NCBI GenBank assembly: GCA_026134025.1
Contig: JAOQII010000002.1
Coordinates: 6,008 to 70,007, forward strand
Reading direction: 5' to 3'
Source of the DNA: Candidatus Syntropharchaeum sp.
GTDB lineage: Archaea > Halobacteriota > Syntropharchaeia > Syntropharchaeales > Syntropharchaeaceae
Length of the DNA stretch: 64,000 bases
Shown here: one piece after another, positions 1 through 64,000 of the stretch
How the letters are laid out: every line of letters starts with the position of its first letter
How positions within the stretch are numbered: the first letter of the stretch is position 1
Made by a program: the position numbers and the translations under genes
The notes under the pieces: generated by a model
What the model saw: the letters and a program-made list of their open reading frames with translations, nothing else
Told to the model about the DNA's origin: nothing
Database searches by the model: none

Positions 1-1
1 C

Positions 2-226
2 GCAGGAAATGTGATTGGTACGTATCTCCATGGCGTATTTGATGAGAAGACCTTCAGGGGGAGTGTGCTCGACCATCTCTTTGAGATGAAAGGCGTTTTG
101 CCACCTCAACATCTTGACTTTGAGACATTCAGGGAGAAAGGGTTTAGGAAGCTGGCAGCGCTTGTATCCAGACACCTTGATCTGGAGCGGGTGATGGAGA
201 TCATTGAGGGAGGCGAATGGGGCTAA
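2..226 (+). CDS. cobQ: C-terminal fragment of cobyric acid synthase (CobQ/CbiP glutamine amidotransferase domain); 5' end lies outside the window
   Basis: The frame is open from the window edge. '..GNVIGTYLHGVFDE..' resembles the conserved GTYLHG(I/V)FD motif near the CobQ C-terminus. The next gene is cobS. Confidence 0.6.
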   Translation, partial: AGNVIGTYLHGVFDEKTFRGSVLDHLFEMKGVLPPQHLDFETFREKGFRKLAALVSRHLDLERVMEIIEGGEWG

Positions 227-474
227 AAAGACCGCTCAATTATAGTCCCCCAAAACTTATCTACAGGGGAGAACGACAGGTGAGGAACTTTGAAGAGGTC
301 AGGTCACTGTTAAAGCATGGTATGAGTGCCTACCGGTCAAGTAGTAGCATTTCGATTTGGTTAAAAAGAATTTTCAGTGGATTGTTAGGGTTGAGGGTAA
401 GGGGTTTTTCAAAATTCTCACCTATATTTATTTGAACTTTACTGATTTATGTAACCTATAAGGTGATCATAGCA

Positions 475-1218
475 ATGCGTCTTATTAAGGGCATCAAAGA
501 TGTTATAGGCTTTTTTACAATAATACCCATAAAGAACGGGGATTTTGAGGGTGCTGCCGACCATGCATACTTGCTTCCAGTACTTGGAGCTTTGATAGCA
601 GTTATATGCTCTCTATTCGCAGTTTTAAGCTTCTATTTATTTCCACCGCTTGTAACAGGTATGCTTGTTTTTCTTGTAGCACTAATTATCACTGGATTTA
701 ATAACATCGACGGGCTTGCGGACGTTGCAGATGGAATGATGGTACACGGTGATGCAATGAGAAAACGATCTGCGATGAAGGATACGAGACTCGGTATAAG
801 TGGTCTTGTGAGCTGTATATTTCTGATAGGACTTGATGTCGCTGCATTTTCCGAGCTTGCGCTTTTAGGGCTTTCAATCTTCATAAAATCGATTCTATTA
901 TCTGAGGTTGGGAGTAAGTACGCGATGCTCCTTATATCATACCTTGGAACGCCATCACACGAGGGGCTTGGTTCAGTATTTCTTGAGAGGATTGGAAACT
1001 TTCAGATCGCAGCTGGAAGCATTCTGACAATCTTACTCGTTTTACTCGTTTCATTTGCAGGTCAGATCGCGCTTGCTGTACTTCTTGTCATTCCAGTGGT
1101 ACTCATCCTGACGTTGATCGCAAGACGGAGTTTTGGCGGTGTATCAGGGGATGTTATAGGCGCATGCGGTGAAACTTCAAGGGTTGCAATTTTACTTGGT
1201 CTTCTCGCCATTTGCTGA
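475..1218 (+). CDS. cobS: Adenosylcobinamide-GDP ribazoletransferase (cobalamin-5'-phosphate synthase)
   Basis: Polytopic membrane protein carrying 'FNNIDGLADVADGM' (the CobS DGLAD motif). ATG 475 sits about 10 nt after aaggtga. GTG 463 is an alternative start. Confidence 0.8.
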   Translation: MRLIKGIKDVIGFFTIIPIKNGDFEGAADHAYLLPVLGALIAVICSLFAVLSFYLFPPLVTGMLVFLVALIITGFNNIDGLADVADGMMVHGDAMRKRSAMKDTRLGISGLVSCIFLIGLDVAAFSELALLGLSIFIKSILLSEVGSKYAMLLISYLGTPSHEGLGSVFLERIGNFQIAAGSILTILLVLLVSFAGQIALAVLLVIPVVLILTLIARRSFGGVSGDVIGACGETSRVAILLGLLAIC

Positions 1219-1246
1219 TCACACCCCGTAAAACAAAAAAACAATC

Positions 1247-1254
1247 TTTATATA
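1247..1254 (+). promoter_or_regulatory. TATA-box-like element (tttatata) upstream of the cdh operon
   Basis: Matches the archaeal TTTAWATA consensus and is preceded by an A-rich BRE-like stretch. It lies about 45 nt upstream of the proposed TTG start of cdhA, and an SD (aaggagag) lies between them. Confidence 0.4.
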
Positions 1255-1298
1255 GAGTTAAAATACAGCTATCACCAAAGGTAAAAGGAGAGATCATT

Positions 1299-3671
1299 TT
1301 GGAAGAGATTGGTGGAACAATCAAGATTGAAGGATGGGAAAATGTCCAGATCAACATCGGTCGTATCGGGGAAGAGGAGGAAGAATGGGAGCCAATGGGT
1401 CCCTACCCGATGCCAAAGATGGCTGATCTCAGAAACTGGGATTACAAGCTACTTAACAGGTATAAACCCTTCTACGCACCGCTCTGTGACGTCTGTGCGC
1501 TCTGTACCTATGGGAAGTGCGATCTTTCCGGGAACAAGTACGGTGCATGTGGTATAAGGATGGATGCGATGCAGGGCAGGATCGTGCTTCTTGCATGCCT
1601 TGTCGGTGCGTCAGCACACATGGCACATGGCAGGCACATGATACATGACCTTGAGCATCGATGGGGCGTTGATATACCATTCGATCTCGGAACAGAGATC
1701 AACGTACCAGCACCGCTGACACAGCTTATAACCGGAATAAAGCCAAAAAAGATCCGAGACTTCCTGCCTGTTCTTGATTACATTGAGGAGAATATCGTGC
1801 AGCTTGCAGACGCACTCCACACAGGACAGGAAGGATCATACATGGACTTTGAGTCAAAAGCACTCCAGATGGGGATGCTCGACTCACTCGGTAAAGAGGT
1901 CGCCGATATGGTGCAGATCGCATACTATGATATGCCACATGGTGAGAGCAATCAGCCGTTCTTCGAGGTTGGGATGGGCTCGATCGATACAAAGAAGCCA
2001 ACGGTTATCGTCATCGGGCACAACGCACCACCAACATTTGATATCGTAGAATACCTCACCGAGAAAGGTCTCGAGGATGAGGTGGAGATCGGTGGTATAT
2101 GCTGTACAGCGATTGATGTAACACGGAAGTATCAGAAGGCGAAGATCGTCTCAGCGCTTGGCAGACAGCTCAGGGTTATCAGGGCTGGATTCGCAGATGT
2201 GATCGTGATCGATGAACAGTGTATCAGGGCGGACATCCTGAAGCAGGCAAAGGTCGTTGGATCGCCTGTCATCTGCACGAACGATAAGGCGATGCACGGA
2301 CTTGTCGACCGCACAGGCGATGACCAGGATGAGATAATCGATGATCTTGTTGAGGGAAGGGTCCCAGGTGTTGTGATCCTTGATCCATTCCAGGTCGGGA
2401 AGGTCGCTGTCGAGGTTGCAAGGAAGATGCACCCGAAGCGGGCAAAGAAGGAGTATATCCTCAGTGATGAAGCGTTCAAAGAATACCTTGAGTCATGTAC
2501 GATGTGTGGCAGCTGTACGTTCGCATGTCCACAGGGATTGAGGATCGGAGGAGCAAACAAGAAGGCACTCGAGGGTGATTTAGAGCCGCTTATCATGATG
2601 TTTGATCAATGTGTTGGGTGCGGCAGGTGTGAACAGGTCTGCAAGAAGCACATCCCGATCGTTGATGTTATGGTGAAAGCTGCACGCCCGGTTATTGAGA
2701 AAGAGAAGGGCAAGATGAGGGCAGGCAGAGGTCCTGTGAGAGATACTGAGATCAGACAGGTCGGAGCGCCGCTTGTGCTTGGAACAATCCCTGGTATTAT
2801 CGCACCGATTGGATGCGGAAACTACCCCAACGGAACAAAGGATGTATACACGATCGTTGATGAGTTTGCATCGAGGGGTTACATCGTGACCCTGACAGGG
2901 TGCATGGCGATCGATTGTGGATTCTATCTGGATGATGAGGGAAAATCGGTGTATGAGAGGTATCCAGATGACTTTGATAAGGGATGCGTGCTTAATATCG
3001 GATCATGTGTCTCAAATGCACACATACACGGTGCTGCGATCAAGGTTGCATCGATCTTTGCCAGGAGAAACATCAGGGCAAACTATGACGAGATCGCAGA
3101 CTATATCATAAACAGGGTAGGAGCATGTGGTGTTGCATGGGGTGCGATGTCACAGAAGGCAGCATCGATTGCAACAGGTTTCAACAGGCTCGGTGTTCCC
3201 GCGGTTGTGGGTCCACACGGTGTTAAGTACAGAAGGGCATTCCTAGGGCGAAGGGATCTACCGGAGCGATGGAAGGTCTATGATACAAGAAACGGAGAAG
3301 AACTCTATTGCGAGCCATGTCCTGAGCATCTGCTTGTTGCAGCAGAGACGATAGAAGAGTGTCTACCACTGATGGCAAAACTCTGCTTCAGGGTTGCTGA
3401 TACGTCCCCTGGACGAATGATCAAGCTGACACACTACATCGACCTCTCGATGAAGTACCTGAAAGTAATGCCCCCAGACTGGCACCTCTATGTGAGAAGT
3501 GAGACCGACCTTCCGCTTGCAAAGAAGGAGTACTACCTACAGCTTCTTGAGGAGGAGCAGGATTGGAAGATCGACTGGAAGAAGAAGAAGATCGTTTCAG
3601 GTCCGGTGAAGGGTGTGGATCCCTCGTTTAATCCAACGCTACTTGAACGATTACTACCTGAGAAGAGGTGA
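1299..3671 (+). CDS. cdhA: Acetyl-CoA decarbonylase/synthase complex alpha subunit (CODH catalytic subunit)
   Basis: Has the Cys-rich N-terminus 'CDVCALCTYGKCDL', then 'GHNAPP' and 'IGGICCTAID', plus the archaeal ferredoxin insert 'CTMCGSCTFACP...CVGCGRCEQVC'. The length is about 790 aa from TTG 1299, which follows SD aaggagag. The ORF-track ATG 1212 overlaps cobS and lies upstream of the TATA box. Confidence 0.9.
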   Translation: MEEIGGTIKIEGWENVQINIGRIGEEEEEWEPMGPYPMPKMADLRNWDYKLLNRYKPFYAPLCDVCALCTYGKCDLSGNKYGACGIRMDAMQGRIVLLACLVGASAHMAHGRHMIHDLEHRWGVDIPFDLGTEINVPAPLTQLITGIKPKKIRDFLPVLDYIEENIVQLADALHTGQEGSYMDFESKALQMGMLDSLGKEVADMVQIAYYDMPHGESNQPFFEVGMGSIDTKKPTVIVIGHNAPPTFDIVEYLTEKGLEDEVEIGGICCTAIDVTRKYQKAKIVSALGRQLRVIRAGFADVIVIDEQCIRADILKQAKVVGSPVICTNDKAMHGLVDRTGDDQDEIIDDLVEGRVPGVVILDPFQVGKVAVEVARKMHPKRAKKEYILSDEAFKEYLESCTMCGSCTFACPQGLRIGGANKKALEGDLEPLIMMFDQCVGCGRCEQVCKKHIPIVDVMVKAARPVIEKEKGKMRAGRGPVRDTEIRQVGAPLVLGTIPGIIAPIGCGNYPNGTKDVYTIVDEFASRGYIVTLTGCMAIDCGFYLDDEGKSVYERYPDDFDKGCVLNIGSCVSNAHIHGAAIKVASIFARRNIRANYDEIADYIINRVGACGVAWGAMSQKAASIATGFNRLGVPAVVGPHGVKYRRAFLGRRDLPERWKVYDTRNGEELYCEPCPEHLLVAAETIEECLPLMAKLCFRVADTSPGRMIKLTHYIDLSMKYLKVMPPDWHLYVRSETDLPLAKKEYYLQLLEEEQDWKIDWKKKKIVSGPVKGVDPSFNPTLLERLLPEKR

Positions 3672-3677
3672 TAAAAT

Positions 3678-4244
3678 ATGGGTTGTGATTCTTGTGGGGG
3701 TTCATGTTCTCCACAAAATTATCTTTCGTTTGACGCAGGAAACACACATGGTCCAGAGAGCGGCAGGCTGGCAGCACCAGAAACAATCGGGAGATTGATA
3801 AAATCTGCAAAGCGACCGCTCTTGATCGTGGGTTCAGAGATACTTGAGGATGATGGTATGCTCGACAGGGCGATCGCCATCGGTAAGAAAGGGATTCCGA
3901 TCGCTGCAACAGGCCCTGCTATTCGGGGTTTTGTTGAGCGTGAGTACGATGGAGAGGTATACTATTACCAGCTCCATGAGCTTACCAACTGTATCCTTGA
4001 TCCGGAATGGAAGGGACTTGATGGTCAGGGCAATTACGATGTCGTGGTCTTCTTCGGGATTATATACTACTATGCATCAGCAATGCTATCAGCGATCAAG
4101 AACTTTGGAACCGATCCGTTGATACGTGGTGTCTCGATCGATAAGTACTACCATCCACACGCCCGCATGACCTTTGGGAACTATAGCCCAAAGCGCCAGG
4201 CAGAATATTTAGAGATGCTGGATAAGTTAATTACTGTATTGTAA
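3678..4244 (+). CDS. cdhB: ACDS complex epsilon subunit
   Basis: 188 aa, immediately after cdhA. '..IGRLIKSAKRPLLIVGSEILED..' is typical of CdhB, and the operon position fits. Confidence 0.85.
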   Translation: MGCDSCGGSCSPQNYLSFDAGNTHGPESGRLAAPETIGRLIKSAKRPLLIVGSEILEDDGMLDRAIAIGKKGIPIAATGPAIRGFVEREYDGEVYYYQLHELTNCILDPEWKGLDGQGNYDVVVFFGIIYYYASAMLSAIKNFGTDPLIRGVSIDKYYHPHARMTFGNYSPKRQAEYLEMLDKLITVL

Positions 4245-4256
4245 AGGAGGTTTTAA

Positions 4257-5681
4257 ATGGCAGAAGAGTTTCCATTTGAGATTAGCCCGATGTATGAGGG
4301 CGAGCGAGTAAGAAAAGGAGATATGTATGTCGAGCTTGGAGGATCGACAAAAGATGGCTTCGAGCTTGTACAGGTGGTTGACGATCCGAACGAGGTTGAG
4401 GACGGAAAGGTAACGCTCATTGGTCCTGACATCCTTGATATGGAAGAAGGCGGGTTTTATCCCTACGGTATGATCTACAAGGTGGCAGGCGAGCAGCTTG
4501 AGACAGATCTTGAGGCGGTCCTTGAGCGAAGGCATCACGAGTTCCAGCCATACATGCAGGGGTATATGCACTTAAACCAGCGGTATGATATCTGGGTACG
4601 TATCAGTAAGGACATGATCAAGAACGGACTGAAATCATTTGAACAGATCGCAAAGGCGACGATGATGCTCTACAAGAACGAGCTCCCATTCATTGAGAAG
4701 ATGGAAGCGATCTATATCACAGATGAAGAGAAGGTGAAGGAAGAGCTTGCAAAAGCGATGGAAATCTACAAGGCAAGGGATGAGCGAGCACGTGCGATGC
4801 ATGATGAGGATGCGGACGTCTTCTATGGCTGCACACTCTGTCAGGCGTTTGCACCAACAAGCGTCTGTGTCGTAACACCCGATCGAACATCACTCTGTGG
4901 TGCGATGACATGGTTTGACTGCAGAGCCGCTGCAAAAGTAGATCCAGAAGGACCAAATTTCCCGATCGAGAAGGGTGAGTGCCTTGATGAGCTGAAGGGT
5001 GAGTACACGGGGGTCAACGAAAAGGCGGTTGAGCTATCAGGTGGTGAGTATGACAGGATAATGCTCTACACGTTCATGGAGTACCCACACACATCCTGTG
5101 GTTGTTTCGAGGTGATCGGGTTCTACATGCCAGAGGTGCAGGCGATCGGATGGGTCGATCGAAACTTCCCAGCTGCAACACCTAACGGACTTCCATTCTC
5201 CTCGATGGCAGGGCAGGCTGGTGGTGGTAAGCAGACACTCGGGTTCCTCGGTATCGGTATTCAGTACTTCTTCTCCCCGAAGTTCCTTCAGGGTGAAGGG
5301 GGATGGACAACGACTGCCTGGCTTCCAAAAGATCTGAAAGATCGTATACTCGAGGCGATTCCTGAGGATATGCGTGATAAGATCGCAACAGAGGAGGATG
5401 CAACAGACGTCACCCAGCTGATGGAGTTCATGAAGAAGGTCAATCACCCGATGGTCGCAAAATGGGCAGCAGAAGAAGAGGAGGAAGTCGAAGAGGCTGC
5501 AGAAGCAGCAGCACCAGAGGCAGCAGCAATGCCACAGATGCCAATGATGCAGCCCGGCATGATGCCACAGATGCAGCTTCCCGCATTTGCACCTTCTGGT
5601 GGAGCAGCAGGCGGGATCAAGCTGGTTTTGAAGAACGCCAATATCAAGGTGGAGAAGATAATACTCAAGAAGAAGGAGTGA
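4257..5681 (+). CDS. cdhC: ACDS complex beta subunit (acetyl-CoA synthase, A-cluster)
   Basis: A-cluster region 'CQAFAPTSVCVVTPDRTSLCGAMTWFDCRAA' and the Cys-Gly-Cys motif 'HTSCGCFE'. The C-terminal tail is low-complexity and rich in Ala, Glu, Met, Pro and Gln. Confidence 0.95.
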   Translation: MAEEFPFEISPMYEGERVRKGDMYVELGGSTKDGFELVQVVDDPNEVEDGKVTLIGPDILDMEEGGFYPYGMIYKVAGEQLETDLEAVLERRHHEFQPYMQGYMHLNQRYDIWVRISKDMIKNGLKSFEQIAKATMMLYKNELPFIEKMEAIYITDEEKVKEELAKAMEIYKARDERARAMHDEDADVFYGCTLCQAFAPTSVCVVTPDRTSLCGAMTWFDCRAAAKVDPEGPNFPIEKGECLDELKGEYTGVNEKAVELSGGEYDRIMLYTFMEYPHTSCGCFEVIGFYMPEVQAIGWVDRNFPAATPNGLPFSSMAGQAGGGKQTLGFLGIGIQYFFSPKFLQGEGGWTTTAWLPKDLKDRILEAIPEDMRDKIATEEDATDVTQLMEFMKKVNHPMVAKWAAEEEEEVEEAAEAAAPEAAAMPQMPMMQPGMMPQMQLPAFAPSGGAAGGIKLVLKNANIKVEKIILKKKE

Positions 5682-5715
5682 TCCTTCTCTCTTCTTTTTC
5701 ATATTTTTCACAGAA

Positions 5716-6468
5716 ATGACAACCATCGTGATATCTGGAAAGGGCGGCACAGGAAAGACAAATATAGCCGCGCTTCTCGTTCGAATCCTCTCGGAAAATA
5801 AACTTGTTCTTGCGATAGATGCAGATCCTGATACCAACCTGGCTGATGCACTCGGTTTTCCCGTTACAAAGACGGTAGGTGACATCAGGGAAGGATTTCT
5901 CGATGAGAAGGATGAACTGGCACCTGAACTTGATAAGCAATCATACTTTGAGTCCAGAGTGATGAGTATCATCGAGGAGGCTGATCGGTTTGATATCATT
6001 GCGATGGGAAGACCTGAAGGACCGGGTTGCTACTGTTATGCCAACAACATCTTAAGAGCCGTTATCGAGAAACTTGAGGGAAATTACGAGATGGTTGTGA
6101 TCGATACCGAGGCAGGGCTTGAACATTTGAGCCGCAGGACCGTCAGAGACATAGATTTACTCCTTGTTGTGAGCGATGTATCAAAGAGAGGGCTTGATAC
6201 GGCAGATCGCATCAGGGCCCTTGCAAATGAGCTCAATATCAGGGTAAAACGGATTGCAGTCATTGCAAACAGGGTCAGAAATGAACACGATCGCGAGAAG
6301 TTGAAAAATATGGCAGAGAAGATGAATCTTGAGTTAATTGGCTTCATACCTTTTGACGAGGAACTTGCAGCGCTTGATCTGGATGGGTTACCTTTAACTC
6401 AGTTAAAAGATGACTCTCCAGCCTTTGAAGCGGTTAAAGATCTCGTTGAGAGGTTAGATTTGAACTAA
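5716..6468 (+). CDS. cooC: CooC/AcsF-type nickel-insertion accessory ATPase
   Basis: P-loop 'GKGGTGKT' and the CxC metal motif 'GPGCYCYANN'. It sits between cdhC and cdhD, as in Methanosarcinales cdh operons. Confidence 0.85.
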   Translation: MTTIVISGKGGTGKTNIAALLVRILSENKLVLAIDADPDTNLADALGFPVTKTVGDIREGFLDEKDELAPELDKQSYFESRVMSIIEEADRFDIIAMGRPEGPGCYCYANNILRAVIEKLEGNYEMVVIDTEAGLEHLSRRTVRDIDLLLVVSDVSKRGLDTADRIRALANELNIRVKRIAVIANRVRNEHDREKLKNMAEKMNLELIGFIPFDEELAALDLDGLPLTQLKDDSPAFEAVKDLVERLDLN

Positions 6469-6498
6469 AAAATATGTTGGGTGAGGTGATAGTTTAAA

Positions 6499-7809
6499 AT
6501 GACCACGATTAATTTCCAGGATCTAATAAAGATCCTTGAGAAGTACGAGATAGCAGAGCTTGAGAATGTAGTGATAGATGGTGATGTAGAGATCGAGATG
6601 TTGGAAGGCGGTGGTGGAGATGCCGCGGCACTGCAGCTTGCAATCGGACAGGGAGCAGCACAGATTGGGATGAACCTGATGCAGCTTGCTCAGATGCTTG
6701 GGTACCCGGTTGGGGCGTTGATGCAACCTGTGGGCGTTCCACCTGCTGTGGGTGCTGCTGAGGCAGAGATACTTGAGAAACTACTCGATGAGAAGTTCTC
6801 GGTTGAGCATGAGAAGTACACAACCGCAGTGGAAGAGGTCACAATCGGTGCAACAAAAGCAGATGGCGGAACACGTGAGACAACGGTCACAATCGGCGGT
6901 GAGCGTGCTCTACCATTCTTCAATTACGCAGCTCCAATGCCAAATCCCATTGCAATAACACTTGACTGCTTTGATATGCCAATCGGACTTGCAAAAGCGG
7001 TGAAGGTTCATTATGAGGATGTAATGGAGAGTCCAGGCGAGTGGGCAAAGAAGAATGTTGAGAAGTTTGGGGCTGATATGGTAACGATTCACCTGATCAG
7101 TACCGATCCTCTCATCAAGGATACTCCACCAAAAGAGGCTGCAAAGGTTGTTGAGGAGGTTTTGCAGGCTGTAAAGGTCCCGATTGTGATCGGTGGTTCA
7201 GGAAATCCTGACAAAGATCCAGCAGTCCTCGAGGCTGCGGCAGAGGTTGCAGAGGGTGAGAGGTGTTTGATCGCATCGGCAAACCTCAACATGGACTATG
7301 AACGGATCGCAAAGGCAGCGATGGACCACGGACATGTTATTCTCTCATGGACACAGCTTGATATAAACAACCAGAAGACCCTGAACAGGTACCTCTTCAA
7401 GGCTGGCGTGAACAGGAAGGATATCGTGATCGACCCAACAACCGCTGCCTTGGGATATGGTATCGACTATGCCTTCACGAATATCGAGCGGATGCGGCTG
7501 ATGGCGCTCAAAGGCGATACAGACCTGAACTTCCCGATCTCATGTGGTATCACGAACGCATGGGGTGCGAGAGAGGCATGGATGAAAGAGTCGCCACTGA
7601 AAGAAGACTCAGACTGGGGACCCCGTGAGTACAGAGGGCCATTGTTCGAGATCATTACAGGTCTGACACTCGGGGTGGCAGGAGGCGATCTTTTCATGAT
7701 GATGCACCCAGGCGCTGCTGCAACGGTCAAGGAGATTACCCGAACACTCAGAGGGGATGTTGAAGCAAAACCGGTCCCGATCGATGATTGGGTAACACTG
7801 GAGGTGTGA
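6499..7809 (+). CDS. cdhD: ACDS complex delta subunit (corrinoid protein small subunit)
   Basis: 436 aa in the expected operon position. A Gly/Ala/Gln-rich N-terminal linker is followed by a TIM-barrel-like body ('[10 protein letters not shown]', '[10 protein letters not shown]'). Confidence 0.85.
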
Positions 7810-7812
7810 AGG

Positions 7813-9219
7813 ATGAAGTTATCAAGTCCACTCGAGATCTATGACTATCTCCCAAAGACCAACTGCGGTGAGTGCGGTGAAGCAACGTGCATGGCGTTTG
7901 CTGCAAAGCTCATCGAGCGAGAGGTTAAGCTTGAAACCTGCAAGCCGATACTTGAGGATAAGTTCAGGAAGAAGTACGAGGAGCTTTCAGAGCTTTTAGC
8001 ACCAGAGATAAAGGAGATTGTACTTGGCGTTGGTGAGCGCGCGATAAAGATCGGTGGCGAGGACGTGATGCACCGTCACCAGCTAACATTCTTCGATGAG
8101 ACCGCACTCGTCTATGATGTCTGGGATACGATGGATGAGGCAGATCTCGTTGCAAGGGTAAAGGCGATCACAGACTGGCAGAAGTTCTATGTAGGGGACT
8201 TTCTGAGGCTCTATGGTGTTGCTGTAAGATCGACATCTAACGATCCAGCAAAGTTTGGAGCATGTGTCAGGAAGGTTCTTGAGACGACACCTCTCCCGCT
8301 TGTTCTCTGCTCATTTGATCCAAAGGTTCTGGAGGCAGGGCTTGAGGTTGCAGCCGATAAGAATCCACTCATCTATGCAGCAAACAAGGACAACTGGAAG
8401 GATGTTGCAAAACTTGTAAAGAAGTACAACGTTGCTGTCACGCTCTACGCACCCGCTGACCTCGATCTCTTGAAGTCAATGGCGGTATCATTTGAGAAGA
8501 TGGGGATCAGTGACCTGGTGCTTGATCCAGGGACATACCCAACAGGGAAGGATCTTGAGCAGACACTCCAGCGATTTCTCCAGATAAGGCGTGCGGGGAT
8601 CGTTGAAGGTCAGAAAGATATCGCATACCCGATTATGTCTGTCCCATTAACGACATGGATGGTATATGATGACCCTGTCGATGCAACTTACTGGGAGACT
8701 GTGCTGGCAGATGTCTTCACGATCAGGTATGCTGACATCATGATCCTCCACTCGATCGAGCCGTACGCCGTGATGATCCAGCGAACGCTTGTTGATAACA
8801 TCTATGTCGATCCAAGAAGACCTGTACAGGTTGATCCAGGCGTCAATGTGATCGGTAACCCGACAGCGGATTCACCTGTATTTATGACAACGAACTTCGC
8901 ACTGACATACTACACGGTGGAGAGTGACGTTGCATCCAACAACATCGACTGTTACATCCTTGTGGTTGATACAGAAGGTATCGGTGTTGAGGCAGCACTT
9001 GCAGGTGGGCAGTTAACGTCAGCCAAGGTCAAGGATACGATGGAGAAGGCGGATATTAACCTTGAGGAGGCGGTGACACACAAGACCCTGATCATACCGG
9101 GACTTACGGCAAGAATATCCGGCGAGCTTGAGGATACACTTGGCTGGAATATCCTCGTGGGTCCAGGCGACTCAGGACGTATACCCGGATTTTTGGAAGA
9201 GAAGTGGCCCCCCAAGTAG
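7813..9219 (+). CDS. cdhE: ACDS complex gamma subunit (corrinoid/Fe-S protein large subunit)
   Basis: The N-terminal [4Fe-4S] motif 'LPKTNCGECGEATCMAFAAKL' is typical of CdhE/AcsC. 468 aa. Confidence 0.9.
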   Translation: MKLSSPLEIYDYLPKTNCGECGEATCMAFAAKLIEREVKLETCKPILEDKFRKKYEELSELLAPEIKEIVLGVGERAIKIGGEDVMHRHQLTFFDETALVYDVWDTMDEADLVARVKAITDWQKFYVGDFLRLYGVAVRSTSNDPAKFGACVRKVLETTPLPLVLCSFDPKVLEAGLEVAADKNPLIYAANKDNWKDVAKLVKKYNVAVTLYAPADLDLLKSMAVSFEKMGISDLVLDPGTYPTGKDLEQTLQRFLQIRRAGIVEGQKDIAYPIMSVPLTTWMVYDDPVDATYWETVLADVFTIRYADIMILHSIEPYAVMIQRTLVDNIYVDPRRPVQVDPGVNVIGNPTADSPVFMTTNFALTYYTVESDVASNNIDCYILVVDTEGIGVEAALAGGQLTSAKVKDTMEKADINLEEAVTHKTLIIPGLTARISGELEDTLGWNILVGPGDSGRIPGFLEEKWPPK

Positions 9220-9233
9220 GGGGGTTTGTTTTT
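9208..9233 (+). terminator. Hairpin plus T-tract at the end of the cdh operon
   Basis: CCCCCC (9208-9213), loop aagta, GGGGGG (9219-9224), straddling the cdhE TAG stop. It is followed by tttgttttt. Confidence 0.5.
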
Positions 9234-9513
9234 ATATTACTGAGAGCATCTTGCGTAATTATCCATACTCAGACCATCTCTTCTTATAATATTCCCAGAC
9301 TATTTCTGAAACAGGGGTATATTGAGCCTCTGGTCAGGAAATGCATCCCCCGCTCTAAAAGAAGATACACAGGAAGACAATATGATACGATGAGCTGGAG
9401 TTTAATTGTGAAGGGGGTCTATTGTAGTGGATGATGTTTGGGTCAAGTATTGTAGGGTCAGAAGCGGATACCCCCCAATTCGCTCGGGTGTGGACATGTT
9501 ATCGAATATCACC

Positions 9514-12315
9514 TTATAGCACCCGCTTCAACCACTCCCCTGTATACGTCCCTGACGCTGCAACCTCCTCTGGTGATCCCACTGCCACAACCTCGCCCCC
9601 TTCATCCCCACCTTCAGGCCCGAGATCGATGATATAATCCGCGGACTTTATCACGTCAAGGTGATGCTCGATCACGACGATCGTATTCCCTTCATCCCGC
9701 AACCTGAAGAGCACACCAAGAAGCTTCTTCACATCCGCAAAATGAAGTCCTGTCGTTGGTTCATCGAGGATGTAGAGCGTTCTTCCTGTGCTACGCTTGC
9801 TTAACTCTGCCGAAAGCTTTATCCGCTGTGCTTCTCCTCCTGAGAGCGTTGTTGCAGGCTGACCCAGACGAACGTACCCCATCCCGACATCAAGAAGTGT
9901 CTTAAGCTTCTTTTCAATCGCTGGAATATCCTTGAAAAACTCATACGCCTCCTCAACAGACATATTCAATACATCAAGAATCGACTTACCCTTGTACTTT
10001 ACCTCAAGCGTCTCACGGTTGTATCTCGATCCCTTGCACACCTCACACTCGACATACTTCTCAGGCAGAAAGTGCATCTCGATCGTGATAAATCCTGCGC
10101 CCTCACATGCTTCGCACCTTCCACCTTTGACATTGAAGCTGAACCTTCCTGGTTTATATCCGCGTTTACGCGCCTCAGGAGTCTTTGCAAAAAGTTCTCG
10201 AATCGGTGTGAACGCGCCTGTGTAGGTTGCAGGGTTTGATCTTGGTGTTCGCCCGATAGGTGACTGATCGATCACGATGACCTTATCGATGAGCGTAACG
10301 CCATCAATCCCACTGTGCCTGCCAGGGTAGGTCTTTGCACGGTTCACCCTCCTCGCAAGTGCCTTGTAGAGGATCTCATTCACGAGCGTGGACTTACCAG
10401 AGCCTGATACGCCAGTCACACACGTGAAAAGTCCGATCGGTATCGAAACATCGATATTTTTGAGGTTATTCTCACGCGCACCTCGTACCACAATAAAACC
10501 TTTTTCTGGCTTTTTTCGAACTTTGGGGATCGAAATTATCTCTTTTTTTAATAAAAACCTTCCTGTGACTGAGTTCTCAACCTTACAGATCTCATCGACT
10601 GTGCCCGCTGCAACGACCCATCCACCATGCTCCCCTGCTCCAGGTCCAAGATCCACGATGTGATCCGCGCTTCTTATGATTCCTTCATCATGTTCAACGA
10701 TTATGAGCGTATTTCCAAGATCACAGAGCCTTCTGAGGGTCTCAATCAGCCGCTCATTATCTCGCTGGTGAAGACCGATCGAAGGCTCATCCAGCACGTA
10801 GAGTACACCAACAAGCCCAGATCCGATCTGTGATGCAAGTCTGATCCGCTGTGCCTCCCCTCCTGAGAGTGTTGCAGATCCTCGATCGAGTGTCAGATAC
10901 CCGAGTCCAACACTCACAAGAAACTCAAGCCGTCCCTCGATCTCTCGAAGGATCTCTTTTGCGATGATCTTATCCTTCTCCGAGAGCTTGAGATCCCTGA
11001 TGAACTTAAGGGCATCGCATATCGCAAGCCCCGTAAACTCGGCAATTCCCATCTCTCCAACTGTAACCGCCCGCGCCACGGCTCTCAGCCTTGTACCACC
11101 ACATGCATCACAGGGGATCATCCGCATGTACCGTTCGATCTCACGCCTTGACCAGCTTGAACCCGTATCCTGGTAACGGCGCATCATGCCGGGGATTACG
11201 CCCTCAAATGCCCTTATTAACCGGTGGCTCATTCTCTTTCCACGGAGATTCATCTCAATCTCTTCATCACCTGAGCCATAGAAGATCATCTCCTGAATCG
11301 CTGGGGCAAGATCTTCAAAAGGGGTAGACATGCTGAATCCATAGTGATCCGCAAGCCCTCGAAGCATCTGGTACGCATATCCTTTCGTTCCCCATGGCTG
11401 GATTGCTCCATCAGCAAGTGATAGCGACCTGTCAGGGACAACGAGATCCTCATCGATTACCATTCTGATACCAAGCCCCTGGCAGGATGAGCATGCACCG
11501 TACGGTGAGTTGAACGAGAATACGCGGGGACTCAACTCCTCAAAATCAATCCCGCACTCAGGACAGGAGAAAGCCTCACTGAAGATTAACTCATTCTCAT
11601 CAATCACCGCCCTCAGAATTCCATCTCCTTCTTTAAGTGCGAGCTCCACGGCCTCGGTTACTCGTTCCACGATATTATCTTCATCCTGCACCCTGATCCG
11701 ATCGATTACAAGGTCTATACGGTGTTTAATATTCTTATCAAGTGGAATTTCTTCATCTAAATGGTAGAGACTCCCATCAACTCTCACCCGCGCAAACCCC
11801 CGTCGCTTCAAATCCTCAAAGAGCTGCCTATATTCTCCTTTTCGATCCTTCACAAGTGGACTCAGAATCTGGATTTGCTCTCTAACAGATGAGCGTATGC
11901 GATCAACAATCTCATCAACACTCTGCCGTTTGACCTCTTTCCCACACTCCGGACAGTGAACCACGCCAATTTTCGCATATAATATCCTCAAATAATCATA
12001 GATCTCTGTGATCGTCCCAACGGTTGATCGCGGATTTCTACCTGCACTCTTCTGATCTATCGAGATCGCAGGCGATAGCCCCTCGATGTAATCGACCTCA
12101 GGCTTCTTCATCTGCTCTAAAAATTGTCTGGCATAGGCTGAGAGCGATTCCACATAACGTCGCTGACCCTCAGCATATATTGTGTCAAATGCTAAAGAAG
12201 ACTTGCCAGAGCCAGATACGCCTGTTATCACGATAAATTTATCTCTTGGGAGCGTTAAATCGAAGTCCTTCAAGTTATGCGCTTTCACACCTTTTATTAT
12301 GATATTTTTCTGCAT
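9514..12315 (-). CDS. uvrA: Excinuclease ABC subunit A
   Basis: 933 aa with two ABC ATPase modules ('GVSGSGKSS', 'GVSGSGKST', 'LSGGEAQR' twice) and zinc-finger Cys pairs. Confidence 0.95.
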
Positions 12316-12420
12316 TTAACCTCATGATTGATAGATTTAGAAAACTTTATTAGTGTGATCCTGTGAGAATGTGTAAGTATAAAATATATGTTTATTCATC
12401 TTTAGAGAGGAGAAGCATAA

Positions 12421-13569
12421 ATGATGGAAATTGCAGGAGAGCCGTTTGCTCAAAAATTTGATCTTTACACCTGTATGCAATGCGGTAAATGCACGGGTGG
12501 ATGCACTGTTTCTTTGAAATCACCGCTGAATGTTCGCAGGATGATGAGAACGGCACTTGTAAGTGAGAGTTCTGATGCTGTTCTGGGCTTGAAAGAACTC
12601 TGGGACTGCACATCCTGTGGCACCTGCACGAGTCGATGCCCGCGAAGCCTTGATCCAGCAGAGGTAATCTTCGGTATGAGAAGCCTTCTCATCGAAGAGG
12701 GGCGTGGCGTTCCAAAGACGATAATGGAAGCACTTGAATCTACGGTCAAGAACGGCAACCCCTGGGGCAGATCTAAGATGAAGCGGACCGAATGGCTCCA
12801 GGACTTTGAAGGGGAGGTCAAAGATCTCACCGGTGGCGCAACTGCAGAACTCCTTGCTTTTATCGGATGCACACCGTCTTACGATCCGCGCGTCCAGGAT
12901 GTGGCGAGGGCGTTTGCAACAGTTTTCAATGCCGCAGGTGTTGACTATGGCATTCTTGGAAATGAGGAGTCATGCTGCGGGAGTGAGATGCATGCGATGG
13001 GTGAGGAAGGACTCTTCGAGATGCTTGTAGAGGAGAACATCGAGTTATTTGGTGGCTTTGAGGTCAAAGATATGGTCACAATCTCGCCCCACTGCTATAA
13101 CGCATTCTCAAACAAGTACAGTGAGTATGCGGATGTTAACTTCGGGGTAAAGCATTATACGCAATTTCTGGCAGAGTTGATTGATAAAGATGGGCTGGAG
13201 TTATCAAAGGAGCTTGGAAAGGTTGTCACATATCACGATCCATGTTATCTTGGAAAACATAACTCAATCTATGACGAGCCACGAAAAGTGATCGAGGCGA
13301 TCCCTGGTGTGACATTTGTCGAGATGGAACGTTCAAGGGAACGAAGTCTCTGCTGTGAAGGCGGTGGCGGCATGATGTGGAACGAGGGGGCAGAAGGAGA
13401 GCGTACCGCTGTTGTGCGGGTGCGAGATGCGGCTGAGCAGGGTGCAGAGATCATCGCTGTCGCATGTCCGTTCTGCATGTTAACCCTGGAGGATGCGGTC
13501 AAGACCGCGGGATATGATGATCAGATCATTGTAAAAGATATTCTTGAACTCCTTGCGGAGTCGTTATAG
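12421..13569 (+). CDS. HdrD-like (HdrC/HdrB fusion type) iron-sulfur oxidoreductase with two CCG domains; no membrane anchor
   Basis: N-terminal ferredoxin motifs 'CMQCGKCTGGC' and 'CTSCGTCTSRCP'. CCG-domain motifs 'ESCCGSE' and 'SLCCEGGGG', and 'ACPFCMLTL'. No hydrophobic segments. Confidence 0.75.
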   Translation: MMEIAGEPFAQKFDLYTCMQCGKCTGGCTVSLKSPLNVRRMMRTALVSESSDAVLGLKELWDCTSCGTCTSRCPRSLDPAEVIFGMRSLLIEEGRGVPKTIMEALESTVKNGNPWGRSKMKRTEWLQDFEGEVKDLTGGATAELLAFIGCTPSYDPRVQDVARAFATVFNAAGVDYGILGNEESCCGSEMHAMGEEGLFEMLVEENIELFGGFEVKDMVTISPHCYNAFSNKYSEYADVNFGVKHYTQFLAELIDKDGLELSKELGKVVTYHDPCYLGKHNSIYDEPRKVIEAIPGVTFVEMERSRERSLCCEGGGGMMWNEGAEGERTAVVRVRDAAEQGAEIIAVACPFCMLTLEDAVKTAGYDDQIIVKDILELLAESL

Positions 13570-13604
13570 TTTTAGGATCAGATAAGATACTGGAGAGGAA
13601 CAAT

Positions 13605-14387
13605 ATGGAGATAGTAGTCTGTGTAAAACGGGTTCCTGACACATCTGAGGCGGATGTGGTAATCACAGGAAAAGACATCAAGAAAGATGATCTCGCCTTT
13701 GAGATCAACGAGTGGGACAACTATGCAGTCGAAGAAGCGGTGCAGATCAAGGAGAAGCTTGGTGGCAATATCACCGTGATCAGTGTCGGAGACGAGGAAG
13801 CAAAAGAGGTAATACGTCGTGGACTTGCGATGGGAGGAGATACGGGAATCAGGATCGACCATCCTGCACTGGCGGGATCTGACTCAATGGCGATCGCAAA
13901 GACGCTTGCAGCCGCGATAAAGGATATTGATTATGATCTGGTCCTAACAGGCGCTCAGGCAGGCGATCTTGGTGCTGGAATTGTACCTGTCGCACTCGCA
14001 GAGATGCTCGGTGTGCCACATGCAACGCTCGCTGTGGGACTTGATATCGAGGATGGCAAGGCAAAGGTGAAGCGTGAGCTTGAAGGCGGACTTATGGAAG
14101 TTCTGGAGATGGATCTACCAGCCGTTGTTGGCGTTCAGACCGGGATCAATGAACCACGATATGTCTCAATTATGGGCATCCGAAAAGCCTCGAAGAAGGA
14201 GATAAAACTGCTTGACATCAGCGATCTTGGACTTTTACCCAAGGATGTCGGAGAGGAAGGTTCATTGACGGTTATCGAAGAGCTGAGCGTACCACCGGTG
14301 ACAAAGGTGGCTGAGATCCTTGAAGGTGATCCGGCAGAGGCTGCTTCCAAGCTTGCAGAAATCATGAAAGAGAAGGGGGTGCTTTAG
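13605..14387 (+). CDS. etfB: Electron transfer flavoprotein beta subunit
   Basis: 'MEIVVCVKRVPDTSE' N-terminus, 260 aa, directly followed by etfA. Confidence 0.9.
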   Translation: MEIVVCVKRVPDTSEADVVITGKDIKKDDLAFEINEWDNYAVEEAVQIKEKLGGNITVISVGDEEAKEVIRRGLAMGGDTGIRIDHPALAGSDSMAIAKTLAAAIKDIDYDLVLTGAQAGDLGAGIVPVALAEMLGVPHATLAVGLDIEDGKAKVKRELEGGLMEVLEMDLPAVVGVQTGINEPRYVSIMGIRKASKKEIKLLDISDLGLLPKDVGEEGSLTVIEELSVPPVTKVAEILEGDPAEAASKLAEIMKEKGVL

Positions 14388-15356
14388 ATGGCTGAAATTT
14401 TTGTACTGGCTGAGCACAGAGAGGGTGAACTGAGAGAGATCACATTTGAGATGCTTGGTGCAGCAAAATATCTTGGAAAAGATATGGGTGCAACCGTAAC
14501 AGCTGTACTTCTCGGGCATGATGTCGACACTTATGCAGAGAAACTTGGGAGTTATGCAGACACCGTGCTTGTTGTTGATGATCCTAAACTTGATTACTTC
14601 AATGCAGAGATCTATCAGAAGGTTCTCTCAAAGTTGATCAGTGATAAGAACCCCGTGGTCACGCTCATCGGACATACTGCCTTCGGGATGGATCTTGCAC
14701 CAGCCCTGGCAGTTGAACTTGGACTTCCGCTTGCAACAGACTGTATAGGCCTTGAGGTTGATGGCGGCAAGCTCTTTGTAACCCGCCAGATCTACAGTGG
14801 TAAAGTGAACGCTAAAGTATCGCTCAAAGGCGATCAATACATGGTGACGATAAGATCTGCTGCATTTCCAGTTGAGGAAGGAACATTAAGCGGTGAAATC
14901 GTCAAAGAAGCAGTTGCGATCGAGGATGTACCATACAGGAAGTTCATCGGGTATGAGGAAGCTCCAGCCGGCGAGGTTGATATCACACAGGCTGACTATA
15001 TTATTGGTATCGGAAGGGCAATCGGAGATCCCGAGAACATCCCAATGGTAGAGGAGCTTGCAGAAGCACTTGGAGGTGTTCTTGCATGTTCAAGACCGGT
15101 GGTTGATAAGAACTGGCTTCCAAAGGATAGACAGGTCGGATCATCGGGCAAGATCGTGAAGCCGAAGCTCTATCTTGCACTTGGTATCAGCGGTGCGTTC
15201 CAGCATGTTGCAGGAATGAAGGATTCTGGGCTTATCGTTGCGATCAATAAGGATCCAAAGGCACCGATATTCAATGTTGCGGATTATGGAATCGTAAATG
15301 ATCTTTTCAAGATAGTACCAGTACTAAAAGAGAAGATAACTGAGCTTAAAGGCTAA
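14388..15356 (+). CDS. etfA: Electron transfer flavoprotein alpha subunit
   Basis: FAD-binding C-terminal signature 'LYLALGISGAFQHVAGMKDSGLIVAINKDPKAPIF'. Confidence 0.9.
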   Translation: MAEIFVLAEHREGELREITFEMLGAAKYLGKDMGATVTAVLLGHDVDTYAEKLGSYADTVLVVDDPKLDYFNAEIYQKVLSKLISDKNPVVTLIGHTAFGMDLAPALAVELGLPLATDCIGLEVDGGKLFVTRQIYSGKVNAKVSLKGDQYMVTIRSAAFPVEEGTLSGEIVKEAVAIEDVPYRKFIGYEEAPAGEVDITQADYIIGIGRAIGDPENIPMVEELAEALGGVLACSRPVVDKNWLPKDRQVGSSGKIVKPKLYLALGISGAFQHVAGMKDSGLIVAINKDPKAPIFNVADYGIVNDLFKIVPVLKEKITELKG

Positions 15357-15380
15357 TTCAGATTGAAGGAGGTAAAGAAA

Positions 15381-16529
15381 ATGGACTTTGAGTTAAATGA
15401 GGAGCAGAAAGACATCGCAAATGCAGCGCGAGAGTTTGCACAGGGTGAGTTCGATAAGGACTATGCAATGGAGTGCGATCAGGAGCACAAGTTCCCACGT
15501 GAGCTTGTCAAAAAGGCAGGACAGCTTGGTTTCATCGGTGTCCACTATGAGGAGGAATATGGTGGAGCCGGGCTTGGTGCACTTGAGAACACGCTGATCG
15601 TTGAGGAGATGTGCAGAGTTGATTCAACACTCGGGATCTGTATGGCACTCCCTGACTTTGGATGTGAGATCATCAAGTGGTGTGGTACAGAAGAACAGAA
15701 GAAGAAGTACCTGCCAAAGGTCTGTTCCGGTGAGTGGATCTCTGCTGGGATCTTCACCGAGCCTGATCATGGATCCGATATCACCGAGATGTCGACCACC
15801 GCTGTGAAGGATGGCGATGAGTGGGTGATAAACGGTACAAAGACGTTCATCACAAATGGTGAGATTGCAGACTTTGGAGTTATTCTTGTACAGACAGATC
15901 CTGATGCAAACCCAAAATATCGTGGGATGTCAACGATTATCGTTGAGAAAGACTGCTGGGAGGCAGCAGACGTTGGACCGAAGATGGGGATCAGGTCAAC
16001 CTCGACAGCGGAGTTGTCATTCTCTGATGCTCGTGTCCCACTTGAGAACCTTATCGGCGTTGAGAACAAAGGCTTCTATCAGGTTCTTGAGTTCTTTGAT
16101 GAGTCAAGGATTGAGATTGCAGCCCAGGCGCTCGGAACCGCTGAAGCAGCCTATGATCGTGTGATGGACTACATCAAACAGCGAGAACTCCATGGAAGAA
16201 AACTCGCATCATTTCAGATAACCCAGCACAAGATCGCTGATATGGCAACAAAGATCGAGGCTGCAAAGCTGCTTGTCTACAAGTCTGCATGGAACTACGA
16301 CAAAGAGCGAAAGATAGATCCTGTACTTACGTCGATGGCAAAGTGGTTTGCAGCCCGTACTGCAGTGGAGGTTGCTGATGAAGCGATCCAGCTATTTGGT
16401 GGTTACGGCTACATAACCGATTACGAGGTTGAGCGGATTTACAGGGATGCAAAGATCTGTGAGATCTACGAAGGTACGAGAGAAGTTCAGAAGAATACGA
16501 TCGCAAGTGGCGTGATCGGAAAGTTTTAA
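15381..16529 (+). CDS. Acyl-CoA dehydrogenase (short/medium-chain type, canonical catalytic Glu)
   Basis: 'TEPDHGSD', 'GTKTFITNG' and 'YRDAKICEIYEGTREVQ' (the YEGT Glu base). ATG 15381 follows gaaggaggt. Confidence 0.9.
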   Translation: MDFELNEEQKDIANAAREFAQGEFDKDYAMECDQEHKFPRELVKKAGQLGFIGVHYEEEYGGAGLGALENTLIVEEMCRVDSTLGICMALPDFGCEIIKWCGTEEQKKKYLPKVCSGEWISAGIFTEPDHGSDITEMSTTAVKDGDEWVINGTKTFITNGEIADFGVILVQTDPDANPKYRGMSTIIVEKDCWEAADVGPKMGIRSTSTAELSFSDARVPLENLIGVENKGFYQVLEFFDESRIEIAAQALGTAEAAYDRVMDYIKQRELHGRKLASFQITQHKIADMATKIEAAKLLVYKSAWNYDKERKIDPVLTSMAKWFAARTAVEVADEAIQLFGGYGYITDYEVERIYRDAKICEIYEGTREVQKNTIASGVIGKF

Positions 16530-16537
16530 TTGAGCAT

Positions 16538-16585
16538 TCCTCCGGCCAGCGTCGGAGGATACACTTTATTTTTTTATTTTTTGGA
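16538..16585 (+). terminator. Stem-loop plus long T-tract after the acyl-CoA dehydrogenase gene
   Basis: tcctccg (16538-16544) pairs with cggagga (16553-16559) across an 8-nt loop, followed by tttatttttttatttttt. Confidence 0.55.
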
Positions 16586-16640
16586 AATTAGATAAATAAT
16601 CCTGATAATTACCCTCTAAACGCTACAGGAAACCGAAAGC

Positions 16641-16648
16641 TTTATAGT
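16641..16648 (+). promoter_or_regulatory. TATA-like box (tttatagt) upstream of the Fpo-like operon
   Basis: Lies in the 150-nt AT-rich spacer, about 31 nt before ATG 16679. This would give a very short leader or a leaderless mRNA. Confidence 0.3.
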
Positions 16649-16678
16649 TAGTCTGATTGAACCTGTACTGTGATCCTT

Positions 16679-17161
16679 ATGACGGAAGAGACGCTTTTAC
16701 TCGGAATTCTCGCAGTTGTCACGATCATATTTGCCACAGGGGTGCTTCTTGTCAGGGATAACTTCTTTGCTGCGATGTACATGTCTGCAACACTGATCAT
16801 GGTCGCAACGATCTCTGCTTTTTTTGGCATCGAGCCCGCGTTTGTGCTCATCGTCTTTATCTTCGTTGGTGCGATCGGAGTCGTGACCGTCGCGCTTGCT
16901 TCAACCTACAGAGAACATTCAGAAAATGGCAATTCATGGAAGATGTGGTTGATCCCGGCGATTGTAACGGCTGGTGTTATTGCCATATCTCTCTATACCA
17001 CACTTGGCAGGGTGCCCGTTGGGCGAACGATCGCCTTTGAGCTTGCATCTTTTCTCTCAAATCCTGAATATATCCTGCTTGTAATATCACTCACAGCGCT
17101 TGGAATTCTTCTAATGTTTTCTGTTTTAAAGATGATAGGAGGCGCAGACGAATGTCAGTAG
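16679..17161 (+). CDS. fpoJ: Complex I-like subunit J (NuoJ/FpoJ family)
   Basis: Five-TM protein. 'VRDNFFAAMYMSATLIMVATISAFFGIEPAFVLIVFIFVGAIGV' resembles the NuoJ core. It is followed by a NuoK-like gene. Confidence 0.65.
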   Translation: MTEETLLLGILAVVTIIFATGVLLVRDNFFAAMYMSATLIMVATISAFFGIEPAFVLIVFIFVGAIGVVTVALASTYREHSENGNSWKMWLIPAIVTAGVIAISLYTTLGRVPVGRTIAFELASFLSNPEYILLVISLTALGILLMFSVLKMIGGADECQ

Positions 17162-17469
17162 ATCCGATCAATTTATCCATCATCTACATAACCTCATTTA
17201 TATTGCTCATCATCGGTTATTCAACCGCGATATCGAGTAAAGATATTGTAAGACTTCTGATATCACTTGAACTCATGTTTGGTGCGGTCTTTCTCACATT
17301 GATACCGCTCTTCTCGAACTTGAGCGAGACCGCATTTGGGATAACGCTTGTTGCTATATTTACAAGCAGTGCTGAGCTTTTAGTCCTCATTGCTGCGATC
17401 ATACTCTTTGACAGAAAACATAAAGATCTCTCAACAGGGCTGATCGATGTGGGAGGTGATCGGGTATGA
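17152..17469 (+). CDS. fpoK: Complex I-like subunit K (NuoK/FpoK family)
   Basis: 105 aa, 3 TM. 'LLISLELMFGAVFL' and 'SSAELLVLIAAIILFDR' match the NuoK pattern. Confidence 0.75.
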   Translation: MSVDPINLSIIYITSFILLIIGYSTAISSKDIVRLLISLELMFGAVFLTLIPLFSNLSETAFGITLVAIFTSSAELLVLIAAIILFDRKHKDLSTGLIDVGGDRV

Positions 17470-18959
17470 TACCTGTAGAATACATGCCACTTCTTGCAAT
17501 TCTGGTTCCTGCAGTTGCATCAGTTCTGATCCTGCTATCTGGTAAGCATCCAAACATCCGTGAAGGCTGGACACTTCTTGCAAGCATCATCACCTTCCCG
17601 ATCGTCCTCTCGCTCGTTCCAGTTATCCTCGATGGAGGGACCATCTCTTACACGCTCTTCAATCTCTACCCGGGACTGAGCTTTTCATACACCGTCGATG
17701 CCTTTGGGCTGATCTTTGCGATAACATCATCCTCTCTCTGGATACTTGTATCGTTATATTCCATAGGCTACATGCGAACACTGGAAGAGCACGCACAGAC
17801 AAGATTTTACTTCTGCTTTGCCTGGGCAATATTCGGTGCACTCGGAATTGCATTCTCAGATAACCTCGTAACGATGTACCTTCACTACGAGATACTCACG
17901 ATCTCAACTTATCCGCTGGTCGCACATCTTGAGACCCCAGAAGCGCTGGCTGCAGGTCGTAAGTACCTTTACTATCTGCTTACGTCTGGAGCTTTCTTCT
18001 TCATCGCGATCGTGGTAACATACTACCTCACAGGAACAACAGACTTTAAAGCAGGTGGGATACTCTCGCTTGCATCGAGTTCGGCGCTGCTTTTGCAGGC
18101 ACTATTTGTATGCTACCTCCTTGGGTTTATGAAAGCTGCCTGGATGCCATTCCATTCATGGCTTCCAACCGCGATGATCGCGCCAACGCCTGTTAGTGCG
18201 CTGCTTCATGCTGTTGCAGTTGTGAAAGCAGGTGTATTTGGTGTTATACGGATCGTCTGCTATATCTATGGCGTGGATCTGATGCACGCGCTTGGGCTTG
18301 GCGTATTTCTGGCAATACTTGTCTCTATCACGGTAATTCTTGCGAATCTATTTGCAATCGGGGAGGATAATCTGAAACGGAGACTCGCATACTCAACGAT
18401 AAATCAGCTCTCGTTCATTCTCCTGGGTGTTGCAATGCTTGGCCCAAAGGGGGTTATGGGCGCGATGATGCACATTCCATTCCACGGGTTCATGAAGATC
18501 ACACTCTTCCTCTGTGCCGGGGCATTGATGGCGATAACCGGCAAGACAAAGGTGAGTGAGATGGCAGGCATAGCGAAGGAGACACCGATAACGATGATTG
18601 CATTCACGGTAGGTGCGCTCGGGATGTGCGGACTGCCGCCTGTTGTAGGATTTATAAGCAAGTGGTATATCTGTCTGGGCACGATCGAGGCGGGGCTGCC
18701 GATCTTTTTAGCTGTTGCGCTTATCGCCTCGCTTCTGGATGTTGTCTATTTCTTCCCGATAATAAAAACCGCGTTCTTTGATAAGCCCTCAGGTGAGGTT
18801 ATTCCAGGAAAAGAGAGAACTCAATCTCTTTATCTTTTCATGATCATACCACTTGCTATAACTGCTCTCTTCTCGATTATACTCTTTGTAGCACCCGATA
18901 CTTTCCATATATTTGATCTCGCCCGGATGGCGATAACCGATCTCTTTGGGGGTGTGTGA
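17466..18959 (+). CDS. Antiporter-like subunit (NuoL/M/N - MrpD family)
   Basis: 497 aa, polytopic. 'APTPVSALLHAVAVVKAGVFGVIRI' is the proton-pump family signature. ATGA overlap with the upstream gene. Confidence 0.85.
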   Translation: MIPVEYMPLLAILVPAVASVLILLSGKHPNIREGWTLLASIITFPIVLSLVPVILDGGTISYTLFNLYPGLSFSYTVDAFGLIFAITSSSLWILVSLYSIGYMRTLEEHAQTRFYFCFAWAIFGALGIAFSDNLVTMYLHYEILTISTYPLVAHLETPEALAAGRKYLYYLLTSGAFFFIAIVVTYYLTGTTDFKAGGILSLASSSALLLQALFVCYLLGFMKAAWMPFHSWLPTAMIAPTPVSALLHAVAVVKAGVFGVIRIVCYIYGVDLMHALGLGVFLAILVSITVILANLFAIGEDNLKRRLAYSTINQLSFILLGVAMLGPKGVMGAMMHIPFHGFMKITLFLCAGALMAITGKTKVSEMAGIAKETPITMIAFTVGALGMCGLPPVVGFISKWYICLGTIEAGLPIFLAVALIASLLDVVYFFPIIKTAFFDKPSGEVIPGKERTQSLYLFMIIPLAITALFSIILFVAPDTFHIFDLARMAITDLFGGV

Positions 18960-18960
18960 T

Positions 18961-19194
18961 ATGGAGATACCGACAGGACCTTACTTCAAACTCTACTACG
19001 TCATTCTTATAATCTCAGTAATCGCAGGTGTGCTGCATGACGTTATGGCGCATCACGAAGTTCACTTTGTATGGGATAAGATACCAGCGTTTCATGCAGT
19101 ATTCGGATTTCTCGGTTGTTTTGTTCTGATCTTCGTATCAAAGACGCTGGGACATTATCTTCTCATGAGGAGGGAGGACTACTATGACGATTGA
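18961..19194 (+). CDS. Small two-TM membrane protein of unknown family inside the Fpo-like operon
   Basis: 77 aa from ATG 18961, wedged between two antiporter-like genes with 1-11 nt spacing or overlap. I recognise no motif. Confidence 0.45.
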   Translation: MEIPTGPYFKLYYVILIISVIAGVLHDVMAHHEVHFVWDKIPAFHAVFGFLGCFVLIFVSKTLGHYLLMRREDYYDD

Positions 19195-20905
19195 GTGGAT
19201 ACATCCAGGGCTTATACTCATCTTTGGAGCGCTTTTAATTCCTTTTATTAGAAATAGGAAGCTCAAACAGGCTTATTTCCTCCTTTTGCCGGTTATAGCC
19301 CTCATCGACCTTCTGATGATGCAGCATGGCTCATACTGGAACGTCAATTTCATGGAATATGAGCTTGTGCTTGGAAGGGTTGACAGGTTGAGCATCGTCT
19401 TTGCCTATGTCTTTGTCATCGCTGCAATCTGTATGAATATCTACGCACTTCACCTTGAACGGGACTGGGAGCATGTCTCTGCGATGATGTACGCAGGAGC
19501 TGGACTTGGGGCTGTCTTTGCGGGCGATCTCTTCACCCTTTATATTTTCTGGGAGGTTATGGCATGGGCTTCGCTCTTCTTGATCTGGTTCAGGGGCACA
19601 AAAGCTGCACATAATGCAGGCTTCAGGTATATCATGTGGCATCTTGCAGGTGGCGTAATCCTGCTCGGTGGGATCGTGATGTATACCCAGAGCACAGGCT
19701 CAATCGAGTTCACGTCATTCACCCAATTCTGGGGCACAGGTCTCTGCTACTATCTTATCCTGCTTGGGTTTATCATAAATGCAGCCGTGCCACCACTCCA
19801 TCCATGGCTCGCTGATGCTTATCCAGAGGCGACCGTTACCGGCGCTGTATACATGACCGCATTCACGACAAAGAGCGCTGTTTATGTCCTTGCCAGAGGA
19901 TTTCCTGGTGTCGAGATCCTGATGTGGCTTGGTGCGATCATGGCGGTCTATGGGGTTATTTTTGCGATGCTTCAGAATGATGGCAGGCGGCTTCTCGCAT
20001 ACCACATCGTCTCGCAGGTCGGTTACATGGTCTGTGGTGTTGGGATGGGAATCTTCGGACTTGCTGCAGGGGAGATGGCGATAAACGGTGCAACTGCACA
20101 TGCATTCTGTCATATCCTCTACAAAGCGCTTCTCTTTATGGGCATGGGCGTTGTTTTGGAGGTTACAGGAAAGAGCAAGTTCACCGAGCTTGGGGGATTG
20201 TATAAGTATATGCCGGTCACCTTCTGGCTCTACATGATCGGTGCATTCTCGATCTCTGGATTTCCACTCTTCAACGGGTTTGTGAGTAAAACGATGACCG
20301 TGGAGGCGTCTGCGATGCTACATGAACCGATTATATGGCTGCTTCTTGAGGGAGCATCGATCGGTACATTCTTCTGTATCGCACTCAAACTCCCGAGAAA
20401 CGTCTGGTTTGGTGGTGAAAAACCTGCTTCGATCGAGGTGAAAAAGCCACCAAAGAATATGCTTGCTGGCATGGGCTTAACAGCAGCGCTCTGCGTTATC
20501 CTTGGGGTTTACCCAGAACCACTCTACAATATCTTACCTTATGCGGTTGAGTTTGTGCCATACACCGCAGGGCATGTCATCGCGATGTCACAGCTCTTCA
20601 TCTTTGCATTCATCCCATTCTGGATAATGCGTGAGAAGTTCAGGGGTGAGCCTGAGATCGTGCTTGATACCGACTGGTTTGTCAGAAAGCCCGGGCGGTG
20701 GTTTATCCGCTTCTGTGAGAATACGCTGATAAAATACGCAGAGTTTGATGAGAAGAGGTGCTTCATCTTCCCTGCTCTCTTTGAGCGATTGTCAAAAGCT
20801 ATTAGATCGATCCAGACTGGATACCTCACATATTATCTCCAGATCGTGCTTCTGATCGTGATGGTGACACTCGTTCTCGCTTCAATCGGAGGGATGCTTC
20901 TATGA
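19184..20905 (+). CDS. Antiporter-like subunit with C-terminal extension (NuoL/FpoL-like)
   Basis: 573 aa. 'PPLHPWLADAYPEATVTGAVYMTAFTTKSAVYVLAR'. The C-terminal roughly 100 aa form an amphipathic segment plus a final TM helix, consistent with a lateral helix. Confidence 0.8.
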   Translation: MTIEWIHPGLILIFGALLIPFIRNRKLKQAYFLLLPVIALIDLLMMQHGSYWNVNFMEYELVLGRVDRLSIVFAYVFVIAAICMNIYALHLERDWEHVSAMMYAGAGLGAVFAGDLFTLYIFWEVMAWASLFLIWFRGTKAAHNAGFRYIMWHLAGGVILLGGIVMYTQSTGSIEFTSFTQFWGTGLCYYLILLGFIINAAVPPLHPWLADAYPEATVTGAVYMTAFTTKSAVYVLARGFPGVEILMWLGAIMAVYGVIFAMLQNDGRRLLAYHIVSQVGYMVCGVGMGIFGLAAGEMAINGATAHAFCHILYKALLFMGMGVVLEVTGKSKFTELGGLYKYMPVTFWLYMIGAFSISGFPLFNGFVSKTMTVEASAMLHEPIIWLLLEGASIGTFFCIALKLPRNVWFGGEKPASIEVKKPPKNMLAGMGLTAALCVILGVYPEPLYNILPYAVEFVPYTAGHVIAMSQLFIFAFIPFWIMREKFRGEPEIVLDTDWFVRKPGRWFIRFCENTLIKYAEFDEKRCFIFPALFERLSKAIRSIQTGYLTYYLQIVLLIVMVTLVLASIGGMLL

Positions 20906-22137
20906 ATGATCTGATGCTGATGCTCGCTGCGATTGTTGTGATCGTGCTTGGATCGATAGTCTCAGTCAGAACCCCAAAAGCAGGGCTTTATGGGGCGATA
21001 CTTGCGCTTATAATCGCATTCCTGGCCTGTGATTTACCCCAGTATGGCGTCTTCATCTTTGCGATAGCAATCCTGAATCTTGCATCACTTGGCGCACTGA
21101 AGAGCAAGATACAGGGCATCGACTACGGGCTCGTCGGTCTTATGGGTGTTGTAACGATGTACATCTTCAACACTGCGGATCTCTCGCTCGTTCTGGCATC
21201 GCTTGTGCTTGTATCAACGCCAACATATCTGCTTGTCATGATCCGCGAGGGTGGGGTAGATGTTGAGGTTGGGATAAAGTATATCACTTTCATGGTCATC
21301 GCAACCGTGTTATTCCTGATAGGCGCTGTGATCCTTGCAACAGAGATAAAATCGCTCTACATACTCGGATATGTGACACTCGTGATCGGACTTGCGCTCG
21401 AGGTGGGAATCGCACCGCTTCATGAGTGGGTGCCCGATATTTTCGCCCGTGCTGATCCAGTACCTGTATCGATCATCGCATCGATGGCTAAAGTGGTACC
21501 GTTTGTTGCAGCCATGAGGATACTTTACTCAACGTCCACAGAGCTTACCGCAGTTGTTACAGTATTTACAGCCGTTCTGGCAGCAGTATCAATGTTTATC
21601 GGAAATATCGGAGCTCTAACATCAAAGGAAGCTGCAAGAGTGCTTGGTTACTCGACCGTGGCAAACATGGGATATGTGCTCTCCTGCATGGTTGCAGTCA
21701 TAAACCCGGAATTTTTGGGTATTGCGCTTGCCGGCGGACTTCTGCTCCTCTTCTCAAATGCCGCAGGTAAGATCGGATTCCTCAATGCGATAAAAGGTGA
21801 GAACGCGTACTCGCCGCTGATGTATCTGCTTGCATTCTCATTCCTGGGCGTGCCACCGCTTCTTGGTTTCTGGGGGAAGTTATTTGTTGCAATAGCCCTT
21901 TTGAAGGTTGGATACCTCTGGCTTGCTGCAATACTTGTTATAAATGCTGCAATATCGATCCCCTATTATCTGCGGCTCGCAAAGGTTCTTGGCGGAGACT
22001 GGCATATTAACTTCACAAATATCATCGCAGTTGCGGTTGTGATCTTTGTAATGGTCACAATCATCCCGCCAACGTGGTTTGTTGAGGCAATCGAGACGCT
22101 CATTCCGCTGTTAGGTCTTACAGGAATTGGAGGGTAA
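20902..22137 (+). CDS. fpoN: Antiporter-like subunit (NuoN/FpoN-like)
   Basis: 411 aa. 'GIAPLHEWVPDIFARADPVPVSIIASMAKVVPF' matches the NuoN motif (PfH.W.PDvy.G). Confidence 0.7.
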   Translation: MNDLMLMLAAIVVIVLGSIVSVRTPKAGLYGAILALIIAFLACDLPQYGVFIFAIAILNLASLGALKSKIQGIDYGLVGLMGVVTMYIFNTADLSLVLASLVLVSTPTYLLVMIREGGVDVEVGIKYITFMVIATVLFLIGAVILATEIKSLYILGYVTLVIGLALEVGIAPLHEWVPDIFARADPVPVSIIASMAKVVPFVAAMRILYSTSTELTAVVTVFTAVLAAVSMFIGNIGALTSKEAARVLGYSTVANMGYVLSCMVAVINPEFLGIALAGGLLLLFSNAAGKIGFLNAIKGENAYSPLMYLLAFSFLGVPPLLGFWGKLFVAIALLKVGYLWLAAILVINAAISIPYYLRLAKVLGGDWHINFTNIIAVAVVIFVMVTIIPPTWFVEAIETLIPLLGLTGIGG

Positions 22138-22141
22138 AAAA

Positions 22142-22486
22142 ATGATAGAGAACGCTATTGTAATCGGAGTGATTCTTGCAGTCTGTGTGCTTACAGACGT
22201 GATGATCCTTGCACTTTCAAAGATTCTACCAACCTATCATCTATCTGATCTGAAGGTATCAAGATGGGAGGCTGGTAACCTGCCTGTACCTGCACCAAAG
22301 TCGCTCTTGCCGATGGAGTATCTCGGGTACATGTTCATATTCATGGCAGTGGAGCCTGTGGTTGTTGCAATACTTGTCCTCTCAGCCGTACCAGCTTTGA
22401 ATTTTATTATACTCCTCGCACTTTCATTTGTTCTCATCGTGCCAGCGATATACGTGGGGATAAAATCAACGACGGAGGCGATCTAA
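22142..22486 (+). CDS. fpoA: Complex I-like subunit A (NuoA/FpoA family)
   Basis: 114 aa, 3 TM. 'SRWEAGNLP...YLGYMFIFMAVE' resembles the NuoA YECG...F.iFDvE pattern. Its position before the NuoB-like gene fits. Confidence 0.6.
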   Translation: MIENAIVIGVILAVCVLTDVMILALSKILPTYHLSDLKVSRWEAGNLPVPAPKSLLPMEYLGYMFIFMAVEPVVVAILVLSAVPALNFIILLALSFVLIVPAIYVGIKSTTEAI

Positions 22487-22487
22487 A

Positions 22488-24809
22488 ATGATGAAAGAGG
22501 AGGAAACACGAAACATTAATATCGTTAATTCAGAGCCGCTTTCACCCCTCAAGAAATGGTCAGCAAAATGGAGTTTATGGCCCTGCCACTTTGTAACCTC
22601 ATGCTGTGGTGTGGAGCTTGCCCATGCCTATGGCTGTGGTTATGATGGTGAGCGACTTGGATCGCTGGCGATGGGTATCTCACGGCAGGCGAACACGATC
22701 ATCGTTGAGGGTACAATTACCAGGAAAATGGCACGTCCATTGAGGGTTGTCTGGGAGCAGATGCCTGATCCGAAGTTTGTGAATGTGATCGGCGCGTGTG
22801 GAGAGCGCGGCGGGATATTCTGGAACAGCTATCATATCACACACCCCCACAGGATCGTGCCTGTCGATTTCTTCGTACCTGGCTGTCCTGTAACACCTGA
22901 AGCACTGTTGAGGGGCATACGTGCACTTCAGGACAAGATTGAGGGAGATGACCGATCAACAATCTCATTCAGGACTGTGGATCTTTCAGGAGCCGGGGGT
23001 AAGAAGAACCGGGTACCCGAAAGTCCAAAGATCATCGCACCAACCCCGCTTGTGAAGCCAGACATCCCATCTGGAGTTCGCTGGGAGGAGGGTGAGCAAA
23101 TCGTTGAGATGTTAAAAAAAGTGCTTGGAGAGCTTGTAATTTCAATCACAGTAACTGATAAGGATAGAATTGCCATAAAGACCACACCTGAGAATATCAG
23201 GGAAGTTGCAGCCCGATTATCAGCTGAGATGAAGATCGACCACGTAAAGAGCGTGAACGTCATCGATGTACCGCATGAGCGGAAGTTCATCATCGAGTAC
23301 ACAGCAGGAAGCTACGAGAAGGAGTTGATGCCTGTTTTATTCACGATATTTGCAGATCTTAGATCAGGTAAGGATGAAATCTCATTCCCGAGTCTTGCTG
23401 ACATCTGGATGAGTGCCGATTACACCGAGCGTGAGCTGCAGGATTTCTTTGGAGTTAAATTTGAGGGAAACCCAGGCAGGGAAGGAAACTTCCTATTAGC
23501 ACCTGATACGCCAAAGTTCCCGCTCAGAAGATCTTTTAAACTCGAAGAGGAGCGATACGTCCTTGAAGATGATAAGCCGTTCGCACCTGTGATCGACCCA
23601 CCGACCGAGTTTGATATACCGCTTCCCCCGGGGCTTGAAGAGGAGGTTGGGGCAGCAGGTGAGTATCTGCTTCTTGTTGGACCGCACCATACAGGAAGCG
23701 GACATCTGAGGTGGATCATGCGATTGAAGGGTGATACACTGAGCGAGGTTATACCAGATCCTGGATATGTCCACCGTTCGATGGAGAAACTTGCTGAGAA
23801 CAGACTGTATATCCAGAATATTCCACTATTTGAACGGCTATGTATTGTTGATCCCTTTAATGTGAACCTTGGTTATGTCAGAACAATCGAGAAAGCTCTC
23901 AAGATCGATGTACCAGAGCGTGCAACCTACATCAGGACGTTGATGGCAGAACTATCAAGGATTGACGCCTTCACGTACGATGCAGGAATATTCTCGCTCT
24001 TTATGGGTCACTCAACCGGTTTCATGTACCTGTGGGCGATAAGAGAGATGCTACTTGAGATGATAACCGCGATGACAGGCTCAAGGTGCAGTCCATCATT
24101 CATCATCCCTGGGGGTATAAGGCGCGACATCTCAGATGAGGTGCTCAATCTTGTGGAAAAGCTTCCAACCGCGGTTCAGGGTAGACTCCGTAAGTTTGAG
24201 GATATATTTGTGAATAACCCGGTTCTTATATCACGGGTCAAAGGTGTAGGCGTTTTATCAAGGGAGGATGCGATAAAAGCAGGGATTGTTGGACCATTTT
24301 TGAGGGCATCTGGCGTTGAGTATGACATCAGAAAGATTGAGCCTTATGAAGCCTATGGTGACCTTGACTGGGAAGTAATCGGTGCAGATGATGGGGATTG
24401 CCTTGTAAGATTCCTTGTAAGGCTTGAAGAGATGCAAGAGAGCCTCAATATCGTGAAACAGTGTGTAGAGAAGCTTAAGTCGATGGAGCGCGGAGGCGTG
24501 ATGAGTGAAGCTATACTTGGGGAGTACAGCGAGGCAAAAGATGACATACGCGGCTCATTCTACCGTGTCTTTGGCAATCTGGTTCTTCCACGGGGCGAGT
24601 GGAGCACGGTGACAGAGGCAGCACGTGGCACACTCTTCTTCTCTATACTGAGTGATGGTGACTCGAACGTACCCTATCGCGTGAGAACGATCTCGCCCAG
24701 CTGGTATAACCTGAGAGGGATCATTGAGGCATCGCGGGGTGAGAAGATGGCAGATTTCTGGGCGGTTTATGGAAGTTTTGGATATTTCCCGCCTGAGGCA
24801 GATAGGTGA
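22488..24809 (+). CDS. Fused NuoB-NuoC-NuoD homologue (FpoBCD)
   Basis: One 773-aa ORF with three parts. The NuoB part has the N2 cluster cysteines ('SCCGVE', 'GACGERGG', 'PGCPVTPE'). The NuoC part has 'ADYTERELQDFFGVKFEGNP'. The NuoD part has 'VGPHHTGSGHLRW' and the C-terminal 'PPEADR'. There are no NiFe-hydrogenase Cys motifs. Confidence 0.9.
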   Translation: MMKEEETRNINIVNSEPLSPLKKWSAKWSLWPCHFVTSCCGVELAHAYGCGYDGERLGSLAMGISRQANTIIVEGTITRKMARPLRVVWEQMPDPKFVNVIGACGERGGIFWNSYHITHPHRIVPVDFFVPGCPVTPEALLRGIRALQDKIEGDDRSTISFRTVDLSGAGGKKNRVPESPKIIAPTPLVKPDIPSGVRWEEGEQIVEMLKKVLGELVISITVTDKDRIAIKTTPENIREVAARLSAEMKIDHVKSVNVIDVPHERKFIIEYTAGSYEKELMPVLFTIFADLRSGKDEISFPSLADIWMSADYTERELQDFFGVKFEGNPGREGNFLLAPDTPKFPLRRSFKLEEERYVLEDDKPFAPVIDPPTEFDIPLPPGLEEEVGAAGEYLLLVGPHHTGSGHLRWIMRLKGDTLSEVIPDPGYVHRSMEKLAENRLYIQNIPLFERLCIVDPFNVNLGYVRTIEKALKIDVPERATYIRTLMAELSRIDAFTYDAGIFSLFMGHSTGFMYLWAIREMLLEMITAMTGSRCSPSFIIPGGIRRDISDEVLNLVEKLPTAVQGRLRKFEDIFVNNPVLISRVKGVGVLSREDAIKAGIVGPFLRASGVEYDIRKIEPYEAYGDLDWEVIGADDGDCLVRFLVRLEEMQESLNIVKQCVEKLKSMERGGVMSEAILGEYSEAKDDIRGSFYRVFGNLVLPRGEWSTVTEAARGTLFFSILSDGDSNVPYRVRTISPSWYNLRGIIEASRGEKMADFWAVYGSFGYFPPEADR

Positions 24810-24815
24810 TTTAAG

Positions 24816-25904
24816 ATGATGGGAACTATTGAAGCACTGATAAATTTGATGATGGCGGATCAGGTGGCGATACCGCTTCTTGATCCAATCTTAAATATCC
24901 TCTACGGGATACCACTTCTTGGGTATCTACTTGCCTTCATCCTCTGGAAGCCAATCTTTGCAGGGCTTGTATGTCCTGGCTTTGCAACGCTCGGGGTTAT
25001 CCTGATGCTCTTTCCATGGATTGAGCGAAAGCTTGTTGCACGGATGCAGTGGCGTGTTGGACCCAGAGAGATACTCCCGCAGTTTGGCGGCATCATCCAG
25101 CTTCTTGCAGACTCACTCAGATTCCTCTTCCAGGAGGTGATCGTCCACAGAGATGCAAAGCAACCTTACTTCGTGCAGTTCCCTGTGCTCTCATTCATCC
25201 CAGCACTTCTACCGCTTCTATTCATCCCTGCAGGGGTGATCGTTGCCGTTAAATCAGCCTACGGCGTCCAGATCATACTTGCACTCGTCTGCCTCTTTCC
25301 GTTCTTCATACTGGGGCTTGGCTGGGCATCAAACTCGAGGTTTGCATATATCGGGACGGTGAGAGAGGCGTTCATGTACTTTGCCTATGAGATCCCATTT
25401 ATAATCGCTGTTCTTGCGATGATTGTCCTCTATGGCACATCAGATCCCGTGGCAATCGCGGGAATGTCAGTTCCAGGAATCATCCTGAACCCGCTTGCAG
25501 CCCTCACATTCTTTATAGCTGCAGCGATGGCAACATCCCGTCTGCCCTTTGAGATTGCTGAGGCAGATCAGGAGCTTGCAGCAGGACCTCATGTTGAGTA
25601 TTCAGGGATCTTATTCGGGCTGATCTATGTGATGTGTTATGAGAAGATGTATATCCTTTCAGGGCTGATGACGATTCTATTTCTGGGAGGTGGCAGCGGC
25701 CCTGAGATTGCGATACTTGGCGACCTCTCAGGGGTTGTCTACTTCATGATAAAGACGGTGATTGTTATGACGCTTCTGGCCGCCCTACGTGGTGTCTATC
25801 CAAGATACAGGCTTGATCAGGGATTGAAGATTGGGTGGAGTTCGATGCTGATCATGGGTACACTTGCACTTGTAATATCACTCGCGGAGGTTCTGATCTT
25901 ATGA
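24816..25904 (+). CDS. fpoH: Complex I-like subunit H (NuoH/FpoH)
   Basis: 362 aa, polytopic. 'RKLVARMQWRVGPRE', 'LADSLRFLFQE' and 'PFEIAEADQELAAG' are NuoH hallmarks. Confidence 0.85.
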   Translation: MMGTIEALINLMMADQVAIPLLDPILNILYGIPLLGYLLAFILWKPIFAGLVCPGFATLGVILMLFPWIERKLVARMQWRVGPREILPQFGGIIQLLADSLRFLFQEVIVHRDAKQPYFVQFPVLSFIPALLPLLFIPAGVIVAVKSAYGVQIILALVCLFPFFILGLGWASNSRFAYIGTVREAFMYFAYEIPFIIAVLAMIVLYGTSDPVAIAGMSVPGIILNPLAALTFFIAAAMATSRLPFEIAEADQELAAGPHVEYSGILFGLIYVMCYEKMYILSGLMTILFLGGGSGPEIAILGDLSGVVYFMIKTVIVMTLLAALRGVYPRYRLDQGLKIGWSSMLIMGTLALVISLAEVLIL

Positions 25905-26635
25905 AGAAGATTGTAGCACCTGATTACGGGCTTGGCGAGACTGTAAAGTCTCATGCTGCTGCTATCAAGGTTGCAATCAAAGAAGCTATCCTACCACAGA
26001 CTGTCACATCTCACTACCCAGGAGAGCGACGCAGGATGCCAGACTGCTTCAGGGGCTATCTTCGCTTTGACCCTGAGATGTGCATAAGCTGCTTCCAGTG
26101 CAGCTTCATCTGCCCTGCAAACGCAATTGGGATGCGTGAGGCACCTGATAATCGCTACTATCCAACGATAGACTATGGGAAGTGTATCTTCTGCTACTTC
26201 TGTCTTGATTCATGTCCAGGCGGTGCGCTCAAGCCGACAAAAGTTCATGATGTTGCGTACAATGATGTGGATGAGATGTTGACTCCTACCTGTGATATGA
26301 TCGATATGCCCGAGATTATCCGTGAAGATGAACGGTATGTCGAGTATAAGATAGACGAGCATGACCTCAGCCTCGAGCGCGTAAAAGGACTGGATGACCT
26401 TGCAGTTGAGCTTCCAGAGCTGGAAAAGATCTCTATGGTCTCAGTCTGTGTTGCTCCTGAGAACTGTCTTTCCTGCAGGGTCTGTGAAGAGGTATGCGAG
26501 AGTGGAGCGATCACGTCAGCATTGGATGGAGATGAAATCAGAATGACCATTGATACCACGACCTGCAACGGTTGTGGGTTGTGTGTCAAGGAGTGTTCAA
26601 TGCAGGTACTGAGGCTTGTCAGGAGGGAGATTTAG
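25901..26635 (+). CDS. fpoI: Complex I-like subunit I (NuoI/FpoI) with an extra C-terminal 2x[4Fe-4S] domain
   Basis: ATGA overlap with fpoH. The NuoI motifs are 'CISCFQCSFICP' and 'CIFCYFCLDSCP'. An additional pair is 'CLSCRVCEEVCESG' and 'CNGCGLCVKECS'. Confidence 0.85.
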   Translation: MKKIVAPDYGLGETVKSHAAAIKVAIKEAILPQTVTSHYPGERRRMPDCFRGYLRFDPEMCISCFQCSFICPANAIGMREAPDNRYYPTIDYGKCIFCYFCLDSCPGGALKPTKVHDVAYNDVDEMLTPTCDMIDMPEIIREDERYVEYKIDEHDLSLERVKGLDDLAVELPELEKISMVSVCVAPENCLSCRVCEEVCESGAITSALDGDEIRMTIDTTTCNGCGLCVKECSMQVLRLVRREI

Positions 26636-26637
26636 TA

Positions 26638-27702
26638 ATGGCAGCAGCAGGGAAGTTTGAGTGGAAAATCGCCATTGTCAATAAACCGTTGAAGGATAAG
26701 ACATACTTTGAGAACCTGAAAGAAACAGTGATCGATACAGGGATCTGCAGTCGATGCCTGACGTGCGCGTGTATCTGCCCTGTTGATGGAATAATCGCAG
26801 CAAAACCTGTGGACTTTCCTGACTACAAAGAGCGGTGTACCGATTGTGGTGCCTGTGTAAGGGTATGTCCCAGGTTTGATTATAAGCCAAAGTACGGGAT
26901 GGGCGAGTACCTGGAGTTTGTCGCGGCAAAATCAAACCGTTTTGTTGGACAGGACGGTGCGATGGTAACAGAGATCATGATGTCAGCGATTGAGATGGGT
27001 ATGATCGATCGGGCGCTCTTTGTGGGTAGAAACGATGAATGGATGACTGAAGTCTTTCACGTCTACGATCCATCTCAGCTTGAGATGGGAACGCTCACCG
27101 GGACAAAGTACACATTTGCAACAGTCCTTAAGGATCTTAAAAAAGCGGTTCTATTATCAAAGAAAGGTGTTGGGATCGTTGGAACGCCCTGCATCGTATC
27201 AGGTGTTAAGAAGCTACAGAAGGAATATCCACTCTTTCGTGAGCGGGTGAAACTTGTTGTGGGACTGTTCTGTACAGAAAACTTCCACTACGAGGAGCTC
27301 GCAGCATTCTTAAGTGAGAAGGGTGTTGACCATAACAGACTCATAAAGACGGATATCACAAAGGGCAAGTTCATCGCCACAATGGAGGGTGAAGAAGAGC
27401 CTGTTACCTTCAAGGTGAAAGAGCTGGAGGAGATACTACCATCAGGCTGTAGCGTCTGTACCGACTTTACCGCAGTTGAGGCCGATGTCAGTGTGGGCAG
27501 TGTGGGTAGCAAGCCAGGCTTCTCAAGTGTGGCGGTTCGTGAGAAGAATGCGGCAGAGGTCATGGACTATATCCGTGAAAAGGGGTATGCAGAGTTTGGT
27601 GGTGATGCGGTGGAGAAACAGCTTGAATTCCTGATCAACTACAAGATCGGGAGGTTCTATGTCGAGACCGCCGAGGAAGAAGGAAGAGATAAAAGTTTAT
27701 AA
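26638..27702 (+). CDS. fpoF: FpoF/FqoF-like F420H2-oxidising subunit (FrhB family with N-terminal 2x[4Fe-4S])
   Basis: 'CSRCLTCACICP' and 'CTDCGACVRVCP', then FrhB N- and C-domain motifs ('GQDGAMVTEIMMSAIEMGMIDRALFV', 'GIVGTPCIVSG', 'CSVCTDFTAVEADVSVGSVG'). ATG 26638 lies 2 nt after the fpoI stop. Confidence 0.8.
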   Translation: MAAAGKFEWKIAIVNKPLKDKTYFENLKETVIDTGICSRCLTCACICPVDGIIAAKPVDFPDYKERCTDCGACVRVCPRFDYKPKYGMGEYLEFVAAKSNRFVGQDGAMVTEIMMSAIEMGMIDRALFVGRNDEWMTEVFHVYDPSQLEMGTLTGTKYTFATVLKDLKKAVLLSKKGVGIVGTPCIVSGVKKLQKEYPLFRERVKLVVGLFCTENFHYEELAAFLSEKGVDHNRLIKTDITKGKFIATMEGEEEPVTFKVKELEEILPSGCSVCTDFTAVEADVSVGSVGSKPGFSSVAVREKNAAEVMDYIREKGYAEFGGDAVEKQLEFLINYKIGRFYVETAEEEGRDKSL

Positions 27703-27738
27703 TGATAATGATAGTATTCAGGTAATGGTGGGGATATA

Positions 27739-28185
27739 TTGAAGACAGACCTGGTCTATTGGGAAGATGAGATTGGAAAGACGCCAAAGAAGATTTCAGT
27801 AGACGTAAGTCCCTATGGTATACAATTGGGGACGAGAGCAGAGTGGCAGATGGGAATTGCTGCAGAGGATAAGAAGGTTGAGGCAAATGTATTGACGCCG
27901 ATCAAAATAATGCCGGTAACGGTCCCAGAAGGGGCGATTGTGCTACCATGTATCTTCATGCGACACGCACTTGGAATCGTTACAGGTATTACATGCAGTG
28001 GAAGATGTAAACCCGTCGAAGAGGAACGTACAATCTCTGAGGTTCTCTTTCATCCGATTGAAAGTGGCGTAATTTATAAAAATGAGCTTTTGACCGTTAT
28101 AAACATCATACCTGCTGCAATTGAGGAAGAGCTGCCGAGCAAAGAAGCGGTATACAGGTGGATGCAAAAGCGATATGAGGAATGA
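27739..28185 (+). CDS. Hypothetical protein (weak resemblance to the FwdD / molybdopterin-dinucleotide-binding beta-barrel)
   Basis: 148 aa with a TTG start and an ATGA overlap with mvhD. 'VTVPEGAIVLP' loosely recalls the FwdD 'MPEGMIYIP'. No firm assignment. Confidence 0.45.
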   Translation: MKTDLVYWEDEIGKTPKKISVDVSPYGIQLGTRAEWQMGIAAEDKKVEANVLTPIKIMPVTVPEGAIVLPCIFMRHALGIVTGITCSGRCKPVEEERTISEVLFHPIESGVIYKNELLTVINIIPAAIEEELPSKEAVYRWMQKRYEE

Positions 28186-28604
28186 GCTGGCAACCAAAAA
28201 TACTTGCATTCTGCTGTAACTGGTGCTCGTATGCAGGGGCTGATCTTGCAGGGGTTGAACGGAGGCAGATGCCACCCACGGTCAGGATCATACGCGTCAT
28301 GTGCTCAGGCACGGTTGATCCTGCCTGGGTACTTGAGGCTTTTTTAGAGGGTGTGGACGGCGTACTGATAACAGGTTGCCATCCTGGAGAATGTCATTAC
28401 CTTAATGCAAATTATCATACGGCGAGGAGATACCGCCTGCTCGAGGCGTTTGTTAAGGAGTTCGGGCTTGAACCAGCACGACTGCGACTTGAGTGGATCG
28501 CAGCAACAGAGGGCGTTAAGTTTGCAGAGGTTGTGCGAGATATGACCGATAAAATCAGGGCACTTGGCCCAAGCCCGCTAAGGCCAGAAGAGGGGGTTAG
28601 GTGA
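28182..28604 (+). CDS. mvhD: MvhD-type [2Fe-2S] protein (methyl-viologen-reducing hydrogenase delta subunit family)
   Basis: 'KILAFCCNWCSYAGADLAG...IRVMCSGTVDPAWVLEAF..GVDGVLITGCHPGECHY' is the classic MvhD signature. Confidence 0.85.
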   Translation: MSWQPKILAFCCNWCSYAGADLAGVERRQMPPTVRIIRVMCSGTVDPAWVLEAFLEGVDGVLITGCHPGECHYLNANYHTARRYRLLEAFVKEFGLEPARLRLEWIAATEGVKFAEVVRDMTDKIRALGPSPLRPEEGVR

Positions 28605-29749
28605 CGGGTCAATCATACCTTGCATGGGCTAAAGACCCTGAGATCAGAAAACGTGGTGGTTCAGGTGGGTTTGTGACAGCAGCACTTATTGCAGGCATCA
28701 AAGAGGGGATCATCGATGAAGTGCTCCTTGTCAGGCGGATCGATCAGTTCGAGAGTGTACCATACCTGACTCATGATCCTGAGGAGGTTAAATCAGCGAG
28801 CAGTCCACAGCTTGCAGCACCATTAAATCTCTCATCCTACATACCCAGGGGCGTAAAGGTTGCTGTCACGACGAAGCCATGTGATGCAAGGGCGATCATT
28901 GAACGTGCAAAGCGCGGACGTTTCGAGCTTGAGGATGTCTACATGGTTGGACTCAACTGCGGGGGTACGATGCCACCGGTATCAACCGTAGCGTCGGTTC
29001 GTGATATCTTCGGAGTTGATCCTGATACGGTTACAGGTATTGAGATCGAGAGAGGAGAGCTTATCTTCAAGCGAGATAGAGGCGAAGATTTGACCATCTC
29101 AATCGATGAAGCTGAGAAGAAGGGCTATGGTAGGCGTGAGTCGTGTAAGTACTGTAATACCAACATCCCTGAAATGGCAGATCTTGCATGTGGGAACTGG
29201 GGTGTGCCATCTGATCAAAGAGCAACATTTGTCGAGATCCTGAGTGCAAAGGGTGAAGAGCTTTTTGAGGCTGCAAAGAAAACTTCCATGATCGAGTTTG
29301 AGGATGCAACTCAGAAAGAGCTCGAAAAGCGCCTGAAAATAGACAGGCGAATGCGTGAACTTGCGAATCGAAGGTGGGATGAGGTTGCTGGTGTGCTTGA
29401 TGAAATGGATCGCTTAGCCTATTATATCAACGAGTTTAGCCGTTGTATCCATTGTGAAAGCTGTAAGATCGTCTGTCCAGTATGTGTTTGTGAGGCTGAT
29501 GCCAAGTGCCTTGATATGGGACAGGGAAACAATCATTACAGGATCTCACTCTATAATATGATCAGGCTCTTTCATCTGATGGACTCGTGCATCGGTTGTG
29601 GGCAGTGTGAGGACGTATGCCCGGTTGATATACCACTCACCATGATTCACCAGCGATTTGAGAGGCGGATGGAGGAGATGATTGGCTATCGACCTGGTTT
29701 TGATCTTCAAAAGCCACCGCTGCAAAAGCCAGAGGAAGGGGTGAAGTGA
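28601..29749 (+). CDS. FrhB/FdhB-family F420-binding Fe-S protein with C-terminal 2x[4Fe-4S]
   Basis: 'RGGSGGFVTAALIAGIKEGIIDEVLLV' and 'CKYCNTNIPEMADLACGNWG' (FrhB N and C domains). The C-terminus has 'CIHCESCKIVCP' and 'CIGCGQCEDVCP'. This is the FdhB-like architecture. GTGA overlap with mvhD. Confidence 0.75.
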   Translation: MTGQSYLAWAKDPEIRKRGGSGGFVTAALIAGIKEGIIDEVLLVRRIDQFESVPYLTHDPEEVKSASSPQLAAPLNLSSYIPRGVKVAVTTKPCDARAIIERAKRGRFELEDVYMVGLNCGGTMPPVSTVASVRDIFGVDPDTVTGIEIERGELIFKRDRGEDLTISIDEAEKKGYGRRESCKYCNTNIPEMADLACGNWGVPSDQRATFVEILSAKGEELFEAAKKTSMIEFEDATQKELEKRLKIDRRMRELANRRWDEVAGVLDEMDRLAYYINEFSRCIHCESCKIVCPVCVCEADAKCLDMGQGNNHYRISLYNMIRLFHLMDSCIGCGQCEDVCPVDIPLTMIHQRFERRMEEMIGYRPGFDLQKPPLQKPEEGVK

Positions 29750-30738
29750 TGGAGTTTATACCGAGTATCTGTCCTGGGTGCTGTATCAACTGCGGGCTTT
29801 ACATCGTGAGGGATGAAGATGGTGGTATCAGGATTGACTACCGTAAATCATCCTCGGTCAATGAGGGTAAACTATGCAGATTCGGGGTAGAGCTTGGAGA
29901 CCTTTACTCACAGGAGCATCTTAAAGCCACCGTGAATGGTAAAGAGGTTGATTTTAATACCGCAAAAAAAGAAGCTTTGAAGCGGTTGAAGAAAACTGAT
30001 CCCAGATCGACAGGATTTTTAGCAATGGGTAACTCAACGAATGAGGAGATACGGGCGTTCAAGAAACTTGCAGGGGAGCTAGGAATTCGGAATATCGACT
30101 GTGGTCTATCAAAGCAGATTTTGAACGTGCCTGAAGCTGCAAGAAATTATCTCACAGCAGGAGTACCACTCAGAGAGATTGAGCAGGCAGAGAAGATCCT
30201 GCTGATCTCGTTCAACCCGGAAAACTACCCACTTATCATCAGGAGATTGCTTCGCGCAGAGCGGAATGGTGCTGAACTTCTCAAGGTCGGGTCCGGTGAG
30301 CCATATGTGGGAAGGGGTGCGATTATAGTCTCAGAGCTTGCCCCAACGAGTGATCCTGCATCCATCAGGCAAATCATTGAAGAAGCAGATGATACAGCCA
30401 CAATTCTTTTCATGAAGCCGTATGCAAACTTAAATGGTGCAATTAGACTTGGCTTCTATGGGTTTGACCTGATCGAGGCAATAAGAAGCGATGAGATAAA
30501 ATCACTATTTCTGCTTGATCCTCCACCAGGTTATGAAGATATATTCCACGACCTTGAGCTTCTTGTTGTTCAATCAGATCATGAGAGTGAGGTAACAGAG
30601 ATGGCAGATATTACACTTCCTTCACCACGTTTTTTCGAGCGAAGAGGGACGGTCGTGAATGTTGAGGGTGACGTGCTGCCAGTCGGTGGCGATTCGGGAG
30701 CAGGTGTTGAGATTCCCTCAAAGATCATTTTTCCTTAA
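29746..30738 (+). CDS. Truncated molybdopterin-oxidoreductase-like protein (FdhA/FwdB N-terminal part only)
   Basis: The N-terminal Fe4S4 motif is 'CPGCCINCG...NEGKLCRFG', followed by 'LAMGNSTNEEIRAFKKLAGELGIRNIDCG'. It is only 330 aa, against 680 aa or more for FdhA, and ends at a TAA. Confidence 0.65.
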   Translation: MMEFIPSICPGCCINCGLYIVRDEDGGIRIDYRKSSSVNEGKLCRFGVELGDLYSQEHLKATVNGKEVDFNTAKKEALKRLKKTDPRSTGFLAMGNSTNEEIRAFKKLAGELGIRNIDCGLSKQILNVPEAARNYLTAGVPLREIEQAEKILLISFNPENYPLIIRRLLRAERNGAELLKVGSGEPYVGRGAIIVSELAPTSDPASIRQIIEEADDTATILFMKPYANLNGAIRLGFYGFDLIEAIRSDEIKSLFLLDPPPGYEDIFHDLELLVVQSDHESEVTEMADITLPSPRFFERRGTVVNVEGDVLPVGGDSGAGVEIPSKIIFP

Positions 30739-30747
30739 AACCACTAA

Positions 30748-30757
30748 GTATATATAG
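30748..30757 (+). promoter_or_regulatory. TATA-like element (agtatatata) upstream of the McrA-like operon
   Basis: Lies in the 86-nt spacer after the upstream module, about 68 nt before ATG 30825. That ATG has the SD aaaggagg at 30811-30818. Confidence 0.35.
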
Positions 30758-30824
30758 AAGGAGTAGCAATAAGCTTACTCGCAACGATATATGTGAATTA
30801 ATTGTGATCGAAAGGAGGCATTAA

Positions 30825-31949
30825 ATGGAGAAGATAGGAAGACCACATCATGATTTTACAGAGGAATGGGCTTATGAACGTTGGATGTTTGAGACGCACA
30901 TACTTGGAAGACCTGGCGATTCCAAGCGAGAGACGCCGATAAAGCTTACGCAGTCGCTTGATAAGTATCTGCAGACTGAGGTCTCGCAGTGGTGGAGAAT
31001 CGGAATGCTTGAGAGTTCTCAGACGGTCAATCTGTGGACACAGGGTCTCTTAGTAGATCCAGAGAATACCACCGTGACACTGGGTTATCCACCCTGTTAC
31101 TCCGCGGCTGTGCCGCTTGACCCTGCTGCAACGATTGCATTATTTGGTAAATCACTCGATCTCTGCTGGTTGCAATCCGATAACTTCTCAGGGAGGGCAA
31201 ACCCTCATACCGTCTCATATCACTACGAGGATGGTGTGATGACGTACATCGCGATGACCGACCCGGGTGAGGGGCAGGAGCTTGTTGAGCGGAAGCACAT
31301 GAAGGTCGGTAAGGAGGTAAAAGATCTCCCATACAATTATCCCGCGTTTGAGGCCGTGATGCTGATCAGGGATGTGATGATGGATGCAAGGAACGAGGAT
31401 ACCCCGGAGTATGCGATGTCTGCGTACCATCAGGGATGCTGGCAGGCACACCACGGCTACAACGAGTCTTTCCCCTCAAGATCGACGATGGATGCGATCA
31501 TGGGTATGTATCCGTTCTTCAACTGTGAGAAGATGGGGTGGCCCTTCAAGTCAACCTGTGATGAGCTACCAAGGCCCGTGGGGCTTGAGCTTTTAGTTGA
31601 GAACCCACCAGATATCTTCACATGGAGATGGAACGCACTGATTCTGGGTGAGAACTGGTCGAGCAAGTACACGATCTCACCCCACGAGCTGCACCTCGAG
31701 CTGCAGGGTATGGAGACGATTCCATGCACACCAGAAGAGACTGCCCGCAGGATCATCAGATATGGTATGGATAGATACGTCTTCCCTGAGACGTTCAAGC
31801 AGTCGACGTACATCTATGGGGATGAGGCAAGGGTACAGGAGCCAACAGAGTATCCACTCCCTGCCAAGACTGTTGTCTCTCACAAGGATGCAACCGATCT
31901 GATCTATAAAGCGCGAAAAGAACATCCTGAATGGATAATGGAGGTATAA
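30825..31949 (+). CDS. Hypothetical protein, 374 aa, rich in Trp, Tyr and His (occupies the position of mcrB but has no McrB motifs)
   Basis: Strong SD and a long ORF with a 3-nt gap to the next gene. I recognise no family. The McrB signatures (for example SHSIYGGGGPG) are absent. Confidence 0.7.
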   Translation: MEKIGRPHHDFTEEWAYERWMFETHILGRPGDSKRETPIKLTQSLDKYLQTEVSQWWRIGMLESSQTVNLWTQGLLVDPENTTVTLGYPPCYSAAVPLDPAATIALFGKSLDLCWLQSDNFSGRANPHTVSYHYEDGVMTYIAMTDPGEGQELVERKHMKVGKEVKDLPYNYPAFEAVMLIRDVMMDARNEDTPEYAMSAYHQGCWQAHHGYNESFPSRSTMDAIMGMYPFFNCEKMGWPFKSTCDELPRPVGLELLVENPPDIFTWRWNALILGENWSSKYTISPHELHLELQGMETIPCTPEETARRIIRYGMDRYVFPETFKQSTYIYGDEARVQEPTEYPLPAKTVVSHKDATDLIYKARKEHPEWIMEV

Positions 31950-31952
31950 AAG

Positions 31953-32498
31953 ATGCCGATAGATTACAGTGTTTCAAAGAAGATTGTCGAGAATGGCATG
32001 GTGAACGTGGATAAACTCTGCCCTCACTCAGGGTTTGACAACGATATATATAATATACCGGCATGCAAGGCACCGATCGTTAACAAAGAGCTTTTATACT
32101 CGTACGTCCCAGATTGTGGGGTCTTCATGGGTCCAAAGACGACAAAGGCAAAATCACTTGTATATGGTGGAGAAGCAGAACCGCTCTATACGTATACCTG
32201 TGAGAAGGGGCACAAGTTTGTACGATGGTCTGGATGGTGTGATGTTCCCGAGGTTGAGCCTGGAACGAATGACCTGCACATGAGCGCTGAGACACTTGTC
32301 AAAGAGGGTAAGATGTTCGGGAGGCTTGAGAACTTTGAACCAAGGAGTACCCCAGGCTATGTATCAGTGGTCAAGAAGATTGAGGAAGAGGGATACACCC
32401 CAACCCAGGACGAGATGGAACAGTTCGGCATAACCCCAGAGGGAAAGGGACATGGAAATCCAGCCGTGCATGAATTGAAGAAGTGGGGATTGAAGTAG
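31953..32498 (+). CDS. Hypothetical protein, 181 aa, with 5 Cys (occupies the position of mcrG but has no McrG motifs)
   Basis: Starts 3 nt after the previous stop. Cys/His pattern: 'CPHSG', 'PACK', 'PDCG', 'YTCEKGH' and 'GWCDVP'. The McrG signature (RYRG.D.GTLSGRQ) is absent. Confidence 0.65.
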   Translation: MPIDYSVSKKIVENGMVNVDKLCPHSGFDNDIYNIPACKAPIVNKELLYSYVPDCGVFMGPKTTKAKSLVYGGEAEPLYTYTCEKGHKFVRWSGWCDVPEVEPGTNDLHMSAETLVKEGKMFGRLENFEPRSTPGYVSVVKKIEEEGYTPTQDEMEQFGITPEGKGHGNPAVHELKKWGLK

Positions 32499-32528
32499 TT
32501 ATTTAGTTAATTATAAGTATAAAAGAAG

Positions 32529-34412
32529 GTGAATAAATTGGCTAAGAAGAAGAAGGCGACCAAGGGAGGGGTAAGTACTGGGCTTACAGATCTCGAGGAT
32601 AAGTATCGGAACAAGATGTTCCATGAGGTAACCGAGGGGACCGTCATCTCAACAGAGCTTGCATACAGTTACGATCCACTGAAACTGAAAGATGAGTTCA
32701 TGCCAGTAGAGCGTCAGCGGGAGATTTACAAGGCTCTCGATACGCTCTTCAATGGCGAACCGATGGATACTGTCGATGAGGAATCGTATCGGCATGGTGG
32801 TGTCCAGCAGTGTAAATCAAAGCGAGACTGGACTGAGTGGGGTAAGAAAATCTCGGTTGAGCGTGGAATCCCGCAGTACAACCGTGAGATGGGTATCCCG
32901 CTGGGTCAGCGATACTATGAACCTATTCTTGTATCAAATACCGACTATGTCGTGGACTATGATGACTTCTCGATCTACAACAACTGCGCGATCCAGCAGT
33001 TGATGGATGATATGAGAAAGACCGTGATAATCGGGCTTGATGTCCCGCATCGAGTCATCCAGCTCAGGCTCGGTAAGGAGATCTCTCCTGAGTCGATGAA
33101 CCTCTACATGGAGACGATGCAGCACGTGCTCGCAGGCGGTGCGGTTGTCCAGGAACACATGGCAGAGGCACATCCAGGTCTTGTTACTGATGCGTATGCG
33201 AAGATTATCACAGGAAACGCGGATCTTGCAGAGCAGTTCGATAGAAGATGGGTGATGAGTATTGAGAAAGAGTTCCACCCATCAAGGGCTGAACCTCTCC
33301 ACGAAACGATCGGAAACAGGCTCTACAATACGATCAGAACCCATACGCTCAGGCTGAGGATGACAAATGGAGCGGCTGTCATCAGGAGTGCGGCTATCGC
33401 TGTCACGATGTCATTTGTCGCGGCATACAAATTAACAGGCGAGTCGGTCCTATCTGATATCTCATTTGCAACACGGCATGCACAGGCGATTCACATGGGG
33501 CTTCCAACGTGGCTCTCGAGATCGCAGTCGCCGAACGAGCCTGGAGGAATCCCACTGGGGTACTGGGCTGATATGTGCTGTGCTGAGAAGGAGCTGCCGA
33601 ATACACCATGGATGAAGGCTGTTACCATCGAGCGGGACATGCAGCTCGGAAAAGATATGACCCAGGCTGTGCTTGAGTGCTGTGCTATCGCTTCACATAT
33701 GGATTCGGTATGGTATGGCATCTACATGTCAGGTGGACTTGGATTCCCGGCGTTTGCATATCTCTACTGTGGTAACATCCTCGATGACTGGCTCAACCGT
33801 TTCACTGAACTGTGCTACTACAACTTTGAGGGGCATGAGCGTTTCCCGGATTCGTGGGACTGTGCCAAGGGGATGGGTGAGGTTGCAGCCCTCTACCTCA
33901 TGGAGACGTATGAGAAGTACCCAACACTTCAGGAGCTTCACTGGGGCGGTGCGATCAGGTGCTTCATAACCTCAGCGATCGCAGATTCCTTTGCCGCACT
34001 TTTAACAGGTGATGCACTCCAGGGCTCGATGATCCAGAACTACATCGTCTCACTCCTCATGAAGGAGGGGTGGCTCAGGACCGGCTTTGGTGGACAGGAG
34101 GTGCAGGCACACTGTGGGCCCGCGTACGGGACATCGCTCAGGATCGAAGAGGGTGGACTCCCGGAACTTCGAGGGTCGAACTATCCAATGATGTCCTATA
34201 CAGCGACACACACACCAGGCTATATCACAGGGATTTATGCAGCGATGATAGGTCGAGGATCGTCATGGTCCTGCAGTCCCCTTGTGAAGGTTGCGTTTGC
34301 AGATCCTGATTCGTCATTTGACTTCAAGAATGCGCGGCTCTGCATCGCAAAGGGCTGCGCAAACGAGTTTGAACCGCAGGGTGAGCGTGACCTGATAAGG
34401 CCTGCACGATAA
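32529..34412 (+). CDS. mcrA: Divergent methyl-/alkyl-coenzyme M reductase alpha-subunit homologue (orphan McrA-like protein)
   Basis: It aligns by eye with McrA along its whole length. Matching blocks are 'ERGIPQYNREMGIPLGQR', 'RKTVIIGLD..RLGKEISPE', 'GGAVVQEHMAEAHPGLVTDAY', 'SPNEPGGIPLGYWADM', 'YMSGGLGFPAFAY..GNILDDW', 'LPELRGSNYP', 'SPLVKVAFAD' and 'EFEPQGERDLIRPA'. It is 627 aa with an N-terminal extension of about 60 aa. The start is GTG 32529 or TTG 32538. Confidence 0.9.
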   Translation: MNKLAKKKKATKGGVSTGLTDLEDKYRNKMFHEVTEGTVISTELAYSYDPLKLKDEFMPVERQREIYKALDTLFNGEPMDTVDEESYRHGGVQQCKSKRDWTEWGKKISVERGIPQYNREMGIPLGQRYYEPILVSNTDYVVDYDDFSIYNNCAIQQLMDDMRKTVIIGLDVPHRVIQLRLGKEISPESMNLYMETMQHVLAGGAVVQEHMAEAHPGLVTDAYAKIITGNADLAEQFDRRWVMSIEKEFHPSRAEPLHETIGNRLYNTIRTHTLRLRMTNGAAVIRSAAIAVTMSFVAAYKLTGESVLSDISFATRHAQAIHMGLPTWLSRSQSPNEPGGIPLGYWADMCCAEKELPNTPWMKAVTIERDMQLGKDMTQAVLECCAIASHMDSVWYGIYMSGGLGFPAFAYLYCGNILDDWLNRFTELCYYNFEGHERFPDSWDCAKGMGEVAALYLMETYEKYPTLQELHWGGAIRCFITSAIADSFAALLTGDALQGSMIQNYIVSLLMKEGWLRTGFGGQEVQAHCGPAYGTSLRIEEGGLPELRGSNYPMMSYTATHTPGYITGIYAAMIGRGSSWSCSPLVKVAFADPDSSFDFKNARLCIAKGCANEFEPQGERDLIRPAR

Positions 34413-34425
34413 GGAGGTATTAGCG

Positions 34426-35013
34426 ATGGTATACTATGGAGAGGTTGCACCAACTGCATATGAAAACGTACCAGGGCACTTTCTACCAACACCGCCACTG
34501 CCTGACAGGTGGTGGGATGATGTTGACTGGATCATCCTGAAGGATCACGAACCGACAGCGTACGAGATGCTCTTTGACTTCTACATCAACATGATCGTGC
34601 CAAATCCGAAGTGCACGATGGTTTCATCGAGATTTCCGCCAAGGTCAATCCTTATCGAGACGTGGCACCCCGAGCGTGGGCTTGAGGTTAACAGGTTCAT
34701 GATATCCCCTGGTGGGATCAGAGAGGGTGCACCTGAGCCAGGATCAGGTGTTGAGGTCGATACAATCTTCAGGATCGACTACTATGACCTCGCAAATATC
34801 CTGCTCGGCAATAAGCGACCAACCGATCCTGTGGCTGATAACGCAAGGATCAATGAGCTCTATGGTGGTCCGTGTCTCAGGGGAAACCTGACGGCACTCA
34901 TCGATTTCAAGGATATCATCATGCTTGCACATGGTAAGCGATGGAAGACTGAGTGTGATGATGATCTCGGAAAGGAAGTAAGAGCGATGATGTGGCCTGA
35001 TGGCCACCCCTAA
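34426..35013 (+). CDS. Hypothetical protein, 195 aa, with a possible SCP2-like (lipid/alkyl-binding) C-terminal half
   Basis: Starts 13 nt after the mcrA-like stop, with SD aaggaggt. 'FRIDYYDLANILLGNKRPTDPV...LRGNLTALIDFKDI' resembles the SCP2 pattern 'D..D...l..GK.nP..af..GklkikGnm.la.kl'. The assignment is tentative. Confidence 0.55.
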   Translation: MVYYGEVAPTAYENVPGHFLPTPPLPDRWWDDVDWIILKDHEPTAYEMLFDFYINMIVPNPKCTMVSSRFPPRSILIETWHPERGLEVNRFMISPGGIREGAPEPGSGVEVDTIFRIDYYDLANILLGNKRPTDPVADNARINELYGGPCLRGNLTALIDFKDIIMLAHGKRWKTECDDDLGKEVRAMMWPDGHP

Positions 35014-35043
35014 TTTTTTTTCTTTTTTAATCAAAATATTTTT

Positions 35044-36108
35044 TTGATGAAACTCTGTGCACCCCTGCCCGGGCATCTTGACGCAACAAAGAAGATTCTA
35101 AAAGAAGAAGCTTCCAATCTCCATGAAGTCTTCATGGCTGGGTCTTCAGATTATATCCCAACAGGCAGGCAGGCTCTTGGAGAATCCTTCAGTGAGACGA
35201 TAGAAGAGACAACGAGGCTTGTACATGAAGATAACCTTCGCATGGACGTTGTGATGAACGCCTCGTGCATGGGAGGAAGACACCTCACGGATGAGGGTTT
35301 GCACCGTTACATGAGCTACCTTGAGATACTCGCACGTGCGGGTGTTGATGCTGTGACGCTTGCAGATCCCTACCTCATCGAGGTTGCATCCAGAAACTTC
35401 TCGTTTGATGTCATCGTCTCATGTATCTCCTTTGTGGATTCTCCAGAGAAGGCTATCTTCTATGAAGAGCTTGGTGCGGATGGTATAACAGTTGATACGA
35501 GTATAAACAGAGATTTCCACGTGCTTGAGGCGATTAGAGATGCTGTATCCTGTGATATCAGGGTTCTTGTCAATGAAGGGTGTCTCTATAAATGTCCTTT
35601 CAGGTACTTTGACTTCAACGTCGTATCGCATACCTCAGGTCCTCCGCCAGTACCAAAGATCTCATTCAACTACTACCAGCGCAAATGCAGATCTTTGAGG
35701 GTTAAGAAGCCGTGGCTTCTGATGAAGGCAAACTGGGTAAGGCCAGAAGACCTGAAGGCATACGAAGAGATCGGGATCGATACCTTCAAGATAAGCGGGA
35801 GAAATCAACCTGTAAACTGGGTGATCGAGACCATCAAGACCTATAAAAGCAGGGACTTTTCCGGAAATCTCATCGATCTTCTCGATTATTCAAGGAGTAT
35901 GAAGCATCTCTTCTACATCCCAAATAAGAAACTCGATGGGGCGATAGATAGATGGAAGTCATGTGACAGGAACTGTCATCGATGTGGGTTCTGCAAAGAT
36001 CTGACAGCGCAGATCATGAAGGTATATCTTGAGAGGGGGACGGATCGAGAAATGCTTGTAAGTCTAACTGAGTTGAATGAAGGAGTTCCTGATGAATACC
36101 CTGAATAA
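35044..36108 (+). CDS. Peptidase-U32-family protein (the family that includes UbiU/UbiV, RlhA and TrhP)
   Basis: TIM-barrel-like layout: 'ILARAGVDAVTLADPYLIEVA', 'EELGADGITVDTSINRDF' and 'IRVLVNEGCLYKCPFRY', which resembles the U32 'EvFvhGalC...G.C' motif. There is also a C-terminal Cys cluster 'CDRNCHRCGFC'. Confidence 0.6.
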   Translation: MMKLCAPLPGHLDATKKILKEEASNLHEVFMAGSSDYIPTGRQALGESFSETIEETTRLVHEDNLRMDVVMNASCMGGRHLTDEGLHRYMSYLEILARAGVDAVTLADPYLIEVASRNFSFDVIVSCISFVDSPEKAIFYEELGADGITVDTSINRDFHVLEAIRDAVSCDIRVLVNEGCLYKCPFRYFDFNVVSHTSGPPPVPKISFNYYQRKCRSLRVKKPWLLMKANWVRPEDLKAYEEIGIDTFKISGRNQPVNWVIETIKTYKSRDFSGNLIDLLDYSRSMKHLFYIPNKKLDGAIDRWKSCDRNCHRCGFCKDLTAQIMKVYLERGTDREMLVSLTELNEGVPDEYPE

Positions 36109-36469
36109 TTTGCTCGATCATCGAGGATCGATTGAGAAGCGTCTCATGAAACTGACAGGACGTGTGATCTGGGTTGTACAGCTCAATCTATCCTCCTTCA
36201 GCTGCGGGTGCACCGGGATAACGATATTTTTTGCGGGGCTTGAGAAAGAGGACGTTGAGGTATTTGCATCCAGGATCGTCGAGATACTCAACGAGGTCAC
36301 AGCAAGCGTGAGACTTGATCCTGATATCATCTATGCGTCGCTGGTACCTGGATCATCAGAGGTTGGCTCGATCTCACTGAAACGCCTATGTGATGAATGC
36401 AGAAAAGACTATGGCGGAGATGTAAGGCCCTGGAGTAACATAAGCATTCTTTATAAAAAAGCGTGCTAA
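36092..36469 (+). CDS. Hypothetical protein (about 125 aa), last gene of the McrA-like operon
   Basis: The ORF overlaps the U32 gene's 3' end by 17 nt (32 nt if it starts at 36077). I recognise no family. Confidence 0.4.
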   Translation: MNTLNNLLDHRGSIEKRLMKLTGRVIWVVQLNLSSFSCGCTGITIFFAGLEKEDVEVFASRIVEILNEVTASVRLDPDIIYASLVPGSSEVGSISLKRLCDECRKDYGGDVRPWSNISILYKKAC

Positions 36470-36516
36470 ACCCTCCAAAAACATTCACGCCCTACGACAA
36501 TTATATGCGAGAAAGA

Positions 36517-36524
36517 CTTAAATA
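36517..36524 (+). promoter_or_regulatory. TATA-like box (ttaaataa) for tRNA-Asp
   Basis: Lies 28-35 nt upstream of tRNA position 1, which fits the archaeal spacing of about -27. Confidence 0.35.
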
Positions 36525-36551
36525 ATGTGGAGAGAGTGATAGTATATCTCT

Positions 36552-36624
36552 GCCCGGGTAGTGTAGAGGCCCATCATGGAGCCCTGTCGAGGCTTCGACT
36601 CGGGTTCGAATCCCGACCTGGGCG
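36552..36624 (+). tRNA. tRNA-Asp (anticodon GTC)
   Basis: Cloverleaf folded by hand. The acceptor stem GCCCGGG/CCTGGGC has one G-U pair. The anticodon stem GAGCC/GGCTT closes the loop CTGTCGA. The T-arm is GGGTTCGAATCCC. 73 nt, no encoded CCA, and a T6 tract follows at 36629-36634. Confidence 0.9.
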
Positions 36625-36659
36625 TACATTTTTTATCTATTGAGATTGTTAATCAAAAT

Positions 36660-39600
36660 ATGCGTTCTTATTACACTAATATTAAGCGAATGAGGGAGAT
36701 CATTAAAAATTGTGAGGGCTTTGATCGGATCATCGTTGTAACATCAAATAAGAATCAGGCGGCATTCTGGAAAAAGAGGCTTGATGGGGTCAAAGATCAG
36801 ATCATAGGTCAAAATTCGAAGATCTATGTTGTTCTTGAAGAATGGAAGGCTGGACAGCTTCTTGGCACATTGAACGCGTGGAATGAAGCCTGTAAGGAGG
36901 AGGATCTTGATGCACTTCTGGAGAATGGGGGGAAGGTTGCTATATACCACACCGCGGGTCTTGGGAAGCGTATGGCGCCGATTGTTCAATCAGAGGGGGG
37001 AGATAAATCTGCGATTAAGCTTCCAGGGTTACTTGAATATGACGGGCAAAAGGTACCAATGAGACTGCTTGAAGCTGTAATATACCAGTCTTCGATATTT
37101 GCACCGTCTCGTAGGGGCAGGATCTGCGTTTTCTGGACAGATCAGGTCTTTATTCCATCAGGAGATGTGGAGTTTGAAGGAAAGCATCACGTCGAACTCT
37201 TGAGTATCAGAAGAGAAGCACCGAGAACCCGGGAGGATTGGGACCAGAACTGGCGGTCTTACGGGCTTGTAATCCCTGATGATGATGGGGCAATGATGCT
37301 CGAGAAGCAAACCTGGGATGAGTTTACGAGGCTCATCGATGGTGGCATCATAAAGCCAAAGAAAGGGAAGTTTGTAATCGCAAAAGGACTTGGATGTTTC
37401 TCGATATCACATAAATTCTTCATTGAAGTTCTTGCTGCGTTCAGGAAGGATCTGGAAGAGCGAGGGAAGCTTGATACAGATCCTGATCTGTGGATGCCCC
37501 TGACATCACCCCAATTTGTTGAGACCGAGAAAAGGGCAAGAGTTGAAGGTTTGATAGATAAATTTGCACCGGGAGATCTGATCTTTAAAGATAAAGACGT
37601 GGGTGCTGATACATACTGGTGGGACTTTGGACAGGTCAGGCTCTACCATCAAAACCTGTTGAAACTGACAGAGGAGACAGAAGAGGGGGAGGTGATGCGT
37701 ACCTTCTTCAGGATCTGGAATGGCTCATCTGTGGTTGATAGCGTGATTAAGGATTCAGATCTTAGAGCGTGTGTCGTGATCTCAAGCCGGCTCAAGGGCG
37801 TGAGAGCGAAAAACTCTGTCATCTACAACTGTATCGAGCTTTCTGGATTCTCGGCTGAGAAGGAGGTTGTTGCAGATATTTTTCATCCGCTCAAGGGAAA
37901 GATAAGGATGAGAGCAGAGATATCTCGGGATGGAAAAAAAGACTGGAACCAGCGAATTTCTCCAAACTCATATACCTACGAGGAGCTTGAGTGTTTGATG
38001 AGAGATGTCTCGATGGATGAAATACACAAAGAGAGGCGTGTCTGGGAGAACTACTTCACACTGGATCTTGGAGCGGAATTTGATAGACTTAAATATTCAG
38101 GTGTACGGTTTAAGGAGAATCTCGTTCTGAAGGCATGGGGATACGAGTCCTGGCTCTGCTCTGCTCATCCCGCAAACCCATCGATGATAAGGGTTAGAGA
38201 TCTTGATATACCCCTGATTCACCTCCTGAATCATTGTGGAAGCTCGATAATCGGTAAGCAGATTTACAGCGATTTCAAGGGTGAGTTTCCGATACTGACC
38301 AAGTTCATAAACGCAGAGGAGAACCTATCTGTCCAGGTCCACCCATCTGATGAGGATGCTGAGCTTTTAGGTGAGGTTGAACGAGGAAAGACCGAGAGCT
38401 GGTACGTGATCGATGCAAAGCCAGGTGCAAAGATATATCTTGGCCTTAAAGAGGGGATCTCTGATCTTTCTGCGATTACAGAGGATGACCTGAATGCGAT
38501 CGAGGTTAAAGCTAATGATGTGTTCCTCATTCCTGCAGGAACACTTCATGCGATAGGTGGGGGAATTCTCCTCTTTGAGATTCAGGAATCGTCTGATATA
38601 ACATACAGGGTCTGGGATTGTGGGAGGGGGAGAGAACTTCATCTTGAGAAGGCGAGAGTAGTTTGCGTCTTTGATCAGGATCCAACTAATTTAAAACAAA
38701 GTCCTGAGCAAGTTAATGGCGAGATAGTACTTGTTGATACGCTTTATTTCACTTTATCGCTTATAGAAAGCGGTAAAGAGGAGACCATGGGATCATTTCA
38801 TCTTCTGACCGCGATCGAAGAAGATGCTGTGCTGGAGGTTGATGGAAGGCACGAGGAGTTAAAAAAAGGTGATACGGTCTTGATTCCAGCATCTATCCCG
38901 GCATACAGGATCAGATCGCGTGGAAAGGTTCTGAAGTCGTATCTTCGCACGCCTGAACAGATAGATCCTGTGATCTTCCAGACGTATGATGTGAGAGCTC
39001 ATGAGAGCAAACTTCCAGACCGGGTCTGCTATTACCTTGGAAAGGGATATGGGACCTATCTGCGCAGGCTTAAAGGTGCACCAGAAGGTGAGTTATGGGT
39101 CTGCATCGGCGGTGGGATCAGGCTCTCAACCCCACGGATAAGAAAGTCGCTCATCGCTGGAGTCTTATCAAGTGGTGTCAACGTCTACGATCTTGGGATA
39201 ACCTCAACACCAGAACTTTACTTCTCAATCCCCTTCCTCGGTGCGGATGGTGGGATAAATATAACAGCATCTCACAACCCGGCTTTTTACAACGGCCTTA
39301 AACAGGTCATAAAAAGTGATGATGGTTTCATATCAAGCATAAATCGTGATGAGATGCTTGAGATAAAAAGGACGATCCTCGAATCGGATTTTCTTGAGGG
39401 GAAAGGAAGGTCGATGAAGGTCGAGGAGGGATCGATCCCCAGATACCATAACATTCTCGTTGAGTCAAATTGCAGACTCGGCAGGGAGATCTGGATTCAT
39501 CTTTTAAAGAATTGGAACCTGAGAGAACTTCTCGATACGCTCTCAAACGTGAGCTTTCCAGAAAAGGCAGATCGAAAAAGCTTGAAAGCGATTAAGGAGA

Positions 39601-40661
39601 GGCTTCGGATTCCAGATGACCTTGAGTTGCCCATTACAGCGGTTGATAAGCCACTGGCTGGTCTGAAAGTTGTTATAGACTTTGGTAACGGCTCTGCATG
39701 GAGGACACAACGTGTGTATGAAAATCTGGGCTGTGAGGTCATTGGCTTGAATCAAAAACCTGATGGAAATTTCCCAGCCCATCATCCTGACCCCATCAAG
39801 GCAAAATACCGAAAAGAGCTTGAAGAAACTACTGTCAGGGTTGCAGCACAGGAGAAAGAGAAGGAAGTTGTGGGGTTCGGGCACGACGAGGATGGGGATC
39901 GCGTAATTTTTGTCAGATCTGATGGAAAGGTTGTTGAGGGAGATCGGACGCTTGCGATACAGGCGAAAGATATAATAGAGGATTACAGCACAAGAGGGAA
40001 AAAACCAAAATTCATCGGTGAGGTTAAGTTCTCACGGGTTACAGAAGAGTTCATAACGTCGAGTGGGGGCGAGTATATCATGACACCGACGGGTTTTGCC
40101 TTCATAAAGGAGCGGATAAAGGAAGAATACAAGAAGGGGGAAGATGTTGTGCTTGCAGCAGAGCTTTCAGGACATCAGATGACAGGGCATGAAGAGAACT
40201 GGATGTTTGATGACGGAACAATGGCAGCCTGTAAACTTCTTATTGTAATCGCAAAGGCAAGGTCTGAGGGCAAGACGTTCATCGATCTTGATGAGGCTAT
40301 TCCACGCTATCCTGCAACACCTGAGATAAACATAAAACTTCCAACGAATGCGCTCGATGAGAAGGAGGAGATTGTGAGAACAGCTCTCAGGCGATTTGAA
40401 GAGATGGATTTTGAGATAGATTACACTGATGGTGGCTTGATAAAGTGGTATGATGACGAGGGTTGGGCGGGGCAGGCACTCATCAGAAAATCAAACACAC
40501 AGCCGATGATAATATGCAGGGTTGAAGGCAGGGATGAAGCGAGAAAGGAAAGGGTCGAGGCAGAGTTCTTCGGCGTGCTTGAGCAAATATCGACCGATGT
40601 TCTCGATAAGCTTGATCTTGAGTCTGATGATTACCTCAGGGAATGGAAAGTTAAGAGATAA
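36660..40661 (+). CDS. Three-domain fusion: FPGT/fucokinase-N-like sugar-1-phosphate nucleotidyltransferase + type I mannose-6-phosphate isomerase + phosphomannomutase/phosphoglucomutase
   Basis: The N-terminus has 'RIIVVTSNKNQAAFWKKRL' (FPGT-like). The middle part has the PMI cupin motifs 'QVHPSDEDAE', 'TESWYVID' and 'IPAGTLHAIGGG..EIQESSDITYRVWD'. The C-terminus has the PGM/PMM motifs 'NITASHNPAFYNG', 'GHDEDGDR' and 'AELSGH'. The start was moved to ATG 36660 because the ORF-track start overlaps tRNA-Asp. Confidence 0.85.
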   Translation: MRSYYTNIKRMREIIKNCEGFDRIIVVTSNKNQAAFWKKRLDGVKDQIIGQNSKIYVVLEEWKAGQLLGTLNAWNEACKEEDLDALLENGGKVAIYHTAGLGKRMAPIVQSEGGDKSAIKLPGLLEYDGQKVPMRLLEAVIYQSSIFAPSRRGRICVFWTDQVFIPSGDVEFEGKHHVELLSIRREAPRTREDWDQNWRSYGLVIPDDDGAMMLEKQTWDEFTRLIDGGIIKPKKGKFVIAKGLGCFSISHKFFIEVLAAFRKDLEERGKLDTDPDLWMPLTSPQFVETEKRARVEGLIDKFAPGDLIFKDKDVGADTYWWDFGQVRLYHQNLLKLTEETEEGEVMRTFFRIWNGSSVVDSVIKDSDLRACVVISSRLKGVRAKNSVIYNCIELSGFSAEKEVVADIFHPLKGKIRMRAEISRDGKKDWNQRISPNSYTYEELECLMRDVSMDEIHKERRVWENYFTLDLGAEFDRLKYSGVRFKENLVLKAWGYESWLCSAHPANPSMIRVRDLDIPLIHLLNHCGSSIIGKQIYSDFKGEFPILTKFINAEENLSVQVHPSDEDAELLGEVERGKTESWYVIDAKPGAKIYLGLKEGISDLSAITEDDLNAIEVKANDVFLIPAGTLHAIGGGILLFEIQESSDITYRVWDCGRGRELHLEKARVVCVFDQDPTNLKQSPEQVNGEIVLVDTLYFTLSLIESGKEETMGSFHLLTAIEEDAVLEVDGRHEELKKGDTVLIPASIPAYRIRSRGKVLKSYLRTPEQIDPVIFQTYDVRAHESKLPDRVCYYLGKGYGTYLRRLKGAPEGELWVCIGGGIRLSTPRIRKSLIAGVLSSGVNVYDLGITSTPELYFSIPFLGADGGINITASHNPAFYNGLKQVIKSDDGFISSINRDEMLEIKRTILESDFLEGKGRSMKVEEGSIPRYHNILVESNCRLGREIWIHLLKNWNLRELLDTLSNVSFPEKADRKSLKAIKERLRIPDDLELPITAVDKPLAGLKVVIDFGNGSAWRTQRVYENLGCEVIGLNQKPDGNFPAHHPDPIKAKYRKELEETTVRVAAQEKEKEVVGFGHDEDGDRVIFVRSDGKVVEGDRTLAIQAKDIIEDYSTRGKKPKFIGEVKFSRVTEEFITSSGGEYIMTPTGFAFIKERIKEEYKKGEDVVLAAELSGHQMTGHEENWMFDDGTMAACKLLIVIAKARSEGKTFIDLDEAIPRYPATPEINIKLPTNALDEKEEIVRTALRRFEEMDFEIDYTDGGLIKWYDDEGWAGQALIRKSNTQPMIICRVEGRDEARKERVEAEFFGVLEQISTDVLDKLDLESDDYLREWKVKR

Positions 40662-40680
40662 AAAGCGTGAGGTCTTATCC

Positions 40681-42006
40681 TCACAGTATCGGAAGAAGCT
40701 TCTCCAGCTCATAAGGTGTGATACGCACCCTGTAATTATCCCACTCAACTTTCTTGCTCGTTATGAAGTTCTGGAATATATGATCACCCAGCGTCTTTCT
40801 GATTAGTTCACTCTCTTCCGTGATACCTATCGCTTCTATCAGGCTTCCAGGGAGGGAATTGATCCCGAGTTTTGCTTTTTCATCTTCGGTGAGGTGGTAG
40901 ACGTCCTGCTCAACCGGGTCAGGCAGTTCATACTTATTCTTGATCCCCTCAAGCCCTGCTGCAAGCATAACAGAGAACGCAAGATAGGGGTTACACGCCG
41001 GGTCAGGACTTCTATATTCAACCCTTGTAGCCCTCTCCTTTCCAGGCTTGTACATCGGAACTCTCACAAGGGTTGATCTGTTCCTTCGTGCCCATGTAAT
41101 GTAGACCGGTGCTTCATATCCTGGAACGAGACGCTTGTATGAGTTCATCCACTGGTTTGTAACAGCGGTGATCTCCTGTGCATGACTGAGAAGTCCTGCT
41201 ATGTAGTACCTGCATGTATCTGATAGACCAGCTGGATCGTTTGCATCGAAGAATGCGTTACGATCCCCCTTGAAGAGGGACTGGTGCACATGCATACCCG
41301 AGCCGTTCACACCAAAGATCGGCTTTGGCATGAATGTTGCATAGACCCCGTGCATCCTTGCAATCTCCTTTACAACCATACGGTAGGTCATGACATTGTC
41401 TGCCATCGTGAGTGCATCCATGTATCTCAGATCGATCTCATGCTGGGATGGTGCAACCTCGTGATGGCTATACTCAACATATATACCCATTGCCTCGAGG
41501 GCAAGGATCGTATCTCTCCTCCAGTCTGATGCTGCATCAAGCGTTGTCAGATCGAAGTATCCGCCTTCATCAAGTACCTCGGTGCCGAGTTCATCCTTGA
41601 AGTAAAAGTACTCAAGCTCAGGTCCGATATACATCGTATAACCCATCTCATCCAGTTGCTCGAGGTTGCGTTTCAGGGCATATCTTGGGTCCCCCTCGTA
41701 AGGGCTTCCGTCTGGCTGTAGAATATCGCAGAACATCCTCCCAACCGCTTTTTCCTTTGGTTTCCATGGTATCAGCTGAAAAGTTGTAGGATCTGGCTTT
41801 GCGAGCATATCACTCTCATCTATCCGTGCAAATCCCTCGATAGATGATCCATCAAAACCCATCCCTTCGGCAAATGCGCCTTCAAGCTCAGCCCTCTGGA
41901 TCGCAAAGCTCTTGAGCTGCCCGAGGATGTCTGTGAACCACATCTGGACGAACCTTACATCTTTCTCTTCGATCTCCTTATATACTTCATCTACATTATT
42001 CGTCAT
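40681..42006 (-). CDS. glnA: Glutamine synthetase type I
   Basis: 441 aa with 'VRFVQMWFTDILGQLKSF', 'GSGMHVHQSLF' and 'NPYLAFSVMLAAGLEGI'. Confidence 0.95.
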   Translation of the reverse strand: MTNNVDEVYKEIEEKDVRFVQMWFTDILGQLKSFAIQRAELEGAFAEGMGFDGSSIEGFARIDESDMLAKPDPTTFQLIPWKPKEKAVGRMFCDILQPDGSPYEGDPRYALKRNLEQLDEMGYTMYIGPELEYFYFKDELGTEVLDEGGYFDLTTLDAASDWRRDTILALEAMGIYVEYSHHEVAPSQHEIDLRYMDALTMADNVMTYRMVVKEIARMHGVYATFMPKPIFGVNGSGMHVHQSLFKGDRNAFFDANDPAGLSDTCRYYIAGLLSHAQEITAVTNQWMNSYKRLVPGYEAPVYITWARRNRSTLVRVPMYKPGKERATRVEYRSPDPACNPYLAFSVMLAAGLEGIKNKYELPDPVEQDVYHLTEDEKAKLGINSLPGSLIEAIGITEESELIRKTLGDHIFQNFITSKKVEWDNYRVRITPYELEKLLPIL

Positions 42007-42046
42007 CTATGAACCTCAGTTACATACTTTTCATTCAGTAGGCTTC

Positions 42047-42054
42047 TATATAAA
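42047..42054 (-). promoter_or_regulatory. TATA box (tttatata on the minus strand) for glnA
   Basis: Matches the archaeal consensus and lies 41-48 nt upstream of the glnA ATG. Confidence 0.35.
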
Positions 42055-42142
42055 CTTAATTGAGAACTTTTAATAAATCTTATGAAAAATTACTGATTCA
42101 ACAACAAAAAATATATAGTAGTAAAAATTTAATAGTCGAATG

Positions 42143-42155
42143 AGGATATTATCCT
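42143..42155. promoter_or_regulatory. Perfect 6-1-6 palindrome AGGATA-T-TATCCT in the glnA/lrp divergent spacer
   Basis: The inverted repeat was checked by hand. This is a candidate regulator site, but function is not established. Confidence 0.2.
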
Positions 42156-42308
42156 GAAACCCCCAACACGTCTCACTCTTGCCCTTGATGATGAGACCGT
42201 GAGGATCTCCCAGAGTGAGCATATCAGAAGAGCTTTGAGGTTTTATCGTGACTATAAATCGATCGTTGATCCTTGGGGGAAGAGATGCTCCATGAAGGTG
42301 AGCACATA

Positions 42309-42761
42309 ATGACACAAAGAACAGATGAACTGGATATTAAGGTGATAAGGGAGCTTAAGAAGGATGCAAGAAGAAGCTACAGGGAGATAGCAGAACGGCT
42401 CGGGGTTTCAGAGGGGACGGTATATAATAGAGTTCAGAAACTCAGAGAGAACGGCGTGATAAAGCGGTTCATACTTGATATTGATTATTCCCTGCTTGGA
42501 TATGATCTCACTGCATTAATCGGGTTGACTGTGGAAGGGGGACACCTCACAGAGGTTGAGGGGATAATAGCAGAAGAACCGAACGTCTCTGCGGTCTTTG
42601 ATGTTACAGGAGATTATGATGCGGTCATTGTAGCAAAGTTTAAGGGTAGAAAGGAACTCAACGATCTTGTAAAAGATATTCTATCGATCCCGCATGTTTT
42701 AAGGACACATACGATGATAGTCCTGAATGTTGTCAAGGAGGAGCACGGGGTTGAGGTTTAG
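42309..42761 (+). CDS. Lrp/AsnC-family transcriptional regulator
   Basis: HTH 'SYREIAERLGVSEGTVYNRVQKL' followed by a RAM/ACT-like C-terminal domain. 150 aa from ATG 42309. Confidence 0.85.
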   Translation: MTQRTDELDIKVIRELKKDARRSYREIAERLGVSEGTVYNRVQKLRENGVIKRFILDIDYSLLGYDLTALIGLTVEGGHLTEVEGIIAEEPNVSAVFDVTGDYDAVIVAKFKGRKELNDLVKDILSIPHVLRTHTMIVLNVVKEEHGVEV

Positions 42762-42983
42762 GGATCTGTTTATAATCCGTCAAAGGTTGAATAGAAGTGA
42801 CCCAGCAGAAAGTATCACAAAATCACAGATAAGGGACGGGGGGAGTTTGAAAGGGCAAGAGAGATTGATATCGGCTTTCAATGTGCATTTTGAATGAGAA
42901 TTAGCTACCAGATATCTCCACGTCTTGATGCCTGATCGTACAATGTCGCCTAGCAAAATCCAAAAAAAAGGAGGAAAAGGGGC

Positions 42984-44057
42984 TTATCGCCACTTTCCAA
43001 GATATGTCGCGATGGCAAGCGCCACAATACCGAACACAATCTCAAACCCAGGTGGCTCTTCTGGTGTTGCGGTTACTGGAACTTCTGTTTCTGTTTCAGC
43101 AGGCATGGTGCTGATCCCATAGATCCTATCGATCGTCTCCTGGGGTATGAACGAACCTCCCTGTCCGAGTATTTCACCTTCACAACCATCGCAGAGTACT
43201 TCCTTGTTCTCGTGACAGAATGCACAATCCTTTGCTTCAGCTGTTACCGTGTGTGCGAACCATTCACCATAGCCTGTATGTGTTGCATTAGATTCATTCA
43301 TAGCTGTCATTTTAACAAATGGCTTCACCTTACCATCAGCAGCAACGCCAAGATAGAACTGTGTGCTGTCAAAGGTGGTGCCTTTCCTGGTATCCAGATG
43401 GCAGTTCTCACACGTCACCATCCATCCCGAATGGCAGGCGGTACAGTCAAGCTTTCCTTCGTGCCTGCTGTGCGCTTCAATATTGGAATCGTACTGCGTC
43501 ACGGGCATGTCCTTGACAGTCTTTCCTGGACTTACGTGACAATCTTCACACGTCGTCGTGACTGCTTCAAGCTGGCTCGTGTACACGTTCCCATCACCGT
43601 GTAATTCCGTGGCTGTATGACAATCTATACAGGTAAGCCCTTTCTCATAGTGGATGTCTGCATGAGGGGCTTTGCTCTTGTGTACCGGCATATCACCGAT
43701 AAACGTCGCGGTTTGCTTCTTGAAATGACACTGATCACAGGTATCGATCGTTATCTCTCCACCATGTCCACCTTCATGACACTTCTCGCAGGTTGTGGCG
43801 TGACACTTGGAACAGTTCCACTCTGCATAATATTCGTCCATATCGATGCCAAAATGCTCTGCTGCGTATTTCTCGTACTCTCCCTTCATCCCTGCACCCG
43901 TATAGTGGAGTGATGTTGCAAAGTTTGCTGCAATCTCTGGATGACAGCCTTCACACCCGCCAAAGTCCTGGGTTTCGTCCGCCATAACCGAATTCACAGC
44001 CCAAATTGAGAATATTACAGCCATAAATATGACTGACATCTTTCCGATCTTCTTCAT
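42984..44057 (-). CDS. Nonahaem c-type cytochrome with signal peptide and PGF-CTERM sorting signal
   Basis: Nine CxxCH motifs: CEGCH, CSKCH, CEKCH, CDQCH, CIDCH, CEDCH, CTACH, CENCH and CAFCH. It has an N-terminal hydrophobic leader. The C-terminus reads 'TETEVPVTATPEEPPGFEIVFGIVALAIATYLGKWR'. Confidence 0.9.
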   Translation of the reverse strand: MKKIGKMSVIFMAVIFSIWAVNSVMADETQDFGGCEGCHPEIAANFATSLHYTGAGMKGEYEKYAAEHFGIDMDEYYAEWNCSKCHATTCEKCHEGGHGGEITIDTCDQCHFKKQTATFIGDMPVHKSKAPHADIHYEKGLTCIDCHTATELHGDGNVYTSQLEAVTTTCEDCHVSPGKTVKDMPVTQYDSNIEAHSRHEGKLDCTACHSGWMVTCENCHLDTRKGTTFDSTQFYLGVAADGKVKPFVKMTAMNESNATHTGYGEWFAHTVTAEAKDCAFCHENKEVLCDGCEGEILGQGGSFIPQETIDRIYGISTMPAETETEVPVTATPEEPPGFEIVFGIVALAIATYLGKWR

Positions 44058-44240
44058 TTTATTTCACCTCCCTGTATATTTGTTCTCTTTTTCACCTCTA
44101 AATGATACCTTACGCGTAGAATCAGAGGCATACTTTGATAGTATCATATATGGCTACCATTTAATGTAACTATTATATAAATTTATTGATTTTTTTGGGG
44201 ATAAGCTATGGAGAATCTTGAGATCGTATCAAAGATAAAT

Positions 44241-44250
44241 TTTATATAAA
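44241..44250 (+). promoter_or_regulatory. TATA box (tttatataaa) upstream of aglB
   Basis: A consensus-like element 45-54 nt before the start at 44295. The SD ggagtgagg lies between them. Confidence 0.35.
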
Positions 44251-44294
44251 GAAATAGCATACTCGTTACATGTAAAAAGACGGAGTGAGGTCTT

Positions 44295-46793
44295 TTGAAG
44301 TTGCAAAATCCGTTCAAAGATCAGGATACGGTGATAACGTCCATCTATGGCATACTTGTTGCGATAATCACTGGCATTGCGTTTTATATACGGTGTCTCC
44401 CAAAAGCAGATGTTTTTGGCGGTAGTTTTGTCAAGTTTGGCGGGAATGATCCATGGTATAATATGCGGATCGTTGAAAATACGCTTACACACTTTCCACA
44501 CCGCATCAACTTTGATGCCTATACATATTTTCCACATGGTCAATATCATCCGTTTGCCTTCCTTTTTGATCAGATACTTGCATTCATCATATGGGTGGCA
44601 GGGCTTGGCTCACCATCACATGAACTCATGGAGTTTATAGGTGCCTATTATCCTGCCGTGCTTGGTGCACTCACCGTTATACCGGTCTATATCATCGGAA
44701 AGGAGATATACAACAGGAATGTTGGTATCCTGTCAGCCGCACTCATCGCTGTTCTGCCAGGGCAGTTTCTCTCACGTTCACTTCTCGGATTTACAGATCA
44801 CCACGTGATGGAGACGCTTTTTGCAACGTGGGTGATTGCGTTCTTTGTGATCGCTGTAAAGTCTGCACAGGATCGCGTAACACTGGATCACATCCTGAAT
44901 AAAGACCTTAATCATCTCAAAAAGCCGATCTTCTACTCAATTCTTACAGGGATCATGCTCGGCTCATATATACTTGCATGGAAGGGTGGTGTGCTCTCGG
45001 TCTTTGTGATTCTCGTCTATCTGCTGCTTCAGGCGGTAATTGATCATATGAAGGGAAAGGATCTTGCATGGCTTCTTTTAATCTCAATTCCTGCATTCAT
45101 GATTGCAATTTTGATGATCCTGCCTTATATTCATCCATCAACGATCGATATAAGAACCGTTGCAGCGCTCTCAGCATCGATTCTCGGGGTGGCGATTCTT
45201 GCTGGAATCTCACATCTATTGCGAGTGAAAGAAATTGAACGGGCTGCATATCCTTTTGTACTCATCGTCCTTGCAGGAACTGGTCTTTTTGCTTTCAGTA
45301 TCATCGCACCTGATCTATATCACTCGATGATGGCGATGTTCAATGTCTTCTCACCCAAAGCAGGTGCGCTCACGGTTGCCGAGGTTCATCCAATGACGGT
45401 CTTTGATCCTTCCATTTCACAGAGTGAAGCATGGGTCTGGTTTACAACACCATTCTTCATCGCGTTCATTGCGTATGCCTGGATTGTATACAACCTCCTT
45501 TTTAAAGATGGAAAAGGAGAGGAACTGCTCTTGATCACGTGGAGTGCTCTGATGCTCTATGCATCGCTTGGTCAGAACAGGTTTGCCGCATACTATGCGA
45601 TCAATGTTGCGATACTCACAGGATTCATTTCATGGAAGTTCATTGAGTTTGGTCTGGGATCACAGAAGCACGAACCTGTAAAAGCAGATGCAAAGAAGCG
45701 GCATGAGCATAAGGACAATAGGTTTGCAAGCTTGAAGAAGTACATTAACCTTGACATCATCCTCATCCTTGTAATCATCTTTGTCGTTATCTTCTACCCA
45801 CCGATCTTCACGCCCAGAACAGGCGCACTTGATAGCGCCAGATATACAGGTGGTCCACAGACAGACTGGTATGAATCTCTCACATGGATGCGTGAAAATA
45901 CACCCGACTTTGCAACCGATAGTTTTAATTATTACACGCTCTATCCGGATATCCCGCGGGGAGAAGACTATCCATATCCATCGAGTGCATACGGCGTCAT
46001 GTCATGGTGGGATTACGGGCACTGGATCACGAGAATCGCCCACAGGATCCCGATCGCAAACCCGTTCCAGGCCGGGATCGGAGGTCCACATCAGGGAGAT
46101 AGACCTGGAGCATGTGTCTTCTTCATCACAAGAAATGAAACAGTAGCAAACGAGGTGATGGACGCACTCGGTGGAAGATATGTCATCTCTGACTTCATGA
46201 TGGCAGATGCGTGGAACTCCTTCTACAACAAATTCGGAGCGATGACGGTCTGGGCAGATGATACTGGTGGCTATTATGGGAGGATATTAAACGAAAAGGG
46301 GCAATATGAGACCGTGCTCACAGAGAAGTACTACTCAACGATGGAAGCACGATTACACATCCTGGATGGAACGTGGATTGAGAGGATTGAGCCGCTCAAG
46401 AACTATCGATTGATCCATGAGTCAAAGAGCATGATGCCGATAACGATAGGTGACGACCCCATCAGGTTTGTCAAGATCTTTGAGTACGTTAAGGGCGCAG
46501 ACCTTGTTGTAACTCCTTCTCCTGGCTTGAATGAGACATTTGCCACCGTCACGGTTGAGGTCTTAACGAACCAGGGCAGAACCTTCAACTACACACAACC
46601 CGCAACGCTTGCTGACGATGGTAAGTTTCATTTCACACTTCCATACTCGACCGAAGGACCGATTGAGGGCGAGACTCAGTTCGATACCGCGCCAACAGGT
46701 CCGTACACAATTGAGGTCGGGAATGTAACACGTGAGGTCAGGGTTACAGAGCGGGACGTGCTCGATGGTGGTCTGATTGAGGTAAATATGTAA
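44295..46793 (+). CDS. aglB: Archaeal oligosaccharyltransferase (STT3/AglB)
   Basis: 832 aa with a polytopic N-terminal half and the catalytic 'WWDYGHW' motif in the C-terminal soluble domain. Confidence 0.9.
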   Translation: MKLQNPFKDQDTVITSIYGILVAIITGIAFYIRCLPKADVFGGSFVKFGGNDPWYNMRIVENTLTHFPHRINFDAYTYFPHGQYHPFAFLFDQILAFIIWVAGLGSPSHELMEFIGAYYPAVLGALTVIPVYIIGKEIYNRNVGILSAALIAVLPGQFLSRSLLGFTDHHVMETLFATWVIAFFVIAVKSAQDRVTLDHILNKDLNHLKKPIFYSILTGIMLGSYILAWKGGVLSVFVILVYLLLQAVIDHMKGKDLAWLLLISIPAFMIAILMILPYIHPSTIDIRTVAALSASILGVAILAGISHLLRVKEIERAAYPFVLIVLAGTGLFAFSIIAPDLYHSMMAMFNVFSPKAGALTVAEVHPMTVFDPSISQSEAWVWFTTPFFIAFIAYAWIVYNLLFKDGKGEELLLITWSALMLYASLGQNRFAAYYAINVAILTGFISWKFIEFGLGSQKHEPVKADAKKRHEHKDNRFASLKKYINLDIILILVIIFVVIFYPPIFTPRTGALDSARYTGGPQTDWYESLTWMRENTPDFATDSFNYYTLYPDIPRGEDYPYPSSAYGVMSWWDYGHWITRIAHRIPIANPFQAGIGGPHQGDRPGACVFFITRNETVANEVMDALGGRYVISDFMMADAWNSFYNKFGAMTVWADDTGGYYGRILNEKGQYETVLTEKYYSTMEARLHILDGTWIERIEPLKNYRLIHESKSMMPITIGDDPIRFVKIFEYVKGADLVVTPSPGLNETFATVTVEVLTNQGRTFNYTQPATLADDGKFHFTLPYSTEGPIEGETQFDTAPTGPYTIEVGNVTREVRVTERDVLDGGLIEVNM

Positions 46794-47106
46794 GAACGAT
46801 TCTCTCTCCTTTCTTCAGATCTGCCCGCTCAATTATCCCTGCTGGTAGTTCAATTACAAACGAGACCGGTACCTTCGATGATCTGTATCCGATAAAGGGT
46901 TTCAGGGTTGCGAGATCCAGGATTTGGAGTGATTTATTCAGAAATAGCAGATCGATCGGAAAGAAAACGAATAACATGTGGATCCTGACAACTGTTTCCT
47001 TTTTGAACGGAAAAACGAGTGCCGTATCCTTGAACGTACGCCTTAACATCAACCCTCTCACCTTTCTGAGGTAACTGTCTGCACACTCAACGTTTTCTGC
47101 GATCAC
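46744..47106 (-). CDS. DUF192-like protein (start uncertain)
   Basis: 'KVRGLMLRR...ALVFPF...IHMLFVFFPIDLLFL' resembles the DUF192/COG1430 pattern. The ORF-track ATG 47214 would overlap the upstream gene by 88 nt. GTG 47106 is the first canonical start after that gene's stop. Confidence 0.5.
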   Translation of the reverse strand: MIAENVECADSYLRKVRGLMLRRTFKDTALVFPFKKETVVRIHMLFVFFPIDLLFLNKSLQILDLATLKPFIGYRSSKVPVSFVIELPAGIIERADLKKGERIVLTYLPQSDHHRARPAL

Positions 47107-47126
47107 ACGTCCATCCGCCTTTATGA

Positions 47127-48815
47127 TCAGGTTATCCCCTCCATGGCCCCAAATCCACCTATCATCGATGCTGTACCTTTCAGCGTGAGAACCGAACTCA
47201 TCGCACCGATCCACATCATTATAACAAAGTGCAGTGTTGCACCTTTGAGGCTCCCCCCTTCAACAAGTTTGATCATGATAGCAGATGCGAATGAGTGTCC
47301 TACGAGAATCACCAGGAGGAGAACATTCAGTATCGTGGGATCAAGCGTCTCCTGGAGCATGCCGCCAACAACCTCCTGGGGAAGTGATGTTGATGAGAAT
47401 AGGTCCTGCATCGTCCCAACGATTCCAAGCGATAGATAGAGTGTGACCGCAACACCCGCCGTGAGACCGTACATCACACCCACAAGACTGCTTCCTGTCT
47501 GGTATCGCTGTGTCCTCAACCCCATGATATGTATGAAGTTATTTGAGATGATATTACCTGCGGAATCTGCCTTGCCACCAACATCGATCGACTCGATGAA
47601 CATATCAGAGAAACGCTGAATCAGGCTGCTTCCGGTCTCTGCTGCAAAGTGATACCATGAGCGCATCTTGTTGACACGAATCGCCAGCCGCTGATAGAGG
47701 TTGTTGACGTCCTGAGTTAATGCCCCAAAATCATGTGCCCTCAGATCTTTGAGCGCAACATCCACGATCCCCCCTCTTGCAGCAGCAGACGCACCCAGTG
47801 AACGGATGAAGGATGCAAAGTTATCATCCCTACGCTTTATATCCGCCTCTGCCTTTTTGATCACATGACCTATGAGTATGAGCGGCGTGAAGATAATCGC
47901 AGCCTTGAGCTGTAGTGGAAGATCGAGTTGCAGGAGAAGAATTAAAATCAGCATTAGAAGGCATCCTGTGATTGCGACAGGAATTGTTCGCTTTATCTTT
48001 TGCTCCCTCTCTGTCTCCAGATTGACCGTGTGCCAGAGTTTCTCATGAGGGGTCTTTGTATTGACAAAGAAGACCAGAACCGCTTCCATGAATATGAACA
48101 TGAAGACCGTCATCGTGATCATCTGTGCCGGATCGACACCGGTTATAAGAGGCATTATGATCGCGAACGATGCCATAAATATCAGCGCCATCACCATAGA
48201 TAGGTACATCTCTTTCATCAGCTCGATCTGGTAGAGCTGTCCTCTGTATACAACGTCATACTGCTTCATCACAACCTCCTGCTCACTCGTCAGGAAAACA
48301 TCCATCGCCTCACCTGCATCCATCGCGTGTGCCAATCGATCGAGAAAGTCTGAGAGAAGAAGTGAAGGAGTTCTTCTGCCGACAAACCTGCACGCCTCTG
48401 ACATGCTTAAATGCCATGTATCGACCATCAGGAAGATCTTACTGATCTCGTCTGCAAGCGCCCCGTATTCCTCTTTTTTCTTGCGAAGAAGCTCAAATAT
48501 ACCTGTCAGTGTGAGATCAGAGGTTGCTAAAACGCCCATGTGAGTTATGAAGTAGTGCATGTTGTTGTTGATGTCTGCCCGCTTCTTATCGACCGCCATC
48601 TTCGGATAGGCGACAGCGACCAGGGCGCCAAAGAGCGGGATCAAATAGATGACCATCCTGAATATTCCTTCACCAAATACATCAGGAAAAAGCAGGAGCA
48701 CAACAGCCGCAAATGTGAAGCTCATCAGGATGATGGGTGCAGCAAATCGCTTGATATACCGATCCACTGGCATATCAAAGCAATCCATTGTGCCTGGCAT
48801 ACTTTTTATCACCAA
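47127..48815 (-). CDS. FlaJ/ArlJ-TadC-type polytopic membrane platform protein (type IV pilus/archaellum assembly family)
   Basis: 562 aa with multiple TM blocks separated by two cytoplasmic helical domains. It lies immediately downstream of the FlaI-like ATPase, and the stop and start abut. Confidence 0.75.
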   Translation of the reverse strand: MVIKSMPGTMDCFDMPVDRYIKRFAAPIILMSFTFAAVVLLLFPDVFGEGIFRMVIYLIPLFGALVAVAYPKMAVDKKRADINNNMHYFITHMGVLATSDLTLTGIFELLRKKKEEYGALADEISKIFLMVDTWHLSMSEACRFVGRRTPSLLLSDFLDRLAHAMDAGEAMDVFLTSEQEVVMKQYDVVYRGQLYQIELMKEMYLSMVMALIFMASFAIIMPLITGVDPAQMITMTVFMFIFMEAVLVFFVNTKTPHEKLWHTVNLETEREQKIKRTIPVAITGCLLMLILILLLQLDLPLQLKAAIIFTPLILIGHVIKKAEADIKRRDDNFASFIRSLGASAAARGGIVDVALKDLRAHDFGALTQDVNNLYQRLAIRVNKMRSWYHFAAETGSSLIQRFSDMFIESIDVGGKADSAGNIISNNFIHIMGLRTQRYQTGSSLVGVMYGLTAGVAVTLYLSLGIVGTMQDLFSSTSLPQEVVGGMLQETLDPTILNVLLLVILVGHSFASAIMIKLVEGGSLKGATLHFVIMMWIGAMSSVLTLKGTASMIGGFGAMEGIT

Positions 48816-50468
48816 TTATATATTGAACGGAATCGATTCTGGACCTTTGCGGTAGAAGTCAACAAAGATCTGGTTCACCTGATAATAATCTGTTATACCA
48901 AGTTCGAGCATTCGTTCGATTATCCTTGCCCGATACATCATATCTTCATATATCTTACGCTTATCCTCGTAACCGAGCGTTTCTGCGATTTTCTGTTCAA
49001 GAATGTATGAGTTATTCATTCCCCTGAAAAAGTGTCTGTCCATTCCCGGATCCCACTGGAATACCGCCCTTGTTACAACTCCACCTGCGTCTGCATAATA
49101 CCCCTCGATCTCATCGATGGACGTGCACCTTCTCAGGAACTTTCCCTTTCGGTAAACCGCCTGCTGGATGAGAGCGATGTTGAGATTATCGATGAACGTG
49201 ATCGGAACGTTGATTGGATCACCTGTGAAACGCTGGATCATCTTTCCCACAGATGAGGCATGGAATGTGGCGAGCACTGGATGTCCTGTCTGCATTGCCT
49301 GGAATGCGACAGCGCCTTCTGCACCCCGAATCTCGCCCACGATGATGTAGTTGGGTCTTGACCTCAAAGCTGCTTTCAGGAGATCGAAGAGGGTTACCCG
49401 TGAGTCTTCAGGTCCCTCATCACGGGTTATCAACTGCTGCCAGATATCATGCGGTGGAAGTACCTCTGCTGTATCCTCTGCTGTGAATATCTTTGATTGA
49501 GGCAGGATAAACGGAAGCATTGCGTTCAGTGCGGTTGTTTTACCCGATGCGGTCTCACCGCAGACAAATATACTCATACCATTCTCAAGACAGAGCCATA
49601 GATAGCCTGCAGCCTCTGCACTCAGCGTACCCCACCCAACGAGCTGAACGATACTTATAGGTGTTGAAGAGAACTTTCTGATCGTGAAGCTTGAACCGCG
49701 CCTGCTCACATCGTTCGAGTATATCGCGTTCAGTCTTGAACCATCGGGAAGCGCGCCGTCAACGATCGGATGTGCCTCTGATACGGGTCGCCCAATCCGC
49801 TCGCACATCCCGCGCAGAAATCTTGTAAGCTCGAGGTCATCTTTGAATCTAACATTTGTTCGGGTCATATCGAAGATCTTGTGGATGATATGGATATACC
49901 CTGTACCGATCGAATGTATGTCTTCGATATATGGATCACGAATCAGCGGCTCTATGACTCCACTCCCGATGATATCACGCTCGATGAAGTACCTGATATG
50001 ATCGTATTCAAGCCCGGTCATCCTGACCTTCTTTTGTTTAACGAAATTGAACTTCCGCTTCTTCTCATCTGTTTCTTCTTCTGCTTCATCCGTTACTATC
50101 ACGGACTCACGTAAGAGTTTATTTATTACCTCTCGCAATTCCTCCTCTTTCTCAGGGACGGGTTCATAAGGAGCCTTTTCAAGAACGATCTCAAGCACTC
50201 TATCATATTTTGTTTTTTCGACATCATTTAGAACGGGTTCGATCGCGTGATATTTTATCACTCCTTCTGCATCATCCAGATAAACGTGGATGAATATAGG
50301 ATCGCCGACCGGATAGATGATGTTGAGTGCCTCTTTTGAGATATCTCTGCCAACCTGAACCATAAATTCTGGTAATTTCTTCTTATTCGCCTTCCAGCGC
50401 TTCAGGTATTCTCCAAGATGTGGATTATTCTTTACCGCGGTCTTGAATGTTCTATCTGTCGCTGCCAT
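48816..50468 (-). CDS. FlaI/ArlI-type secretion ATPase (type II/IV secretion NTPase family)
   Basis: Walker A 'VCGETASGKTT', 'PNYIIVGEIRGAEG' and 'TGHPVLATFHA'. ATG 50468 follows aggggggaaa. Confidence 0.9.
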   Translation of the reverse strand: MAATDRTFKTAVKNNPHLGEYLKRWKANKKKLPEFMVQVGRDISKEALNIIYPVGDPIFIHVYLDDAEGVIKYHAIEPVLNDVEKTKYDRVLEIVLEKAPYEPVPEKEEELREVINKLLRESVIVTDEAEEETDEKKRKFNFVKQKKVRMTGLEYDHIRYFIERDIIGSGVIEPLIRDPYIEDIHSIGTGYIHIIHKIFDMTRTNVRFKDDLELTRFLRGMCERIGRPVSEAHPIVDGALPDGSRLNAIYSNDVSRRGSSFTIRKFSSTPISIVQLVGWGTLSAEAAGYLWLCLENGMSIFVCGETASGKTTALNAMLPFILPQSKIFTAEDTAEVLPPHDIWQQLITRDEGPEDSRVTLFDLLKAALRSRPNYIIVGEIRGAEGAVAFQAMQTGHPVLATFHASSVGKMIQRFTGDPINVPITFIDNLNIALIQQAVYRKGKFLRRCTSIDEIEGYYADAGGVVTRAVFQWDPGMDRHFFRGMNNSYILEQKIAETLGYEDKRKIYEDMMYRARIIERMLELGITDYYQVNQIFVDFYRKGPESIPFNI

Positions 50469-50559
50469 TTTCCCCCCTTTTAAACTCACCATTTAATTGT
50501 TTGAGATGTTATAAAAAGTTTCTTTGGTGTCTAAAGATATATTTTATTCTATTTAGTTA

Positions 50560-50892
50560 TTATTCTTCATTTTCAGTATTTTCCCCTTCTTCGTCGATTC
50601 TACCTGTGTACTCAAGATACCAGCTCAGGAACTCGGTGTACACAATGACGGATAAGAACCCAGCCCATACCGCAAGGAGTACATGGATATTACATATCGA
50701 TATCGCACCATTTACGCCCGCGAAAAGTTCAAAGGAGAAGAACTTAAGGCTCTGTTCAGGTATTGTGATGATACCTATAATCGGTATAAAGAACATCAAA
50801 GCAGCACCAACACGAGATGAAATATAGGTGATTATCAGTGCTACCATAACCGCGTACACGAGAAAGAATAGTAATGAAGTTATAATATTCAT
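50560..50892 (-). CDS. Small polytopic membrane protein, paralogue A (unknown family)
   Basis: 110 aa. It shares long blocks with the next gene upstream, including 'NIHVLLAVWA.FL..V.YTEFLSWY'. Confidence 0.6.
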   Translation of the reverse strand: MNIITSLLFFLVYAVMVALIITYISSRVGAALMFFIPIIGIITIPEQSLKFFSFELFAGVNGAISICNIHVLLAVWAGFLSVIVYTEFLSWYLEYTGRIDEEGENTENEE

Positions 50893-50911
50893 CTAAACCC
50901 CCCTCACATAA

Positions 50912-51451
50912 CTATTTAATATTGTTCTCCATAGTATAAATGATTTCGTTACCCTTCTCTGGGGTTATATCTTCATCAGCCGCGGATATTTTACCTTTCC
51001 AGTTCTTCCAGTTAGCCACCATCTCTTTCATCTCATTGAGTTCAACCACCTCATCATCACTGAAACTACCCATAACGTTCTCTGCTTTCAATTTTATGGG
51101 AGAGGACGCATCATCCAGCGAATAAACCGGCTCTGTAGTGTCCTTGATATTGTCTTCCTGACGTATATAGCTCATATACCAGCTCAAGAACTCGGTATAC
51201 AGAACGATAGCCAAGAACGCAGCCCATACAGCAAGTAGTACGTGGATATTGTGCACCGCAATCATGCCATCCATACATGTAAAGAGTTTGAAAGAGAGAA
51301 ACTCAGCCATATGCTCAGGTATGATCAAGACCCCGATTAGTGGTATGATCAGCATGAGCGCCGTACCGATGAGTGTCGAGATGTAGATCAGGATAAGCCC
51401 TATAAGAACAGTATATAGGATAAGAATCAGTATAGAAACGAAAAACTCCAT
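50912..51451 (-). CDS. Small polytopic membrane protein, paralogue B, with a soluble C-terminal tail of about 70 aa (unknown family)
   Basis: 179 aa. The first 100 aa or so are collinear with paralogue A. The stop and start abut the upstream gene. Confidence 0.6.
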   Translation of the reverse strand: MEFFVSILILILYTVLIGLILIYISTLIGTALMLIIPLIGVLIIPEHMAEFLSFKLFTCMDGMIAVHNIHVLLAVWAAFLAIVLYTEFLSWYMSYIRQEDNIKDTTEPVYSLDDASSPIKLKAENVMGSFSDDEVVELNEMKEMVANWKNWKGKISAADEDITPEKGNEIIYTMENNIK

Positions 51452-52675
51452 TTAACCACCTTTGAATCGCTTTATAACAAGCGCAATCGTCCCGAGTATG
51501 CCCCCTATCATGGCCCCCATCACTATAAACGATTTTGTTAAAAAGAAACCCATCGCGCGTCTTGTGAAATCTCCTGTGGCGTTATCCTCTGGCCTATCTG
51601 ATCTGCTGGACTCATTGGAGGTTTCATTCTCGATGCTCTCCCACCGGTCAAAAGTCTCAATGACCGTGGGTCTTGAGATGTTGGCAGGTTCTATCGATAG
51701 GGGTTTTTCCAGGAGTGTGATCGATAAAGGAGAGGTCATCGTCAGGCTACAGGGGGATGTTGAGTTTCCAACCGTCTCTACTGTGTAGTTCAGGAAGGTT
51801 GGAGGCACGGAATCTGCGTATATGGTTGTTGCAAGTAGATTAAAGCTCACAGATCCGTTTTTATCGGTGGTTGAGTCTCCTATTATGTTATCATTCTCAT
51901 CAAGTATCAGAACCTCTCTTCCCTCTACAGATTCGTGCGTGGCATTTTTAACCACGACTTCGAGGGTGTTGTAGACTGGAATTACTGGATCTCCAAGTAC
52001 GGTCAGGTTTGACCAGTCGAGATACGCATCGCTGATCTGGATCAATGGATCACCACCAGAAAAGATACTCCCAATTGTGACGTCTCCAGTCAGCGTCACA
52101 TCATTGATATTCAGGTACTCAAGACAGATGAAATCGATCTTTGAAGATATGATCTCAGAACCCTCAAGGTTCATAAATACAGAAGCTAAATTTACGTTAT
52201 CTGCTTGAACGCCAGCGTCATCAAACTCCACAACTCTTCCTTCCCCTGTAAGGTTGGTCGCGTCGATCGTTGATGATACAGATCGTATCTCAGTGGCCTG
52301 AATCTGGATCTCGTTTGCAGTTATGCTTGAATTCGTGATCTGGATCGCTTTCATCGAAGATCCTGTGATCGTTGATGCATTTACCACCGATGAGGACACG
52401 ATGAGTGTAGCGTTGGTCTCCATCAAAATCGCTGTACTATCATTTTTCCACCGTCTTATGCTTGTGTTCTTCAATATGAGCGTCGCATCAGGCTCGATAG
52501 TTATATTCTCGCCTATAAAGAGATCGTCAGCCTCGATCGTCATCGTCTCACCCTCCTCCACCACGAGCACCTTTACGCCTCTTGCAAGGGCCGGCTCGCC
52601 CGAGCATATAATAAAAATTAGCATAATTAAGGATATTAAATATATACAATGATATATTTTTTCATTAAGAGGCAT
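51452..52675 (-). CDS. Secreted or anchored surface protein with many N-glycosylation sequons, an N-terminal signal and a C-terminal TM anchor
   Basis: The leader is 'IYLISLIMLIFIICSGEPALA'. There are at least 14 N-x-S/T sequons and a repetitive Ile/Thr/Ser/Asn-rich (beta-helix-like) body. The C-terminal TM is 'FIVMGAMIGGILGTIALVI' followed by KRFKGG. Confidence 0.6.
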   Translation of the reverse strand: MPLNEKIYHCIYLISLIMLIFIICSGEPALARGVKVLVVEEGETMTIEADDLFIGENITIEPDATLILKNTSIRRWKNDSTAILMETNATLIVSSSVVNASTITGSSMKAIQITNSSITANEIQIQATEIRSVSSTIDATNLTGEGRVVEFDDAGVQADNVNLASVFMNLEGSEIISSKIDFICLEYLNINDVTLTGDVTIGSIFSGGDPLIQISDAYLDWSNLTVLGDPVIPVYNTLEVVVKNATHESVEGREVLILDENDNIIGDSTTDKNGSVSFNLLATTIYADSVPPTFLNYTVETVGNSTSPCSLTMTSPLSITLLEKPLSIEPANISRPTVIETFDRWESIENETSNESSRSDRPEDNATGDFTRRAMGFFLTKSFIVMGAMIGGILGTIALVIKRFKGG

Positions 52676-52793
52676 AAAATATTATTGTAGTTAGATTTAT
52701 TAAGGGTTTTGGTTGCGTCTAAAATAGAGATATTTCTTGAACCACTCCCAACCCTTATAAACTACCATAGCTGAAATTAGATAGGCGATTTCG

Positions 52794-54044
52794 ATGAAAG
52801 ATGCTTGGGTTAAAGATATAGAGCTTGCAGATACTGGTAATGATCGGATCGAGTGGGCGAGGCGCCACATGCCGGTCCTTGAACTCATAAAGACGAGGTT
52901 CGAAGAGGAGAAGCCACTTGAGGGCATTAAGATCGCGGCATGCTTGCATGTCACGGTCGAGACGGCAAACCTCATAAAGACGCTTAAAGCCGGGGGTGCA
53001 GAGATCGCACTTGCAGGATCGAATCCGTTGAGCACGCAGGATGATGTCGCGGCTGCACTCGCTCGTGAGGGTATCTGGGTCTATGCGTTTCGGGAGAATG
53101 CAGAGGCGTATTATGACTGTCTTGATGCCGCACTTGAGATCAGACCTGATATTGTACTGGATGACGGGGCTGATACGATTGCACGCATCCATGAACTTCA
53201 TCCTGACTGGCTGCACTCGATCAGAGGAGGGTGTGAGGAGACAACGACCGGAGTCATCCGACTGAGGGCACTTGAGAAATCTGAAAAACTCGGTTTTCCT
53301 GTGATCGCGGTTAATGATGCTGAGACGAAGATGATGTTCGATAATCGGTATGGGACCGGACAATCGACACTTCATGGGATCATGAACGCAACCAACCTCC
53401 TCTTTGCAGGCAAGAAGGTCGTGGTTGTCGGGTATGGCTGGTGTGGCAGAGGTGTTGCGATGCGCGCCAGGGGGATTGGTGCAAACGTGATCGTGGTAGA
53501 GGTCAGTCCGAGAAAAGCCCTTGAGGCTGCGATGGATGGATACCAGGTGATGTCGATGCGCGATGCTGCAAAGATTGGAGAGATATTCATCACGGTCACA
53601 GGGAATACATCGGTTATAAGGGGTGAACACATCGAGCTTATGCAGGATCAGGTGGTTCTTGCAAACTCAGGCCACTTCAATGTCGAGATCTCGACAAAGG
53701 ATCTTGAGTCACTCGCGGTCTCTAAAGAACAGGTCAAAGAGGAGATCGATGAGTATAAAATGGCTGATGGAAGGCGAATTTATCTCTTGAGTGGGGGACG
53801 GCTCATAAATCTGGCAGCAGCATACGGACATCCTCCTGATGTGATGGATATGTCCTTTGCAAATCAGGCGCTCGCTGTTGAGTACATCGCAAAGGCAGAG
53901 GGACTTGGAAGAAAAGTCTATGGTGTACCGATCGAGATCGATGAACGGGTTGCAGAACTCAAGCTCGAGGCGATGGGGATTACGATCGAGAAGCTCACCT
54001 CAGAACAGCGAGCATATTTATCATCCTGGGATCTGGGGACGTGA
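52794..54044 (+). CDS. ahcY: S-adenosyl-L-homocysteine hydrolase
   Basis: '[11 protein letters not shown]', '[20 protein letters not shown]' and the NAD-binding '[14 protein letters not shown]'. Confidence 0.95.
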
Positions 54045-54050
54045 ATATCC

Positions 54051-54839
54051 CTATGCTTTCCCTCTCACCCGCTCTAAAATTGCCTCTTCTTCGCAATTTA
54101 CGCCAAATTTCTTGAAATATCTGCAGATATTATGAACATCCCGCTTCAGGAATTCTTCTGCGTTCGGGTGATCCAGTGTCACACCCTGCCCTATATCGAT
54201 AAAAACAGGCATCGCATCCGTTCCATCCCCTCCTTCAACAAGGATATTGAACTCAGAGAGATCTGCATGAACGAGTGAGGCTTTCTGATAGAGCTTCGCG
54301 GTATAATCGATCACAATCTCGAAGAATGAAGCAGGATCTTCAAGCTGATCACCCACATCTTTCAATCTTGGTGCATGCATTTCACCTTTGCCGATAAATT
54401 CCATTATCAGGATATTTCGCTCTGAAACAATCGGCTCAGGAACTCTCACGCCGACTTCTTGCGCCCGCATCAAATTCTTGAACTCTTTTTTAGTCCATTC
54501 AAAGACAATAGACTTTTTAGAATGCCTGATATTTGCAAATCGTGGATCTCCCAGGAGATAATCCGTCATCGCCTTGAAGTTTGATGTTGTGATACGGTAG
54601 ATCTTTATGGCAAGTCCTCTTTCGGCCTCGCCAAGCGCATAGAAGACGTTCGCCTCTTTACCTGTGCTGATCGAGCCGCCCATCGCTGTGATGAAGCCTT
54701 TATTCACAAGCCTGTAGAGGGCTTCAAGTGTTGGTTTATCAAAGACATCCTCCTCTACTTTGAAATCTTCTACCCCCTGATCCCGTATATGGAGTTTTGA
54801 GATCTCTGCTTCGATCTTTCTGAAGATTTTATCGGTCAT
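54051..54839 (-). CDS. rio1: RIO1-type atypical serine protein kinase
   Basis: 'ISTGKEANVF', 'HADLSEFNIL' and 'IDIGQGV'. 262 aa with no N-terminal wHTH. Confidence 0.9.
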   Translation of the reverse strand: MTDKIFRKIEAEISKLHIRDQGVEDFKVEEDVFDKPTLEALYRLVNKGFITAMGGSISTGKEANVFYALGEAERGLAIKIYRITTSNFKAMTDYLLGDPRFANIRHSKKSIVFEWTKKEFKNLMRAQEVGVRVPEPIVSERNILIMEFIGKGEMHAPRLKDVGDQLEDPASFFEIVIDYTAKLYQKASLVHADLSEFNILVEGGDGTDAMPVFIDIGQGVTLDHPNAEEFLKRDVHNICRYFKKFGVNCEEEAILERVRGKA

Positions 54840-54853
54840 CTGTCACCTGACTT

Positions 54854-55153
54854 TTAAGCACCTTTAAGGTACCCTCTTTTCCTCAGCCATTCAACCTGTG
54901 GATGTGTGTACCTCCAGACAACCTCTGCCTTCTCATCCTGAAAGTCCCATGGTATCACGATAACAATATCACCTTCGCGCACCCAGACTTTCTTCTTCAT
55001 CTTTCCGATGATCCGTCCCATCCTCGTCTTACCGTCAAGGCATCGAACTCTGATCCTGCTTGAGCCGAGCATGCTCTCAACGACTCCAAGGATCTCGCCC
55101 TTATCCTTTCGCGGTGTCCTGACCCGTATTACTTCACCAGTTTCTTCTACCAG
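54854..55153 (-). CDS. eif1A: Translation initiation factor aIF-1A (start codon unresolved)
   Basis: '[65 protein letters not shown]' is the aIF-1A OB fold. The homology begins about 27 codons upstream of the first ATG (55072). No in-frame ATG, GTG or TTG lies between the stop at 55163-55165 and that ATG. Confidence 0.8.
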
Positions 55154-55192
55154 TTCATCACCTCAGATCTAATCATAGATGTAACTCAAGGT

Positions 55193-55840
55193 TTAAACCT
55201 TTTCGGCTCTCCATCGAAGAAGCACCCCATCTCCAACCCGTTCAAGATCTATGAGTTCGAGTGGCATGAATCGATCATCCTTCGAGAAGCCATCGCCATC
55301 AACGAGCGTTGGGGCGTTCTTTCCGCCAATTACGAGATTTCCGATGAATGTATATATTTCATCGACGAGCCCCTCCTTCAAGAGCGACCAGTTAAGCGTA
55401 CCGCCACCCTCGACCATCAGACGGTTCAAACCCTGCCTTTTTAGTTCGATGAGCCCTGCTCTTAGATCAACTCGCTCGGTTCCAACAATTACGATCTCTG
55501 CATTCTCAGATAAAGCATTTATACGCTCAAGTGGGGCATTCTCTGAGACCAGGATGATACGTTTACCCTCTCCTTTATTGAGGATCTCAGCATCAGGCGG
55601 TGTTCTGGCGAGGCTATCTACAACGACCCTCACAGGATTTGGATAACCTTTTGCCTTCACGGTGAGGGACGGATCATCTGCAAGAATGGTTCCAACCCCG
55701 ACCATGATCGCATCAGCAGTGCATTTAAGCTCATCCACACGTCTAAAATCCTCTTCACCGCTGATTCTGACCTGAACTCGCTCTTTTGTCGAGATCTTAC
55801 CATCTGCGCTCATCGCGGCATTGATAAAAACAAAAGGCAG
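55193..55840 (-). CDS. 2,5-diamino-6-ribosylamino-4(3H)-pyrimidinone 5'-phosphate reductase (RibD C-terminal domain family; start unresolved)
   Basis: 'FVFINAAMSADGKIST' and 'RLMVEGGGTLNWSLL' are motifs of the DHFR-like fold. The first beta-strand lies upstream of the first ATG (55813), and there is no canonical in-frame start there. Confidence 0.8.
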   Translation of the reverse strand: MPFVFINAAMSADGKISTKERVQVRISGEEDFRRVDELKCTADAIMVGVGTILADDPSLTVKAKGYPNPVRVVVDSLARTPPDAEILNKGEGKRIILVSENAPLERINALSENAEIVIVGTERVDLRAGLIELKRQGLNRLMVEGGGTLNWSLLKEGLVDEIYTFIGNLVIGGKNAPTLVDGDGFSKDDRFMPLELIDLERVGDGVLLRWRAEKV

Positions 55841-55850
55841 TGGAAAAGTT

Positions 55851-57038
55851 TCAGAAATCGGTCATCACCCTGCGTTGATCTATCTCTTCTTTATTCAGGG
55901 CTTTGAGGAACCTGCGACAGGCTGCCTCGACATCCTTGCTCTTCGTTATCGCACGTCCAACGATAAGAATATCTGCCCCATTCTCCAGTGCGAGTTCAAC
56001 CGTATCCTCTGTTATTCCCCCTGCAACCCCAACCAGGATCTTTCCAAGCTCCTTTATCGCTTTGATGTTTCCCCAGGCTTCGGTAGAGCCTTCACCATAG
56101 AGTTCAACATCGATCGCACGGTGGAGTTCGACAACTTCGGGAAGTGTCTTTAACCGCTTCAAGACATCAAGAGGTTTCTCCACATTGAGCATATCAATAG
56201 CAGCATAGATCCCAGTCTTTTTTGCTTCCTCTATAGCCTTATCGATCGTCTCGATCGGTGCAAGCCCCGAAATCACGACAGCATCTGCGGTAACGTCAGA
56301 AGCCATCCTGGCCTCCAGATTTCCAGTATCCAAGGTCTTTAAATCTGCAACGATAAACGCATCGGGTTTTATCTCACGGATGCGGGCAACAATATCGAGA
56401 CCGTATCGCTTTATCAATGGCGTTCCTGCCTCGATGATTAAGTGATCGTTCTTTGGCACCTGGGCAAGTACCCTGGATGTCAAGTTCCAATCAGGTACGT
56501 CCAGAGCGATCTGGAGATATGGTGGATCCCATAGCTTTGTAACCCTGAATCCCATAACAGGATGGGTTGAACGATCCTTCTCATACAGCACCTTATCGGC
56601 ATCAGGAAAACCGCTCAGAGCACGCTTCAATGCAAGTTTCGTCGCACCATAGTTGTACCGATAGATCTTATTGTAATCTTTAGCCTCTGGATGAATAAAT
56701 ACGCTCGCAATAATCACCTGATCCTCTGCCTCCTCCTTCTGGATTATTCCCTCATCCATCGCATCTGCAATCGCCTTTGCAACACCTGTCTGAGCCGGAC
56801 CAAAGATCTTTGATGCCTGATCAAGGTTCTTGACCGTCACCTTTGGGACGATCAGCGTGGATGGCTTCACCGGGAGGTTTGGTCTGATCACAGCAAAGAG
56901 CGGTGTGTGACCTGCCGAGAGCTGTGTCATACCATTCGTAAACGCTGTACCGACCGGACCGCTTTTGCTTCCTATTACAAGATCGATATGTGCAAGCTCT
57001 TCGCCCTCACCCATCAATGCCTCGCCTACTTTAAACAA
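55851..57038 (-). CDS. fae-hps: Bifunctional formaldehyde-activating enzyme / 3-hexulose-6-phosphate synthase
   Basis: The N-terminal Fae part is '[31 protein letters not shown]'. The C-terminal Hps part is '[10 protein letters not shown]...ADLKTLDTG'. Confidence 0.9.
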
Positions 57039-57123
57039 GATTTATGCACCCCATTTTCTTGATCTTATCTTCACAGTGGATATATATATAATGTACGTTG
57101 AGCGATATCTGACAGGTGAATTG

Positions 57124-58455
57124 ATGAAGCGAAGCATACCGCCTGTTGGGATGTTCATAGGTGGTTGGGGGATGCGTCTCTCCACGATCACGAAAGCCGC
57201 GCTAACAAAGATCTTTCTTCCAATGCCCATACAGCTTGGTGATCGAGCTAAAATCGCAGAAGAACTACAGCGAGCGGTTTTTGAAACTTTGATGGAGATC
57301 ACCCATGAAGAGGATGTGAAGATACTGGAAGGAATCTCCTGTTTTGGAATACTTGAGGCGATTCCCTTTACCTGTAAAGCTGTGATCAAGATTATTGAAG
57401 AGGGCGAGGATAACTATGAAAACATCGAGCGCAAGGTTGAGGTACTGGTAAAGAGAAAAATAGAGAGCTTTCAAATGAGATATTCAAGAGATCTTGTCAG
57501 AGGACTTGAGCATAAAGTAGTTGAGGGAGATTTTTTGACAGCGTCGTACCCTGCACTCAAAGAAGCGTTATCCAGGATACCTGATACTGAACGGTTGTCC
57601 GCATTCTGGGGAGTATGGCGAGAGACATCGCTTCTTGCAGAGCCTTTGAGCATGTTGAGAGCTTCAGGCATCGATGAGGTTCATGCTGTTGTCGCCGATG
57701 ACCTGGCTGGCTGGTTCAATGCGATATGTGGTGGCAATACTGAAAAACCATCGATCGTTGGGATATTTGAAAAGAAGCGACGAGATACAGGGGGGGCGCT
57801 TGCAAACGCATTTAACGCTTTTGGAAAGCTCAATCTCGATCAGGATGATCCTGTGATTCTTATGAGCGGCGATATCTGGTTCAACTTCTTCCTGAGACCT
57901 GCTGTTGAGAGGCACATGAGAATACAGGAAAAGGTTGATAAGCCAATCTGCACCGTGATTCTATATCCAATCCTTGAGAAGGAAGCATACAGGTTTGGCG
58001 TGATAGATGCAGATTCCCGGGAAGTTGATGGAGGGTTATACCAGATCAAACGGTTCATCGAGAAGCCGCAACCCAGAACACCCGAATGGGATGAGAAGCT
58101 TGTTATTGGGGGAAGAGCACTCATCAACACGGGAATCACGATCTACTCTTATGGGATTCATGATGAGATCGAAGCGATCGACAGCTCTTACGGCGATGAA
58201 AAGTGGAGGGAGGCTGATGTTGTTTTAACGAAGCTTGCAGGGGAAGGTAGGCTTTATGGATACGATGTAGGTCTCCAGCAGGATAAAATCTCGAAGTTCG
58301 ATGGGGCATCGCTCTACTGGGCAGATATCGGGACGATCGATGCTTATATCAAAGAGATTACGAATTGGGGGGTGAATATCATGCCGTTATATCAGATAAT
58401 AGAGAAAAATGTTAAGATAAGAGATTATGCACGGAAAATGGGTCTGATCTGGTGA
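57124..58455 (+). CDS. Sugar-phosphate nucleotidyltransferase-family protein with an inserted domain
   Basis: 'GMFIGGWGMRLSTIT...KIFLPM' resembles the GGxGxRL loop. Later motifs are 'ILMSGDIWFN', 'YRFGVIDAD' and 'IKRFIEKPQ'. ATG 57124 lies downstream of the tatatatataa at about 57082. Confidence 0.7.
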   Translation: MKRSIPPVGMFIGGWGMRLSTITKAALTKIFLPMPIQLGDRAKIAEELQRAVFETLMEITHEEDVKILEGISCFGILEAIPFTCKAVIKIIEEGEDNYENIERKVEVLVKRKIESFQMRYSRDLVRGLEHKVVEGDFLTASYPALKEALSRIPDTERLSAFWGVWRETSLLAEPLSMLRASGIDEVHAVVADDLAGWFNAICGGNTEKPSIVGIFEKKRRDTGGALANAFNAFGKLNLDQDDPVILMSGDIWFNFFLRPAVERHMRIQEKVDKPICTVILYPILEKEAYRFGVIDADSREVDGGLYQIKRFIEKPQPRTPEWDEKLVIGGRALINTGITIYSYGIHDEIEAIDSSYGDEKWREADVVLTKLAGEGRLYGYDVGLQQDKISKFDGASLYWADIGTIDAYIKEITNWGVNIMPLYQIIEKNVKIRDYARKMGLIW

Positions 58456-58508
58456 AAGGTTAAAATATATGAGTCGTAAAAATAAAAAAAGAGCATAATC
58501 CTTAAAGA

Positions 58509-59069
58509 TTACGCTTCTCCTCTATTTCCTAATTTTTCGTAGGATACGAACGCTGTAACTTCTCTTCTTGGCGGTGCTTTCCCCTCCTTTGCAGGATGTC
58601 CGAGCGGTATCAACTCCACCACGGTGTATTCATCCGGGAGATCCAGCACCCTCTCAGCCGCCTTGAAGTCGAATAACCCGACATGAACCGTCCCAAGTCC
58701 GATCGAGTGGGCGGCGAGCATCAGGTTATGGATAGCAATGGCTGTATCAAACATTAGCCAGTTATCGCCTCTGTCTGTTGCTGGATTGCCATCATAGTAA
58801 CCAGATTTACCCTTAACAGCACACGCTACAAGAACGATCGGTGCCTGCGTGAAGGCTTTCTTCGCCGGGTTCTTTGTCGTCAGGGTCGCTGCAAGCTTCT
58901 CCTTGGTTTCAGGATCTTTCACAACGATAAACTCCCAGCACTGCGTATTTGCCCACGAGGGGGCCCAGCGTGCAGCCTCAAAGATGAACGCAAGATCGTC
59001 ATCTGTGACAGGTTCATCCGTATAGTTCCTGATGCTTCTTCGCCCTTTTATCGCTTCGATTAGATCCAT
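58509..59069 (-). CDS. Nitroreductase-family flavoprotein
   Basis: 'IEAIKGRRSIRNYTDEPV' and 'AARWAPSWANTQCWEF'. ATG 59069 lies 1 nt after the upstream stop. Confidence 0.8.
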   Translation of the reverse strand: MDLIEAIKGRRSIRNYTDEPVTDDDLAFIFEAARWAPSWANTQCWEFIVVKDPETKEKLAATLTTKNPAKKAFTQAPIVLVACAVKGKSGYYDGNPATDRGDNWLMFDTAIAIHNLMLAAHSIGLGTVHVGLFDFKAAERVLDLPDEYTVVELIPLGHPAKEGKAPPRREVTAFVSYEKLGNRGEA

Positions 59070-59070
59070 A

Positions 59071-60594
59071 CTAAAACTTGTCCTCCTCTCTGTACCATGC
59101 CGGGAACCAGCTGTAATACTCCGCAGGGTGCTCTTCCAGCAGTGCTTTGTATGTTGCCTTTGCAAGCTTTATCCTGCCTTTTTTATCTTTATAAAGGTCA
59201 ACAAGGTCTTTTTCTTCTAAGGAGAGGAGTATCTCATTCAGCTTCTCGTCATCGACATCGAATTCATCTTTTATGTCACTCGTAGCCATGTGAAGCCCTG
59301 GATTGGATCTGTAGTCTTCGCAAAGAAGCTCAATAAGTTTCTTCTCATCCAAATCCGTTCTTTTGCCTGTTCTCGGTGTCGAGATCGCTACACCAAGCTC
59401 CTCATCCATTACCCGCTTGTAATTGACCTCTAAATAATCTTTCATATCTCTAAGGCCAGCGCGGTATATCAGCATCTTCATGATCTCGTTCGTGCCCATC
59501 GTGATCTGATGTACCTTTGCATCCCGCAGTAGCCATTCAACACCGTAGAACTTCGTTAGACCATCTCCTCCCATGAGCTGGATCGCCTCTGTAGCAGATT
59601 TCACGAGCGCATCTGAAGCAAAGTTTTTTAGAATAGCACTCTCTGATGCAGGCTCCTTGCCCATATCGATCAGGTTTGCGACATGATACAGCATCAGCCT
59701 TGAAAGCTTAAAGTTTGTGATGATATCAGATAGTTTGAACTGGTTTGTCGGGAGGTCGGCCGTAACCTGTCCGAACTGGACGCGCCTGTTCATATACCAG
59801 ACAGGCTGTTTGATAGCTTCCCCCAGCATTCCGACAAGCATGCATGATCCTATCGTCCGCTCATAGTTTAAGCCTGACATCATCGCCATCCAGCCATCAC
59901 CGATGTTTCCGACCATATTCGCTTCGGGAACCTCGACATTATTCAGGCTCAGGACACCATTGGGGGTTGTATCAAACCCGATCAGATCATTTATCTTCTC
60001 AAGCTTGAAACCCGGCATGCCCTTCGTGACCAGGAAGGCAGATAGATGTTTGTATCTCTTCCTATCCTGTGGGTCGTCGCTCGTCCTTGCATAGACCATG
60101 TACCGATCCGCCACACCGGCATTTGTCGCAAATCGTTTCTTCCCGCTGATTATGTAGTGATCGCCTTCCTTCACGGCGATGGTTGCCGTTGCTGCTGCAT
60201 CTGACCCAACAAATGGTTCTGTGATGCATACCGCACCTATCTGACCCTTCGCTATATCAGGGAACCACTTCGCCTTCTGCTCCTCTGTCCCATAGACGTG
60301 GAGCTGGTGATTACCTCCAAGCGAACTTACAAGATATGTAAGCCCGATCGTTGGGAGTCTACTTAAGGCTTCGGTGACGATGCATGCTGCCGTCAATCCA
60401 GCCCCCATCCCACCATACTTCTCAGGGATATCCACACCAAGATAGCCTTTCTCACCAATCTTTTTCATGATGCCGTGTGGATACTCACGCTTCCACCATG
60501 CTCGCTCTGCTTCTGGTCTTATCTCATCGACAAAACTATCGATCTCATCTGAAAGCTTTATCTGCTTCTCGTTCCACCAGGGAAATTTTTCCAT
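59071..60594 (-). CDS. Acyl-CoA dehydrogenase-family protein with a C-terminal extension of about 115 aa
   Basis: 'CITEPFVGSD' and 'GKKRFATNAG'. The 'YEGT' position reads 'TMGTNEI', so the Glu is absent. A Glu is present in 'GLNYERTIG', the IVD/LCAD-type position. The tail includes 'LLSLEEKDLVDLYKDKKGRIKLAKAT'. Confidence 0.85.
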   Translation of the reverse strand: MEKFPWWNEKQIKLSDEIDSFVDEIRPEAERAWWKREYPHGIMKKIGEKGYLGVDIPEKYGGMGAGLTAACIVTEALSRLPTIGLTYLVSSLGGNHQLHVYGTEEQKAKWFPDIAKGQIGAVCITEPFVGSDAAATATIAVKEGDHYIISGKKRFATNAGVADRYMVYARTSDDPQDRKRYKHLSAFLVTKGMPGFKLEKINDLIGFDTTPNGVLSLNNVEVPEANMVGNIGDGWMAMMSGLNYERTIGSCMLVGMLGEAIKQPVWYMNRRVQFGQVTADLPTNQFKLSDIITNFKLSRLMLYHVANLIDMGKEPASESAILKNFASDALVKSATEAIQLMGGDGLTKFYGVEWLLRDAKVHQITMGTNEIMKMLIYRAGLRDMKDYLEVNYKRVMDEELGVAISTPRTGKRTDLDEKKLIELLCEDYRSNPGLHMATSDIKDEFDVDDEKLNEILLSLEEKDLVDLYKDKKGRIKLAKATYKALLEEHPAEYYSWFPAWYREEDKF

Positions 60595-60663
60595 ACCTTA
60601 TGCCTCCTTTGATCTCATTCGTTCATTAACATTTACTGAATCAAAAAATAAAGAAGAGAAAGC

Positions 60664-61455
60664 TTACTTACCCTTGAAGTCGGGCTTCCGCTTCTCGAGG
60701 AATGCTGATGTCCCTTCTTTGAAGTCTTCTGTTGAAGCTGCGGTTCCGAAGCACTCAGCCTCGTAGTATAGCGCGCGATCCAGATCCATCTCGATTCCTT
60801 TGTTCACGGCAAGCTTGATGATCCCTACCGTGGCAGCACTCAGGCCTTTGAGCTTCTTGATGTACTCATCAACCTTTGCATCAAGTTCATCAACAGGCAC
60901 GACACAGTTTATGAGGTTCAGCCTTGCTGCCTCTGCTGCATCAAAGAGTGCTCCCTGACCGAGCATATTGATCTCAAGTGACTTCGTCTTACCAACGAGC
61001 CTTGTCAATCGCTGCGTACCGCCAGCACCAGGTATTACACCGAGATTGATCTCAGGCTGGCCGAACGTTGACTTATCGGATGCAATCCTGAAATCACACG
61101 CCATCGCAACCTCAAGACCGCCTCCAAGACAGAACCCATTGATCTTTGCGATGATCGGGGTCTGCATGGCTTCCATCTCCCGGGTTATCATCTGAAGCCA
61201 CATCGACCAGTTGCGAGCCTCGATCGGGCTTTTTGATTGTAACTCCGGGATATCAGCGCCTGCGCAGAATGCCTTACCGCCTGTACCTGTCAGCACAACT
61301 ACCCTGATCGATTCGTCCGCCTCTGCGTCCTGCATTGCCGCTCTTACATCGGTCATGACAGCAGTGTTCAGCGCGTTCAACGCCTTTGGACGGTTTAACG
61401 TTATCGTTGCAACACCATCTGCCTTCTCATATAAAATATTCTCAAAATCCACCAT
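60664..61455 (-). CDS. Enoyl-CoA hydratase (crotonase family)
   Basis: 'VLTGTGGKAFCAGADI', 'GGGLEVAMACDFRIA' and 'FGQPEINLGVIPGAGGTQRL'. Confidence 0.9.
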   Translation of the reverse strand: MVDFENILYEKADGVATITLNRPKALNALNTAVMTDVRAAMQDAEADESIRVVVLTGTGGKAFCAGADIPELQSKSPIEARNWSMWLQMITREMEAMQTPIIAKINGFCLGGGLEVAMACDFRIASDKSTFGQPEINLGVIPGAGGTQRLTRLVGKTKSLEINMLGQGALFDAAEAARLNLINCVVPVDELDAKVDEYIKKLKGLSAATVGIIKLAVNKGIEMDLDRALYYEAECFGTAASTEDFKEGTSAFLEKRKPDFKGK

Positions 61456-61491
61456 TTATTTCACCTCCTCTTAAAAAAATAAAAGAGGGGT

Positions 61492-61896
61492 TCACTCCTC
61501 AAGACTCCAGAGTGCAGAGACCATCTCGCCTGCCGAGTACTTGTCTGCTGGTAGGACATAGTGGGTTGCCGTAACTCTCTTACCAATGAGATCCTGTGTT
61601 GCAGCGTCTGCATCAACATTGAGCCTGCCCGGAACCCATGGGCCCTCATCGGTCTCGACGATGCATGGGCAGTATGGTGCCTCAAACCCTTCAGGTGGAA
61701 CTCTACTCACGGTAAATGTCCTGAGCGTTCCCTTTCCACTGAGCTGCACAACCTCAAGATCCTCACTGCCACATGTATCGCAGACCTTCATCGGAGGACA
61801 GGTCACAGCACCACAACTCTTGCATTTTAGCCCCATGAGCTTATTTTCTCTCAGTCCGTTGTAGTAATCCTCTGCGGTCAGTATATATTCAGCCAT
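61492..61896 (-). CDS. Zn-ribbon/OB-fold DUF35 protein (thiolase-associated)
   Basis: 'LKCKSCGAVTCPPMKVCDTCGS' followed by an OB-fold region. ATG 61896 lies 1 nt after the thiolase stop. Confidence 0.8.
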   Translation of the reverse strand: MAEYILTAEDYYNGLRENKLMGLKCKSCGAVTCPPMKVCDTCGSEDLEVVQLSGKGTLRTFTVSRVPPEGFEAPYCPCIVETDEGPWVPGRLNVDADAATQDLIGKRVTATHYVLPADKYSAGEMVSALWSLEE

Positions 61897-61897
61897 G

Positions 61898-63088
61898 TTA
61901 CTTCCTCCTCTTCGAAAGACTGAGTACGATATGAGCAATCGTTCCGAAGTCTCCACCAAGTGTATCTGTCATACCAATCTCTGGGCCATCAACCTGCATG
62001 CCCTGCGGCATCTCGCCTCTCAACTGCTCGCAGATCGCATGAACCTGTGCTGCGCCTGTTGCACCAACCGGGTGACCTTTGCCGATAAGCCCACCTGAGA
62101 TGTTAGTCGGGTACGTTCCATCTATATCGGTGTCACCATCATCAGACGCTTTGGCGGCTGTTCCCCAGTCATAGAAGCCCATGGCCTCGAGAGCAATCGC
62201 TTCAGCCGGTGTGAAACAGTCATGAAGCTCGATCACATCGATATCACTCGGGGAGAGTCCTGCCATCTTGAGTGCCATCCGAGCCGATGCAACACGGGAC
62301 TTTGGCTTTGTAAAGTCTTTTTGTCTGAATAATGCACCTGCAGAGCCCTGCCCTGTTCCAACGATGTAAACCGGTGTGTCTGTAAGCTCCCTTGCAATTT
62401 CTGCCGTTGTTATGACAACAGCCGATCCACCATCAGAGAACGGGCAGCAATCATAAAGCCCAAGTGGTTCTGCAATCCTTGGGCCTGAAAGTACCTTCTC
62501 AACGGTGAGATCTCCCATCTTCCCATAGAACTGACCCAAAGGATTGAGCGCCCCGTACTTGTGGTTCTTGATCGTGACCGAGGCAAGCATCTCCATCAAC
62601 TTATCGAGTGGAATGTCATAGTTCACTGCGTAGAGCCTTGCAGCCATCGCAAACGCACCTGGGAACGTGTTACCTGTCACAGCTTCATACTTAGCATCTC
62701 CCCCCATCGCGAACGTCCTTGTTGCAAAAGGAGTACCCATCGTGAACGCTCGCTCGGTACCACCTGCAAGCACGATATCAAACTGACCTGATGCAACCCA
62801 CATCGCAGCATCTCTCACTGCAACGGTTGCTGATGCGCAGGCGCCCTCAAACCTTGTTGCAGGGATGTTCCCAAGCCCAATCTCAGCACCACCGAATCCA
62901 GCCATATTGACCTGCCCCTCTTCAAAATCACTGAATACGGTACCCAAAAAGAGGGCTTCTATATCCTTCTGGCTCAGACCTGATTTGTTGATTGCGTCGA
63001 TTGCTGCTTCTGCAAAAAGCTCGACATTTGACTTCGGTAGTTTACCAAATTTTGTCTGACTTGATCCAACTATCGCTACGTCTCTCAT
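61898..63088 (-). CDS. Thiolase (archaeal/SCP-x-type acetyl-CoA C-acyltransferase)
   Basis: 'FEGACASATVAV' (active-site Cys), 'ELHDCFT' and 'GKGHPVGATG'. Confidence 0.9.
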   Translation of the reverse strand: MRDVAIVGSSQTKFGKLPKSNVELFAEAAIDAINKSGLSQKDIEALFLGTVFSDFEEGQVNMAGFGGAEIGLGNIPATRFEGACASATVAVRDAAMWVASGQFDIVLAGGTERAFTMGTPFATRTFAMGGDAKYEAVTGNTFPGAFAMAARLYAVNYDIPLDKLMEMLASVTIKNHKYGALNPLGQFYGKMGDLTVEKVLSGPRIAEPLGLYDCCPFSDGGSAVVITTAEIARELTDTPVYIVGTGQGSAGALFRQKDFTKPKSRVASARMALKMAGLSPSDIDVIELHDCFTPAEAIALEAMGFYDWGTAAKASDDGDTDIDGTYPTNISGGLIGKGHPVGATGAAQVHAICEQLRGEMPQGMQVDGPEIGMTDTLGGDFGTIAHIVLSLSKRRK

Positions 63089-63215
63089 TTACTCACCTTT
63101 TTAATTATGAAAAACAATCGCCTCAGGTAGTTTAAAAGTTTTTCTTTTTGCCTGCTCTAATTTTGTAAGCCCAGGCGTAATTTTACATGATTGACAAAAG
63201 TACTTGATTACAAAC

Positions 63216-63695
63216 CTATCCAACTGTGACAGGGTCGATCACACCGTCTATCACATAATCAAATGGTATCACCTTCCGCCATCCCATTTTCTCAAAGCTT
63301 CCCATGAAACACAATCCCAGGATCCTCGCATGAATCGAGATCTTCTGAATCATCGCAAAAACATCCTCTGCTGTTGTGGGATACTTCGGCATCGAAAGTC
63401 CACCGAGGATCAGGATCACATCAGGATTCATCGGGTCAGCGTGGTCGTCTGTGACCCTGTACCCGATACCCTCAACAAGTTCCATCCTTCTTGCAGACGC
63501 AATATCAGCGTTGGCGATATAGATCATCTCAAAATCCTTATTTCTCACAGCATACGCAAGAAGCTCGGCAAGCGGTGTGCAGACCCCGATCGATCCCACA
63601 AATACGATCTTCGATCCAGATTTGAACTCCTTTACCAGATCCTTAAAGGCTGTGAGAATGCCTCCAATCCCACTGTAACCCATCTTTATCGCCAT
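63216..63695 (-). CDS. Conserved-looking hypothetical protein (159 aa; possibly a Rossmann-like fold)
   Basis: The ORF overlaps the upstream TrkA-C gene by 10 nt and has an ordinary composition. I cannot name a family with confidence. Confidence 0.5.
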   Translation of the reverse strand: MAIKMGYSGIGGILTAFKDLVKEFKSGSKIVFVGSIGVCTPLAELLAYAVRNKDFEMIYIANADIASARRMELVEGIGYRVTDDHADPMNPDVILILGGLSMPKYPTTAEDVFAMIQKISIHARILGLCFMGSFEKMGWRKVIPFDYVIDGVIDPVTVG

Positions 63696-64000
63696 CCAAT
63701 ATACCTTCTTATTGCATCCACCCGATCATCAGGCGAGAATATCACGAGACGATCGCCTGCCCTGATCAACGTATCACCTCTTGGGATTATTATACCTTCC
63801 TCCCTAAGTATCGCTATGATGATGCCGCCAGGCAACGTGATATCTGAAAGTCCAACCCCAATCAACCTGTGGTGAGGGGGTATAGGTACCTCGAAGATTC
63901 TTGTCCCATAGATCGGTGACCTGTCAACCGCGCGTTTTCTTCTTGATGCGATCACATCACCTGCCATCGCCTTCACATGCGCCCTTGCGATATCAGACCT
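63686..64000 (-). CDS. TrkA-C (RCK_C) domain-containing protein, C-terminal part; 5' end lies outside the window
   Basis: 'IFEVPIPPHHRLIGVGLSDITLPGGIIIAILREEGIIIPRGDTLIRAGDRLVIFS' is a typical RCK_C domain. The frame is open to the window edge. Confidence 0.7.
   Translation of the reverse strand, partial: RSDIARAHVKAMAGDVIASRRKRAVDRSPIYGTRIFEVPIPPHHRLIGVGLSDITLPGGIIIAILREEGIIIPRGDTLIRAGDRLVIFSPDDRVDAIRRYIGWR

Follow-up and report, generated by a model that had tools for sequence, protein, structure and literature searches.

An SCP2 protein encoded beside a cysteine-conserving U32 protein is known from the UbiT-UbiU-UbiV system (Pelosi et al. 2019, PMC6747719), in which the U32 proteins UbiU and UbiV form a heterodimer and carry cysteines in the patterns CX6CX16CX38C and CXnCX12CX3C. 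The characterised U32 enzymes that do not serve quinones act on RNA (PMC5727448); RlhA and TrhP are RNA hydroxylases that combine a U32 TIM-barrel domain with conserved cysteines and a presumed Fe-S cluster. The SCP2 superfamily (PF02036) comprises, besides UbiT, UbiJ-SCP2 and the alkylsulfatase C-terminal domain, all with a common alpha/beta fold. In the multi-carbon alkyl-CoM reductases (ACRs), which are relatives of methyl-CoM reductase (MCR), the uptake of the alkane and the hand-over of alkyl-CoM and its conversion to acyl-CoA are open questions (PMC10322722, PMC9118554), and no enzyme is known for the step from alkyl-CoM to acyl-CoA (PMC10322722).

The window analysed here is a stretch of 64,000 nucleotides from Candidatus Syntropharchaeum sp. 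A preliminary description had reported an SCP2-like and a U32-like ORF immediately downstream of an McrA homologue and had compared the pair with UbiT/UbiU-UbiV. The locus is laid out as follows.

30825..32498, + strand: two conserved genes with no family match (374 aa and 181 aa), directly 5' of acrA
32529..34412, + strand: divergent McrA homologue of AcrA type, 627 aa, MCR_alpha_N 1.5e-85
34426..35013, + strand: gene of the protein with a predicted SCP2 fold, 195 aa, ATG start
35014..35043, + strand: 30-nt spacer, 93% A+T, with T8, T6 and T7 runs, the T7 reaching the U32 start region
35044..36108, + strand: U32-family TIM-barrel gene, 354 aa counted from TTG
36077..36469, + strand: DUF5402 gene, 130 aa, Pfam E 4e-27
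36551..36625, + strand: tRNA-Asp(GTC), the downstream end of the cluster

Both ORFs and the McrA homologue upstream of them are as they had been described. Compared with the orthologues of Ca. Syntrophoarchaeum butanivorans, dN/dS is 0.11 for the SCP2-like and about 0.06 for the U32 reading frame, and both are real genes. The SCP2-like gene starts 13 nt past the end of acrA, with a GGAGG Shine-Dalgarno sequence 7 nt ahead of its ATG. For the U32 gene, the likely true start is ATG 35047, which is also where the 99%-identical homologue P0006 begins. The third gene, that of DUF5402, overlaps the 3' end and stop codon of the U32 gene and had been overlooked. The McrA homologue reaches 480 bits against TIGR03256, below the cut-off of 768, and is therefore a divergent, ACR-type sequence; its identity is 85% with the S. 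butanivorans copy and 51-55% with the AcrA proteins linked to SCP2 in Archaeoglobi and in a tar-biofilm metagenome-assembled genome (MAG).

The 195-aa protein alone gave no SCP2 match in Pfam or NCBIfam at E<=1. A profile of its 18-member family matches solved SCP2 proteins (4uei at 1.7e-5 and 1c44 at 1.4e-4, with SCP2 matches in the PDB ranging to 4e-4), and 7 of the 18 members match PF02036, the best at 2.3e-8. The AlphaFold2 model of the protein (pLDDT 82.6, pTM 0.80) was compared with the PDB by Foldseek, and the best 34 matches are all of SCP2 fold, with probabilities of 0.89-1.00 (1.00 for the top 22); TM-scores on target length are moderate, 0.6-0.68, the value of 0.68 being the maximum for stand-alone SCP2 chains. 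Family profile, predicted model and fold search thus agree in assigning the SCP2 fold, and the earlier SCP2 call, which had rested on a weak motif match, holds. The family aligns with the C-terminal signature region of the superfamily, D..DL..L..G.......G......GN, and the best matches by sequence and by structure are without exception SCP2 proteins, a group whose ligands are lipids, quinone intermediates or alkyl chains. Unlike the superfamily at large, the window protein scores below the Pfam threshold, its core is flanked by some 45 additional residues at the N-terminus with the conserved motif PLPxGWW and by a conserved C-terminal WPxGHP motif, and its family is confined to archaeal acr gene clusters.

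The more specific resemblance to UbiT was not borne out. A profile comparison of the family with Escherichia coli UbiT (hhalign) yielded a probability of 13.6% and an E-value of 0.002, with only the C-terminal region of SCP2 aligned, and Foldseek ranks UbiJ and other SCP2 proteins level with UbiT; the resemblance of the family to UbiT does not exceed its resemblance to the rest of the superfamily. Like McrD, the SCP2-like protein is small, non-catalytic and encoded within a reductase gene cluster, but McrD goes with canonical MCR and the SCP2-like family with divergent ACRs. Identity with McrD was considered and rejected, as there is no such Pfam match and no McrD chain among the sequence or fold matches in the PDB.

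The SCP2-like family is rare, comprising only 17 clusters among 1.84 billion representatives. Its named members come exclusively from ACR-bearing lineages (Syntrophoarchaeum, Alkanophaga, Archaeoglobi, Helarchaeota and Bathyarchaeota BA2) and span three acr-carrying archaeal phyla; further members are MAGs labelled only Methanobacteriota, Halobacteriota or Methanomicrobia. One member of a Helarchaeota cluster carries a Hodarchaeota label. In all nine lineage contexts examined, the SCP2-like gene directly follows acrA or acrG, and the tie of this protein to the McrA-like gene, as first described, holds. All SCP2-linked McrA proteins that were tested score 381-537 bits against the canonical cut-off of 768 bits, and among the genomes matched no member of the family accompanied canonical MCR or ethane-type enzymes. 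What follows the SCP2-like gene varies. In Archaeoglobi and in the MAG CSMAG_2293, labelled Methanobacteriota, it is succeeded by an uncharacterised protein of about 500 aa, DUF2113 and McrC. In another lineage a tandem ABC ATPase, similar in our view to MCR component A2, comes next, together with a B12-binding protein. A U32 gene adjoins it in two of the nine lineages, both Syntrophoarchaeum, and no U32 gene lies nearby in the other seven. Besides the window, two S. butanivorans-like contigs (L013 and L031) keep the order SCP2-U32-DUF5402, and a metagenome scan added only one further contig of this kind. Unlike that of UbiT with its U32 pair, the SCP2-U32 linkage seen here is therefore confined to one genus.

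The 354-aa protein belongs to the U32 family, as had been proposed, and is a TIM barrel. It matches PF01136 with 48 bits against a cut-off of 22.4, this being its sole Pfam domain, and its structural model has a pLDDT of 89.4. The nearest solved structure is the U32 protein Mk0906 of Methanopyrus kandleri (PDB 5d88), which is matched at 7e-24 by sequence and at 9.3e-16 by Foldseek, with a target-length TM-score of 0.77; the solved chain, of 254 residues only, lacks the NEGCLYKC cysteines in the aligned stretch. An alignment of the clade shows eight invariant cysteines, at C75, C180, C184, C215 and C307-x3-C311-x2-C314-x2-C317. This pattern differs from those of UbiU/UbiV, and the CX3CX2CX2C element is additional. 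In a gappy alignment at 19-21% identity, C75 falls on the UbiV Fe-S ligand C39 and C215 on UbiV C180, C180 lies one column off UbiU C176, and the remaining UbiU/UbiV ligands are unaligned. The protein reaches 13.8 bits with the NCBIfam equivalog for UbiU (cut-off 440) and 11.2 bits with that for TrhP (cut-off 534), both far below threshold; UbiV does not appear among the NCBIfam models listed for the protein. It also differs from RlhA and TrhP by having neither DUF3656 nor the U32 C-terminal domain (Peptidase_U32_C) and by its partner protein. Kimura's PepU32#4 group, considered as a possible placement for the window protein, includes Porphyromonas gingivalis PrtC, and the reference sequence of that group is euryarchaeal.

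Whereas UbiU pairs with a second U32 subunit, the conserved neighbour of the window U32 protein is DUF5402, which is adjacent to or overlaps the U32 gene in all eight contexts examined. DUF5402 has four invariant cysteines in the alignment (CxC...CxxC: C43, C45, C105 and C108). The pair is present in methanogens, ANME and Syntropharchaeia, mostly amid housekeeping genes, and the methanogen and ANME orthologues of the U32 protein are about 45-55% identical to it and share both its cysteine set and its DUF5402 partner. A second U32-DUF5402 pair is encoded elsewhere in the S. butanivorans genome, and a neighbour-joining tree nests the window U32 protein among the Syntropharchaeia copies. The window pair is a Syntrophoarchaeum-specific paralogue of a clade shared by methanogens, ANME and alkanotrophs. 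Small ORFs after outgroup U32 genes, in a bacterium and in an Asgard archaeon, were considered as remote DUF5402 relatives, which comparison did not support.

The treatment of SCP2 and U32 as one unit of UbiT/UbiU-UbiV type is supported neither by this distribution, in which U32 follows SCP2 only in Syntrophoarchaeum and is always accompanied by DUF5402, nor by the boundary between the two genes. Only 0.013% of 30-nt windows are as A+T-rich as the spacer, which holds 3 of the 22 runs of at least six T on the + strand, the sole T8 included, and the equivalent spacer of S. butanivorans is also T-rich. The spacer resembles an archaeal oligo-T terminator followed by an A/T-rich promoter region, from which we infer a transcription-unit boundary. 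Divergence from S. butanivorans jumps at the same place. The 374-aa gene, acrA and the SCP2-like gene show 85-91% amino-acid identity and a dS of about 0.8, compared with 72% and a dS of 3.6 for U32 (saturated and hence rough) and 64% and a dS of 1.5 for DUF5402. The SCP2-like gene is probably co-transcribed with the two upstream genes and acrA. Read-through across the 30 nt could nevertheless occur, so that a functional link within Syntrophoarchaeum is conceivable.

Taken together, we favour, at a probability of roughly 60%, a reading in which two modules abut by chance in Syntrophoarchaeum: an SCP2-like accessory of the ACR and a separate U32-DUF5402 pair. The reading initially put forward, that the SCP2-like and U32 proteins act as UbiT does with UbiU-UbiV and hydroxylate alkyl-CoM or a similar thioether without O2 on the way to an aldehyde or acyl-CoA, has in its favour the distance of 30 nt between the genes in two Syntrophoarchaeum species, folds that agree with UbiT and UbiU/UbiV, the enzyme-less step from alkyl-CoM to acyl-CoA, and the faster evolution of the ACR-linked U32-DUF5402 copy than of its neighbours. 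It is nevertheless very improbable, since U32 is absent from the seven other SCP2-acr contexts, DUF5402 takes the place of a second U32 protein, the spacer has the look of a boundary, the UbiU and TrhP equivalogs fail, and the same cysteine set with DUF5402 occurs in methanogens and ANME, organisms that do not make C2+ alkyl-CoM. Hydroxylation of alkyl-CoM or of an alkyl chain by the window U32 paralogue is unlikely. One specific form, in which the acr-adjacent pair would have taken on an O2-independent hydroxylation of butyl-CoM at C1, with the SCP2-like protein handing over the substrate and the resulting thiohemiacetal yielding aldehyde and CoM, is a long shot; if true, it would close the gap that separates alkyl-CoM from acyl-CoA in the oxidation of alkanes by archaea.

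The other role suggested in the preliminary description, that of equipping the reductase or its cofactor with an oxygen-containing modification, would concern U32-DUF5402 and not the SCP2 protein. The pair might be an MCR/ACR maturation enzyme (for hydroxy-tryptophan, S-oxymethionine, a step to didehydroaspartate, or F430), with the acrA-side copy dedicated to this ACR. Such modifications have no assigned enzyme, and the named clade members at >=40% identity, a minority of the matches, all come from MCR/ACR-bearing archaea; moreover, Syntrophoarchaeum has its extra copy in the acr cluster, the Methanococcoides burtonii pair lies directly upstream of mtrEDCBAFGH, and the U32 gene occurs in ANME-1 and ANME-2d, which bear 7- or 6-hydroxy-tryptophan. 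We consider this doubtful, because most contexts of the pair are housekeeping ones and because the clade is also present in Methanothermobacter and so does not simply track hydroxy-tryptophan; in the well-studied MCR of M. marburgensis we know of no such residue. Further, no Methanosarcina is named among the best 120 U32 matches listed, and the MCR of M. barkeri carries didehydroaspartate. Tentatively, from an alignment with M. kandleri only, the window AcrA has Asn in place of alpha-Trp430, presumably the 6-hydroxy-Trp site. A tRNA or rRNA hydroxylase like RlhA or TrhP, its adjacency to acr being incidental, is a minority possibility to which the RNA substrates of the characterised non-quinone enzymes lend weight, as do a Syntropharchaeia MAG in which the U32 gene overlaps an RNase PH-domain gene near Trm1 and the THUMP methyltransferases near the Methanothermobacter pair. 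It is opposed by the TrhP score and the missing DUF3656 and C-terminal domains, leaves the second copy in the acr cluster unexplained, and would have to contend with the fact that we know of no such hydroxylated pyrimidine in methanogen RNA. For the SCP2-like protein, the competing proposal is an ACR assembly or cofactor chaperone, an McrD stand-in carrying an F430 variant rather than substrate or product. SCP2 tunnels typically hold lipids and not polar tetrapyrroles, the PDB searches showed no similarity to McrD in sequence or fold, and the family was not found with ethane- or methane-type enzymes, which need F430 too. These points make the proposal improbable, despite the lack of any McrD Pfam match in the acr clusters examined, where the SCP2-like gene sits, the DUF2113 and McrC genes further downstream in Archaeoglobi and CSMAG_2293, the tandem ABC ATPase and B12-binding protein in another lineage, and the view that McrD binds F430 (PMC9081873).

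According to the two-module reading, the SCP2-like protein would be a hydrophobic-ligand-binding accessory to one clade of ACRs. Its hydrophobic tunnel may bind the poorly soluble alkane substrate, the amphipathic alkyl-CoM product, or both. The conserved N- and C-terminal motifs may dock it on the ACR, where it would feed substrate in or carry product toward the steps from alkyl-CoM to acyl-CoA. A conceivable docking site is the open cleft modelled in the ACRs of Syntrophoarchaeum, Methanoliparia and Helarchaeota (PMC9118554). U32-DUF5402, by homology with UbiU/UbiV, RlhA and TrhP, may be an Fe-S enzyme of the O2-independent hydroxylase type. Its TIM barrel is predicted to hold one four-cysteine site in the barrel and a second site at CX3CX2CX2C, either of which could ligate Fe-S or Zn, and DUF5402 would be a putative small Cys4 metal-binding partner subunit. 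As to the substrate of the pair, a maturation-related role for MCR/ACR is a tentative first guess, RNA is a less probable one and alkyl-CoM a very unlikely one, the rest of the probability falling to other substrates.

The literature search returned no paper that links SCP2, U32 or DUF5402 to MCR/ACR, and a published description was found neither for the SCP2-acr nor for the U32-DUF5402 association. The SCP2-like protein is a concrete and testable candidate for the hand-over of alkane or alkyl-CoM and may be a missing component for the reconstitution of ACRs in other hosts. U32-DUF5402, as a cysteine-rich module conserved across methanogens and methane- and alkane-oxidising archaea, is a reasonable candidate for the oxygen modifications of MCR that have no enzyme. 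For annotation, the comparison corrects the analogy with UbiT/U/V, which is appealing but misleads.

The 374-aa and 181-aa genes occupy the place upstream of acrA where mcrB and mcrG would be expected. Neither protein has a match in Pfam, NCBIfam or the PDB, and the possibility that they are divergent McrB/McrG was rejected, with an hhalign probability of 0.1%. A TATA-like element and a GGAGG sequence precede the first gene of the two, and in other lineages, too, homologues adjoin this clade of ACRs.

The McrA homologue of the window lies in a tight same-strand cluster that is followed by tRNA-Asp:

30825-31949, + strand, 374-aa gene of unknown family
31953-32498, + strand, 181-aa gene of unknown family
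32529-34412, + strand, McrA homologue (acrA), both MCR alpha domains matched
34426-35013, + strand, SCP2-like ORF of 195 aa, by profile and fold
35044-36108, + strand, U32 ORF of 354 aa, PF01136
36077-36469, + strand, DUF5402 ORF of 130 aa, overlapping the end of the U32 ORF
36551-36625, + strand, tRNA-Asp, after DUF5402

Because the McrA homologue reaches no more than 480 bits with the canonical McrA equivalog (cut-off 768), it was assigned to the divergent alkyl-CoM reductase (ACR) type. Ca. Syntrophoarchaeum butanivorans BOX1 has the same cluster order with 64-91% protein identity, and the dN/dS values against it (0.11 for the 195-aa gene, approximately 0.06 for U32 and 0.22 for DUF5402) mark these three as real, constrained genes. 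The remainder of the window encodes CODH/ACS, ETF and acyl-CoA dehydrogenase, an Fpo-like complex, a thiolase and a multihaem cytochrome, a predicted content that fits a Syntrophoarchaeum-like alkane oxidiser. Directly upstream of the cluster (27739-30738), four overlapping genes encode DUF22, an MvhD-like protein, an FrhB/FdhB-like Fe-S flavoprotein and a short FdhA-like molybdopterin protein (330 aa), which may form an electron-transfer module tied to heterodisulfide or F420 chemistry. At the other end, the 1361-aa ORF listed at 36576-40661 starts inside the tRNA-Asp gene, so its true start must be further downstream.

The preliminary description had called the 195-aa protein SCP2-like on a weak motif match. 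Alone, the protein has no SCP2 match in Pfam or NCBIfam; only five close homologues were found in a set of 5.8 billion proteins, and only 17 clusters came up when 1.84 billion cluster representatives were searched exhaustively with a profile. An 18-member family profile matched SCP2 proteins in the PDB (4uei, 1.7e-5; 1c44, 1.4e-4; 2c0l and 1qnd, 4e-4), 7 of the 18 members individually match PF02036 (best 2.3e-8), and 7 of the 18 match the SCP2-like Alkyl_sulf_C family. AlphaFold2 gave a confident model (pLDDT 82.6, pTM 0.80), whose 34 best Foldseek matches in the PDB are SCP2-fold without exception, including SCP2, MFE-2 SCP2L, UbiJ-SCP2 and alkylsulfatase C-terminal domains. Since profile, member matches, model and Foldseek all give SCP2, the call was correct. 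Specific to the family are an N-terminal extension that carries a conserved PLPxGWW motif and a WPxGHP motif at the C-terminus.

The family was matched in Syntrophoarchaeum, Ca. Alkanophaga volatiphilum and liquidiphilum, three Archaeoglobi MAGs, a tar-biofilm MAG labelled Halobacteriota and a MAG labelled Methanobacteriota. More distant members come from Helarchaeota (one cluster member labelled Hodarchaeota), a Methanomicrobia MAG and Bathyarchaeota BA2, whose protein already bears the annotation 'SCP-2 sterol transfer family protein'. These taxonomic statements derive from the subset of database entries with organism names, and co-occurrence was assessed through local gene contexts and those names. 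In all contexts read, the SCP2-like gene is directly 3' of an acr structural gene:

acrB-acrG-acrA-SCP2, Archaeoglobi
acrB-acrG-SCP2, Alkanophaga and MAG CSMAG_2293
acrA-SCP2-B12 radical SAM, tar-biofilm MAG
acrG-acrA-SCP2-ABC ATPase-B12-binding protein, a lineage at 37% identity
374aa-181aa-acrA-SCP2-U32-DUF5402, the window and S. butanivorans only

Every SCP2-linked McrA tested is divergent, with 381-537 bits (cut-off 768) and a length of 614-627 aa, and none of the family was found with canonical MCR or ethane-type enzymes in the genomes matched. The family is confined to multi-carbon ACR clusters and tracks ACR genes, not U32 genes. Archaeoglobi and MAG CSMAG_2293 (labelled Methanobacteriota) carry a protein of approximately 430-517 aa, family unassigned, after the SCP2-like gene (contigs L015 10023-13039, L001 6190-9645 and L003 1898-3187, the L003 copy cut by the contig end). 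The L001 copy bears the label DUF8179 in a precomputed collection and had no match in our own scan; in L015 and L001 it is followed by DUF2113 and then McrC, which are MCR activation-type genes. The B12-binding radical SAM gene of the tar-biofilm MAG lies at 10410-11714 of contig L004, and contig L028 (971-3302) has a tandem ABC ATPase, which we take to resemble MCR component A2, and the B12-binding protein.

The 354-aa protein had been placed in the U32 family, and this was upheld by PF01136 (48 bits, cut-off 22.4), by the M. kandleri U32 protein 5d88 as nearest solved structure and by a confident TIM-barrel model (pLDDT 89.4). An alignment of 37 homologues has eight invariant cysteines, C75, C180, C184, C215 and C307-x3-C311-x2-C314-x2-C317. 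Compared with the published Fe-S ligand positions (PMC6747719), C75 and C215 align with C39 and C180 of E. coli UbiV and C180 is one column off C176 of UbiU; the remaining ligands do not align. The UbiU and TrhP equivalogs both failed (13.8 bits against 440 and 11.2 against 534).

Many MCR/ACR lineages, among them Methanococcoides, Methanolobus, Methanoperedens, Methanophagales (ANME-1), Methanothermobacter, Methanopyri and Syntropharchaeia, have orthologues with 45-55% identity. In all contexts read a DUF5402 gene, with four invariant cysteines (CxC...CxxC), lies 3' of the U32-clade gene, usually overlapping it, and DUF5402 is the true partner of the window U32 protein. Neighbours of these pairs are mostly housekeeping genes; in Methanococcoides burtonii the mtr operon lies immediately downstream of the pair. 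A second pair is present at another site in the S. butanivorans genome, and the acr-adjacent copies were regarded as a lineage-specific paralogue because they nest among Syntropharchaeia sequences in an NJ tree. In this second pair (L011 5539-6264) and one metagenomic relative (L025 9049-9795), DUF5402 is a fused tandem duplication of 241-248 aa that keeps the CxC...CxxC cysteines in both halves; in L011, U32 and DUF5402 are separated by a gene encoding DUF8426 and Mrr_cat restriction-endonuclease domains. Small ORFs after distant U32 relatives (approximately 33% identity; bacteria and an Asgard archaeon) showed no relation to DUF5402. On a Promethearchaeota (Asgard) contig, L027 1-4137, such a distant U32 protein (approximately 33% identity, 469 aa) follows radical SAM and PTase_Orf2, an aromatic prenyltransferase, suggesting a possible O2-independent hydroxylation step in biosynthesis of a prenylated aromatic compound.

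The SCP2-like and U32 genes had been proposed to form a UbiT/UbiU-UbiV-like unit. Linkage, spacer and divergence, all read from sequence, instead point to two systems, and comparative support for a single unit is gone. The SCP2-like gene goes with acr genes across lineages and U32 with DUF5402; the two are together only in the window and S. butanivorans. The 30-nt spacer between them, TTTTTTTTCTTTTTTAATCAAAATATTTTT, is 93% A+T, a level reached by only 0.013% of 30-nt windows, and the other equally A+T-rich islands located are intergenic. Oligo-T tracts are an archaeal termination signal; of the 22 T>=6 runs of the + strand, 3 are in the spacer and adjoining U32 start region, among them the sole T8, and the S. 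butanivorans spacer is T-rich too. In contrast, 13 nt lie between acrA and the SCP2-like gene, whose start is preceded by a strong GGAGG. Divergence from S. butanivorans jumps at the spacer (for U32 and DUF5402, window 35044-36469 against 10625-12040 of the S. butanivorans-like contig L013):

374-aa gene, 91% aa identity, dS 0.83
acrA, 85% aa identity
SCP2-like, 87% aa identity, dS 0.76
U32, 72% aa identity, dS 3.6 (saturated)
DUF5402, 64% aa identity, dS 1.5

The jump suggests a different evolutionary history or constraint for U32-DUF5402, with that module alone undergoing recombination, replacement or relaxed constraint. Within the Syntrophoarchaeum genus, a functional link between the SCP2-like and U32 proteins is possible.

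The hydrophobic tunnel of SCP2 domains accommodates lipids, quinone intermediates or alkyl chains (PMC6747719; also established knowledge). ACR models of Syntrophoarchaeum, Methanoliparia and Helarchaeota have an open cleft, suggested to admit bulky alkanes and release alkyl-CoM, yet to expose F430 (PMC9118554). The SCP2-like protein may dock on ACR, where it would deliver the alkane or carry off alkyl-CoM, and may also cover the cleft. The main rival to this delivery role is a cofactor chaperone substituting for McrD.

By family analogy, U32-DUF5402 would be an Fe-S, O2-independent hydroxylase-type enzyme, with DUF5402 as a putative Cys4 metal-binding partner. Maturation of MCR/ACR is ranked first as its target, at roughly 35%, because the clade, among entries with organism names, is limited to MCR/ACR lineages, has an acr-adjacent paralogue and adjoins mtr in Methanococcoides burtonii. 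An oxygen-containing modification, earlier proposed for the McrA-like protein or its cofactor, is possible; ANME-1 has 7-hydroxy-Trp and S-oxymethionine and ANME-2 has 6-hydroxy-Trp, and both have the U32 clade. Since Methanothermobacter has it too, the clade does not simply track hydroxy-tryptophan. RNA hydroxylation is a more doubtful candidate than maturation. Hydroxylation of alkyl-CoM, also proposed earlier, is improbable: in methanogens, close orthologues share both the cysteines and the DUF5402 partner, and other ACR clusters lack the pair.

The SCP2 and U32 folds are already known; what appears undescribed is the ACR-specific SCP2-like family, together with the U32-DUF5402 module. Full-text literature searches found no paper tying SCP2, U32 or DUF5402 to MCR or ACR, and none of the three is mentioned in the main text of the Alkanophaga or Helarchaeota papers; an ANME preprint noted U32 enrichment in ANME without interpretation.

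No mcrB or mcrG turned up in the ORFs of the window (1-64000) that were scanned with Pfam, and acrA is therefore a lone alpha-subunit gene. This matches the published separation from acrBG: one of four acr sets in S. butanivorans is not in an operon, and in Alkanophaga the cluster-3 acrA, which is highly expressed, lies apart from acrBG, as in Syntrophoarchaeum (PMC10322722, PMC9081873). The expected mcrB/mcrG place directly upstream of acrA (30825-32498) is occupied by the 374-aa and 181-aa genes, whose products have no match in Pfam, NCBIfam or the PDB; a McrB identity was rejected by hhalign. Homologues are found next to this ACR clade in S. butanivorans, Archaeoglobi (divergent strand) and the tar-biofilm MAG (two tandem pairs), and dN/dS of the 374-aa gene against S. 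butanivorans is 0.065. Both genes are candidates for further ACR-specific functions. Relative to the solved MCR alpha subunits, the window AcrA has an insertion of approximately 20 residues around residues 350-375, and an Asn (approximately residue 492) at the column aligned with M. kandleri alpha-Trp430, which we take to be the 6-hydroxy-Trp site.
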